A stretch of DNA of 32,000 nt from Saccharolobus solfataricus (lineage in GTDB: Archaea; Thermoproteota; Thermoprotei_A; Sulfolobales; Sulfolobaceae), in contig NZ_LT549890.1 in NCBI RefSeq assembly GCF_900079115.1, positions 2,880,001 to 2,912,000 of the forward strand, read 5' to 3'. Each line of letters begins with the position of its first letter. The first letter of the stretch is position 1. Both the position numbers and the translations under genes were made by a program. The notes beneath the pieces are model-generated. The model was not told where the DNA came from, made no database searches, and worked only from the letters and a program-made list of their open reading frames with translations. Positions 1 to 32,000 of this stretch are shown piece by piece.

Positions 1-508
1 TGTAGACTTCATATCGTGATGTTATATCCAGGTTGGCTGTAGGCTCATCTGCTATAATTATTTCTGGATTTTTCATTAAAGAAAAAACTACCTGTAATTT
101 CTGTTTAGTACCAGCTGAAAGTTCTCTAACTTTATTTTTCATAAAGTGTAACAAATTAAAGTCCTCTAATAACCTTTTGGCATCGCTAAGAGGATAATTA
201 AATTCACTGGAGACTTCCTTTACTATGTCAATTACAGTGAGGTATTGTGGTAAAAATGGCTTATCCAAAATTATACCAACTTTTCTCGCTATTTTATTAC
301 TATTCCAAGGATCCTCTCCTAAAACACTTATATAGCCAGAGGTCCTATTTATTAGCCCACCAATTATCTTAAGTAGTGTCGACTTACCAGCACCATTAGG
401 ACCCATCACCAAGGTTATACTCCTATCCTCTATGGAGAATGTAAGGCCATGGAGTACCTCAATATCACCATACCTCTTTGTTAGATTGTCTGCTTCAATC
501 ACGCCCAT
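1..508 (-). CDS. ABC transporter ATP-binding protein; the C-terminus runs off the window
   Basis: Manual reverse translation from the ATG at 508-506 gives MGVIEADNLTKRYGDIEVLHGLTFSIEDRSITLVMGPNGAGKSTLLK... It has a Walker A (GPNGAGKST), an ABC signature-like motif (LSAGTKQKL) and a Walker B (IIIADEPT). The ORF stays open to position 1. Confidence 0.85.
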   Translation of the reverse strand, partial: MGVIEADNLTKRYGDIEVLHGLTFSIEDRSITLVMGPNGAGKSTLLKIIGGLINRTSGYISVLGEDPWNSNKIARKVGIILDKPFLPQYLTVIDIVKEVSSEFNYPLSDAKRLLEDFNLLHFMKNKVRELSAGTKQKLQVVFSLMKNPEIIIADEPTANLDITSRYEVY

Positions 509-542
509 ATCACGAAATACGTTATTAACACTAAAAAACTTT

Positions 543-905
543 TTAAAAGACTAATGTGGCTTTAGCCTCGGAACTCCTTAATGCGAATTCAGAAACACCG
601 CTTACCTTAACCTTATCCAACAGCCTTTCATGATCAACGTTCTTAACTTTCATTCCAAATTCACATGCTGTAAGTTCTATGTCATCTCCTCCTAATTCTA
701 TCAGATTTTCATAGTAATATGATAATGGCTTTACGTTAGGTAGCTGTATTTTCTCTATTTCCTTTGTTACTCCCCTTAATCCATCCATAGTGAAGAACAT
801 ATATACTTTATTTCCAGAAGAGGCGTAACCTATTGCAGTTATATAGGCCATATAGAGTTTCTCGGCTTCTCCAGATATTACCATTATTGCATATAAATCG
901 CTCAT
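543..905 (-). CDS. DsrE/DsrF-like (DrsE_2-type) sulfur-relay family protein
   Basis: 120 aa. The FFTMDGL and TACEFGM motifs resemble the FFTFWGL and AC.mS motifs of DsrE-like 'peroxiredoxin family' proteins. Its start overlaps the upstream ORF stop by 4 nt, which suggests operon membership. Confidence 0.65.
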   Translation of the reverse strand: MSDLYAIMVISGEAEKLYMAYITAIGYASSGNKVYMFFTMDGLRGVTKEIEKIQLPNVKPLSYYYENLIELGGDDIELTACEFGMKVKNVDHERLLDKVKVSGVSEFALRSSEAKATLVF

Positions 906-1189
906 TCCTTATTCGCCTCCTCCAATTCTCTAACCGTCTTAACTAGATTATACCAGAAGAATATGAGTCCCAAATAAACTACTATGTAACAAATGTATCT
1001 AGTTACCTCTATATATCCTTGCAATTGGGATGGGAACACATAAGCTGAAAATACACCGTTTTCTAACGCTACATTATTATTAGGGACTATATATTGCACA
1101 GAGAATTCATACCAACCTATTGCAAATAAACTTACTATTAAGGGTGACAATAGTCTCCTAATAATTGGCAAGAAAATCATCATAACCAC
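902..1189 (-). CDS. small hydrophobic membrane protein of unknown function
   Basis: 95-aa ORF with about 3 hydrophobic segments. It overlaps both neighbours on the same strand (10 nt with the yeeE-like stop, 4 nt with the dsrE-like start), consistent with translational coupling. Confidence 0.5.
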   Translation of the reverse strand: MVMMIFLPIIRRLLSPLIVSLFAIGWYEFSVQYIVPNNNVALENGVFSAYVFPSQLQGYIEVTRYICYIVVYLGLIFFWYNLVKTVRELEEANKE

Positions 1190-2409
1190 CTTTCTTGGAC
1201 TTTAACCGCTAAATAAACTCCTAACAACATTCCGAATAGGAATATGATACCGTCATAACCTAATTGAGCGAAATTGGTCCACATCAATCCTACATTGCAT
1301 CCGAGAGCCATCCTAACACCTATACCAACTAACATTCCTCCTCCAAACCCTATCAGCAATCTACTCTTATTCCTAGGTATTCGTATTTTGAAGTCGCCAC
1401 TTAAATACGATGCCGAGAAAGCTCCAATACACAACATTATTACCATTAGCGTACTGGGGTCTATGATTGGTAGCGAATCGTTAAACCATGGTGTGTTTAG
1501 AAATAACTTGACATTTCCTAACATTAACAAGTACTCGAAGAACCTACCGCCGTCAGATGAGGTTATCACAAGGTAATTGAAGGTATATCCAGCACCAACT
1601 ATGAAAACTAAAAGCAAATCTAATGCTAATATTATCGTAGTTAAATTAGTTCCATATGGTTTTCTTAAAAGTATCAAATCTTTAATTTCCTTGGTTAACG
1701 ATACCTTTTCTTCTCCAGATGTGCTTAGGTTTTGATTATAATACGCTCTCGCAGTAGGTAAATTAATGCTTAGACCAGATGAGATTGCCCATTTTCTCTT
1801 AGTGTACTGTTGTAAGTATATTCCAATGAATATTAGCGGTAGACTAACTACTAGCGTGGTTATATAGATTGACATATTTGAAATGGAGTGAAATATAAGA
1901 TAAGGTAAGTATTCTACATATCCTCCGTTAATAGTAGATAAAATTCCATTCGTCATTGTGTATAGCTGGAAAGGCCATATGCCTATGGCAAATACGTAAG
2001 TTCCTATCATCATTCCGAATAGCTCTATCCAATTTTGAACGTAGCCACTAGCAGCCCTATACAACATTGACAAATTACAACCTCCGGCTAATGCTGCACC
2101 AAAGCCGAATATTATAGAGCCAACAAGAATGTACCATCCTGCAAAATAGTTATAATAATACTGATCAACAGCTGGAATAAACCCAAATGCAACCAGCAAT
2201 CCACATCCCAAAGCAGATAATCCGAATAGTATTAAAAGGGCTCCAAATCTCTCATAGCTTTTAGCTGTAAATATTGATGTCATGGCGTTTACAAAACAAT
2301 AATTGCCTCTTTGGGCTGCCCAACCTAAAATAAATCCGGAAAGAGCAAACAATCCATAAACTAATGCCCAATTCTCTTGAAGTACTGGCTGTAGTACCAT
2401 ACTTGGCAT
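1180..2409 (-). CDS. YeeE/YedE-family sulfur-compound (thiosulfate-type) transporter
   Basis: 409-aa polytopic membrane protein. Three Cys motifs lie in hydrophobic helices (GNYCFVNA, GGCNLSM, LGCNVGL), as in YeeE/YedE. It sits immediately downstream of tusA. Confidence 0.85.
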   Translation of the reverse strand: MPSMVLQPVLQENWALVYGLFALSGFILGWAAQRGNYCFVNAMTSIFTAKSYERFGALLILFGLSALGCGLLVAFGFIPAVDQYYYNYFAGWYILVGSIIFGFGAALAGGCNLSMLYRAASGYVQNWIELFGMMIGTYVFAIGIWPFQLYTMTNGILSTINGGYVEYLPYLIFHSISNMSIYITTLVVSLPLIFIGIYLQQYTKRKWAISSGLSINLPTARAYYNQNLSTSGEEKVSLTKEIKDLILLRKPYGTNLTTIILALDLLLVFIVGAGYTFNYLVITSSDGGRFFEYLLMLGNVKLFLNTPWFNDSLPIIDPSTLMVIMLCIGAFSASYLSGDFKIRIPRNKSRLLIGFGGGMLVGIGVRMALGCNVGLMWTNFAQLGYDGIIFLFGMLLGVYLAVKVQERWL

Positions 2410-2412
2410 TGA

Positions 2413-2661
2413 TTATTTCACCTTCAGGATTCTCACCTTATAAATTCCGTTATCTTTTATCACTACAAACGGGTATCCTAAGGATTTGCATAAAGAAGGT
2501 AAAGTAACATGTACTGCGGGCTCGTGATCTGTTAATACTTCTAGCATTTGTCCAACTTTCATTTTCTTCAATTTTTTGCTTGCGCTCATTTCTGGAACAG
2601 GACATTCTTCTCCTCTAACATCAAGAACCTCGTCTGGCTGTCTTAAAGTTAGATCTTCCAC
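2413..2661 (-). CDS. tusA: TusA/SirA-family sulfur carrier protein (GTG start)
   Basis: 82 aa with the CPxP active-site motif in [10 protein letters not shown]. It pairs with the YeeE-like gene 3 nt downstream. Confidence 0.85.
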
Positions 2662-2672
2662 TTTGACTCCCT

Positions 2673-2790
2673 CAAAATATTACGTATTTTTAGGTAATTA
2701 TAAAAGTTGTGATATTATAAACCCTTATTAAAGTTGGTATAATTAAATTGTAATTATCATATCTACAATATCTAATATTTTTGCATAAAA
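2673..2790. repeat. left copy of a perfect 118-bp inverted repeat (partner 6070-6187)
   Basis: Block-by-block manual reverse-complement alignment gave 118/118 identity. Positions 2743-2790 on the minus strand are a relic copy of the last 15 codons plus stop of the DsrE-like gene at 5770-6117. Confidence 0.95.
2695..2705 (-). promoter_or_regulatory. putative TATA box (TTTTATAATTA) of the tusA operon, inside the left repeat copy
   Basis: The A/T box lies 33 nt upstream of the tusA GTG. That distance predicts a transcript start close to the outer end of the repeat, leaving an 11-nt unique leader (agggagtcaaa). Confidence 0.45.
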
Positions 2791-2959
2791 ATTATAAAAC
2801 ACCTTATCTAGCAAAGCTAACTAACCCAAAAGATTTTTACTTCACATTTTTATGATTGTTTAATGATAAGAATAGACTTTTTATTCTTAAAATTAAATTC
2901 AGTTATCCATTAAATGGCTAAAGATAAGTTTTTAAATAGAATTAGCATCATTTTAAACA

Positions 2960-3970
2960 ATGATAGAGGAAACTACACTGATTTACGCTGAAGATTTCAA
3001 GCCGTTATTAGACTTGGAAAACTCGTATAAATTATATAAATTATCAAATATAAAAAAGCTAGATTTTGGTTATATTTGTTACCTTACCATGTTCAAACTA
3101 AAAGTAGAATGTATTTGCAAACCAAGAAAAGATGGCTTGGACATAATAGAAAAGAATGGAAGGTTCATAATAGATATAACATTCCAGAAGGAAAGTGAAG
3201 AGAGAATAAATGTAAAAATAAGTTACAGAGGAATTCTCGAAAAACTCCTAAGTAGCATAGCAAACTCCATAAGGAAAAATTTGGAAGAGTATTCGAGGTA
3301 CTTGTTGAGGAAACAAAAAGTTGAAAATAATTTTAGAATTTCTACTCTTAAGCCAGATAAGGTAGTAGATCTTAGAGGGGAAGAATGCCCAGTTCCAGAA
3401 ATAACGTTAAAGAGAGAATTGATGAAGGCTAATAGGGGAGAAATAGTAGAAGTTTTGACTGATAATCCTGCCGCAGTAGCTCACACTATTCCAGAAATAA
3501 TTAAGTTATTTAACTGTAGATATGAGGTCTTGAAATACGAAGACTACGTATCTTTTAGGATTTTAGTTTTAAGTAATATAATTAACACTGATGAATACGT
3601 TAAGGCTATTAAGGAATTTAATGAGATTAGAATTAAAGAACTAATTAGGGATAAGAAATTTATGTCATTTTTATATACATATTTTATGAAACTCCATAAA
3701 ACTGAAAAAGTTAATGATTTTAGGAATTATATATTTAACTGTGAAAAAGATATTTGTCTAGTCTCCTCTGCACCTCTAGGTAGAGGTTGGCTATTTACTG
3801 GACTGGTTAAGAATAACAAAATAGTATGTGCTAGGATTGACACTAAAGACGGAACCTTATTAGATTACGAAGCCTTAGAATATTTAAAGAAGTTATCCAG
3901 TGGTGTTTCACCAATTTTACTCAAAATGATACAATTTCTATGGAAGAGAAAAATATCAGAGCGGAGTTAG
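2960..3970 (+). CDS. three-domain protein with a central TusA domain; 3' end replaced by an IS insertion (native reading frame ends at 3896, remainder is IS-derived)
   Basis: 336-aa ORF. Residues ~133-205 ([40 protein letters not shown]...) form a TusA domain sharing RGEECPVPE with the stand-alone TusA. It is flanked by ~130-aa N- and C-terminal domains of unknown family. The IS left end at 3897 lies inside the ORF. Confidence 0.7.
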   Translation: MIEETTLIYAEDFKPLLDLENSYKLYKLSNIKKLDFGYICYLTMFKLKVECICKPRKDGLDIIEKNGRFIIDITFQKESEERINVKISYRGILEKLLSSIANSIRKNLEEYSRYLLRKQKVENNFRISTLKPDKVVDLRGEECPVPEITLKRELMKANRGEIVEVLTDNPAAVAHTIPEIIKLFNCRYEVLKYEDYVSFRILVLSNIINTDEYVKAIKEFNEIRIKELIRDKKFMSFLYTYFMKLHKTEKVNDFRNYIFNCEKDICLVSSAPLGRGWLFTGLVKNNKIVCARIDTKDGTLLDYEALEYLKKLSSGVSPILLKMIQFLWKRKISERS

Positions 3971-5337
3971 AAAAATCGGCTTATTTCAACACAAGAAGCA
4001 AAAAATTTTCATATTTGTTGAAGAAACTAACAGAAAACGAGTTTATATATAAAGAGTAATACCATTTGTCTAGTATTATCAATAGAGGAAAGTAGGTGGA
4101 AGGACGAGATGAACAAGAAAAGGTTAAAGCGAGGGACTCCATAACTCCGTTATGCAAACCATACAAGTATCCAAAACGGAGCTGAAGTCCCTCGCTATAA
4201 ATTTAGCAACAAACAATATTAACGTTATCTCTCAAGATCTAGACCCGGAAATAGTGAAAGCAGCACCATCCTTGCTAACCGGAAACAGAGGAAAATACTA
4301 CTTGAAGGTAGTAAGACGAGGCGAGAAAGTAATTAGTAAAGGTCAGAGAACCTTCAAGTTCTACCCAATCTACAGAGAAGTAAAGGGAGAGATCAACGTA
4401 GTCGCTGTAGATGAGACCGGATTAACCGTGGGAGAAAAGGAACAAGAAAAAGCAGAGGGCTTTCTACTCTACAACTGGAAGAGAAAAGGAGTAAAGATGA
4501 GATCCTTGGACCTCGTATATCCCTTAAGGTTACCCCTCCTAGTGGAGGTAGCAGATTTGAGAAGCGACAGTCCATCACAGTTCCTACTCAGGAGCGTGAG
4601 GGAAGTAAGCCAATACATGGAAATAGATTACGTTGTAGCTGACGCCGGATTCTTGAACCTAGGGGTCATCAAGGAAATGCCCGTGAAGACCATTGTGAGA
4701 GGAAAGTCGAACTTGAAGGGATTCAAGGAACTATCTAACGTTCCATTAGTTGAGAAGAGATACGAGGTTAAGGACAAGGTTTACGTTGCGTATAGGGTCT
4801 TGAAATTTGAAGGGCTTTATTATTACGATGTGGTTTACGTTAAGGGAAAGCCGAGGCACTTTATGTTCGTGACGAACTTCGAGGGAGATCCCTATGAACT
4901 GGCTGAACTCTATAGGTTGAGGTGGCAGGTTGAGGAGGGTTTTAAGGTTAGGAAGGCAAGGATAAGGTATGTTAGGAAGTTGAGTAACAAGATCTTCTTG
5001 TTCCTCTATTACACGGTTCTGGATTCTGCGTGGAATCTAGTGAATCATCTTCTCTTTAACTTCAAGTCCACGTGTAAGAAGGTTTTGTCCTTCGATTCAT
5101 TCGTCAAGCTTCTCTAACTTTCTCGGTGTTCAGAGGAGACTATGCACGTCGTTTTCACCACGTGAGAAAAATTCAGAATTCTCCTCTTATTATTAGAATT
5201 GTACGCTATATTTTTTGCAAATTACCTTAACATGTTATGTTTCATAATAATTTTATTGTTTTTCTCTATATCAATCTCTTTTTGAAAGGACTAATATTAT
5301 ATCTTTCAAATGAAATAATTTGGTGAAACACCACTGG
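3897..5337 (+). mobile_element. IS4-family insertion sequence, 1441 bp (size and family fit the Sulfolobus ISC1439 type; that name is from memory only)
   Basis: Perfect 18-bp terminal inverted repeats: ccagtggtgtttcaccaa at 3897-3914 and its reverse complement at 5320-5337. Flanking 7-bp direct repeat AAGTTAT at 3890-3896 and 5338-5344. One internal DDE transposase ORF. Confidence 0.9.
4152..5117 (+). CDS. DDE transposase (IS4 family)
   Basis: 321 aa. The C-terminal YRLRWQVEEGFKVRK matches the IS4-family Y-(2)-R-(3)-E-(6)-K signature. The ORF lies between the IS terminal repeats. Confidence 0.85.
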   Translation: MQTIQVSKTELKSLAINLATNNINVISQDLDPEIVKAAPSLLTGNRGKYYLKVVRRGEKVISKGQRTFKFYPIYREVKGEINVVAVDETGLTVGEKEQEKAEGFLLYNWKRKGVKMRSLDLVYPLRLPLLVEVADLRSDSPSQFLLRSVREVSQYMEIDYVVADAGFLNLGVIKEMPVKTIVRGKSNLKGFKELSNVPLVEKRYEVKDKVYVAYRVLKFEGLYYYDVVYVKGKPRHFMFVTNFEGDPYELAELYRLRWQVEEGFKVRKARIRYVRKLSNKIFLFLYYTVLDSAWNLVNHLLFNFKSTCKKVLSFDSFVKLL

Positions 5338-5417
5338 AAGTTATCTGGAGAAACAAACGTTATGTATTTATCGTTAGATTAACTATTTTAAAAAAATTTA
5401 TTTAGACTAAGTGCGTA

Positions 5418-5789
5418 TTGCCAATTATGGAGCTTAAGGATGAATGTGGCTGTATAATCAATAGAAGATACGCTTCAGATTTTCTAATGAAAAGGTTATT
5501 TAGTTATAGGAAGAAGGTAAATGCGGAAAAATTAGGCTATTTTAGAATAGATAATTCTAGATGGTTCGCACTCTATAGGGCTAGAGATGGAAAAATATAT
5601 TATGAAAGTTCTGAATGTCCACTACTTATAATAACCTTAGAAGCACTCTGTGAGGGATATATGGAAAATAATGGAAAAATAGATAGATATACCTTCATGG
5701 GAAAATTAAGTAAAATTAAGGGATTTACAATCAATCAGATAGTGAATGAAGTTATTGACAAATTTATAAATGGTGTTAATGGTGGTTAA
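5418..5789 (+). CDS. hypothetical Cys-containing protein (possible true start at ATG 5427)
   Basis: 123-aa ORF with a CGC motif near the N-terminus and two further Cys residues. Its stop overlaps the start region of the downstream DsrE-like gene. No family recognised. Confidence 0.5.
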   Translation: MPIMELKDECGCIINRRYASDFLMKRLFSYRKKVNAEKLGYFRIDNSRWFALYRARDGKIYYESSECPLLIITLEALCEGYMENNGKIDRYTFMGKLSKIKGFTINQIVNEVIDKFINGVNGG

Positions 5790-6117
5790 GAGAATTGCTT
5801 ACATAGTCGAATCCAATTTGGGTTCTTACATTTTAGGACAGATGATAATACCACAGTTAGAGGAAAACAGACACAACGCGGAAGTTATTGGAATGTTCTT
5901 TATACACGATAATGTATATATTTTAATGAAAGATAACCCTTTAGCCGAAAGATTAAGCAAGCTTAGTAGAGAAAGGGGCATATATTTGCAAGCTTGTGAT
6001 CAATGTGTATACATGAGAAACTTAGCTGATAAATTAATAGAGGAAGCAAAGATCGGTTGTTTCCCAGACTTTTATGCAAAAATATTAGATATTGTAGATA
6101 TGATAATTACAATTTAA
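5770..6117 (+). CDS. DsrE/TusD-family sulfur-relay protein (start may be the ATG at 5779)
   Basis: 115 aa. RIAYIVES, MFFIHDNVY and LQACDQC match DsrE-family hallmarks (vFFyqDGV and the conserved active-site Cys region). Confidence 0.7.
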   Translation: MVLMVVKRIAYIVESNLGSYILGQMIIPQLEENRHNAEVIGMFFIHDNVYILMKDNPLAERLSKLSRERGIYLQACDQCVYMRNLADKLIEEAKIGCFPDFYAKILDIVDMIITI

Positions 6118-6187
6118 TTATACCAACTTTAATAAGGGTTTATAATATCACAACTTTTATAATTACCTAAAAATACGTAATATTTTG
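6070..6187. repeat. right copy of the perfect 118-bp inverted repeat (partner 2673-2790)
   Basis: Covers the last 48 nt of the DsrE-like gene plus the whole intergenic promoter region, ending 10 nt before the GTG at 6198. Confidence 0.95.
6155..6165 (+). promoter_or_regulatory. putative TATA box (TTTTATAATTA) of the 6198-8858 operon, inside the right repeat copy
   Basis: Same sequence and spacing as the left copy. A 10-nt unique leader (gggaaatcga) precedes the GTG at 6198. Confidence 0.45.
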
Positions 6188-6197
6188 GGGAAATCGA

Positions 6198-7415
6198 GTG
6201 AATAAAAAGCAGTTAATCAAAGCGTTATCCAGTTATCAATTATGGTTAATAGTAGGACTTATAGTAATTATATTGATAGGAGTAGGAGCTGCATACATTA
6301 TGTTAAAGCAATCTCCATCATCGTCAACACCTAGTTCAACCCAAACCACCAGTAGTCCAGTTTCTACTACATTACCTCAATACAGCTTCCTAGTATTCAC
6401 ACAGAAAGGAATTGCAGAAATAATAAACCCATCATCCACTACTCCTTTCCAAGGATATATCCATTCTATTAACATCTCTACGAACTTACCCCAACAAGTA
6501 TATTGGTGGGTTGAATATCCACTCGAAAGTGTGGCACAATCTCGATACTACTTCATACCAGTAAATAATGGCACAGTCTACGTAATCGATCCTAATAGTT
6601 TAAAGATCATAAAGGAATTCAATTTTGGAAATAGTATAGGGTTTATAGGAGTTTCGTACTCGCCAAACCAACAATTAGTTGCAGTTGCAGATGGACCAAG
6701 CGGTATCTTAGCCCTAATTAACGTTTCATCGCTTAACGTAATATGGGAACAACACTTCGTATCTTCAGTTAACGGCAGAACGTATTATCCCTGCGACGTT
6801 AGATGGAGCCCAGATGGAAGCTACTTAATAGTTCCAATGAGATTTAACAATAGTGTTGACCTTATAGCGTTAAACGGTAGTGTAATTAAGGTTTTACCTG
6901 CAGTTGCTGGTTCGCAACCCTATATGGTAAGCCCTAATATACAAGGGACAATGGTAGCGGTAGAGTACGTTGGGAATAACTCAGTTGGATTTTACTCTCT
7001 ACCATCATTGAAATTGTTAGGCATATTACAAATGCCAAATGGTACAATACCTCAGAGGGGCGTATTCACACCAAATGGAGAGTACTATCTAGAGGCACCT
7101 TCAAACGCAAATCAAGTGTTTGTAATATCTACATCAACTTTTCAGATAGCCAAAACTATAGACTTGCCAACATTTAGCGTTAAAGGCTTGGCGGATATAG
7201 AACTTATGCCTGGAGGACAATATGCATACGTTGTGATTCACGGTAATATACAATCAGGCGGTATAATAGCTCTAATATCCCTAAGTAGTTTAACAGTGAG
7301 TAGCTATGTACCCTTGTCTACTGCTCCAGCAGTGATAATTCCAGTTCAAAACCAAGTGGCAACTTACCTAGTCGATAACGTCTTACTGCCTCCAGTTAGC
7401 GGACTTCACTGTTAA
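6198..7415 (+). CDS. membrane-anchored or secreted beta-propeller protein (YVTN-type repeats) with a Ser/Thr-rich stalk
   Basis: 405 aa. N-terminal TM segment, then [20 protein letters not shown]. Repeated motifs such as [16 protein letters not shown] and [11 protein letters not shown] are typical of YVTN/WD-like propeller blades. Confidence 0.7.
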
Positions 7416-7425
7416 GGGGATAAGG

Positions 7426-8337
7426 ATGAAAGTCATACACCCATATTTCTATACTTTTTTGTTTTTTAATTTTACTATATTTCTCCCAATTTTAATAAAT
7501 GGGGTTAGGATAGTTAGTTTGTGGTATTCTCCCTTATCCGATACTGGACAACAAACGTTTATATTTCCCTTTTTAATATTCACTGTTATATATCTCGCTT
7601 GCTCCAGTATAGTTGGGTACTTCCTTTACAAGTACAAGGAGAATAAATTCATATTAGTGAAAGGAGACTTCAACGTACTAAATATTATAAAGAGTCTTCT
7701 CAGAGATAAAACGTTTAGAAAAATGCTAACTTTTTATTCAATTGTCTATTTTTTATCTTTCTTAATAGTTGGAGGAGTTATCCTTATACCAAACATTAAC
7801 ATTAGCCCATATTTTATAAAGCTAACAATAATAACATACAACGCATATGGAATTCAAACCTACTTCAATTTCTTCGTGCTTAATATACCAATGATCGTCT
7901 TTGGTTTATTAAACACGTTAATATTATCATTTGCGTTTATGCTAAGCTACTATACCATATCACTAATGTATGTGTCATACAATTTAATGAAATGGAAAGT
8001 ACCTAGAACCTTTAGGATAGCTACAACAAACATGGTAGGAGGATTCTTGACAGCCTCAGTCCCATCAATTGGAACTATTGCGGGAATTTGTTGTTTAACC
8101 CCTACTGCAATAAATTCATTATTGTATCTCGCTTCTTCCTCATTCCCATTAATAAGTAAAAACCTAGTGTGGAAGTACACAATCTATATGGGAATGCCTC
8201 TACTCTCTACTATCTCCCAATTAATATTACTATCCTCCCCCGTATTTGCAGGAATAGCAATTCTCTCTTTATCATTATATTCTCTCATGCAAATTAGCAA
8301 GAAATTAAGGGAGGGATTGCTATGGCAAAGACAATGA
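7426..8337 (+). CDS. polytopic membrane protein with an intramembrane CC motif, unknown family
   Basis: 303 aa with about 8 hydrophobic segments, including GTIAGICCLTPTA. It starts 10 nt after the upstream stop, preceded by ggggataagg. It overlaps the next gene by 16 nt. Confidence 0.65.
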   Translation: MKVIHPYFYTFLFFNFTIFLPILINGVRIVSLWYSPLSDTGQQTFIFPFLIFTVIYLACSSIVGYFLYKYKENKFILVKGDFNVLNIIKSLLRDKTFRKMLTFYSIVYFLSFLIVGGVILIPNINISPYFIKLTIITYNAYGIQTYFNFFVLNIPMIVFGLLNTLILSFAFMLSYYTISLMYVSYNLMKWKVPRTFRIATTNMVGGFLTASVPSIGTIAGICCLTPTAINSLLYLASSSFPLISKNLVWKYTIYMGMPLLSTISQLILLSSPVFAGIAILSLSLYSLMQISKKLREGLLWQRQ

Positions 8338-8858
8338 TCTCCAATAATTTTACACTAATTTTAAGAATATCAATAGCCTCCATATGGCTTTATGCCGGTA
8401 TTTTACAGAAACTTCTCAATCCAGCATTTCTGAATCCATCTTCCGAACAATATGTAGGTTTCACTATACAATACTTATCCCAAGGGTCTATTATAAGGCA
8501 GTTTTTATACATAGTCGCAATGCCACATCCGGTTCTAGTGGGAACATTAGTCATGATAGGAGAGATTAGCTTTGGGATTCTAACTCTTATAGGATTAATG
8601 AGCAGACTATGTAGCGTAGTAGCATTTTATACCAACTTAATTTACTTCTTATCTGCTAGCTGGACTGGAGCTGAGGAATATGGATTAAATCTTTTAATGA
8701 TGATAATAAATGCGTACATAATAGCTTATGGTCCTGGTATTTACTCAATAGACTCTCTGGTTTCTCGAAAAGTTAACGTTGTAAATAACAAGATAATATG
8801 GATAATAGTAGGTAGTGCAATATATGTTGCGATCATTGTGTATCTAATACTTGTCTAG
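8322..8858 (+). CDS. DoxX/MauE-like small membrane protein
   Basis: 178 aa with 4 hydrophobic segments. The N-terminal LILRISIASIWLYAGILQKL resembles the DoxX-family signature. The family call is tentative. Confidence 0.55.
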   Translation: MAKTMISNNFTLILRISIASIWLYAGILQKLLNPAFLNPSSEQYVGFTIQYLSQGSIIRQFLYIVAMPHPVLVGTLVMIGEISFGILTLIGLMSRLCSVVAFYTNLIYFLSASWTGAEEYGLNLLMMIINAYIIAYGPGIYSIDSLVSRKVNVVNNKIIWIIVGSAIYVAIIVYLILV

Positions 8859-9865
8859 GATAGTCTCATTTTTACATACCCAACAATTAGGAGAATAGTT
8901 GCTAAGAGAGAATCTAAGTATCTATCATATATTATTAAATTTATGATATAAAATCCTAGTATTACAGAATAATATATCATGTTCTTACTTCCGAATGGTG
9001 CAAGACCGTAAACACCTAAAGAGAAAGAGATTGACGCTATTATATAGGGTAAAATCAGTACGATGTTATTACCTATCAAAATAAATTCAAACAAATAAAA
9101 TGGCAGACTGGATAACATAATTATCAAAGGTATCTCAGCTAGTAATTTTCCTATGTATACCTTACTTATTCCTACTAACCTTATAATTTGCCTTAATTCG
9201 CCTCTAGGAAAAGAGGATAATAAATAGTAACTCATCAAATCGATAAAGGAAAAAACAAATATCAAAAGGATAATTAGAGGTATCTTTAGCGTGTTTGAAA
9301 AATTATTGTAGGTGAAATTGACATTTAGAGGAAGATTAACGTTATCTGAATCGATCTCAGAAATTGTATAGTTTAGATTTTCTTGTTCAGGATCCACTGC
9401 GATGAAAGTCTTACCCTTAACACTTATGATTGAAAGATTTTGACTGGAATAATATTTTAAGAAAAGACTTGAAAAGGCGAAAGTAGTTGAAGAATTTGGT
9501 ATATATACTGTTAAATTTACGCTCTTTTGAAGCGAATTTTTTATTATTATTAAGTTAATCCTAGTACTATTGTGAACATATGCTACTGGAAGATACAAGT
9601 AAAATGACCCATTATTCGTCTTAACACTCTCTGTGAAATTGTAGTATGACAACTTTATTTCTGAACTCACACCGTTTCCTTGAAAGTCAAAGACGTAACC
9701 TGATACTTTTATCCCATAAGAAGAACCTTGAATGATACCTACAACGCTTATTGACATGGAAAGAATTTGCCCTACTATTAGCGATAAACTCAAGGCTATG
9801 AGAATTAGGAAGACAAACGCAACTGATCTTTTAAATTCCTGCATAAAAATATAGGAAAGCTTCAT
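8855..9865 (-). CDS. ABC-2-type permease-like membrane protein with a large extracytoplasmic loop
   Basis: 336 aa. TM1, then a ~170-aa loop rich in N-x-S/T, then 5 C-terminal TM segments. It overlaps the upstream ATPase gene by 35 nt. Confidence 0.6.
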   Translation of the reverse strand: MKLSYIFMQEFKRSVAFVFLILIALSLSLIVGQILSMSISVVGIIQGSSYGIKVSGYVFDFQGNGVSSEIKLSYYNFTESVKTNNGSFYLYLPVAYVHNSTRINLIIIKNSLQKSVNLTVYIPNSSTTFAFSSLFLKYYSSQNLSIISVKGKTFIAVDPEQENLNYTISEIDSDNVNLPLNVNFTYNNFSNTLKIPLIILLIFVFSFIDLMSYYLLSSFPRGELRQIIRLVGISKVYIGKLLAEIPLIIMLSSLPFYLFEFILIGNNIVLILPYIIASISFSLGVYGLAPFGSKNMIYYSVILGFYIINLIIYDRYLDSLLATILLIVGYVKMRLS

Positions 9866-10544
9866 CGGGTGTCACTCTAATAACCTCATACTTAATTCCA
9901 CGTTTATCTAAATCAATCTCGACACTATTATCGTTTTCCCTTTCCCATATCTCATCGTTCTCGAATTTTATAACTTTGTACAATAATCCACTTTTAGAGC
10001 CATCAAAAACAATCTTACCCTTAGAAATAATTATAACCCTATTGATTAAATCCCATATATCCTTAAGATTATGATGAGCAATTATTACACTTCCTTTAAA
10101 GTTCCTTATTAAATCTCTCGTTAATGAAGAAGTTTGGGACATGTCATCAACTATGAGATATTTCGGGGAAAAAGGTAATGAAAGAGCTAAGGATAACCTC
10201 TTTTTCTCGTCTAATGCCAGATCCCTAATCTTCTTATCCCTATCTAAACCAACAAGATCTATATAGTGATACTCCTTCGTAACATAACTCATTACGTCCT
10301 TTACCCTTATAGTGGATATGAATTTGGGTACTTGAGGTATATAAGCGATCTTCCTCTTGTCATCTAAATACACTTTACCTCTACTCGGTTTAGTCTCACC
10401 AGCTAGTATCTCAACTAATACAGTCTTCCCTGAGTTATGAACACCAACAACTCCTATCTTTTCGTTCTCATAAATATCTAGATTAACGTTAACCACTGCA
10501 AAGCTTCCGTGAAAAACTTTACTTACATTTATTGCTCTTATCAC
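9831..10544 (-). CDS. ABC-type ATPase with degenerate signature and Walker B motifs
   Basis: 237 aa. Walker A GVHNSGKT, Q-loop IPQ. The signature position reads LALDEKKRL instead of LSGGQ. Walker B reads LIVDDMS (D in place of the catalytic E). H-loop IIAHHN. Confidence 0.75.
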   Translation of the reverse strand: MIRAINVSKVFHGSFAVVNVNLDIYENEKIGVVGVHNSGKTVLVEILAGETKPSRGKVYLDDKRKIAYIPQVPKFISTIRVKDVMSYVTKEYHYIDLVGLDRDKKIRDLALDEKKRLSLALSLPFSPKYLIVDDMSQTSSLTRDLIRNFKGSVIIAHHNLKDIWDLINRVIIISKGKIVFDGSKSGLLYKVIKFENDEIWERENDNSVEIDLDKRGIKYEVIRVTPDEAFLYFYAGI

Positions 10545-10663
10545 GTTAGAACTTAATCATTTAAAAAATTAATATATCTTATCATGATTCAACAAACGGA
10601 AACTCACTTAATATTCATTCCTCAAAATTTTATATACAAATATACCAAAAGAAATGTCTAAGT

Positions 10664-12325
10664 ATGAGTGAAAAGTCAAGATCAAAGGTATTAACAATTA
10701 TATTACTCGTATTAATTTTATCAGAATTTTTCAATAGCATATTGGTTAAAACGAGCAGTGTAACAAGTACGTTCATCAGTCTGATCGTCTTAGATGGAAA
10801 GCCAATAATTGTGATTCAGACCTTTAGAGGCGATTTTCTGAATATAATTTTGGAAAACGTTAACGGACAGAAAATAACTTTACCTAGTATCTCTCTCAAT
10901 GTATCTAATATTTTGGCGTATACCTATGATGAATATCTAGTTATTGAAATACAAAACCAAGGAAATTTGACAGTATATGTTATAGACTCTTCATTAGCCC
11001 TAATTAACAGTTTAAAGCTAACGTACAATTATTCTATACAACATCCAGTCTTAAGCGGAAACTATTTAGTTCTAATTAACCAGAAGTTAACGGGAATAAT
11101 AAGCAGAAATATTAGGCTTAATAGTTCTCTCTTAGAAGAAAATATTCCGATCTATAACATTTCCCTATCAGCCTTTAATATAATTAGTAACCATAACGAG
11201 AATATCAGTATAGACGATGTTACAGGGTTCCCCTTAAATTTTACACTGATCAAAGGTCGTTATATAATTGGATCTTTCTTCCCATTAAATGGAGTATTAC
11301 CAATTTTCACGTATAAGAACTGGATTTACATAATTTATCCCATATATTCTAATTCTACCATAAGCAAATATGAAGTAAAAACCGTGGATTTGAATACGAG
11401 CTCAGTAAATTCTACCGAGATTAAATTTAGGGGATATATGAGTGGATATATGCCCTCTAATTTAGATGGTTTGCGAGTCCTAGTATTTTACAATGAAAGT
11501 AACATATCCATTTACTCTGTTAATGGAACTTATATGGAAAGCTTATACATAAACAGCTACACTAGACAACTGGAGAAGCCTTATGCAGTGTATACGCAAT
11601 TCTTTCCACTTGTAGTGTTCTCAAGTAGCTTAGCCCTTGTCAACCCAATTGTAGTACCAACGTCCATTGAAATAGGACCTATTATAAGTGTAACCAATTA
11701 CTCTATTAACATTATACCACCAATTACGACTCGCATTTCAGATTACTATTTATTAGCAAACTTTAATCCTTTTCTGCATTTAGTCCTATTTAATACTACT
11801 TATGGAATAACCATTCCGCAAGTAGCAAATTTCTATATTTATAATGAATCTATCCTATTAATACTTTTTTATAATTCGTCTATATCTTACTATGAAATTG
11901 GTAAGAACGGTTTAAATAGACTTCCCTCGGGTACAATAATTTCGACTGGGCTTATTGTGGAGAACAACTCTATACAGTATTACCATAATCCCATATTCCT
12001 ATATCAAAACATTCCACCAATTCAAGGTTCTCCCATAATATTGAAAAAATACGATAATGGTACATACGAATTAGTTGTAGGATTACCAAACTCCACCATT
12101 TATATACCTAGAGGATATTTTGTCGTAGGAGTTTACAACAATACTATAGTGTTATACCATAAGGGTAAACTTTACTTATCGCTGGGAGATAAACTTCATG
12201 AGGTAAATCTCAATATTCCTCAAAGTAATAATGAATTTCAGAATTATATTGTCATAAGTGTTAGTATATTATTGATATCGACTGCAATATATATTATAAT
12301 TCGTGAAAAAGATAGAATTTCATAG
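10664..12325 (+). CDS. large surface protein with an N-terminal signal/TM and a C-terminal TM anchor, heavily N-x-S/T rich
   Basis: 553 aa. Hydrophobic N-terminus LTIILLVLILSEFF and C-terminal anchor IVISVSILLISTAIYIIIREK. About 20 N-glycosylation sequons. Divergent from the ABC pair. Confidence 0.65.
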   Translation: MSEKSRSKVLTIILLVLILSEFFNSILVKTSSVTSTFISLIVLDGKPIIVIQTFRGDFLNIILENVNGQKITLPSISLNVSNILAYTYDEYLVIEIQNQGNLTVYVIDSSLALINSLKLTYNYSIQHPVLSGNYLVLINQKLTGIISRNIRLNSSLLEENIPIYNISLSAFNIISNHNENISIDDVTGFPLNFTLIKGRYIIGSFFPLNGVLPIFTYKNWIYIIYPIYSNSTISKYEVKTVDLNTSSVNSTEIKFRGYMSGYMPSNLDGLRVLVFYNESNISIYSVNGTYMESLYINSYTRQLEKPYAVYTQFFPLVVFSSSLALVNPIVVPTSIEIGPIISVTNYSINIIPPITTRISDYYLLANFNPFLHLVLFNTTYGITIPQVANFYIYNESILLILFYNSSISYYEIGKNGLNRLPSGTIISTGLIVENNSIQYYHNPIFLYQNIPPIQGSPIILKKYDNGTYELVVGLPNSTIYIPRGYFVVGVYNNTIVLYHKGKLYLSLGDKLHEVNLNIPQSNNEFQNYIVISVSILLISTAIYIIIREKDRIS

Positions 12326-12375
12326 GAAGACGTAACATCTAACCCTTTTAAATTCAAATCTTAGTATATTCTATA

Positions 12376-13038
12376 ATGATAAAAAGTTATACCGTAATAC
12401 TCTCGCACGACGATTGGAGTCGTTATACTGAGAAATTTGATGAAGAGGAATTATATGTAAAAGTAGTTAGAAGAATTCCATCCTTAGATGGACTCACTGA
12501 AAACGTTATGGGTGTAATTTACGCCAAGGACAAGGACTCTTATAAGCAAATAGTTAAAATGCTTAGTAGAAATGCGACAACAATTGACTTTAAAATAATA
12601 GATTTGTATAAAAACAAATCTGGAATCAGAGCAATATACGCATCTGTAGAGAGTCTTAGAGGGAGAATAGCTGAAAGGTTACTACGAGATTGTAGGATTT
12701 TCAGTATGAACGAAACTATATATGAAGGAATGGAAAGATGGAGTATAATTGCTGACTCTGAAAACTTCATCAAGATCATACCAGAGGTGAAAGAGTTAAC
12801 TTACGAGTTTAAAATTATTGAGGAATCTTCAAATCCATTCCTTTCAGTAAAGGAAGAGCTAACACCTAAGGAATTAGCCATTCTGAAACTGGCCTTTGAT
12901 AGGGGATACTTTGAAACACCTAAAAGGATAGGATTAGAGGATTTGGCAAATGAGTTAGGGATTTCTAAACCAGCCATAATGCAGGTTTTAAGAAAAGCTA
13001 TAGCGAAGTTAGCTGAAAAAACTATAAGAGATATTTAA
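12376..13038 (+). CDS. HTH_10 (Bat-type) DNA-binding regulator
   Basis: 220 aa. The C-terminal LTPKELAILKLAFDRGYFETPKRIGLEDLANELGISKPAIMQVLRKAIAKL matches the HTH_10 pattern (L-T-x-x-q-x-e-x-L-x-x-A-x-x-x-G-Y-F-e-x-P-R). Confidence 0.75.
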   Translation: MIKSYTVILSHDDWSRYTEKFDEEELYVKVVRRIPSLDGLTENVMGVIYAKDKDSYKQIVKMLSRNATTIDFKIIDLYKNKSGIRAIYASVESLRGRIAERLLRDCRIFSMNETIYEGMERWSIIADSENFIKIIPEVKELTYEFKIIEESSNPFLSVKEELTPKELAILKLAFDRGYFETPKRIGLEDLANELGISKPAIMQVLRKAIAKLAEKTIRDI

Positions 13039-13204
13039 CTTGTTAGGGAGCTTAAAATTCCTAATCCTATCATAAAAATTCCTAAGAACAATAATGATAA
13101 TCTACCTGCTCTGACCAAAATTTGGAAATCACCTCTTAAACCCTTAACTAAACCAGAATGTATTAGTGATACTATTATTGATTGTGAAATCCATGAACCT
13201 ACTC

Positions 13205-13435
13205 CAAGTGAGCTACCCCCTCCTAAAGGAGGGAGCTTCCTGCTTCACAGCTCTACCATGCCAGTACCGAAGTACTGGTAGAGGGCAGAGCTCCACAGGC
13301 ACTAAGGGTGGCTCCCACCCCGCATGGTACTTAACCGCATGGTACTTAACGTCTGTGCCATCACTGTCTGGAGCAGAGGCGTACCTCATAGACCCTCGCT
13401 TTAACCAAGGTGTCTCGGTGACGCTTGCCCATCAG
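13205..13435. ncRNA. GC-rich, hairpin-dense non-coding element; candidate structured RNA of unassigned class, strand unresolved
   Basis: G+C is clearly elevated against AT-rich flanks. It contains several perfect hairpins: ccctcc-taaa-ggaggg, ccagtac-cgaa-gtactgg (a C(UUCG)G tetraloop on the minus strand) and gggtgg/ccaccc. A long-range pairing joins gctcca-cag with ctg-tc-tggagc. A TATA-like AAATATTTAAAAA on the minus strand lies just outside the 13435 end. Confidence 0.35.
13321..13350. repeat. exact tandem duplication, 2 x 15 bp (cgcatggtacttaac)
   Basis: Read directly: 13321-13335 equals 13336-13350. It lies inside the GC-rich element. Confidence 0.95.
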
Positions 13436-13483
13436 TAACTGTCATCAAAAATATTTCACAGTCAGTGTTTTTAAATATTTCTA

Positions 13484-13535
13484 CAAAGGGGGCTCCATCT
13501 CCGTCTCAAAGAGGCGAAGTTTTCCGCCCCCTTTG
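13484..13535 (-). terminator. 52-nt GC-rich stem-loop directly downstream of the minus-strand gene 13548-14117 (possible 3'-end or terminator structure)
   Basis: Outer 10-bp perfect stem caaagggggc / gccccctttg. An inner ~9-bp stem is ctccgtctc / gaggcgaag. On the minus strand it is followed by a T-rich stretch (ctttgtagaaatattt). Confidence 0.3.
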
Positions 13536-13547
13536 AACCCCCGTCTA

Positions 13548-14117
13548 TTATAATAACCCAATGAGGAAGGTAATATGAATGTTAATAATTGAGCTAATTG
13601 CCATAGTTAACAATAACACCACTATGAAGTCACCTCCGAAGGCAGCTGCAAGTCCGTGAATCCAAATTAATCTGTAATCTGGGTTCTCTTCTTTACTTTT
13701 AACTTCACTTTTATGTCTTAGTATAAAGACTGATGCAACACTAATCATTGTTAGTCCTACTATAATATCAATAACTGGATCTAGACTATATCTTTGAAAA
13801 AATGAAAATAATTGCCCAACTAGTGCGCTTAAACTGGACCATACTATAGTTAAAGCACCAGCAAACACACTAGTTGAAATAAACGCACCTCTAAGATTCT
13901 TTTGCATTAGCCCATAAGATACGGTAATAGGCCATGTGTGTTCATCAGGCTTAAGTCCATGGACTATACCTACTATGAAAATGGCTAAAGGCCAATATAC
14001 TCCCATAACTGATAGTATTTTATGTGCTATAGGCTCTAGTATATCTGGTGACGACAATATGGCAATCGCAATTCCAAGGGATATTGAAAGGGCAATAATG
14101 ACTTCTTTTCTCCTCAT
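13548..14117 (-). CDS. membrane protein with an HGLKPDEH motif; possible metal-ion transporter family (tentative)
   Basis: 189 aa with about 6 hydrophobic segments. The HGLKPDEHTWP and IHGLAAAFGGD motifs are reminiscent of the His/Asp motifs of Ni/Co-type permeases. The function is not established. Confidence 0.6.
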   Translation of the reverse strand: MRRKEVIIALSISLGIAIAILSSPDILEPIAHKILSVMGVYWPLAIFIVGIVHGLKPDEHTWPITVSYGLMQKNLRGAFISTSVFAGALTIVWSSLSALVGQLFSFFQRYSLDPVIDIIVGLTMISVASVFILRHKSEVKSKEENPDYRLIWIHGLAAAFGGDFIVVLLLTMAISSIINIHITFLIGLL

Positions 14118-14188
14118 ACGTTATTAGGGTAACCCTAAAGCATATAAATTTTTCTATCTATAAAAAAGGATGAGGAAATAAAAACACT

Positions 14189-15823
14189 TTACTTTCTTCT
14201 AACTAACACCACTACTACTATAATTATTAGGAGAACTACACCAATTACTATATATATAGTAGTATTTGAAGATGTGGTTGAGGTAGTGGATGTTAAAGGA
14301 GCTGTCGTAGCTGAAGATGTGGCAGTTGATATTTGAGATGTTGATATAGTAGATGTGGCAGTTGAAGAGCTTGTCAATGTTGAAGATGAAGATGGTTGTG
14401 CTGAATAAACTACATAATATGTTGAAGATGGATCATCAAATACTTCTAATTTTCCGTTCAGCATAAAGTAATTGGAAGAGTTTAATTCAACTAATGTGCC
14501 ATTCTCCACCTTATAGACACCAATTATTGAGCTATTACTAAATACTGTAACGTTAAATATAATGTATTGCGAAGTTGTATTAATTTCAACACTCTGTGCT
14601 ATGTGTACCTTACCGTTTAAATTAAGGTTGGTAATGTTTACAATTACTGGGCGAACTGTACTGACATTATGAGTAATGTTATCTTCCGTTAAGACTACAA
14701 ATCTTGATGTAGAATTTACCGTTATTTCTACTAATATACTTTTATGGTTGTGCACTGATACTAAATGGGAAATGTTAACTATTGCGGTTGAAGTCACATT
14801 ACCGTCGTTACTATTTCCTATAATTACTGGAACTCCATTAACGTAAGTGTAACCCATGAAGTTCGCATGTACTTGCTTTACTCCACTAACCGTAACTATC
14901 TTAAGTTCCGTGAATGCGATGTTGTAATTAAGTCCAATCTTAACTGGCATTATCTCTAGATTTCCAACAATACTCGAAATGTGTACATATCCTAGAATTG
15001 TACCATTTACCCCATAAAATTCTATCGTCTCAAAATCTGCACGTATGTTTCCCTTACCTGACATTACTGGAACTATGCCTTCTCCTTTCCAAACTAAGGC
15101 AGGAGTCAGTGTGCCATCGAAGTATGCTGTAGTAACCTTATATCCATTAACCGTTGCATTGCTTTCTGTCCCATTATAGTTAATACTGACCAGTAATGGA
15201 GAATATCTCCTTGGTATTTGCGCTGTCGCGGTTAGCTCTTCACTAACTGATACTTTAGCCTCTACAGATGTTACCGGGAATAAGTATAGGCTTATTTTAT
15301 TGCTTATACTTGCATTTTCTTTATTAATTGTCAATGTTGCATTAGCTATTGTGGAACCGTTTGCGAATTGAAGCACAACTTTACCTGTTCCATTAATATA
15401 CGCATAAGCGTTAATATCAGTGGCATTAAAACCAGCCCATATCAATTCCGTCTCATTTACACTAATTATTACTATTCTTATTAAATTAGGTAAATCAGTT
15501 TTTATCGTAATGGTGTTATTAGTATAAGCTGATACGTTAACATATCCCTCAAATTTCTCTGGAGAAGAAGCAAATAATAGAGTGTAAACTGTTCTGTTGT
15601 ACGTTACCTTAAACGCTTTGCCGTCACTTAGGGTTGTATTATATGTAGCTGAACTTACAGTATAAGTTACTGTACTTGCACTTAATGGACCATTAATACC
15701 GGAGGCTCTGTATACACTATCATATCTTTGATAATACACGTGTATTGTAGGACTTGAACTAGCTGAAATTGGAATTGTTGCGAAAACCGTTAAGAGAAGA
15801 GGTAGGAGGACTAGCCATTTCAT
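14189..15823 (-). CDS. secreted surface glycoprotein with a C-terminal Ser/Thr stalk and TM anchor
   Basis: 544 aa. Signal-like MKWLVLLPLLLTVFATIPISA, many N-x-S/T sequons, a C-terminal SSSSTLTSSSTATSTISTSQISTATSSATTAPLTSTTSTTSS stretch, then a TM segment and RRK. Confidence 0.7.
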   Translation of the reverse strand: MKWLVLLPLLLTVFATIPISASSSPTIHVYYQRYDSVYRASGINGPLSASTVTYTVSSATYNTTLSDGKAFKVTYNRTVYTLLFASSPEKFEGYVNVSAYTNNTITIKTDLPNLIRIVIISVNETELIWAGFNATDINAYAYINGTGKVVLQFANGSTIANATLTINKENASISNKISLYLFPVTSVEAKVSVSEELTATAQIPRRYSPLLVSINYNGTESNATVNGYKVTTAYFDGTLTPALVWKGEGIVPVMSGKGNIRADFETIEFYGVNGTILGYVHISSIVGNLEIMPVKIGLNYNIAFTELKIVTVSGVKQVHANFMGYTYVNGVPVIIGNSNDGNVTSTAIVNISHLVSVHNHKSILVEITVNSTSRFVVLTEDNITHNVSTVRPVIVNITNLNLNGKVHIAQSVEINTTSQYIIFNVTVFSNSSIIGVYKVENGTLVELNSSNYFMLNGKLEVFDDPSSTYYVVYSAQPSSSSTLTSSSTATSTISTSQISTATSSATTAPLTSTTSTTSSNTTIYIVIGVVLLIIIVVVVLVRRK

Positions 15824-15871
15824 GTGGGATAGTAGGACGTTTCCCCTATATAAGGGTTAAGTTGTTCCGCT

Positions 15872-16582
15872 TCATGAAACGGGTTGAATTTCAAAAAATT
15901 GTCTAACAAAATTTATATCGCGAACCAATATAAACTCATCTGAGGTTTCATTACTACTACTGTTGGTAGACTTTCCTATAAATTTAAAGTAAAGACCTAT
16001 ATCGTTAAGTATTTGTTGTGGCGTCAAATTCTCATAACTCTTACCATAAATATAAGCAGTTACCTTAACATCATCCTCCTTTATAGTTACATTTGCATAG
16101 GTTTGGTTAAGATTTAACATTACGACTTGACCATCTTCAAAATAGAGAATAACATATAATTGAGAAAACGTTATATTAGGTTTGATACCGACAATGTACA
16201 TTCCATGTTCTTTAACGTGTATCTTAAATTTAGCCTTAAGTGAAAATGAATAGGTTTGAGGCTGTTTAGTAGTAGTTGAAGATCCAGAATTAGTAGTAGA
16301 GGACTGAGTTGTAGTGATAGTTGAGGTTGCTCCAGATGTTGTGTTAGTTGTGGTTGAACTAGATGGAGAGATAATTTGCACTGTGGAGACATTTATTGGA
16401 ATCCCGCCTACTGGCTGAGTAGGTCTATTGTGTAGTGTATAATAAAGTTCTATACCTAAAATTACATTTACAATTAAGGTAATTATTACCAAACCTACCA
16501 AGAGTGTTTGTCTATCCACGATTTGTAATTGGTTGAATATTCCATATAAACCTTGGTTCCATGAAACTGTGAAACAATGCAT
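15872..16582 (-). CDS. membrane-anchored protein with a Ser/Thr-rich stalk, unknown function
   Basis: 236 aa. N-terminal TM LLVGLVIITLIVNVILGIELYY, then SSSTTTNTTSGATSTITTTQSSTTNSGSSTTT, then a ~130-aa C-terminal domain. Confidence 0.6.
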   Translation of the reverse strand: MHCFTVSWNQGLYGIFNQLQIVDRQTLLVGLVIITLIVNVILGIELYYTLHNRPTQPVGGIPINVSTVQIISPSSSTTTNTTSGATSTITTTQSSTTNSGSSTTTKQPQTYSFSLKAKFKIHVKEHGMYIVGIKPNITFSQLYVILYFEDGQVVMLNLNQTYANVTIKEDDVKVTAYIYGKSYENLTPQQILNDIGLYFKFIGKSTNSSSNETSDEFILVRDINFVRQFFEIQPVS

Positions 16583-17096
16583 TTTAGAATGACGTATTTA
16601 CGTCAAAGTATAATACCTCAGGTAACTTACACGAGCTACATGAGTTACATAATATTATAAAACTTTTCATAAAATTCGGATCTAATGATTAAAAGATGAA
16701 AACAAAAAGTTTCAGAAGTAAAATAATATTCTAATGAAGGCTATCAGTGTTACTCAAAATGTAGAATCAATTATTCTTATCTGTTTTTAGAGAAACAAAT
16801 TGAAATCACAATGGATTCGTGAATCACCCTATTGAGATAGCTATCAAAATTAAAGATTACGATGCACAAACTAAACATTTGAAAATGGTTCTAGAAAAAC
16901 TCAGAGAAACTAAAAAGTTTGGTGTAGAGGGCTATAAAGGTATCTATCGAAAAAGTATATTAATCTAAAATGGAACGGTGATCTTTTTAAAATGTTAATG
17001 TAGTTTTTCGTTAAAATGTAATAGTAGGTTAATATAATTGATACTATGAAAATGCTAATATAAGTATATTAAGGTCAGTAGACATATTATGAGTTA

Positions 17097-17777
17097 ATGC
17101 ATGTTTATAAAGTCAAGCTTGACCTTAAACACGATTCGTGCTGGACATATAAAACGTCTGATTTCAAAGTAAATGCGGAGGTAAAATATCTCTTTCCTCT
17201 AATAACTAAGAATTCAATTTTTGAAATAGCCGAGATTTACTCTGATGATAAAAATGAACTTTCAGATTTTATATCAGCAATTAATAGAAGGTATGGTAAT
17301 AATATAAAAGTTGCTAACATAGATAGGCAGAGGTCTAGTAAAGTGGCTTTATTATACTATTTTAAAAATTTCGACAACTCTGTTACAAGAGTTATGATTG
17401 AGAACAATGCAGTAATAACAAACTTATCCATAAGTAATGGAATAGAGGAGTGGTACGCATATTTCTTTGGAGAGGAAGAGGAGATTCTCTCAAATATATC
17501 GCATGGTCTAAAAAGGATAGACGTTAAGGTAGAGAACATAGATCTGGAAAAAACTAAATTAAACGAAATAAAAAACGATCTAGTCATAATTAACTCCCTA
17601 ACTCCTACTGAGAGGGAAATTCTTACGACTGCAATCAAGTTAGGGTTCTTTGAGTATCCTAAAAGAGTCAGATTAGAGGAGTTAGCTGAGATGTTCGGAG
17701 TTACTAAGGTAACTTTAGATAGGCATATAAGAAATGGGTTAAGGAAGATTTTAAGTCAATTATTTATAAACTCCTAG
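17097..17777 (+). CDS. HTH_10 (Bat-type) DNA-binding regulator, paralog of 12376-13038
   Basis: 226 aa. C-terminal LTPTEREILTTAIKLGFFEYPKRVRLEELAEMFGVTKVTLDRHIRNGLRKIL. The architecture matches the 12376 gene, including an N-terminal H-D-x-x-W motif (HDSCW versus HDDW). Confidence 0.75.
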   Translation: MHVYKVKLDLKHDSCWTYKTSDFKVNAEVKYLFPLITKNSIFEIAEIYSDDKNELSDFISAINRRYGNNIKVANIDRQRSSKVALLYYFKNFDNSVTRVMIENNAVITNLSISNGIEEWYAYFFGEEEEILSNISHGLKRIDVKVENIDLEKTKLNEIKNDLVIINSLTPTEREILTTAIKLGFFEYPKRVRLEELAEMFGVTKVTLDRHIRNGLRKILSQLFINS

Positions 17778-18539
17778 TGATTTATACTGAAATTTAAGGA
17801 TCATATCTGTTACTTTTTGATAAGATATAATCCTCCAGACTTTTCTAGTAACATTTAATTCTATCTACTAAGGTATAAACATAACCTAGCCTCTATATTA
17901 ATTTTTCCGAAATGAAGCTAGTACGTTACGTTAAAACTGGAAAATTATGAAGAGAGAAAGCAGACAAATAGCAATTAAATTTTAACCCATTATTACGTAT
18001 TTGGATATTAACCAAAATGCCTAGTTGGTCTTTGAATACTTTTCCACTGAACGACTATTAGCCTCCAATTTATGATTAGATGCACAACTTCTGTTGGTGA
18101 AACCTCTTAACTCTTAGCGAAAATTTAACAAATCTACAAAGCATAACCAAAAGAAACACGTTATCATTTCCAGTAAGTCTATAGTCTAGTATTATTTTAT
18201 AAAATATTATTAAAAATAATTCCATTGTATTGGCCTTAATGAATACATAAAACTTATCAACTTGATTAATTGATTCCTTGTTATCACTATTTATAAGAAA
18301 CTTATTAATGAATTATAAAGTGTAACAAATTTCTGGAAACAGTAGTGTATAGTTTCTAAATTTTTGATAAAGACCTAAGTGAATTTTACTTGTACGTGTA
18401 ATAGAAGTCATCTCTTTCTATCTAAAAAGGTTTGCAAAATTGTATTTTGAGCTGATTATTGTCCTTCTTGCTTTAAGGTAGTATTCCGTATTATCTGTAA
18501 AGTCTAATGTTTTAATACCTTTCTTACGTTTCTTCTTAT

Positions 18540-19298
18540 ATGCGTAAATTCTGTGACTTAAGTGGAAAAATAGCCGTTGTAACTGGAGGTGCAAGTGGTA
18601 TAGGAAGAGCTATAGCGTTTAAATTTGCTAGTCTAGGGGCTACAGTGGTTTTAGGTGATGTGAAAATGGAAGAACTTAATACTGTCGCAAACGAAATCGC
18701 TCAGCAGACTAGCTCTAAAGTAATTCCACTTTATGTAAATGTGGCTGATTTCAATTCAGCTAAAGAGTTCTATATTAAAGCCACTGAGACTTTGGGAGTA
18801 GACTACGTGGATATTTTAGTAAACAACGCTGGGATAAATAGGGACGCCTTATTCGTTAAAATGACCTATGAGCAATGGGATGAGGTGATAAAAGTTGACC
18901 TATATAGTATGTTTAACATGACTAAGCAAGTTGTTGATGGGATGATAAAGAGAAATTATGGAAGAATTATCAACATGTCTTCGATGAGTTGGTTGGGAAA
19001 CATCGGTCAAGCGAACTATTCAGCAGCTAAAGCTGGGGTCATAGGCTTCACGAAAACTCTAGCGAGGGAATTGGCTAAATATAACATAACTGTTAATGCC
19101 ATAACTCCAGGTTTCATAGATACTCCAATGACTAGGGCGGTTCCTGAAAAGGTTAGACAAAAGATCATAGAGAGAATACCAATGGGTAGAATTGGTAACC
19201 CGGAAGAAGTAGCTAACCTAATAGCTTTCCTATCATCTGAAGAAGCGTCTTATATAACGGGAGAGGTAATAGGAGTTACCGGGGGCCTGATATTATGA
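18540..19298 (+). CDS. short-chain dehydrogenase/reductase, 3-oxoacyl reductase (FabG)-like
   Basis: 252 aa. Cofactor motif TGGASGIGRAIA, NNAG, and the catalytic S...YSAAK. Its stop overlaps the next start (ATGA). Confidence 0.85.
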   Translation: MRKFCDLSGKIAVVTGGASGIGRAIAFKFASLGATVVLGDVKMEELNTVANEIAQQTSSKVIPLYVNVADFNSAKEFYIKATETLGVDYVDILVNNAGINRDALFVKMTYEQWDEVIKVDLYSMFNMTKQVVDGMIKRNYGRIINMSSMSWLGNIGQANYSAAKAGVIGFTKTLARELAKYNITVNAITPGFIDTPMTRAVPEKVRQKIIERIPMGRIGNPEEVANLIAFLSSEEASYITGEVIGVTGGLIL

Positions 19299-20452
19299 TA
19301 ACTGGGTTCGCTAGCAGTCTCTACAAAAAATATGAAGGGTCAACCTTCGAATTATTAGCTGATACGGTATTTTCGGCATTAGAAATTGCGGGTTTAGATA
19401 AGACCAATGTGGATGGAATATATCTTACATATCTGCCTGGTACTTTTGATAGTTACGCTTATTCCCATTTTTTCACAAACCAAGTAGCCCAATATCTTGG
19501 AATAAGACCTAAATTCGCTCAAATTTTTGATTATGGAGGAGCCTCTGCCTTAAGTATGATATATAGAGCATATAAGGCAATTAAGTCTGGAGAAGGTGAA
19601 ACGATTTTATGTATTGTAGGTGGAAAGGCTTCAGAGTTGAGAAATAAAGGAGTTACTGTAGATGCAATAGATAAGGCATACCCTGATGTTTCTCTAACAC
19701 CTTTTGATAGGCTTTTCAGAGGACTTAATGACCTAAATCCAGTATCAGATTACGCACTAGTTGCTAATAGGCATATGTATCTCTTCGGTAGTACGGATGA
19801 GCAAAGAGCCCTAATAGCGGTTAGGCAAAGATTTAACGCATCACAAAACAGTAAGGCAATGTTCAGAGATTTACTCAGTGTAGAACAAGTGTTAAAATCT
19901 CCTTTAGTTTCCTATCCTTTACATCTTCTTGAAATAGTTTACCCTATAGACGGTTTTCACGTTTTTGTAGTAAGTAAAAGAAGTAGCAAATCAGCTCTTA
20001 GAGATATAGATATCTTAGGGTATGGAGAAGCTCATTGGCCTCTAATGCCTGCAGAGCTAGATGAAATAGTATATACCCCAGCCGTCGAAAGTTCAAAGGG
20101 ACTATTAAGCGAAAAGATAGATGCCTTCGAGCTTTATGACTCGTTTACCGTAACCGTTATGTTAGAAGTTGAAGATATCGGTTTAGCGGAGAAAGGTAAG
20201 GGAGGCGTGTTTTTTGAGAATCATGATACTACTTACAAGGGAGATGTTCCTATAAATACTGGGGGAGGTAGCTTGAATACTGGTCAACCAGCTTTCATGA
20301 GTGGTGGTGTCATTTTAGAGGAAGCATTACTTCAATTGAATGATATGGCATATGGCCATCAAGTTAAGGGTGTGAATAAGGTCTTCCTAAATGGGGTGGG
20401 TGGGTGGAATAGATCTCATTCAGTTTCTTTAGTATTAGGTGAGGGTAGATGA
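19295..20452 (+). CDS. thiolase-superfamily (SCP-x/archaeal thiolase-like) protein lacking the canonical catalytic residues
   Basis: 385 aa. Fold-level motifs are kept (PLHLLE..PIDG, NTGGGSL, NGVGG). The nucleophile site reads DYGGASALS (expected xxCASGG). The HDCF motif reads YDSF. GHP reads GQP. Confidence 0.8.
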   Translation: MITGFASSLYKKYEGSTFELLADTVFSALEIAGLDKTNVDGIYLTYLPGTFDSYAYSHFFTNQVAQYLGIRPKFAQIFDYGGASALSMIYRAYKAIKSGEGETILCIVGGKASELRNKGVTVDAIDKAYPDVSLTPFDRLFRGLNDLNPVSDYALVANRHMYLFGSTDEQRALIAVRQRFNASQNSKAMFRDLLSVEQVLKSPLVSYPLHLLEIVYPIDGFHVFVVSKRSSKSALRDIDILGYGEAHWPLMPAELDEIVYTPAVESSKGLLSEKIDAFELYDSFTVTVMLEVEDIGLAEKGKGGVFFENHDTTYKGDVPINTGGGSLNTGQPAFMSGGVILEEALLQLNDMAYGHQVKGVNKVFLNGVGGWNRSHSVSLVLGEGR

Positions 20453-20799
20453 GGTTAGAGGAAATATACTCATACTACGATAAAATAATACGAAGCGGAT
20501 CCTTGCCGTATATTAGATGTAGGAATTGTACGTATACGTTCTTTTACGTAAGGCATGTATGTCCCAGATGTAGTTCGAGAGATTTAGAAATTCTAAGAAG
20601 TAATGGAATCGGTAAGGTCTTTTCGTGGACTAAGATATTTAGGAAAAACGAAAGTTTCATATATGGTATTGTGGAGTTAGAGGAGGGATTTAAGATATAT
20701 TGTAATTTAGCAAGCGACGTTGAGATAGGTGATAAAGTTAAGGTCGATATTATCCCGTTAGAAGATGGGAAGTATAGGGTATTAGCAAACAAGCTTTAA
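20449..20799 (+). CDS. DUF35 family protein (rubredoxin-like Zn ribbon plus OB fold)
   Basis: 116 aa. The C-x2-C...C-x2-C pattern is CRNCTYTFFYVRHVCPRC, followed by an OB-like segment GKVFSWTKIF. The start overlaps the thiolase-like stop (ATGA). Confidence 0.8.
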   Translation: MRLEEIYSYYDKIIRSGSLPYIRCRNCTYTFFYVRHVCPRCSSRDLEILRSNGIGKVFSWTKIFRKNESFIYGIVELEEGFKIYCNLASDVEIGDKVKVDIIPLEDGKYRVLANKL

Positions 20800-20809
20800 T
20801 TAAATATAT

Positions 20810-21079
20810 TTAAATATATTCAAGTTTTATTATCATTTTATCTTTAAAATTAATTATATATAGGTCTCCTTCTTCTGTTACTACGTCGCATTCTAATCTT
20901 TCCTTAATGCACTTGATCCACATACCTTCAAAGTTTGTACCCTCCTTTACCGTCGTTTTCGATATTGATTGGAACGTATTGCTCTCGGAAAAATTTACAG
21001 CTTTTCTCACACTGACCCTAAATCCCTTGATTGAAGGGTTTTGTAATATGTTTTTTATATCCTCAAACTTGAAACTCAT
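20810..21079 (-). CDS. hypothetical protein
   Basis: 89-aa ORF with protein-like composition. No family recognised. The opposite-strand ORF at 20907-21104 looks less plausible. Confidence 0.4.
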   Translation of the reverse strand: MSFKFEDIKNILQNPSIKGFRVSVRKAVNFSESNTFQSISKTTVKEGTNFEGMWIKCIKERLECDVVTEEGDLYIINFKDKMIIKLEYI

Positions 21080-21186
21080 TTCAATTCTACATTTCTTACA
21101 ATAGAATATAAAGCTTATCTTGCTAACAATTTTTACTTTAAAATGGTTAATAGTCCACTAAATGATAATTATATTTTTTATTATAA

Positions 21187-21723
21187 CTACGACTGGCGTG
21201 TCAAATATGTTCCAAAACTAATTCCCCATATTATTTCCGGATAAACTATTATCCTCTCCATACCTCCTGGTCCTAGGGGACCGTAATCCTTAAGGATATA
21301 TAAGACTAATGAAGCTAAAGTTATTAGACCTAATATGGTCCAGAAGTAATTCCTCCTTATTGAGGTAAATATTGCACCTATTCCTCCAAAAAGAAAAGTT
21401 ATTAAAGCTGCAATCAAATGAGGGAATCCAGTATTCTCGGGAAATATACCAACTAGTGCAGCACCTAACCCTACTAAAAAGACTAATGGTGAGTAGTTTA
21501 CTCTTAATAGTAGTGACGATATTATTACTAATATGCCCATAATCACAATTGACGTATTGAATATTATTGCAGTTCCTCCAACTCCTAGGTCACTGATGTA
21601 ATTATATTTAACCGAGTAATTTGGATATAAAATTTCCGATACTGTAAAAAACAATAAAAATTGTGACACACCTACTAATATAAGATAGCCTGATATCTTA
21701 TCCCTATTTAACATCATCAACAT
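21187..21723 (-). CDS. DUF998-like integral membrane protein
   Basis: 178 aa with about 6 TM segments. ILYPNYSVKYNYISDLG resembles the DUF998 N-terminal motif. Confidence 0.6.
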   Translation of the reverse strand: MLMMLNRDKISGYLILVGVSQFLLFFTVSEILYPNYSVKYNYISDLGVGGTAIIFNTSIVIMGILVIISSLLLRVNYSPLVFLVGLGAALVGIFPENTGFPHLIAALITFLFGGIGAIFTSIRRNYFWTILGLITLASLVLYILKDYGPLGPGGMERIIVYPEIIWGISFGTYLTRQS

Positions 21724-21759
21724 TTTTGTTTATTATTATACTTAAATATTTATCTATTT

Positions 21760-22377
21760 TCAACTCTTAATAATAATCCCAATACCACCAGCTTCATTCG
21801 TTAATTCATGCAACTTTACCCCTTTCTGCTTAGCGAAGTAATACGGCGCTTCAGTGAAATCTAGGTTATCTATGAGTAATACTCCACCATTCCTCAAGTA
21901 ATCCCATGCAATATTCAGTTCAAAACTCACGTTCTCAAAAGTATGTTCACTGTCATGAAGGAAAACGTCAACCTTACCCAACTTCTTTAATAGGTTTGGT
22001 AACACATCTCTACTCTTTCCTATATATAACTTCCATTTATTTTTTAACTGTTCTGTGACTAAGAACCCTACCCTTTTTCCATCCTCCAAAGTTTCCCTCG
22101 TATCAATTGAGAATAACGTACCTCTCTCCAAGGCAGAGAGGATTATTGTAGTTGATACGCCTGGTCCAACACCTGTTTCAATTACAATATCTGGATTGTA
22201 GTATTTTATTATTGAATACAGAATATACCTTTTAGCCTCACTCAGTGCATAGGGGAAACTATGTCCTAAAGTCCTTTTAATCCTATTATTTATTTCTTCT
22301 ACCTCATTCCAGTATTTGCTCAGATCCGCATTAAATATCTCCTTAAGTGTTTTGGATATCGATTCCGATTCCTCCAT
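21760..22377 (-). CDS. class I SAM-dependent methyltransferase
   Basis: 205 aa. Motif I is VIETGVGPGVSTTIIL, followed by an acidic residue after the next beta strand (FSIDT). Later DVFLHDSEH and LLIDN are typical of O-methyltransferase-like (Methyltransf_24) proteins. Confidence 0.7.
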   Translation of the reverse strand: MEESESISKTLKEIFNADLSKYWNEVEEINNRIKRTLGHSFPYALSEAKRYILYSIIKYYNPDIVIETGVGPGVSTTIILSALERGTLFSIDTRETLEDGKRVGFLVTEQLKNKWKLYIGKSRDVLPNLLKKLGKVDVFLHDSEHTFENVSFELNIAWDYLRNGGVLLIDNLDFTEAPYYFAKQKGVKLHELTNEAGGIGIIIKS

Positions 22378-22423
22378 ACTAATAAGTATACTTTTGAAAG
22401 TTATTAAAGATAACTATTGTAAC

Positions 22424-23296
22424 CTAAGGTTTCCTTTTTCGCTTAGTTATCAAGAATGAAATTCCCATTCCTAAAAAGTATAAGCTTGATAAGGATAATC
22501 CTATAATTGTTTCCATCACTCCTCCAGTTGTACCTGGCGAAATTATCCACGCAATGATAAAGGAGACTAGGACTCCCCATCTCCAATAATTCCTCCATGT
22601 ACTAGCCTTAACTATTCCCAAGTAAGTCAAACCTATCATTATTAATGGCATTTCAAATGCTAATCCTAGTGATCCCATTAATAGGAAAGTTGTTGATATG
22701 AAAGAACTTAAACTTATTGTAGGTTCTACTGCTGGACCTAAAGACTCAGTATAAAACGATATCATCTTGAACATTAATGGTATTAGAATGAAAAACGCAA
22801 ATAGAGAACCAGAGAAAAAAAGCAAAAAGGCAGGAGCTATGGTCAGCTTAAAGATTTTCTTTTCATGTTCATATAACCCTGGACTTAAAAATGACCAAGT
22901 TTCTCTGATTATGATGGGAAGCGATGTTAATAGTGCAAGGTATAGGGAAACGTAAAGTGACGCATATAACGGGTCGAACAAGTTTATTATTATTATCTTA
23001 GTATTTATGGGCAGTTCATGATAAATAAAGAATTTAGTTACTTTTACCGCTATACTATCATAAAATGACGGATAAGGAATTGGAATTTTTGAGATATTTA
23101 TCCCAAGGAGTGGTATTTGTAATGGATCTATATTTATCCATTCGTAACCCATCATGAAGTAAAAGAAGAATGAAATAGCTAATGCTATAATAATTCTCCT
23201 TAGTCTTATCGCTAATTCTCTTAGGTGATCTAACAATGGTTTCTCTTCAAAAAAACTCTTCTCTTCTTTTCCCCTCTCCTTTGCTTTCTCTTTCAC
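22424..23296 (-). CDS. tatC: twin-arginine translocase subunit TatC
   Basis: 290 aa with 6 TM segments. The N-terminal LLDHLRELAIRLRRIIIA and the overall pattern are typical of TatC. It lies directly downstream of tatA. Confidence 0.85.
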   Translation of the reverse strand: MKEKAKERGKEEKSFFEEKPLLDHLRELAIRLRRIIIALAISFFFYFMMGYEWINIDPLQIPLLGINISKIPIPYPSFYDSIAVKVTKFFIYHELPINTKIIIINLFDPLYASLYVSLYLALLTSLPIIIRETWSFLSPGLYEHEKKIFKLTIAPAFLLFFSGSLFAFFILIPLMFKMISFYTESLGPAVEPTISLSSFISTTFLLMGSLGLAFEMPLIMIGLTYLGIVKASTWRNYWRWGVLVSFIIAWIISPGTTGGVMETIIGLSLSSLYFLGMGISFLITKRKRKP

Positions 23297-23306
23297 ATGG
23301 AATACC

Positions 23307-23582
23307 TCAAGCTTTCTTGCTTTGTTTTAGTGCTTCCAATTGCTTTTTTAACTCTGCTATTTTCTTCTCAAGTTCATCTACGCTTTCACTATTCCCCCTT
23401 TTTTCAACTACGCTACTAGACATCATTTGCCGCATCTCCATTTCTGCTTCTAGTTGTCCCTTCTTGAACTCCCCCATTGATCTTCCTAAAGCTCTGAAAA
23501 GCTCCGGTATTTTAGACGATCCAAAGAAGAGCACAGCAATAACCACTAATATGATTATTATATCATTAGGGCTATCTAGCAT
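23307..23582 (-). CDS. tatA: twin-arginine translocase subunit TatA/E
   Basis: Starting at ATG 23582 gives MLDSPNDIIIILVVIAVLFFGSSKIPELFRALGRSMGEFKKG, which is a TM segment, an FG hinge and an amphipathic helix. A GGAGGG-like sequence lies 5-10 nt upstream. The ORF track extends to a GTG at 23600. Confidence 0.8.
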   Translation of the reverse strand: MLDSPNDIIIILVVIAVLFFGSSKIPELFRALGRSMGEFKKGQLEAEMEMRQMMSSSVVEKRGNSESVDELEKKIAELKKQLEALKQSKKA

Positions 23583-23813
23583 ATTTTCCCTCCCACCCAC
23601 CCTTATGTTTATACTTAATCATTATATATTAATAAATTTTCTTACAAACAACTCCGAAACGGCTATATCTGATTTCCTCCTCTTTCTGAGATTTTGGTTG
23701 GAAAAAATGGGGTGAAATGGATCTGTCGGGAAGCGAGACATGTTGAAACCATCATCATTAAACCTAACTTGTAAACATGATTGCTTATTAGTTTTAAATT
23801 CGGATTCCTTTAT

Positions 23814-25490
23814 ATGCCAATAAAACTAAATAGTCCCTCAAGATATCATGGGATATATAACGCTCCACACAGGGCATTTCTAAGATCTGTGGGTTTAACT
23901 GATGAAGAGATAGGTAAACCATTAGTTGCCATAGCTACAGCATGGAGTGAGGCAGGACCATGCAACTTTCACACATTAGCGTTAGCGAGAGTAGCAAAGG
24001 AGGGGGCGAAAGAAGCTGGTTTATCTCCATTGGCATTTCCAACAATGGTAGTTAACGATAACATTGGAATGGGATCTGAGGGAATGAGGTATAGCCTAGT
24101 TAGCAGGGACTTAATAGCAGATATGGTAGAGGCGCAATTTAATGCTCACGCATTTGATGGATTAGTAGGTATAGGAGGGTGCGATAAGACAACACCCGGT
24201 ATATTAATGGCAATGGCTAGGTTGAATGTTCCCTCAATTTACATTTATGGTGGATCAGCAGAGCCAGGGTACTTTATGGGTAAAAGACTAACAATAGAGG
24301 ACGTGCATGAGGCAATAGGCGCTTACTTAGCAAAGAGAATTTCTGAAGATGAGTTATACGAGATAGAAAAAAGGGCACACCCCACATTAGGTACTTGCTC
24401 TGGATTATTTACGGCAAACACCATGGGCTCATTATCCGAAGCGTTAGGAATGGCACTACCTGGGAGTGCATCTCCAACCGCTACCTCGTCCAGAAGAGTG
24501 ATGTATGTAAGGGAAACAGGAAAAGCCTTAGGTAGTTTAATTGAGAGTGGAATCAAGACAAGGGATATACTAACTTTTGAAGCTTTTGAGAATGCAATAA
24601 CAACCCTAATGGCGATGGGTGGTTCAACGAATGCGGTACTGCACTTATTGGCGATAGCCTATGAAGCTGGAGTGAAATTAACTTTAGATGACTTCAATAG
24701 GATATCTAAAAGGACACCCTATATTACCAGCATGAAACCTGGTGGAGATTACGTAATGGCTGATTTGGATGAAGTTGGAGGTGTTCCAGTAGTTCTAAAG
24801 AAGTTATTAGAGGCTGGGCTATTGCATGGTGACGTTTTAACAGTTACTGGGAAAACTATGAAGCAAAACCTTGAAGAATATAAATATCCTAACGTGCCTC
24901 ACAATCACATTGTCAAGGATGTTAAGAATCCCATTAAACCTAGAGGAGGAATAATTATATTAAAGGGATCATTAGCTCCAGAAGGTGCGGTAATCAAGGT
25001 AGCTGCAACCAGTCTTGTTAAATTTGAAGGAAAGGCTAAGGTATATAATTCTGAGGAGGATGCTTTTAAGGGAGTTCAAAGCGGGGAAGTTAAGGAGGGT
25101 GAAGTGGTAATTATAAGGTATGAAGGTCCTAAGGGAGCTCCGGGTATGCCAGAAATGTTGAGGGTTACAGCCGCAATCATGGGAGCTGGTCTTAATAACG
25201 TTGCCTTGGTTACTGATGGGAGATTTTCAGGAGCTACCAGAGGGCCAATGGTAGGTCATGTAGCTCCAGAAGCGATGGTAGGGGGACCTATAGCGGTAGT
25301 CGAAGATGGTGATACTATACTAATTGATGTTGAAAACGAAAGACTTGACTTAAAGTTACCCGAAGAGGAGATAAAGAATAGACTGAAGAGATGGTCTCCT
25401 CGACCTCCAAGGTATAAGTCTGGACTATTGGCTAAATATGCTTCTCTGGTCTCGCAAGCTTCCATGGGTGCTGTAACTAAGCCAGTATAA
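23814..25490 (+). CDS. ilvD: dihydroxy-acid dehydratase (IlvD/Edd family)
   Basis: [13 protein letters not shown]..., with CDK at the Fe-S/Mg region (GGCDKTTPG) and family-typical motifs [12 protein letters not shown] and [10 protein letters not shown] chose the ATG at 23814 because the TATA-like TTTTAAATT at 23792-23800 sits about 20 nt upstream. The ORF track starts at a TTG at 23781. Confidence 0.9.
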
Positions 25491-25520
25491 TTTTTTATCT
25501 GAATTCCCCTTTTCTATTTT

Positions 25521-26924
25521 ATGTATGAAGATATTTGGGCAATTGAGCACGCAATAAGCTTACTGGACTGGGACATTCAAACTTACATGCCCCAATCTGG
25601 AATTAAAGCTAGAGGAGAAGCAATTGCAAGGTTAAACAATCTAAGAAGGAAGTTATTATTAGGTATTAGAAGGGATATAGAAAAACTAGAGCCAAAAAAT
25701 GATGTTGATAGAGGTTTAAAAAGAGTATTAGAAAGAGAATATAAATACTATGACGCTGTGCCAGAAGAATTAGAAATGAAACTTCATAGAATAACATCAG
25801 AAGCTACAGTAGTTTGGAGAAATGCTAAAGCCAAGGCTGATTTTAACGTCTTTAAACCTTATTTAGAGCAAATAGTCGAGATTGAGAGGGAAATAGCGAA
25901 TAGATTGGGCTATAAAGATCATCCATATAGTGCACTCTTGGATAGGTATGAGGAAGGATTTACTGTTTCCGATGCTGACAGTGTATTTAATCAACTATTA
26001 CCCAGCTTGTCAAAGATTCTTGAAAACGTTGAAGACAAGTTCACTAGGAAATACCGCTTCGAGGATGAAAAATATGACGTTTTTCAGATGAGTAAAACTA
26101 TAGAGTACATAGCTTATGAGATACTAAAGATGCCAAAGGATAGATTTAGAATTGATGTTTCTCCTCATCCCTTCACTACCTCAATGAATAGGAACGATGT
26201 TAGAATAACGGTAAGGTACGAGGGGTATGATTTTAAGAGAGTCCTCTATTCTCTGATACATGAGAGTGGACACGCAATATATGAGTTGCAAATAGACCCA
26301 GGTCTAGAATACTCTCCTTTAGCCAGTGCTCCTTCTATGGGTCTTCACGAATCTCAATCAAGATTTTGGGAGAATATTGTAGGAAGAAGCTATGAGTTTG
26401 TTAAGACCATTTACCCCCTACTTAATATTAAAGATAGTGTTGATGGTGTATATTACTATGTTAATGGTGTAAAGAGGCAACCGATAAGAGTCGATGCGGA
26501 TGAAGTTACCTATAATTTTCATATAGCAATCAGATACGAGATAGAGAAGAGGGCAATAGAGGGTAGTTTAGAGGTTAGTGAATTCTCCTCGCTATTTAAC
26601 GATTTGATGGATAAATATCTAAATATAAGACCTAAAAATGATGGAGAAGGAGTTTTACAAGACGTTCATTGGAGTCAAGGTTCTTTTGGTTATTTTCCAA
26701 CTTACACATTAGGGAATGTTATAGCTGGAATGGTATACTATCACATGAAGAGGGATATTGGTTTTGACGTTATTAATATAGAGAAGATGAAGGAGTGGCT
26801 AAGGGAGAAAATTCATAAATATGGAGCTATATATTCAGTAAAGGAACTGCAAATGAGGTCATTTGGTGAGACGTATAACCCATCTAGACTATTAGATTAT
26901 TTGAAAGAAAAATATAATGCGTGA
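25521..26924 (+). CDS. M32-family metallocarboxypeptidase (carboxypeptidase Taq-like)
   Basis: 467 aa. It has HESGHAIYE (HExxH), [10 protein letters not shown], DxRxT-like NDVRITVRY and IRxxAD-like [15 protein letters not shown], all M32 hallmarks. Confidence 0.85.
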
Positions 26925-27020
26925 TGTGAAATCTCTCCCTGAATGGTGAAGAACTGGGTCCTTACTGAAAAATCCTTAACTTGGATATCTTTCTCTTTTT
27001 AGTTTAGTTTATTTCCTTTT

Positions 27021-27560
27021 TTAGTCCTCTTGCTCATTATCATCATTATCATGATGATGTTTCTTTCCATGTTCCGTAGCTTGGGTCTGTCCTTCTTGTT
27101 GTTCTCCTCCATATTTCACTATTAAGAATGGAATATTACTGACTGACTTTGCCTCGGGGTTTTGCGATACTACATAAGATATTTTAATATTTACGGTGTA
27201 AGTACCCTTGTTAAGGTATAATGTGTAGTGCTCCGTTCCGTGAAGTGATAATGTAAAGGTGTAATTGGTAATGTGAATTGTAACGTTAAATTGGGAGAAA
27301 ACGTCTTCTAGTACATCCTCTTTTAATTTTATGGTATAAGTACCATTTACTGAAACAGTAAGAGTAGCATTCTCAGCTAATGTACCTTTTTGTCCAGCAG
27401 TTAAATTTCCTAAATTGAAGGAGGCTAAGGTAGTTTGTATAGTTGGTGACGTCACGTTATAGCTAATAGTCCCTAAACTTCCGCTTATCTCCTCTCCAAT
27501 TACTACCCCACCTACTAGTATTGTGCTTAGTAGTACACCGAGTAGGAGTAGTTTATTCAT
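27021..27560 (-). CDS. secreted protein with a His/Asp-rich C-terminal tail
   Basis: 179 aa. Signal-like MNKLLLLGVLLSTILVGGVVIG, a beta-rich body and the C-terminus TEHGKKHHHDNDDNEQED. Confidence 0.6.
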   Translation of the reverse strand: MNKLLLLGVLLSTILVGGVVIGEEISGSLGTISYNVTSPTIQTTLASFNLGNLTAGQKGTLAENATLTVSVNGTYTIKLKEDVLEDVFSQFNVTIHITNYTFTLSLHGTEHYTLYLNKGTYTVNIKISYVVSQNPEAKSVSNIPFLIVKYGGEQQEGQTQATEHGKKHHHDNDDNEQED

Positions 27561-27627
27561 CTTTTCACCTATATGTTAACTTCTTATTTCATCCTTTTAA
27601 GGAAAACGTACCGGAACAGTGAAACAG

Positions 27628-28422
27628 TTATTTCTTATCGGTTTTCACCACGTATCTAACCTTACCTTCCTCTCTTATTTCCTCTACATATCCTAACTTA
27701 ACTAACTTCTTAACTCTTCTATATGCAGTAGATTTAGGTAAGCCTGTTTGTTTCACAATGTCAGATAAGGTATTTGTGCCCTTTTTAATTGCCTCTAATA
27801 CAATAGTATCCCTTTCATCTAAAACTTCGGGAGCTAAGTCTACACTTTCCTCTTCCTCTTCTTTCACAACCCTAACATTTCCTCTCCTTACCAGGAATAT
27901 GATCAGTGAAACTAGTACTGCATCGCTACCTATTAAACCACCTATTATTATAGGAATCTCCAATTCATTTTGTGCTGTAGTAACATGGGAAGAAAGCGCA
28001 TATAGCAATATGACGCTATTTACGTTTGCAAAAGTAACATTATAATAATTGCTCATTACATTAAAGCTGTAGGGCTGTGGAGAAATATAATTAATAGAGG
28101 AGTTAAGAGGTAGATAAATATTGATTGTCGCGTTATACGGCTCATTAATTTGGATAACTCCTCTAGGTAGCATGGCATTGTAGTAAATGAAAACAGTAGT
28201 ATTACTGGGAGTGAGATATAATGCATTTCCGGACAAGTTATATTTGGCTCCAATGACCTTAAGGTTCGTTATATTATGCCCTATCAAGATGAATTGATTA
28301 ACTTTACCAGTAAGTTCAGCCTCTACAGTACCGTTATAATAAATATTTAAGATTGATGAGTGTGAAATAATGACTGGAACTGTTATCAATGGTAAGAGCA
28401 ATAATAGCAAAATCTTCATCAA
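27628..28422 (-). CDS. membrane-anchored winged-helix regulator: N-terminal extracytoplasmic domain, one TM segment, C-terminal TrmB/MarR-like wHTH
   Basis: 264 aa. Signal/TM MMKILLLLLLPLITVPVII, a ~140-aa N-x-S/T-rich domain, TM IPIIIGGLIGSDAVLVSLIIFLV, the acidic linker KEEEEES, then LDERDTIVLEAIKKGTNTLSDIVKQTGLPKSTAYRRVKKLVKLGYVEE. Confidence 0.7.
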   Translation of the reverse strand: MMKILLLLLLPLITVPVIISHSSILNIYYNGTVEAELTGKVNQFILIGHNITNLKVIGAKYNLSGNALYLTPSNTTVFIYYNAMLPRGVIQINEPYNATINIYLPLNSSINYISPQPYSFNVMSNYYNVTFANVNSVILLYALSSHVTTAQNELEIPIIIGGLIGSDAVLVSLIIFLVRRGNVRVVKEEEEESVDLAPEVLDERDTIVLEAIKKGTNTLSDIVKQTGLPKSTAYRRVKKLVKLGYVEEIREEGKVRYVVKTDKK

Positions 28423-28927
28423 ATTTAACTAAATATTAACCAGTTTATTAGCTTAGCGATTTCTAAATATTATGTTATCTAACTTCTCCTTATAATTAAG
28501 AGTTCGGCCTTTACATTATCTTCTATATCTATCGAAGTATAGGTTCAAAAACCTCCCTTAGAATTCAATTATGATAAAAATCTTTAGTTACCATTATTAT
28601 TTCTAGCAAGATATTAAACGAAAATAAAAAGATTTTTAAATGTGTTTTCTTTTATTTTATTGTGGTTTGTGAGGAGTGGATTGCAAGGTTTATGTTCAAT
28701 AAGATAATAAACAGTTTAGAAGAATTAGCGGAATATTTGCTAGATGAATTTGAAAGCGATAAATTGGTTATGCTTATTCTGGAATAAGGTATTACTAATA
28801 TTTGATAGTCCTTTTAAATACGCCAGAGAGAAGCTGGGAAAGGATAAGTACGGAAATCCCATGTTCTATAGAAGTTACGGGGGATATAAGGATACTTTAT
28901 AGTGTTGATTCAAAAACTGTATCGTGT

Positions 28928-29110
28928 TTATTTGGAAGATGGGATCTCATAAGAGGGTTTACGGTCCTTAGCCTTTTTCTTAACAATTTCCTTAAGCTTA
29001 ATTATTTCCTCCTTGTCCAATTCAACATAATAGTATTCCCCATCTTTTCCGGTCTTCATAATTATATGTTTGTCATTAGGCATTAAAAAGGATATGCTAA
29101 TTTCTCTCAT
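28928..29110 (-). CDS. small hypothetical protein (60 aa)
   Basis: The ORF has a Lys/Glu-rich helical C-terminal half. The overlapping plus-strand ORF 28802-29086 looks less protein-like. No family recognised. Confidence 0.35.
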   Translation of the reverse strand: MREISISFLMPNDKHIIMKTGKDGEYYYVELDKEEIIKLKEIVKKKAKDRKPSYEIPSSK

Positions 29111-29807
29111 CGAATTTTAAAAATATATTATAGTAGTATAGGTGCATATATTGGAATCCAAGCTTCTCTTTATGTTAGAAAAATTTTAAAAATACAGTTT
29201 ACTTTATAAAAATTCCTTCTTCTTTTATTTTATGGAATATTTCAATATTAGCTGATAAGGTACAATAAACACAAGTAAGAAGTGAGATAATACAACATAC
29301 ATACGTAATGTACTGATAAACATACAATACTATATGTATTTGAATTGAATCAAATATTCCTATAACTAAGTAAACTCTTACAACAAAAGAATGCGTTAAT
29401 ATCGCAGCTACGGTTGTCAAAACACTCAAAATAATAAATGATATAAGAAGAATTTTCTTGTTTACATTTTATTTATCTAAAAAGCCTTAAAAATACTCTT
29501 CCTTTTCCCATATCACCACATGAGAACTGATCTCGAAATGAGAAATTCAAATCCCTTGATATTTAGATGAATGAGTTGAGCTACATTAACGGTAACCTCA
29601 TAGTGTTTTCTAACAGTAGTCAGTATAGGAACTACCATTCTACTGATCAGCCACTTTATGGTCCTTTATAGTCTTAATACTTAAAATTTAGGTTTCGGAT
29701 TTTTGAAATGGAAGATAACCGACTTTATCTTCCTTATCCCTCTAAAGCTATATAATAAAACCTTTACTGTAACGTTTCAATTAAGATTGATGAGAAAAAG
29801 GGATCAA

Positions 29808-31244
29808 TTACCAACCTTCATACACGGTCTTCTCCTTAAGATAAAACTCCAGAGCCTCTTCTCCCATCTCTTTCCATGTGGTTGCTCCAGAATTCTTAAA
29901 TCCTCCAAATGGTGCTTGTAATTCCAATCCAACTGTGGGCTTATTAACCTTTATAACTCCTGCTTCTACTTTACTGACAAACTCATTAATTGCCTTAATA
30001 TCGCTTGCCACTATTCCAGCTGTATGTCCGTAATCTACAGCATTAACTAGCCTTATGGCCTCGTCTAAATCTTTAGCTTCAGTTACACTTAAAACTGGAC
30101 CGAATATCTCCTCCTTAAATAGTCTCATGTCGGGTGTGACTCCTTCGAATATTGTAGGTTCTAAGAAATATCCCTTTCCGGATAGTGTATTTCCGCCATA
30201 GACTAATTTAGCACCTGCACTCTTACCGTACTCTATGTACTCTAAGTCTTTCTTAAATTGGCCCTCATCTACAACTGGACCCATGTCAACGTCTTCAGTA
30301 CCTGGTCCTACTTTCCACTTTTTAACTCTTTCCAGTAGTCTTTGTCTAAATTGACTATATACGTCTTTATGAACTATTAACCTACTTGTTGCAGTGCATG
30401 ACTGGCCAGTTAGTCCAAATCCTCCCCTTACTGCTAATTCAGCAGCTAACGTTAAATCAGCACTCTTATCTACGTATAGTGCATTTTTACCTCCTAGTTC
30501 CAATTGAATTCTGGTCATTCTATTTTTATTTCCTACAAGTTTATAAATTCTCTTACCTACCTCAGTTGATCCAGTAAAGGATACCGCTGCTATGTTTTCA
30601 TCAGTTACTATTGTATCTCCCACCTCACTTCCTTTACCGACAATTAAATTCACAACTCCATCCGGTAGCCCGGCTTTAGATAATACATCTACTAATTTAG
30701 CAACCATTAATGGTGTTTTCGACGCTGGTTTTATTATTGCAGTGTTACCAGCTGCTAGAGCCGGGGCTAATTTCCACACCGGTATTGATAATGGGAAATT
30801 CCATGGAGTAATTAAGGCTACTACGCCTAAGGGTTCCTTTACTGTAAATATCCTAGTATTAGGATCTGCTGAAGGGAGCGTTTTTCCAGATATTTTAAAT
30901 GCTAATGCCCCATAAAACTTAAGCAAATTATAACTCCTAACTACCTCAAACATGCTATCCTTTAGGGTCTTACCCTCTTCCAATGTCATCAATAACGCAA
31001 ATTCTTGAGCTTCTTGTTCCATTAATTCCCCAGCCTTGAGTAATATTGCACCTCTTTTGGGTGCCGGAGTCTTTGACCATTCGTCGAATTTAGCTACAGC
31101 CTTGTTTATGGCCTCCTTGACATCGTCTTTTGTATGTGTTCTAATTTTAGCTAATATGTGATCCCTATCGGCTGGGTTAATGTCAATGTATTCCTCTCCA
31201 CTGCCCTTAATCCACTTGTCAGCTAATTCTTGATACGATTTCAT
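29808..31244 (-). CDS. dopDH: NADP-dependent aldehyde dehydrogenase; 2,5-dioxopentanoate (alpha-ketoglutarate semialdehyde) dehydrogenase type
   Basis: 478 aa. ALDH catalytic motifs LELGGKNA (Glu) and GQSCTATSRL (Cys). It closely matches my recollection of S. solfataricus DopDH, and it is divergent from kdaD as in that organism. Confidence 0.8.
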   Translation of the reverse strand: MKSYQELADKWIKGSGEEYIDINPADRDHILAKIRTHTKDDVKEAINKAVAKFDEWSKTPAPKRGAILLKAGELMEQEAQEFALLMTLEEGKTLKDSMFEVVRSYNLLKFYGALAFKISGKTLPSADPNTRIFTVKEPLGVVALITPWNFPLSIPVWKLAPALAAGNTAIIKPASKTPLMVAKLVDVLSKAGLPDGVVNLIVGKGSEVGDTIVTDENIAAVSFTGSTEVGKRIYKLVGNKNRMTRIQLELGGKNALYVDKSADLTLAAELAVRGGFGLTGQSCTATSRLIVHKDVYSQFRQRLLERVKKWKVGPGTEDVDMGPVVDEGQFKKDLEYIEYGKSAGAKLVYGGNTLSGKGYFLEPTIFEGVTPDMRLFKEEIFGPVLSVTEAKDLDEAIRLVNAVDYGHTAGIVASDIKAINEFVSKVEAGVIKVNKPTVGLELQAPFGGFKNSGATTWKEMGEEALEFYLKEKTVYEGW

Positions 31245-31284
31245 ATTAACTAAATCACCTTAATGGTTTTTATTTTGCTATGCT

Positions 31285-31292
31285 AACATGTT
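31285..31292. promoter_or_regulatory. ARA-box palindrome AACATGTT in the dopDH-kdaD divergent promoter
   Basis: Exact AACATGTT lies 10 nt upstream of a TATA-like TTTATTAAA (31303-31311) and about 40-45 nt upstream of the kdaD start codon. The motif and position match those reported for arabinose-induced Sulfolobus promoters. Confidence 0.65.
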
Positions 31293-31332
31293 TACTACCA
31301 ACTTTATTAAACGCTGAACGCATTTTATCATG

Positions 31333-32000
31333 ATGAAATTATTTAGAGTTGTAAAGAGAGGATATTATATAAGTTACGCAATATTAGATAATAGTACAAT
31401 AATAAGGTTAGATGAAGACCCGATTAAGACTTTAATGAGGTATGCGGAAAATAAGGAAGTCTTAGGAGATAGAGTTACTGGAATAGATTATCAGTCATTG
31501 CTTAAGAACTTTCAAATTAACGATATTAGAATAACAAAACCAATGGATCCTCCAGAAGTCTGGGGATCTGGAATATCATATGAAATGGCTAGGGAGAGGT
31601 ATTCTGAAGAGAACGTAGCTAAAATATTAGGCAAGACAATTTACGAAACAGTTTACGATGCAGTTAGACCAGAGATATTCTTCAAGGCTACTCCAAATAG
31701 ATGTGTGGGACATGGCGAGGCAATAGCGGTAAGAAGCGATTCCGAGTGGACACTTCCAGAGCCGGAATTGGCAGTAGTATTAGACTCCAATGGTAAAATC
31801 TTAGGCTATACCATAATGGATGATGTTTCCGCCAGAGATTTGGAGACTGAAAATCCTCTCTACTTACCGCAATCTAAGATATACGCTGGTTGTTGTGCCT
31901 TTGGACCAGTGATAGTTACCCCAGATGAGATTAAGAATCCATATGGACTTGATATCACTTTAAGGATTATGAGAGATGGTAAAGTGTTTTTTGAAGGATC
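31333..32000 (+). CDS. kdaD: 2-keto-3-deoxy-D-arabinonate dehydratase (FAH family); C-terminus runs off the window
   Basis: Manual translation gives MKLFRVVKRGYYISYAILDNSTIIRLDEDPIKTLMRY...PPEVWGSGISYEMARERY...PEPELAVVLDSNGKILGYTIMDDVSARDLE...YAGCCAFGPVIV. This is near-identical to my recollection of S. solfataricus KdaD. An alternative ATG is at 31330. Confidence 0.85.
   Translation, partial: MKLFRVVKRGYYISYAILDNSTIIRLDEDPIKTLMRYAENKEVLGDRVTGIDYQSLLKNFQINDIRITKPMDPPEVWGSGISYEMARERYSEENVAKILGKTIYETVYDAVRPEIFFKATPNRCVGHGEAIAVRSDSEWTLPEPELAVVLDSNGKILGYTIMDDVSARDLETENPLYLPQSKIYAGCCAFGPVIVTPDEIKNPYGLDITLRIMRDGKVFFEG

Follow-up and report, generated by a model that had tools for sequence, protein, structure and literature searches.

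Thiosulfate uptake by the bacterial channel YeeE requires, according to PMC11073785, a TusA-like partner protein, YeeD, and the transfer of thiosulfonate from DsrE3A to TusA has been demonstrated in Metallosphaera cuprina (PMC4175335). The membrane protein DoxD is known from thiosulfate:quinone oxidoreductase (PMC8551704), and the same source concedes that the function of additional DoxD paralogues is still to be established. SaoD was defined in a separate study (bioRxiv 10.1101/2022.07.06.499078).

Relatives of all of these proteins are encoded close together in a 32,000-nucleotide stretch of the Saccharolobus solfataricus genome (contig NZ_LT549890.1, positions 2,880,001 to 2,912,000; 'the window'). 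A preliminary description had recognized a cytoplasmic sulfur-relay island of six proteins at 543-6117. All six are present there, and the pairing of TusA with YeeE in the company of DsrE-family proteins represents a bona fide sulfur-trafficking context; the conserved unit, however, is larger, comprising ten genes at 543-8858, and it is not purely cytoplasmic. These genes encode a DrsE_2-type protein, a small membrane protein, YeeE, TusA, a TusA fusion, a four-cysteine (4-Cys) protein, a SaoD-like protein, a beta-propeller, a polytopic membrane protein with a paired-cysteine motif (the CC protein) and DoxD, among which the TusA, YeeE, DsrE-family and DoxD assignments exceed Pfam thresholds. 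Topology estimates place the beta-propeller outside the cell, and the fusion, 4-Cys and SaoD-like proteins (the trio), TusA and the DsrE proteins inside it. Despite rearrangement, the ten-gene set is kept together in each Sulfolobales genome examined that carries the cluster (Saccharolobus, a further Sulfolobaceae genome, Sulfolobus sp. D5, Ca. Acidianus copahuensis, strain RB850M, S. tokodaii (Sulfurisphaera), Metallosphaera and S. acidocaldarius SUSAZ), and in Ca. Acidianus copahuensis and strain RB850M the whole of it lies on a single strand. Alignments of orthologues further demonstrate that invariant cysteines are retained in every component over approximately 40-60% divergence. Taken together, the gene content, the domain folds and topology, the invariant cysteines and the linkage suggest that an inorganic sulfur species is taken up at the membrane and relayed along cysteines into the cytoplasm; this reading is considered most likely and is given about an even chance of being correct.

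The genes of the putative import module are all found on the minus strand. The first encodes a cytoplasmic DsrE-family protein of 120 residues (543-905), devoid of a transmembrane segment, in which C81 is the single invariant cysteine across five orthologues; its earlier designation as DrsE_2-type is borne out by Pfam (PF13686, 42.9 bits; PF02635, 32.8 bits), and it scores 23.5 bits against the NCBIfam DsrE2 equivalog, for which 210 bits are needed. The small membrane protein (902-1189; 92-95 residues, two estimated TM-like segments, invariant Cys67) matches no Pfam family in profile searches, and is found in every related locus, always between yeeE and the DsrE-family gene; it was missing from the earlier list. 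The adjacent YeeE/YedE-type (Sulf_transp) channel (1180-2409, 409 residues) matches PF04143 over its full length at 186.5 bits, and carries invariant cysteines at positions 38, 111, 327 and 371, so that the channel was correctly identified whereas its supposed three cysteine motifs become four invariant cysteines. The stand-alone TusA (2413-2661, 82 residues; PF01206, 71.6 bits) displays the expected CPxP motif as CPVP, with an invariant C20.

The trio is encoded on the plus strand, and begins with a protein in which a TusA domain is sandwiched between two others. That architecture had been correctly noted, but the reported length of 336 residues corresponds to a chimera: the 3' end of the fusion gene is interrupted by a previously overlooked insertion sequence, ISC1439A (ISH3 family; 1441 bp, 3897-5337, plus strand), into which the annotated ORF (2960-3970) continues, so that the last 24 residues of this ORF are encoded by the element. 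The insertion is delimited by 18-bp perfect terminal inverted repeats (CCAGTGGTGTTTCACCAA), which occur in only two copies within the window (0 expected by chance), and by a 7-bp target duplication, AAGTTAT, at 3890-3896 and 5338-5344; it contains a transposase ORF (4152-5117; Pfam DDE_Tnp_1) belonging to a transposase cluster named ISC1439A, and has a GC content of 0.418 versus approximately 0.31 on both sides. In-frame reconstruction joins the 5' portion of the gene (2960-3896; 937 nt, codons 1-312) to its displaced 3' end (5345-5382; the last 12 codons, SGETNVMYLSLD, and the stop), and yields a native protein of 324 residues that is 100% identical to an uninterrupted copy known from elsewhere (P0001). 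Those 12 codons encode the final conserved beta-strand of the C-terminal domain (E313-322 in the predicted model); uninterrupted homologues share the identical C-terminus, in which G314, N317 and Y320 are invariant.

Within the fusion, the TusA domain (residues 134-201) reaches 58.8 bits in Pfam and shares 43% of its residues with the stand-alone TusA (E = 5e-20); in Foldseek searches it matches TusA and YeeD. The flanking domains, which had been left unassigned, were examined by profile and structure searches. In the AlphaFold model (pLDDT 83), the N-terminal domain has a predicted beta-alpha-alpha-beta6-long alpha topology, and its Foldseek matches (probability 1.0, E from 1.5e-5 to approximately 3e-3) are START/SRPBCC proteins, including the myristate-bound S. 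tokodaii protein STK_08120. On the strength of that predicted structure the domain is assigned a START/SRPBCC-like fold, to which sequence comparison adds one marginal match (PF11485, E = 0.017, in one of nine members). The C-terminal domain gave no assignable fold or family in either sequence or structure searches, and occurs six times among 1.84 billion representative proteins. The three-domain architecture, at 314-326 residues, recurs in all full-length relatives examined, which span five or more genera and fall to 39% identity; the lone exception, P0078, has no start methionine and appears to be N-terminally truncated. In the at least five genera examined, the fusion always adjoins DsrE-like, TusA and YeeE genes; the possibility that its flanking domains belong to unrelated families without sulfur synteny was thereby rejected.

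The second member of the trio, previously described as a 123-residue protein with a CGC motif, retains that motif in a protein of 120 residues (5427-5789, plus strand, starting at the ATG at 5427; families A2/A6), in which four cysteines are invariant (C7-G-C9, C64-P and C75). Its family is an orphan, consisting of 37 clusters, all from Sulfolobales and none with a Pfam domain. The AlphaFold model (pLDDT 80, pTM 0.78) weakly suggests an IscU/SufU-like fold, at E values of 0.04 or worse (SufU, E = 0.04; human ISCU, TM 0.57/0.55), and sequence searches give no support for that relationship. As had been supposed, neither this protein nor the fusion corresponds to components of described systems: outside the TusA domain they match no Pfam or NCBIfam family, and literature searches found no paper naming the locus tags of either, and none joining TusA with SRPBCC. 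The third member (5770-6117, plus strand; 115 residues) had been considered a classical DsrE/TusD-like protein; its best models are instead SaoD and SaoD/DsrE-related NCBIfam families (NF040732, 133.1 bits against a cut-off of 169; NF040913, 119.2 bits against 152; Pfam DsrE, 24.9 bits), and it is of the CxxC type, with C76xxC79 and C97 invariant. As claimed, the two DsrE-like proteins differ from each other, with no detectable similarity between them.

The fusion and 4-Cys genes, separated by approximately 43 bp in relatives, had been taken to be co-transcribed; in this genome they are not, because ISC1439A splits them. Since the element both removes the last conserved beta-strand of the fusion and cuts off the two downstream genes, function of the trio is probably impaired here, and this broken copy shows that, in some conditions at least, the cell can do without the trio. 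A further source of rearrangement was revealed by repeat searches and alignment of the repeat arms: the trio lies between inverted repeats of 126 nt (left arm 2665-2790, 98% complementary to the right arm, 6070-6195), found at 134 nt in loci L001, L010 and L012, and has been inverted repeatedly among near-identical strains. The right arm comprises the genuine 3' terminus of the SaoD-like gene and continues through the intergenic/promoter region to the start codon of the beta-propeller gene. The left arm carries a copy of the last approximately 48 nt of the SaoD-like gene and of the entire intergenic/promoter region, extending to the start codon of tusA. The tusA and beta-propeller operons possess an identical upstream region of approximately 80 nt.

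The beta-propeller operon, on the plus strand, encodes a surface and membrane module. The beta-propeller itself (6198-7415, 405 residues), kept in all related loci, displays only weak matches to beta-propeller HMMs (Pfam, NCBIfam); it is estimated to possess an N-in signal anchor (TM 17-35) followed by a Ser/Thr-rich stalk, and in five orthologues C199 (YPCD) and a C-terminal ...GLHC are invariant. The CC protein (7426-8337, 303 residues), with an estimated six or more TM-like segments and no Pfam or NCBIfam match, contains the invariant motif GFLTASVPS-GTIAGICCLTP, in which CC222-223 lie near the outer end of a TM-like segment. DoxD (8322-8858, 178 residues; PF04173, labelled 'TQO small subunit DoxD', 208.1 bits over its full length) ends the operon in all related loci, and no DoxA partner is found in the cluster.

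The substrate, each transfer step and the order of steps are proposed here. The surface module would bind an external sulfur compound or oxidize it, with caldariellaquinone as the electron acceptor, by analogy with the DoxDA thiosulfate:quinone oxidoreductase. The import module, modelled on bacterial YeeE-YeeD, would move thiosulfate or sulfane sulfur across the membrane to the TusA cysteine, by means of YeeE, the YeeD-like TusA, the small cysteine-containing membrane protein and the DsrE-family acceptor. In the fusion, the START/SRPBCC-like domain might hold a hydrophobic partner (a membrane lipid, quinone or sulfur chain) or dock the protein at the membrane, Cys143 of the TusA domain would serve as sulfur carrier, and the orphan C-terminal domain might recruit partners; the SaoD-like CxxC might then resolve or reduce the bound sulfur, with the 4-Cys protein as a terminal metal- or sulfur-binding acceptor.

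Among the alternatives, it is unlikely, albeit conceivable, that the essential enzymatic activity resides in the surface module, as a new quinone-reducing oxidoreductase of an external sulfur compound, with YeeE and the relay merely recycling or detoxifying its product and the trio providing generic persulfide buffering. The strong, full-length DoxD match, the invariant internal cysteine and terminal His-Cys of the beta-propeller, a PQQ-type beta-propeller adjoining the cluster in locus L004, and the open role of extra DoxD paralogues (PMC8551704) would all suit such an enzyme, but Pfam and NCBIfam searches detect no redox cofactor-binding motif in the beta-propeller or CC protein, and the trio is conserved as tightly as the surface module. 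That conservation, and the invariant residues that the fusion and the 4-Cys protein each possess, speak for a specific role of the trio.

The preliminary description had suggested a sensor or adaptor layer, and a START-like ligand-binding fold joined to TusA, as predicted by the model, fits that idea, and would suit an adaptor or carrier as well as a sensor. A true sensor, in which sulfur imported by YeeE is a signal and a regulator of both operons is informed of sulfane-sulfur status by the fusion and the 4-Cys protein, appears improbable: none of the trio proteins contains a DNA-binding or signalling output domain, and three cysteine proteins plus two further TusA/DsrE proteins exceed a sensor's needs. 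The HTH_10 regulators that flank the cluster in Saccharolobus, a point in favor of a sensor, are not kept beside it in Acidianus, Metallosphaera or S. tokodaii. What commends the idea is the shared upstream region of the two operons, the common role of START-fold proteins as ligand receptors (PYL abscisic-acid receptors are among the Foldseek matches), and a description in PMC11582611 of YeeE-like SoxT proteins as importing sulfur for both signal transduction and oxidation.

Slightly less probable still is the handling of metals, metalloids or selenium, in which the CC, CxxC, CGC and C-terminal HC motifs would bind soft metal or selenium, YeeE and TusA would behave as YedE and YedF, and the SaoD-like protein as its metal-associated bacterial relatives. 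Haft (bioRxiv 10.1101/2022.07.06.499078) takes CC motifs as an indication of contact with heavy metals, and describes SaoD relatives outside SAO systems that adjoin metal transporters and chaperones. The SaoD-related models of the 115-residue protein are in keeping with this, and the selenium-associated models score closer than the sulfur ones (YedE/FdhT 101.8 bits versus TsuA 70.6; YedF 42.6 versus TusA 36.1), but all of these scores fall far under the equivalog cut-offs, including those of TsuA and YedE for YeeE. No further member of the SAO, mer, ars or cop families is present in the cluster, and selenoproteins are not known from Sulfolobales. The association of DoxD with thiosulfate:quinone oxidoreductase (PMC8551704) likewise favors sulfur. 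Finally, an artefactual origin of the fusion ORF, by rearrangement at this locus, is exceedingly improbable, for although the locus is rearrangement-prone, with its invertible segment, and the last 24 codons of the 336-residue ORF derive from ISC1439A, removal of that element restores the intact protein and the same three domains recur in its relatives, which refutes an artefactual domain fusion and confines the artefact to those C-terminal residues.

Against the reading as a system for sulfur uptake and cysteine relay, the cluster does not track the sulfur-oxidation phenotype, since it is also carried by weak or non-sulfur-oxidizers such as S. solfataricus and S. islandicus. PMC11323534 describes a sulfur-induced yeeE that S. 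tokodaii and S. solfataricus are said to lack; as the present cluster occurs in both species, that yeeE may be a paralogue. The stand-alone TusA occupies the place beside YeeE that is otherwise taken by YeeD/TsuB.

All six proteins that a preliminary description had read as a dense sulfur-relay island are encoded at 543-6117, and its labels for the TusA, YeeE and DrsE_2-type members hold. The stand-alone TusA (82 amino acids; PF01206, 71.6 bits, gathering threshold 28.6) shares 43% identity with the TusA domain of the larger fusion protein of the island, and the active-site cysteine of each (C20 in the stand-alone protein, C143 in the fusion) is invariant within the motif RGxxCP(V/I)PE. The tusA gene lies 3 nucleotides upstream of yeeE in all loci compared. 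The YeeE protein (409 amino acids) matches PF04143 (Sulf_transp) with 186.5 bits across profile positions 1-310 of 310; it does not reach the NCBIfam TsuA equivalog cut-offs (70.6 of 645 and 64.5 of 400 bits), and scores 101.8 of 350 bits against the YedE/FdhT model. Its cysteines C38, C111, C371 and C327 are invariant among the orthologues compared. The 120-residue DsrE-family protein, in which C81 is invariant, scores 42.9 bits for DrsE_2 (threshold 25) and 32.8 for DsrE (threshold 22.7), falls short of the NCBIfam DsrE2 equivalog cut-off (23.5 of 210 bits), and, as previously described, bears no similarity to the second DsrE-like protein of the island.

One study of a sulfur-induced yeeE states that neither S. 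tokodaii nor S. solfataricus has this gene (PMC11323534). A full YeeE/Sulf_transp gene is found within the cluster at 4400-5632(-) of the S. tokodaii locus (L026; BA000023.2) and at 10043-11272(+) of the S. solfataricus P2 locus (L010). Because both species carry the cluster, the induced gene may be a paralogue of the cluster yeeE, and the family probably contains two YeeE paralogue groups; none of the S. tokodaii tags of the cluster appears in the transcriptome supplements of that study.

The three genes that follow the SaoD-like gene, encoding a beta-propeller, a polytopic membrane protein (the 'CC protein') and DoxD, are constant in relatives at 91% and 62% identity. The beta-propeller, of about 405 amino acids, displays an N-in signal anchor, a Ser/Thr-rich stalk and weak matches to beta-propeller HMMs, and retains two invariant features, a YPCD cysteine and a C-terminal GLHC. 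A topology estimate places it outside the cell, and assigns no transmembrane segment to the stand-alone TusA, the DsrE-like proteins or the trio (that is, the fusion, a protein with four invariant cysteines, and the SaoD-like protein). The CC protein (303 amino acids) contains an invariant GTIAGICCLTP and belongs to no known family, while DoxD matches PF04173 over its full length (208.1 bits); no neighbouring ORF in the window gave a family match to DoxA.

The long open reading frame at 2960-3970(+) has, as had been proposed, a genuine three-domain architecture built around a TusA domain. A word-indexed search places its relatives in only seven clusters, all of 318-326 amino acids and extending down to 39% identity, and an AlphaFold model built on those clusters has a pLDDT of 83; public annotation of the protein reads just 'SirA/TusA family' or 'UPF0033'. 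The central domain (residues 134-201; PF01206, 58.8 bits, gathering threshold 28.6) is all that Pfam and NCBIfam recognise. It matches TusA and YeeD structures in Foldseek (the YeeE-YeeD complex 8k1r with E = 6e-5), and its cysteines C143 (CPVP) and C186 (FNCRYE) are invariant.

The preliminary description had left both flanking domains unassigned, and one of them can now be placed by its predicted fold. Residues 1-120 are modelled in the order beta, two short helices, six strands and a 27-residue helix, which corresponds to a predicted START/SRPBCC helix-grip topology. Foldseek comparison of the fusion model returned plant PR-10/PYL proteins, ARO/CYC cyclases, TTHA0849 and the 'thermoacidophile-specific' STK_08120 of S. 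tokodaii in its myristate-bound form (PDB 3w9k), at probability 1.0, with E-values from 1.5e-5 to approximately 3e-3 and TM scores up to 0.62 on the target; it is the topology that places these matches on the N-terminal domain. The domain shares the predicted canonical fold of START/SRPBCC (Bet v 1-like) ligand-binding proteins, but not a significant similarity of sequence: no Pfam or PDB sequence match was significant, and a match to PF11485 (STK_08120-like) was marginal (E = 0.017, in one of nine members). No fusion of TusA with a START (SRPBCC) domain was found in the literature.

In the model, the C-terminal domain (residues 205-324) opens with three helices and a five-stranded sheet and closes with a further helix and one last strand; it has an invariant GRGW loop and no invariant cysteine. 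It received no assignment from Pfam (nine members, E up to 10), from a PDB profile search, or from the Foldseek PDB and viral libraries, and a PATAN/roadblock-like or NTF2-like fold, guessed from the pattern of strands and helices, was dropped. An exhaustive search of its profile against 1.84 billion representative proteins returned six clusters, five of them of 316-325 amino acids; the sixth has no start methionine and looks like a truncated fragment. On the strength of these searches the domain is an orphan confined to the fusion. Comparisons by hhalign of the C-terminal domain with the four-cysteine protein, and of the N- and C-terminal domains with each other, revealed no relationship.

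Additional TusA-containing proteins were noted elsewhere. The S. tokodaii cluster encodes a second TusA fusion of 232 amino acids (TusA plus an unassigned domain of about 140 residues), and an extra TusA of 70-80 amino acids with a double-cysteine motif, GLCC-x-x-P, occurs in several genera; genes of these kinds lie at 5957-6655(-) and 6720-6932(-) of the S. tokodaii locus, 11342-11560(-) of locus L006, 8687-8920(-) of L007 and 8666-8908(-) of L008, and none was seen among the Saccharolobus gene calls and window ORFs read. An SRPBCC-like identity for the extra domain of the 232-residue protein was considered and rejected, as Pfam, PDB and hhalign comparison with the N- and C-terminal domains of the fusion gave no match.

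The small protein in which a CGC motif had been correctly recognised is 120 and not 123 residues long, since its orthologues begin MELKDECGC and thereby set the start at ATG 5427 (gene 5427-5789). It is publicly annotated as 'hypothetical' and, as before, can be assigned to no family: a profile search recovered 37 clusters, all from Sulfolobales and none with a Pfam domain. A UniRef name for STK_08790 starts 'NIF system FeS cluster a...'. Four cysteines, in the pattern C7-x-C9...C64-x10-C75, are invariant in 12 sequences. In an AlphaFold model (pLDDT 80, pTM 0.78), a CGC hairpin and a helix precede a three-stranded sheet, which is followed by three helices; C64 caps the first of these three. 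The best structural neighbours in Foldseek are SufU (E = 0.04), NifU-N (0.08) and human ISCU (TM 0.57/0.55, probability 0.92); no match has E <= 0.001, the best E-values being 0.04-0.2, and Pfam, PDB-profile and hhalign comparisons with IscU/SufU/NifU (hhalign with an approximate IscU query sequence) gave no signal. In the model C64 lies at the N-terminus of the helix after the three-stranded sheet, as does IscU Cys63, whereas the CxC...C-x10-C pattern is not the cysteine triad of the IscU scaffold. The modelled resemblance to IscU/SufU is thus a weak likeness of fold, to be used as a lead only, and its four invariant cysteines point to a possible site for a metal or an Fe-S cluster. A role in caldariellaquinone biosynthesis (sulfur insertion into a START-held quinone) was set aside because the search with this protein returned only strain SUSAZ for S. 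acidocaldarius, even though S. acidocaldarius makes caldariellaquinone.

The remaining member of the trio, a protein of 115 amino acids (5770-6117), had been labelled a classical DsrE/TusD, a name that does not survive profile comparison. Its Pfam DsrE score (24.9 bits) is barely above threshold, and its best NCBIfam models are SaoD (NF040732, 133.1 bits, cut-off 169) and a SaoD/DsrE-related family (NF040913, 119.2 bits, cut-off 152). The bacterial SAO locus encodes SaoD as its DsrE-like protein, which is defined by a CxxC plus a third cysteine (bioRxiv 10.1101/2022.07.06.499078), and the same combination, C76xxC79 and C97, is invariant in three diverged orthologues of the 115-residue protein. 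Unlike SaoD, it scores below the cut-off and is encoded by an archaeal host, with no match to any other Sao family (SaoA/B/P/T/E/C/X/L) anywhere in the cluster. Given the sub-cut-off scores, the cysteine pattern and the missing SAO locus, it is a relative of the SaoD branch, distinct both from SaoD itself and from a classical DsrE/TusD.

The cluster as a whole comprises ten genes (543-8858), all of which are found on one strand in Ca. Acidianus copahuensis. Sulfolobaceae strain RB850M is collinear with that arrangement except for a missing SaoD-like gene, and S. tokodaii, Metallosphaera and S. acidocaldarius SUSAZ have the set as well. In Sulfolobus sp. D5 the fusion is retained together with the tusA-yeeE-DsrE module and the surface and DoxD genes, with no four-cysteine or SaoD-like gene called. 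Every component keeps its invariant cysteines, and the cluster is present in weak sulfur oxidisers. The gene order changes from genus to genus, yet the genes are not separated, and this is good evidence that they serve a common function.

The surroundings of the cluster differ by lineage. In Saccharolobus, HTH_10 (bacterio-opsin-activator-type) regulators lie on both sides (12376-13038(+) and 17097-17777(+) in the window; 3019-3684 and 16082-16744 in locus L001), and genes for an ABC-transporter ATPase and permease (8855-10544) accompany them; such regulators do not flank the cluster in Acidianus, Metallosphaera or S. tokodaii. Other edge genes encode a 577-residue PQQ-type beta-propeller (3700-5433(-) of locus L004), a B12/radical-SAM protein in S. 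tokodaii with sub-threshold similarity to methylthiotransferases (MiaB/RimO), and small MBL-fold hydrolases in Metallosphaera and S. tokodaii; the last two kinds lie at 13693-14298(+) of locus L027 and at 11402-12022(-) and 12033-13541(-) of the S. tokodaii locus. The MBL-fold genes were rejected as persulfide dioxygenases, being generic, below threshold and not orthologous to each other. Rfam gave no match in window positions 1-10000, and the rest of the window (18540-20799(+) and 23781-31244) is devoted to unrelated housekeeping and catabolism (short-chain dehydrogenase, thiolase with a DUF35/ChsH2-type partner, TatC, dihydroxy-acid dehydratase, M32 carboxypeptidase and aldehyde dehydrogenase).

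While gene content, folds, invariant residues, topology and linkage derive from the present analysis, function can be proposed from knowledge of the families, and on that basis we give an even chance to a mechanism of sulfur import and relay. YeeE and its YeeD-like TusA would import thiosulfate or sulfane-sulfur species (after the system described in PMC11073785); cysteines of the DsrE-family and TusA proteins would exchange the imported sulfur, as DsrE3A and TusA do in Metallosphaera cuprina (PMC4175335); and DoxD would, like thiosulfate:quinone oxidoreductase (PMC8551704), connect a reaction at the cell surface with caldariellaquinone. The fusion would act as a membrane-proximal carrier or adaptor, its START pocket holding lipid, quinone or a hydrophobic sulfur chain and its Cys143 carrying sulfur, while the CxxC (SaoD-like) protein would resolve the bound sulfur and the four-cysteine protein would be the end acceptor. 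The earlier interpretation, a relay with a possible sensor or adaptor layer, is partly supported.

It appears rather unlikely that the surface oxidoreductase instead plays the leading part and is backed by a relay of a generic kind. A sensor role, for which no output domain came to light, is distinctly unlikely. The handling of metals or selenium, toward which the YedE/YedF and SaoD models point as top matches, is likewise distinctly improbable; the scores for those models all lie far below their cut-offs. Finally, the notion that the fusion is an artefact of a local rearrangement is excluded for all but its C-terminal 24 residues, since relatives down to 39% identity retain all three domains, including that of S. 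acidocaldarius SUSAZ, whose 191-residue version is a truncated gene call with the N-terminal domain encoded in frame upstream.

Those 24 residues, the last of the annotated 336, are encoded by an insertion sequence that sits inside the fusion gene. The 1441-bp element (3897-5337), located between the fusion and the four-cysteine protein, contains an open reading frame for a DDE transposase (4152-5117; DDE_Tnp_1, 69.8 bits in Pfam) that shares a 90%-identity cluster with proteins named ISC1439A, of the ISH3 family. It is bounded by perfect 18-bp terminal inverted repeats (CCAGTGGTGTTTCACCAA), which have no further copies within the window (0 expected by chance), and by a 7-bp direct duplication of the target site (AAGTTAT at 3890-3896 and 5338-5344); its GC content is 0.418, against approximately 0.31 on both flanks in a window that is low in GC overall. 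With transposase, terminal repeats and target-site duplication all present, the element is an ISC1439A/ISH3-family insertion sequence. Excision of the element and one copy of the duplication joins 2960-3896 to 5345-5382 and restores a protein of 324 amino acids ending KKLSGETNVMYLSLD. From end to end this sequence shows 100% identity to a protein from elsewhere whose gene is uninterrupted (P0001); a 324-residue allele belonging to the same 90% cluster is annotated in Sulfolobus sp. E11-6. The 12 displaced residues form the last beta-strand of the AlphaFold model and hold three invariant positions, so that the fusion product of this strain is probably defective. In relatives the four-cysteine and SaoD-like genes follow the fusion after about 43 bp; here they are 1.45 kb from the fusion promoter. 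In practical terms, the annotated 336-residue 'TusA family protein' of the window is an IS-truncated chimera, and the earlier observations, although largely right, had missed the insertion sequence, the true gene ends and the wider cluster.

The trio is also bracketed by a 126-nt inverted repeat (2665-2790 and 6070-6195; 98% complementary). Each arm consists of the last 48 or so nucleotides of the SaoD-like gene and the whole upstream region of the next gene as far as its start codon, and consequently tusA and the beta-propeller gene have identical promoter regions. A 134-nt version is found in S. solfataricus P2, S. islandicus L.S.2.15 and a metagenomic relative (arms at 7702-7835 and 9657-9790 in the P2 locus, 6683-6816 and 8639-8772 in locus L012, and 7701-7834 and 9657-9790 in locus L001), and is absent from the more distant genera compared. 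The trio reads into the beta-propeller operon in the window, L.S.2.15 and CP194013 (orientation A), and into tusA-yeeE in P2, REY15A and L.D.8.5 (orientation B).

Orientation does not follow phylogeny, a pattern that holds among finished genomes even if some draft assemblies are possibly wrong. Loci L015 and L013 differ by 1 nucleotide in 1709 across the trio and by 0 in 2119 across the tusA operon, and have opposite orientations; P2 (B) is nearer to L.S.2.15 (A) than to REY15A (B); and an identical fusion allele is found in both orientations in two finished genomes (L033 and L034). Furthermore, the two arms of any one genome match, although they vary between genomes, a case of concerted evolution. 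The changes in orientation are most simply read as the result of homologous recombination that recurs between the arms.

Many short-read assemblies contain a contig with little beyond the trio, typically of about 1.9-2.1 kb, one of which recurs in at least 20 samples; such contigs include L017, L018 and L023-L025 (Logan contigs of 1.3-2.1 kb) and the 1891-bp contig encoding P0001. An assembly break at the inverted repeat is expected to produce them, with ends that would fall at the repeat arms, but they could also conceal a mixture of orientations within cultures. The 2-kb segment, which has inverted repeatedly, is a clean natural example in archaea of gene-order switching mediated by an inverted repeat, and it calls for caution when genomes are assembled, or synteny is analysed, at this locus.

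A 2021 review of sulfur metabolism in Sulfolobales lists the route of sulfur into the cytoplasm and the role of extra DoxD paralogues as open questions (PMC8551704). The cluster, in which an importer and a surface module linked to DoxD are joined by three cysteine proteins that are still uncharacterised, is conserved in at least five genera, some of them with genetic tools, and offers a concrete and deletable candidate for both. It further defines two protein families without described function, the START-like/TusA/orphan-domain fusion and the Sulfolobales-only four-cysteine protein. In its fullest form the proposal would make the ten genes the missing route for external sulfur into cytoplasmic metabolism, with capture or oxidation by the beta-propeller, electrons passing to quinone via DoxD, transfer through the CC protein and YeeE, and a START-TusA fusion that binds a hydrophobic sulfur chain, or else docks at the membrane, and passes the sulfur on to a new IscU-like four-cysteine acceptor, while the repeat-flanked trio would serve as a recombinational switch coupling its transcription to the import or the surface-oxidation operon; the conjunction of all these parts is a decidedly long shot.

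The principle of an importer joined to a relay is already known. The literature found contains no description of the fusion, the four-cysteine protein, the CC membrane protein or the Cys-terminated beta-propeller, nor of their association with DoxD, and no paper was encountered that mentions the locus tags of the cluster in P2 or S. tokodaii. The DsrE3A-DsrE2B-TusA thiosulfonate relay of M. cuprina, for which exchange between DsrE3A and TusA was demonstrated, lies next to hdr genes and, like the cluster, brings DsrE-family and TusA cysteine carriers together in Sulfolobales; it includes no YeeE, fusion or four-cysteine protein (PMC4175335). The cluster, in contrast, is a separate locus with no hdr linkage, and of its DsrE proteins one is of DrsE_2 type, below the DsrE2 equivalog cut-off, and the other is of the SaoD-related type with a CxxC. 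The thiosulfate:quinone oxidoreductase of Acidianus ambivalens, DoxDA (reviewed in PMC8551704), shares with the cluster a full-length DoxD-family membrane subunit, whereas no DoxA was detected beside the DoxD of the cluster, whose operon partners are the GLHC-ending surface beta-propeller and the CC membrane protein. Finally, in the bacterial thiosulfate uptake system YeeE-YeeD (TsuA-TsuB), as presented in PMC11073785, a Sulf_transp channel with conserved pore cysteines likewise directly adjoins a small CPxP protein of the TusA fold. The cluster differs in being archaeal, in lying far below the TsuA equivalog cut-off, and in always adding a small cysteine membrane protein, a DsrE-family protein, the fusion, the four-cysteine protein and the module of beta-propeller, CC protein and DoxD.

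Follow-up and report, generated by a model that had tools for sequence, protein, structure and literature searches.

In Saccharolobus solfataricus P1, two outward-facing operons start beside the arms of one inverted repeat. This raises the question of whether the genes enclosed between the arms change their orientation in nature, by which route, and how the two arms arose and have remained identical. The DNA analysed here, called the window below, comprises 32,000 nucleotides of the P1 genome.

The inverted repeat and its genes

A perfect inverted repeat of 118/118 positions had been proposed in a previous, sequence-only reading of this locus, and our alignment of the window bore it out: positions 2673-2790 and 6070-6187 are exact reverse complements. 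An exact match of 118 nt by chance is excluded in 32 kb at 35% G+C, and no third copy is present within the 32-kb window. Matches continue outward at 5 of the following 8 nt, so that the repeat can be extended to 126 nt at 98% identity (2665-2790 and 6070-6195); its inner edge is sharp, the adjoining 40 nt being unrelated. The exact part of the left arm stops 11 nt short of the GTG of tusA (2661, minus strand) and that of the right arm 10 nt short of the GTG of the propeller gene (6198), matching the 10-11 nt given earlier. The features of the locus are as follows.

543..2661, minus strand: tusA operon, directed outward from the left arm
543-905, minus strand: dsrE of the tusA operon (DsrE)
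902-1189, minus strand: small membrane ORF of the tusA operon
1180-2409, minus strand: YeeE-type transporter gene (YeeE-type Sulf_transp)
2413-2661, minus strand: tusA (TusA)
2665..2790, minus strand: left arm, derived by copying according to alignment and comparison with relatives, exact core 2673-2790; in minus-strand direction, 48 nt of orphan SaoD-like gene tail precede the promoter region and leader of the tusA operon
2694-2705 and 2715-2726: mirror copies of the promoter motif in the left arm, CTTTTATAATTA box and AAGGGTTTATAA box, respectively
2791..6069, no strand: invertible module, 3279 bp here and 1832 bp without the insertion sequence, found reverse-complemented at identical length in 10/28 related loci; includes the spacer, both the TusA-fusion and Cys-rich genes, and the SaoD-like gene up to its last 48 nt
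2791..2959, plus strand: spacer upstream of the TusA-fusion gene, with its presumed own promoter, which moves with the module
2960..3970, plus strand: TusA-domain fusion gene, 3' end displaced by the insertion sequence; the intact form encodes 324 aa
3890-3896 and 5338-5344: 7-bp target duplication AAGTTAT flanking the insertion sequence
3897..5337, plus strand: 1441-bp insertion sequence bounded by 18-bp terminal inverted repeats, in P1-type genomes only
4152-5117: DDE transposase gene inside the insertion sequence
5427..5789, plus strand: gene of a Cys-rich 120-aa protein, no family match
5770..6117, plus strand: gene of a SaoD/DsrE-related CxxC protein, last 48 nt inside the repeat
6070..6195, plus strand: right arm, the original according to its identity to propeller-upstream DNA of two repeat-less relatives (L019, L020); begins with 15 terminal codons and the stop codon of the SaoD-like gene (6070-6117), followed by the 78-nt promoter/leader region of the propeller operon
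6134..6166, plus strand: two-part A/T-rich promoter motif, AAGGGTTTATAA (6134-6145) and CTTTTATAATTA (6155-6166), predicted from comparative conservation
6198..8858, plus strand: propeller operon, directed outward from the right arm
6198-7415, plus strand: YncE-like beta-propeller gene
7426-8337, plus strand: membrane-protein gene of the propeller operon
8322-8858, plus strand: DoxX/DoxD-like gene of the propeller operon

As proposed earlier, the inner 48 nt of the repeat are the end of the ORF at 5770-6117, and since they lie inside the repeat this ORF is complete in either orientation. We did not assign its product to SaoD: against NCBIfam NF040732 (SaoD) it scores 133 bits, below the curated cut-off of 169. 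It is a related DsrE-like CxxC protein that does not belong to the SAO system of bacteria. An exact look-up of the 115-aa ORF gave no match; the public annotation uses a later start.

A perfect repeat of 126 nt is also present in S. solfataricus P2, 98/2, S. islandicus and a S. shibatae-like genome. Outside the P1 type (P1 and CP160827.2), each of the 26 loci carries the 126-nt repeat, which is perfect in 25 of them and has one mismatch in the remaining one (L015). In strains other than P1 the identity of the arms reaches 2-3 nt before both start codons, which means that the leaders are common too; the last 8 nt of the arms have diverged in P1 only. The module size of 3.3 kb given previously is correct for the window but includes the P1-type-specific insertion sequence, and in every examined lineage outside the P1 type the module measures 1.83 kb.

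Across the family the two-part motif is conserved upstream of each operon: in seven genomes both boxes occur there with unchanged spacing and at a constant distance from the start codon. Either of them (6134-6145 or 6155-6166) is a candidate TATA box. The previously noted box at the same distance in each copy was thus found again, 6155-6166 being mirrored at 2694-2705. This comparative conservation suggests that the two operons share one promoter. The earlier view that identical promoters are followed by unique leaders is supported by this conservation as far as the predicted promoters are concerned, but for the leaders it applies to P1 only. A bacterial-type promoter and terminator scan was set aside as inapplicable to archaea.

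Both orientations of the module in nature

Close relatives of the locus were found via the propeller protein, a scan of the genome collection alone having yielded three distant relatives. Among 28 related loci from complete genomes and from k141 or JGI metagenome contigs, 18 have the window orientation; the other 10 are flipped, and their breakpoints fall within the arms. Searching orthologous loci for both orientations had been suggested as a check, and both exist. In the flipped loci the module has the same length, the inner flanks are exchanged, the outer flanks are unchanged, no sequence is gained or lost, and all ORFs are intact, as expected from the proposal that the module can invert without damage to any ORF. 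The flipped state is found in the independently finished genomes of P2 (AE006641), the 98/2 type (CP033235), Y.N.15.51 (CP001404), REY15A (CP002425) and CP046616, and the window orientation in P1, CP160827, L.S.2.15, Y.G.57.14 and CP194013. Orientation varies even among strains of one Kamchatka spring, and pairs of opposite orientation are only 4-9 substitutions apart in 8.3 kb. With a neighbour-joining tree, Fitch parsimony requires at least 5 changes of orientation (5-6 in the bootstrap), a count that could be inflated by inter-strain DNA exchange in S. islandicus, which could move orientations between backgrounds; some orientations could also be assembler choices. These observations show that the arms recombine and that crossovers flip the three-gene module repeatedly in nature. 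No earlier description of this inversion was found in the literature searched.

Two explanations without repeated flipping have to be considered. If only one orientation were real, the differences would be assembly artefacts of the 126-bp repeat. Assemblies with k=31 indeed give identical graphs for both orientations, and Logan contigs (k=31), which either stop at the arm or pass through it arbitrarily, were for this reason excluded as orientation evidence. Several metagenome contigs are broken in or at the repeat, and a metagenome scan with the 32-nt repeat core returned five stretches, all in the window orientation or broken at the repeat. However, the flipped state occurs in genomes finished independently by different groups at different times, and contigs named 'k141_', which we take to be MEGAHIT output at k=141, resolve the repeat with a k-mer above 126 nt. 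An artefact is thus highly improbable. It is also quite unlikely that a single ancient inversion produced two old haplotypes which were then spread by inter-strain recombination. S. islandicus is known to recombine, and our trees rest on few substitutions, both of which speak in favour of this explanation. An old polymorphism should, however, show linked differences near its breakpoints, while among the 25 close loci no variable site in or adjoining the module tracks orientation, and the pairs of opposite orientation are near-identical over all 8.3 kb, module included. For practical work it should be noted that reference genomes differ in orientation at this locus and that short k-mer assemblies cannot resolve it.

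Origin and concerted evolution of the arms

The repeat shows 75-80% identity to the DNA upstream of the propeller gene in the nearest repeat-less relatives (z 12-15) and no match to the DNA upstream of tusA in the same relatives (z < 3). Since only the propeller-side sequence of these relatives is homologous to the repeat, the arm at tusA is the copy, in line with the earlier suggestion that the right-hand unit was copied. In all seven repeat-less relatives the SaoD-like gene is followed by the propeller gene, which is evidence that this arrangement is probably the ancestral orientation. A colinear gene order, at first taken as ancestral from Stygiolobus and Metallosphaera, was withdrawn because the loci of Sulfurisphaera and Acidianus show the divergent order. 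We also considered that the spacer might contain a relic of an older tusA promoter; the suggestive alignment with relatives was no better than that of shuffled sequence.

We infer the following course of events. Before the copying, tusA would already have been located divergently upstream of the module with the TusA-fusion, Cys-protein and SaoD-like genes. The 3' end of the SaoD-like gene together with the propeller operon's promoter and leader, 126 bp in total, would then have been copied, in inverted orientation, directly before tusA in an ancestor common to S. solfataricus, S. islandicus and S. shibatae. Since then, identical regulatory DNA would have preceded the tusA-yeeE-orf-dsrE and the propeller-membrane-DoxX operons. 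The perfect identity of the arms had previously been read as the sign of a very recent event. This has to be revised, because the duplication predates the split of P1 from the group of S. islandicus, P2 and the shibatae-like locus; it is old, not recent.

How can old copies be identical? Of the 118 core positions, 5 distinguish P1 from S. islandicus, and within either genome the two arms agree at all of them. Ongoing gene conversion, which had been named as one possibility, is upheld by these five substitutions separating P1, each present in both arms. This demonstrates that gene conversion between the arms preserves their identity even as the lineages diverge from one another. Between the species the repeat is approximately 95% identical, compared to 88-94% for the flanking genes (approximately 10% divergence) and 79% for the spacer (P1 versus S. 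islandicus); no variation in it was seen among S. islandicus, P2 and the shibatae-like locus. Such conservation would also be expected if strong purifying selection acted on each promoter separately. As the sole cause of arm identity, without conversion, selection is nevertheless extremely unlikely: it would demand five parallel changes, which is implausible, and the 48-nt tail stays identical although it is non-functional on the side where it does not belong to a gene.

A dedicated phase-variation switch, in which a remotely encoded site-specific recombinase flips the module at high frequency via sites in the arms, was weighed as well. Both orientations are common, and one k141 contig (L029, sample ERZ27249298) starts at the exact first base of the repeat, as expected of a sample with mixed orientations. 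On the other hand, Pfam scans of the ORFs revealed no recombinase gene in the 32-kb window besides the P1-type DDE transposase of the insertion sequence, and no serine or tyrosine recombinase was found among the precomputed domains of the 20-kb S. islandicus loci. With 126 bp the arms are much longer than invertase sites usually are, they combine a gene tail with a promoter homologous to single-copy DNA of the relatives, and their concerted evolution over the whole length fits homology-driven exchange. We therefore regard such a switch as very unlikely. Ends of a mobile element do not explain the arms either. There are only two copies per locus and no transposase in the module of S. islandicus, and searches of plasmids, phages and viral contigs gave no match to the repeat; a composite transposon or MITE was ruled out, the arm being homologous to the single-copy promoter DNA of relatives. 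Since the window contains no recombinase, general homologous recombination is the likely mechanism, and its machinery most likely performs the exchange between the arms. Taken together, we consider it highly probable that a copied promoter arm has led to recurrent inversion and conversion by general homologous recombination.

Consequences of the inversion and comparison with known systems

Because the gene tail and the promoter are inside the arms, every ORF and every link between promoter and operon survives both orientations, and probably for this reason both states persist as a near-neutral polymorphism. A flip nevertheless determines which operon stands downstream of the SaoD-like gene and which operon promoter is back-to-back with the presumed promoter of the module itself. 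In Sulfolobus a run of five or more T is the usual termination signal. There is no T-run of at least 5 between the SaoD-like gene and the next promoter, and read-through may thus depend on orientation. It is tempting to speculate that the flip is used and not merely tolerated, orientation setting which operon receives a boost by read-through from the module, but we consider this unlikely. If true, module read-through would enhance either the operon of the thiosulfate-uptake type (tusA-yeeE) or the propeller-DoxX operon, and the locus would be a heritable, recombinase-independent expression switch generating subpopulations with different sulfur metabolism in hot-spring archaea.

The locus is of interest for further reasons. 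It would illustrate that duplication of a promoter, instead of a gene, can give two operons identical control, and that the duplicated promoter then generates structural polymorphism. Moreover, it is a natural reporter of short-homology recombination and gene conversion in model Sulfolobales (P1, P2, 98/2, REY15A) and could serve to measure rates of inversion and conversion at high temperature.

Several known systems resemble this locus in part. The tufA and tufB genes of Salmonella and E. coli are inverted gene duplicates that evolve together through gene conversion and are able to cause inversions. Like the arms described here, they owe their identity to recombination-dependent conversion and now and then bring about inversion of the intervening DNA; the tuf repeats, however, are whole genes of about 1.2 kb located very far apart, while here regulatory DNA plus 48 nt of coding sequence is repeated at a distance of 1.8-3.3 kb. 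Flip-flop isomers via large inverted repeats are known from plastid genomes and the Halobacterium plasmid pNRC100, where, as here, identical inverted repeats recombine to yield two isomers and evolve in concert. Their repeats are many kilobases long, carry whole genes, and their isomers coexist in every cell population, whereas the two orientations of our module are known from the comparison of loci and genomes.

With bacterial invertons (Hin, Gin, the Fim switch, promoter inversions of Bacteroides) the locus shares a small segment bounded by inverted repeats and two natural orientations. Invertons have short recombinase sites, an adjacent invertase, and a promoter inside the segment acting as ON/OFF switch. 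Here the predicted operon promoters lie in arms of 126 bp and are retained in both states, an adjacent invertase gene is absent and neither state silences a gene, so that we did not classify the module as an inverton.

Mechanistically, the locus is most likely a conventional natural inversion by ordinary recombination, in which no gene is broken. Inversion polymorphisms arising by non-allelic homologous recombination between inverted duplications are known, for example the recurrent human inversions flanked by inverted repeats (PMC3961182). Near-identical inverted copies flank the segment in both cases, the breakpoints are inside the copies, and the orientations segregate and recur on different haplotypes with no need for a dedicated enzyme. 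The archaeal locus differs in having arms of only 126 bp and a segment of only 1.8 kb, and in that its arms consist of a promoter and a gene tail, so that nothing is disrupted in either state.

The inverted repeat and its surroundings

The stretches 2673-2790 and 6070-6187 form an exact inverted repeat (118/118), a match that cannot arise by chance in 32 kb of DNA with 35% G+C. The inner edge of the repeat is abrupt, while on the outer side five of the next eight nucleotides match (tool output: 126 nt at 98%); no third copy was found within the 32-kb window. The arms end 11 nt before the GTG start codon of tusA and 10 nt before that of the beta-propeller gene, and the inner 48 nt of the right arm correspond to the final 15 codons and the stop codon of a DsrE-like gene. 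The exact repeat, its position before the two GTG starts and the gene tail had been described in the sequence-only reading, and all three were confirmed. The locus is composed as follows:

2665-2790, minus strand: left arm, on the tusA side
6070-6195, plus strand: right arm, on the propeller side
From 2661, minus strand: leftward operon with tusA, a gene for a YeeE-type sulfur-compound transporter, a small membrane ORF and dsrE
2791-6069: invertible module with the TusA-domain fusion gene (324 aa), a Cys-rich ORF (120 aa) and the 5' part of the gene for a SaoD-related DsrE-like CxxC protein (ORF 5770-6117)
From 6198, plus strand: rightward operon with the YncE-like propeller gene, a polytopic membrane protein gene and a DoxX/DoxD-like gene
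3897-5337: insertion sequence (IS) of 1441 bp with a DDE transposase and 18-bp terminal inverted repeats
2694-2726 and 6134-6166: two-part A/T-rich motif before the two operons

The DsrE-like CxxC protein scores 133 bits against the SaoD family, which was described in a preprint; since this is below the cut-off of 169 bits, we regard it as SaoD-related only. The IS is bordered by the 7-bp target duplication AAGTTAT (3890-5344 with the duplications), lies inside the module and is confined to P1 and CP160827.2 (the P1 type). It takes the place of the final 11 codons of the TusA-domain fusion, and its in-silico excision restored the 324-aa ORF. In relatives, one or two additional small TusA-domain genes are located between tusA and the TusA-fusion gene (3267-3512 in L019, one of the two closest relatives without the repeat; 3218-4193 and 3964-4191 in the related loci L051 and L052); none is present in Saccharolobus.

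Origin of the second arm and the putative shared promoter

The long repeat is absent from seven relatives. In Stygiolobus sp. (L001) and two Metallosphaera species (L002, L003) all ten cluster genes are colinear on one strand. The order is divergent in two Sulfolobaceae contigs with a propeller protein 74% identical to that of P1, and also in a Sulfurisphaera tokodaii-type locus and Acidianus brierleyi, where the tusA operon diverges as in Saccharolobus. In all seven, the propeller gene comes after the SaoD-like gene, and the orientation seen in the window is therefore the older. Further, the DNA upstream of the propeller gene in the two closest relatives (L019, L020) matches the repeat at 80% and 75% identity (z of 15 and 12), and no significant similarity to the repeat was found in their tusA-upstream DNA. 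Thus, the propeller-side arm is the original and the tusA-side arm the copy, in line with one of the two origins proposed earlier, copying of the right-hand unit. Judged from these comparisons, the copy was probably made within the Saccharolobus lineage, at a time when the gene order was already divergent.

In all genomes examined, the same two-part A/T-rich pattern, consisting of AAGGGTTTAWAA, approximately 10 nt and TTTTAWAA, stands before both operons (seen also in L001-L003, L019, L020 and L052). It lies at a similar distance from the start codon, and GGTGA- or GAGG-like motifs are found just before the start. Since this motif pair is common to both operons across Sulfolobaceae genera, even without the long repeat, the putative promoter architecture was already shared and complete identity came later in Saccharolobus. 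This points to a putative ancient common regulator of the propeller and tusA operons. In Sulfolobus, the TATA box is usually located about 26 nt before the transcript start; with this spacing, the predicted start falls inside the arm, whichever of the two A/T boxes is the TATA box. Downstream of the locus, a few kilobases away, are two genes for HTH_10-type regulators (12376-13038 and 17097-17777), and in S. islandicus another one is present just upstream, on the side of the tusA operon. Their products are candidates for regulating the putative shared promoter.

Module orientation and homogenisation of the arms

The propeller protein of the window is 100% identical to SAI86738 of Saccharolobus solfataricus P1 and 92% identical to a cluster from S. 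islandicus, S. solfataricus P2 and S. shibatae. The loci encoding these proteins, together with one contig from a metagenome scan, gave 28 two-armed loci, of which 18 are oriented like the window (SaoD-like gene, then propeller gene) and 10 are flipped (SaoD-like gene, then tusA).

Orientation of the module in the two-armed loci
Window orientation: P1, CP160827, L.S.2.15, Y.G.57.14, CP194013; Kamchatka strain AHJS01; twelve metagenome contigs
Flipped: S. solfataricus P2, 98/2-type genome; S. islandicus Y.N.15.51, REY15A, CP046616; GCA_016415645, GCA_053498275; Kamchatka strains AHJP01, AHJQ01; shibatae-like MAG

In the flipped loci only the inner flanks have changed places; outer flanks and module length stay the same, and the breakpoints therefore lie inside the arms. 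All ORFs are kept in both states, and the earlier suggestion that the module can invert without damage to any ORF was thus borne out. In the metagenomic locus L029 (ENA ERZ27249298), contig k141_3093 begins exactly at the first base on the inner edge of the repeat. Such a break is expected if the sample holds both orientations, but is only a hint. Compared with the P2 locus (L024), to which it is closest, the P1 locus is diverged by about 10% (849 of 8297 nt, window 543-10500 compared); the P2 locus itself is separated from S. islandicus-type contigs of North American origin by only about 21 nt. These distances suggest an exchange of the whole sulfur locus between species.

Outside the P1 type, the repeat comprises 126 nt, comes to within 3 nt of the tusA start and 2 nt of the propeller start, and is perfect in 25 of 26 loci. 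The exception is L015 (CP194013.1), where a single substitution at position 8013, in the left arm only, is the sole unhomogenised arm-arm difference seen in these 26 loci. Between P1 and the other loci, five differences were found in the 118-nt core, and at each the state is common to both arms of each genome. For the flanking genes, this comparison gave 88-94% identity, and for the spacer next to the repeat only 79%. Independent evolution of the arms after P1 split off would have left several arm-arm differences. None was seen in the core of P1, whose arms diverge from each other only in the outermost 8 nt. These data support the ongoing gene conversion named as one possibility in the sequence-only reading, the interpretation of which is largely supported as a whole.

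Recurrent inversion and its probable mechanism

The two orientations could go back to a single old inversion with linked haplotypes, but no variable site among 25 close loci tracks orientation, which argues against this. In 8.3 kb, there are 4 substitutions between Y.N.15.51 and a window-type contig, 5 between GCA_053498275 and another window-type contig, and 9 between Kamchatka strains of opposite orientation; in these three cases, the nearest locus has the opposite orientation and is closer than any locus of the same orientation. Fitch parsimony on a neighbour-joining tree gave five orientation changes (5-6 in 100 bootstraps), a count which DNA exchange between strains could inflate. By this phylogenetic evidence, flipping is recurrent.

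Neither the 32-kb window nor the S. islandicus loci contain a gene for a serine or tyrosine recombinase; a transposase is encoded only by the IS restricted to the P1 type, and the repeat had no match in plasmid, phage and viral collections. This favours the general homologous-recombination system, which is the best explanation for recombination between the arms: crossovers would result in inversion and gene conversion in homogenisation. Sulfolobales are able to recombine short homologies. Since the gene tail and the putative promoter region are both within the arms, either state retains all ORFs and both promoter-operon links, and this probably explains why both orientations persist. From the stop codon of the SaoD-like gene to the promoter downstream of it, there is no run of five or more T, so read-through into whichever operon lies downstream is possible; that the flip serves as an expression switch in this way seems unlikely to us.

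Recurrent inversion mediated by inverted repeats, with arms evolving in concert, is already known as a kind of feature, and the example described here is new and well documented. It is distinguished by arms which consist of a duplicated putative promoter and gene tail, and by an orientation polymorphism which separates widely used laboratory strains.

What the first reader, a model, noticed from the sequence alone, without database searches (positions are those of the whole stretch)
18540..20799. Thiolase-fold protein stripped of all thiolase catalytic residues, translationally coupled to an SDR and a DUF35 partner
The three genes overlap by ATGA start/stop junctions (19295-19298 and 20449-20452), which suggests stoichiometric co-production.

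The middle protein aligns to SCP-x/archaeal thiolases but with these changes:
- the nucleophilic Cys is Gly (DYGGASALS versus xxCASGG)
- the HDCF motif reads YDSF
- the GHP histidine is Gln (TGQPAF)

Established knowledge gives two precedents. DUF35 proteins scaffold archaeal thiolase/HMG-CoA synthase complexes. In actinobacterial steroid catabolism, a Cys-less thiolase-fold protein (Ltp2) bound to a DUF35 domain acts as a retro-aldolase using Tyr residues.

This archaeal trio may therefore be an Ltp2-like aldol-lyase/condensing module or a non-catalytic scaffold working with a 3-oxo/3-hydroxyacyl reductase. It is unlikely to be a Claisen thiolase.
Basis: partly seen in the sequence, partly recalled or inferred. 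Interest (0 to 1): 0.65.

Follow-up and report, generated by a model that had tools for sequence, protein, structure and literature searches.

The report
Archaeal cysteine-less thiolase-like aldolase operon
Three overlapping Saccharolobus genes encode a dehydrogenase, a thiolase-shaped protein lacking every thiolase catalytic residue, and its zinc-ribbon partner; the set is conserved across acidophilic archaea, is annotated everywhere as an ordinary thiolase, and most likely cuts carbon-carbon bonds by an aldolase-type mechanism.

Summary
Three + strand ORFs overlap by ATGA: an SDR (18540-19298), a thiolase-fold protein (19295-20452) and a DUF35 protein (20449-20799).

Alignments to solved thiolases confirm three substitutions:
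- the nucleophilic Cys is Gly82
- HDCF reads Y281-D-S283-F
- the GHP His is Gln331

No Cys is conserved anywhere in the clade.

The closest characterised relative, by sequence and by fold, is the bile-acid retro-aldolase CtSal bound to a DUF35 domain. The catalytic-base Tyr is kept. Sal's Cys304 and Ltp2's second Tyr are both absent, so the protein belongs to neither family.

The clade is compact and restricted to acidophilic archaea. Its former active-site loops are by far its most conserved parts.

The trio is a reduced form of a four-gene module. In 11 of 17 ortholog loci an acyl-CoA synthetase is also present, and gene order is shuffled between phyla. One variant replaces the SDR and ligase with a CoA-transferase and an enoyl-CoA hydratase, which is the hydratase-to-aldolase logic.

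Best reading (about 0.45): a Cys-independent acyl-CoA C-C lyase/DUF35 complex working with an NAD-type 3-hydroxyacyl-CoA dehydrogenase. The substrate is unknown. I rate it a new variant of a known kind, of moderate interest.

The parts
18510..18517 (+). TATA-like box TTTTAATA, 23-30 nt upstream of the SDR ATG. It implies a leaderless or near-leaderless transcript.
   Evidence: Read directly. Only the last 50 bp upstream of the ATG are conserved (92%) with S. shibatae; the rest of the 760-bp gap is not. Promoter function is inferred.
18540..19298 (+). Classical SDR of the FabG / acetoacetyl-CoA-reductase type, 252 aa. It has intact TGxxxGIG, NNAG and S...YxxxK motifs, and Asp40 at the end of beta-2 (VVLGD), which is the NAD(H) signature.
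   Evidence: Pfam PF13561, E 5.6e-64. NCBIfam FabG equivalog NF004198, 314 bits against a 296 cut-off. Best PDB matches are FabG 2p68 and (3R)-hydroxyacyl-CoA dehydrogenase 2et6. The Asp is conserved in all archaeal orthologues.
19295..20452 (+). Cys-less thiolase-fold protein, 385 aa. Signature residues are G82 (nucleophile position), P149, Y153, Y281-D282-S283-F284, N321, Q331, G369-G370-W371 and H375.
20438..20444 (+). GGTGAGG Shine-Dalgarno-like motif, 4 nt before the DUF35 ATG and inside the end of the thiolase-like gene.
   Evidence: Read directly. Function is inferred.
20449..20799 (+). Stand-alone DUF35 protein, 116 aa. It has a C4 zinc ribbon (C24, C27, C38, C41) and a C-terminal OB fold.
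   Evidence: Pfam PF12172 35.6 bits and PF01796 27.5 bits. PDB matches are 6htj Trf (E 1e-27), 6esq_E, 7pxp_A, 6ok1_B and 9myr_B.
17097..17777 (+). HTH_10 transcription regulator upstream. It is a possible regulator of the operon; membership is uncertain.
   Evidence: Pfam PF04967. It sits in the same position in S. shibatae. An HTH_10 gene also lies near the Acidiplasma operon, but it is not a detectable orthologue.

Best explanation
Proposed function. The middle gene encodes a catalytically active, cysteine-independent acyl-CoA carbon-carbon lyase of the Sal/Ltp2 class, a thiolase-fold retro-aldolase. It works as a complex with the DUF35 protein encoded immediately downstream.

Proposed mechanism (inferred):
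- Tyr281 abstracts the proton of a beta-hydroxyl on a 3-hydroxyacyl-CoA.
- The C-alpha/C-beta bond breaks, giving an aldehyde or ketone plus the enolate of acetyl-CoA (or another short acyl-CoA).
- The enolate is held by the Gly369/Gly370 backbone and the Asn321/Gln331 side chains.
- The proton donor to the enolate is not identified. Candidates are Ser283, His375, Tyr153 or water.
- No acyl-enzyme can form, because position 82 is Gly.

Roles of the partners (inferred). The DUF35 zinc-ribbon/OB protein clamps the loop domain and shapes the substrate cleft, as it does in Sal and Ltp2. The co-translated NAD-type FabG-like SDR interconverts the 3-hydroxy- and 3-oxoacyl-CoA forms of the same substrate, or acts on the carbonyl product. 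In most lineages an acyl-CoA synthetase in the same operon activates the free acid. In this genome that ligase gene is not in the operon or anywhere in the window.

Shown versus inferred. Shown: fold, residue substitutions, conservation, gene linkage. Inferred: aldolase chemistry, complex formation, substrate.
For: Closest relatives:
1. The top sequence hit (E 2.9e-48) and the top fold hit (Foldseek E 1.5e-36, TM about 0.8) are both 9myr, the CtSal-ShyDUF35 aldolase. The next-nearest 50%-identity representatives carry the Sal signature YDC[YF]+GQ.

Catalytic residues:
2. The catalytic-base Tyr (Sal Y302 / Ltp2 Y294) is invariant as Y281, and D282 is invariant with it. The oxyanion Gly (Sal G391) corresponds to G370.
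3. Among 140 nearest representatives, about 130 have Gly at the nucleophile position and Y-D-x-[FY], with x being S, A, C, D, P or N. Tyr is therefore the constant and the third residue is variable.

Conservation:
4. The four former catalytic loops are the most conserved parts of the protein. Mean entropy is 0.42 bits against 1.43 elsewhere; 20 of 48 loop columns are invariant against 17 of 337 elsewhere; Mann-Whitney p = 6e-14.

Gene context:
5. DUF35 follows the gene in 15 of 16 informative archaeal loci. The SDR is in the same cluster in 14 of 17 loci and an acyl-CoA synthetase in 11 of 17. Gene order is shuffled in Marsarchaeota and Conexivisphaerales.
6. Locus L007 replaces the SDR and ligase with a family-III CoA-transferase and a crotonase-type enoyl-CoA hydratase directly upstream. 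That is the hydratase-to-aldolase arrangement with no dehydrogenase in between.
7. Aldehyde dehydrogenase genes lie directly downstream in Sulfodiicoccus and divergently upstream in L008.
8. A paralogue sits beside Rieske dioxygenase alpha/beta genes, resembling the ipfABDE ibuprofen cluster. From my own knowledge of the proposed pathway, the thiolase-like/DUF35 pair there removes an acyl-CoA side chain from a beta-hydroxy intermediate; PMC9195938 itself calls ipfDE a thiolase that releases propionyl-CoA.
Against: - Sal's general acid Cys304 is Ser here, and CtSal C304S is inactive (PMC12329534).
- Ltp2's general acid Tyr344 is Gln here.
- Sal's oxyanion Gln161 is Pro149, and its CoA-binding Arg216 is Pro203. 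Archaeal true thiolases also lack that Arg.
- An aldolase does not obviously need a 3-hydroxyacyl-CoA dehydrogenase, yet the SDR is the most tightly linked partner.
- No MaoC hydratase is in the operon.
- A paralogue sits in a beta-oxidation cluster that has every step except a canonical thiolase. That hints at a thiolase-like role instead.
- No model coordinates were available, so pocket geometry was not checked.
- No experimental data exist for any member of the clade.
Confidence: 0.45

Rival explanations
1. Non-catalytic scaffold (pseudoenzyme). The Cys-less thiolase dimer and DUF35 only bind acyl-CoA and dock the SDR, and perhaps other enzymes encoded elsewhere. [quoted passage not shown] The Cys-less protein might also heterodimerise with a true thiolase.
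For: - All three canonical catalytic residues are gone, and so are the general acids of Sal and Ltp2.
- Schmerling et al. (bioRxiv 10.1101/2024.07.05.601840) show an SDR binding directly to a KT/DUF35 core.
- One paralogue lies back-to-back with a canonical thiolase/DUF35/MaoC set.
- Inactive partner subunits are common in bulky-substrate CoA pathways (established knowledge: ChsH1/H2, BbsCD).
Against: - The former active-site loops are the most conserved segments of the protein. Y281, D282, N321 and Q331 are invariant over roughly 50% sequence divergence.
- Most operons contain no second thiolase.
- Operon variants with a hydratase (L007) or an ALDH (L096) make sense only if a reaction happens here.
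Confidence: 0.22
2. A different acyl-CoA chemistry in the old thiolase pocket. Options are Cys-independent thiolysis or Claisen chemistry through a ternary complex (direct attack of CoA on a 3-oxoacyl-CoA made by the SDR), decarboxylation of a 2-carboxyacyl-CoA, or hydrolysis.
For: - The operon logic of ligase, then NAD-dependent 3-hydroxyacyl-CoA dehydrogenase, then a 'thiolase' is the natural order for degrading 3-hydroxy acids.
- The paralogue P0048 sits with a TetR regulator, an acyl-CoA synthetase, an acyl-CoA dehydrogenase and an HCDH/ECH fusion, but no canonical thiolase.
- TbSLP, another Cys-less relative, shows weak malonyl-CoA decarboxylase activity (cited in PMC12329534).
Against: - No thiolase-fold enzyme is known to perform thiolysis without the nucleophilic Cys.
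- The His that activates CoA or the Cys in thiolases is also gone (Gln331).
- Sulfolobales encode many true thiolases that could serve those clusters.
- CtSal showed no malonyl-CoA decarboxylase activity.
Confidence: 0.18
3. The DUF35 gene product acts mainly as a Trf-like translation recovery factor, releasing aIF2 from leaderless mRNAs. On this reading the gene linkage does not reflect a metabolic complex.
For: The best PDB match of the DUF35 protein is Trf/Sso2509 (6htj, E 1.2e-27, 46% identity). Trf is published as an aIF2/mRNA factor (PMC6996347).
Against: - Trf is a paralogue, not the orthologue. Its closest match in my loci (60% identity) is again a DUF35 that overlaps the stop codon of a Cys-less thiolase gene (L090).
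- Every solved DUF35 heterocomplex is with a thiolase-fold protein.
- DUF35 is adjacent in 15 of 16 informative loci.
Confidence: 0.05

Closest known systems
CtSal-CtShy(DUF35) bile-acid side-chain aldolase, Comamonas testosteroni (PDB 9MYR; PMC12329534)
   Same: - Best sequence and fold match.
- Thiolase fold with Gly at the nucleophile position.
- Tyr of the YDxx motif, Gln at the GHP-His position and Gly in the C-terminal oxyanion loop are all shared.
- It has a DUF35 partner.
   Different: - About 30% identity.
- Cys304 is Ser, Gln161 is Pro and Arg216 is Pro.
- DUF35 is a separate 116-aa protein here, not the C-terminus of a MaoC hydratase.
- The partner enzyme is an SDR, with a ligase in most lineages, rather than a hydratase.
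- The host is an archaeon, so a steroid substrate is implausible.
TcLtp2-ChsH2(DUF35) steroid C17 side-chain aldolase, Thermomonospora curvata (PDB 6OK1)
   Same: Cys-less thiolase fold, a DUF35 partner, and the first catalytic Tyr (Y294 corresponds to Y281).
   Different: - The second catalytic Tyr344 is Gln331 here.
- YDHF reads YDSF.
- It is a weaker match than Sal (E 1.9e-19).
S. acidocaldarius fatty-acid-synthase complex: KT Saci_1121 / DUF35 Saci_1120 / SDR Saci_1104 / MaoC Saci_1085 (bioRxiv 10.1101/2024.07.05.601840)
   Same: It comes from the same archaeal order and combines a thiolase-fold protein, DUF35 and a FabG-type SDR. Direct SDR binding to the KT/DUF35 core has been demonstrated.
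   Different: - That KT is an active thiolase, whereas ours has no catalytic Cys or His.
- That SDR is strictly NADPH-dependent, whereas ours carries the NAD signature.
- No MaoC gene is linked here.
- The preprint counts 'seven KT/DUF35 pairs' without separating Cys-less ones.
[quoted passage not shown]
   Same: SCP2-type archaeal thiolase fold with a stand-alone DUF35 scaffold. TM-score is about 0.88.
   Different: - The CxS, HDxF and GHx motifs are intact there, and all three are lost here.
- The third partner there is HMGCS rather than an SDR.
Uncharacterised bacterial 'thiolase' 4U4E (Sphaerobacter thermophilus) and the large bacterial YDSF+His clade
   Same: Gly at the nucleophile position, an identical YDSFT motif, a DUF35 gene downstream, and frequent SDR, ligase, ACAD or MaoC neighbours.
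   Different: - It keeps the GHP-type His.
- It lacks the archaeal GGW-NRSH signature.
- Identity is 30-36%.
- Its function is also unknown.
Trf / Sso2509 'translation recovery factor' (PDB 6HTJ)
   Same: It is the closest solved relative of the DUF35 subunit (46% identity).
   Different: It is a paralogue. Its reported function, aIF2 release from mRNA, is unrelated to acyl-CoA metabolism.

Membership tests
Canonical SCP2-type / archaeal thiolase (ACAT) | Nucleophilic Cys in the CxS motif | tested here: not met
   Gly82 aligns to the Cys of 7yvy and 6esq. Gly is invariant in about 120 homologues.
Canonical SCP2-type / archaeal thiolase (ACAT) | HDCF/HDxF motif (oxyanion His and acid/base Cys) | tested here: not met
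   YDSF aligns to HDCF of L. mexicana SCP2 thiolase.
Canonical SCP2-type / archaeal thiolase (ACAT) | GHP/GHx catalytic His | tested here: not met
   GQP; Gln331 is invariant in the clade.
Canonical SCP2-type / archaeal thiolase (ACAT) | Thiolase alpha-beta-alpha-beta-alpha fold | tested here: met
   AF2 model with pLDDT 87 and pTM 0.91. Foldseek TM is 0.8-0.88 to thiolase-fold structures.
Sal-type steroid aldolase | Catalytic base Tyr302 in YDCY | tested here: met
   Y281 aligns to it (SEQRES index = paper number + 24) and is invariant.
Sal-type steroid aldolase | Catalytic acid Cys304 | tested here: not met
   Ser283. The C304S variant of CtSal is inactive.
Sal-type steroid aldolase | Oxyanion hole formed by the Gln161 side chain and the Gly391 backbone | tested here: inconclusive
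   Gly370 matches Gly391, but Gln161 aligns to Pro149. The alignment there lies in a low-pLDDT stretch (143-148).
Sal-type steroid aldolase | Complex with the DUF35 domain of a MaoC hydratase (Shy) | tested here: not met
   DUF35 is a stand-alone 116-aa protein and there is no MaoC gene in the window. Physical binding is not testable here.
Sal-type steroid aldolase | Retro-aldol activity on 3-hydroxyacyl-CoA | not testable with these tools
   Requires an enzyme assay.
Ltp2-type steroid aldolase | Paired catalytic Tyr294 (YDHF) and Tyr344 | tested here: not met
   Y281 is present, but position 344 corresponds to Gln331 and His296 corresponds to Ser283.
DUF35 (zf-ChsH2 + OB_ChsH2_C) | N-terminal C4 zinc ribbon and C-terminal OB fold | tested here: met
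   PF12172 scores 35.6 bits (cut-off 23.2) and PF01796 scores 27.5 bits (cut-off 27.1). Four Cys lie at CxxC...CxxC. It matches 6htj, 6esq_E and 6ok1_B.
Classical SDR, FabG / 3-oxoacyl-thioester reductase type | TGxxxGIG, NNAG and the Ser-Tyr-Lys catalytic residues | tested here: met
   Motifs were read in the sequence and are conserved in orthologues. It passes the NCBIfam FabG equivalog cut-off.
Classical SDR, FabG / 3-oxoacyl-thioester reductase type | NADPH preference (basic residues after beta-2, no acidic residue) | tested here: not met
   Asp40 lies at the end of beta-2 (VVLGD), and all archaeal orthologues have it. From established SDR rules this indicates NAD(H); it has not been measured.
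Archaeal FAS complex (Schmerling et al.) | Active ketothiolase with DUF35, an NADPH-dependent ACR and a MaoC dehydratase | tested here: not met
   The thiolase-like subunit lacks Cys and His, the SDR is NAD-type, and no MaoC is linked.

The most novel reading that the evidence does not exclude
The clade is a new catalytic type of thiolase-fold enzyme, and the first in Archaea. It would use Tyr281, with neither Sal's Cys nor Ltp2's second Tyr, to make or break a C-C bond in acyl-CoAs.

Together with a dedicated NAD-SDR and an acyl-CoA synthetase, it would form a thiolase-independent route for shortening 3-hydroxy or 3-oxo acids that ordinary beta-oxidation cannot handle. Candidate substrates are branched isoprenoid-derived or aryl-substituted acids. 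In reverse, it would extend aldehydes with acetyl-CoA while bypassing the endergonic Claisen step.

A corollary follows. Several of the 'KT/DUF35 pairs' counted in Sulfolobales would not be thiolases, and the Trf subfamily of DUF35 proteins would primarily be subunits of these enzymes.
Probability: 0.3. Interest if true: 0.75.

Novelty: new variant of a known kind. Interest (0 to 1): 0.58.

Why it matters
- **Annotation.** All public annotations call these proteins acetyl-CoA acetyltransferases (AcaB-10 in S. solfataricus). Metabolic reconstructions of Sulfolobales, Thermoplasmatales and thermoacidophilic Nitrososphaerota therefore over-count thiolases. At least three S. acidocaldarius paralogues are Cys-less.
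- **Reach of the enzyme class.** If active, the clade extends thiolase-fold/DUF35 retro-aldolases from bacterial steroid catabolism to Archaea, with a third catalytic residue set. That bears on how the thiolase pocket is repurposed.
- **Archaeal lipid metabolism.** It also touches the current debate on archaeal fatty-acid metabolism, where a thiolase-fold/DUF35/SDR assembly has just been described.
- **Trf.** It raises the question of what the published translation factor Trf does in its native genomic context.

Tried and rejected
- **Alternative catalytic Cys.** None is conserved. C106 occurs in only 7 of 12 orthologues and lies in a core strand.
- **Ser283-His160 dyad.** I tested co-variation of positions 160 and 283. 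It is not strict: there are YDC sequences with His and YDS sequences with Tyr. The idea was dropped.
- **Lost ligase gene.** tblastn of the orthologous acyl-CoA synthetase and the MR_MLE protein against the window found nothing. The 760-bp gap upstream of the SDR has no ORF longer than 58 aa, no Rfam match and no conservation apart from the promoter-proximal 50 bp.
- **HTH_10 as a conserved regulator.** The Acidiplasma copy is not detectably orthologous.
- **Metagenome-contig scan with the single protein.** It returned one irrelevant locus.
- **Genome-contig scan.** More contexts came from the look-up of encoding contigs instead.
- **Literature.** Searches for AcaB-10, ST0096 and for DUF35 with archaea, thiolase-like or retro-aldol found no study of this clade. 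Dibrova et al. 2014 is not held.
- **Pocket geometry.** Model coordinates are not exposed to scripts, so no distance measurements were possible.
Full report
**1. Observation**

The window is AT-rich (about 35% GC). Its proteins are about 91% identical to those of Saccharolobus shibatae and S. solfataricus.

Three + strand ORFs occupy 18540-19298, 19295-20452 and 20449-20799. Both junctions are ATGA overlaps. A GGTGAGG Shine-Dalgarno-like motif lies 4 nt before the third start. A TTTTAATA box lies 23-30 nt before the first ATG. Only that promoter-proximal 50 bp is conserved with S. shibatae.

Pfam assignments:
- Gene 1 is a classical SDR.
- Gene 2 passes only Thiolase_C_1; Thiolase_N is below its cut-off.
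- Gene 3 is zf-ChsH2 plus OB_ChsH2_C, that is, DUF35.

**2. The substitutions are real**

HMMER alignments against PDB chains give the following.

| Canonical motif | Reference | This protein |
|---|---|---|
| Nucleophile loop E-A-A-C-A-S | P. furiosus 7yvy, M. thermolithotrophicus 6esq | D-Y-G-G82-A-S |
| EVHDCFT | L. mexicana SCP2 thiolase | ELYDSFT |
| NTGGGLLSFGHP | L. mexicana SCP2 thiolase | NTGGGSLNTGQP |

All three motifs that define archaeal ACATs (CxS, HDxF, GHx; PMC12960953) are therefore lost.

**3. What it resembles**

The best sequence match is 9myr (E 2.9e-48). The AF2 model (pLDDT 87, pTM 0.91) has the same top fold match. 9myr is the Comamonas testosteroni Sal-Shy(DUF35) aldolase. 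Next come two uncharacterised 'thiolases' (4u4e, and 4yzo/ST0096), true archaeal thiolases, TbSLP and Ltp2 (6ok1).

Residues of CtSal (PMC12329534) map onto this protein as follows.

| CtSal residue | Role | This protein |
|---|---|---|
| Tyr302 | catalytic base | Y281, invariant |
| Cys304 | catalytic acid | S283 (C304S is dead in CtSal) |
| Gln352 (= Ltp2 Tyr344) | - | Q331 |
| Gly391 | oxyanion hole | G370 |
| Gln161 | oxyanion hole | P149 |
| Arg216 | CoA binding | P203 |

The protein keeps the one residue common to both known aldolase types. It lacks the general acid of each. It is a member of neither family.

**4. The clade**

The 80 or so closest homologues (49-91% identity) come from these groups:
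- Sulfolobales: Saccharolobus, Sulfolobus, Metallosphaera, Acidianus, Sulfodiicoccus
- Thermoplasmatales: Ferroplasma, Acidiplasma
- Marsarchaeota
- Conexivisphaerales and other Nitrososphaeria

All share G82, P149, Y153, H160, YDSF, GQP and GGW-NRSH.

In a library of 1.84 billion 50%-identity representatives, the clade collapses to one representative at 650 bits and two at 471 bits. Scores then drop to 287 bits. Of the 140 nearest representatives, about 130 have Gly at the nucleophile position and Y-D-x-[FY] with a variable x. The nearest carry the Sal signature.

Within the clade, the four former catalytic loops are far more conserved than the rest. Mean entropy is 0.42 against 1.43 bits. 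Invariant columns number 20 of 48 against 17 of 337. The Mann-Whitney p value is 6e-14. This argues for a working pocket. One caveat is that these loops are also structurally important in any thiolase fold.

**5. Gene context**

Across 17 ortholog loci:
- DUF35 follows the gene in 15 of 16 informative loci.
- An orthologous SDR is in the same cluster in 14.
- An acyl-CoA synthetase (long-chain-fatty-acid-CoA-ligase-like) is present in 11.

The ancestral order is SDR-ligase-THL-DUF35, seen in Acidianus, Thermoplasmata and Nitrososphaeria. Marsarchaeota have THL-DUF35-SDR-ligase. Saccharolobus, including the window, and Metallosphaera lack the ligase. No remnant of it is in the window.

Three variants are informative:
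- L007 has a CoA-transferase III and a crotonase enoyl-CoA hydratase followed by THL-DUF35-MFS, with no SDR. This is the hydratase-to-aldolase logic of Shy/Sal and ChsH/Ltp2.
- Sulfodiicoccus has an aldehyde dehydrogenase directly downstream.
- S. acidocaldarius has an arabinonate-dehydratase equivalog inserted in the operon.

**6. The SDR**

It passes the FabG equivalog cut-off. Its best PDB matches are FabG and a (3R)-hydroxyacyl-CoA dehydrogenase. All archaeal orthologues carry Asp at the end of beta-2. From established SDR rules this indicates NAD(H). The NADPH-specific Saci_1104 of the S. acidocaldarius FAS complex differs in this respect.

**7. Paralogues**

Related Cys-less THL/DUF35 pairs sit in three other settings:
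- in a TetR/ligase/ACAD/HCDH-ECH beta-oxidation cluster that has no canonical thiolase
- back-to-back with a canonical thiolase/DUF35/MaoC/ligase set, plus SCP2, ACAD and LplA
- next to Rieske dioxygenase alpha/beta genes, reminiscent of ipfABDE

Bacterial relatives (30-36% identity, mostly YDSF plus His) lie in ACAD/MaoC/SDR/ligase clusters.

**8. Interpretation**

The best-supported reading is a Cys-independent acyl-CoA C-C lyase (retro-aldolase class) in complex with DUF35. It would work with an NAD-dependent 3-hydroxyacyl-CoA dehydrogenase and, ancestrally, an acyl-CoA synthetase. The substrate is unknown.

The main weakness is the missing general acid. The need for an SDR next to an aldolase is also unexplained.

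Rival readings:
- a non-catalytic scaffold, by analogy with the KT/DUF35/SDR FAS complex
- an unprecedented Cys-free thiolysis or another chemistry
- marginally, a Trf-like role for the DUF35 protein

**9. Novelty**

No paper in the library deals with this archaeal clade. The kind of system is known: a thiolase-fold aldolase with DUF35. Three things are new: the residue set, the archaeal distribution, and the SDR/ligase operon. I therefore rate it a new variant of a known kind, of moderate interest.

Noticed in passing
window 20449-20799; PDB 6htj; L090 7140-7502: The closest solved relative of the DUF35 protein is Trf/Sso2509, published as a 'translation recovery factor' (46% identity). Trf's best match among my loci (60% identity) is again a DUF35 gene overlapping the stop codon of a Cys-less thiolase gene. 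Trf therefore belongs to the DUF35 subfamily that is genomically tied to these thiolase-like proteins. The Trf papers do not discuss this context.
   Followed up: partly
L001 4881-5999; L003 305-2709; L096 6309-8654; window 29752-32000: Pentose-oxidation (Weimberg) genes recur beside the operon in Sulfolobales. An arabinonate-dehydratase equivalog (698 bits, cut-off 650) is inserted between the ligase and THL genes in S. acidocaldarius. A KdaD-like FAA_hydrolase and a gene like 2,5-dioxovalerate dehydrogenase lie nearby in S. shibatae and directly downstream in Sulfodiicoccus. The same pair lies at about 29.8-32 kb in the window. This may be inherited synteny or a functional link.
   Followed up: partly
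window 29752-32000 versus L003 516-2765; window 4152-5117: Relative to S. shibatae B12, the block carrying the aldehyde dehydrogenase gene is inverted and moved to the other side of the operon. The region upstream of the HTH_10 gene is replaced by unrelated genes for Sulf_transp, TusA, DoxD, Ser/Thr-rich secreted proteins and a DDE transposase.
   Followed up: partly
L087 2283-7526 (S. acidocaldarius SUSAZ): A Cys-less thiolase/DUF35 paralogue (YDAT motif) sits next to Rieske ring-hydroxylating dioxygenase alpha and beta subunits, MFS transporters and a luciferase-like monooxygenase. The arrangement resembles the bacterial ibuprofen ipfABDE cluster.
   Followed up: no
L090/L091 4760-12374 (Saccharolobus MAG): A beta-oxidation-type cluster holds TetR, an acyl-CoA synthetase, an acyl-CoA dehydrogenase and an HCDH/ECH fusion. 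Its only 'thiolase' is a Cys-less paralogue with DUF35. An HpaB monooxygenase lies 3 kb upstream.
   Followed up: no
window 21187-21723 (-); L003 7879-8403; L094 4344-4919: A DUF998 membrane protein gene lies next to the operon in Saccharolobus (convergent, downstream) and in a Conexivisphaerales MAG (divergent, directly upstream of the thiolase-like gene).
   Followed up: no
window 22424-23296 (-) versus L003 9115-10109: TatC is one intact 290-aa ORF in the window. In the S. shibatae B12 record it is called as three fragments (74, 64 and 167 aa), which suggests a disrupted gene or a sequencing error there.
   Followed up: no
window 12376-13038 and 17097-17777: Two HTH_10 (bacterio-opsin-activator-type) regulator paralogues lie within 5 kb. 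Between them are genes for Ser/Thr-rich, probably glycosylated, secreted proteins (14189-15823 and 15872-16582, - strand).
   Followed up: no
window 17778-18539: A 760-bp stretch upstream of the SDR gene has no ORF longer than 58 aa and no Rfam match. It shows no similarity to S. shibatae except the last 50 bp. The same gap length, about 740 bp, exists in S. shibatae.
   Followed up: partly
bioRxiv 10.1101/2024.07.05.601840, section 9: The preprint counts 'seven KT/DUF35 pairs' in S. acidocaldarius as evidence for multiple thiolase systems. At least three S. acidocaldarius proteins found here (P0017, P0057, P0078) lack the catalytic Cys and His, so that count mixes true thiolases with Cys-less proteins.
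   Followed up: partly
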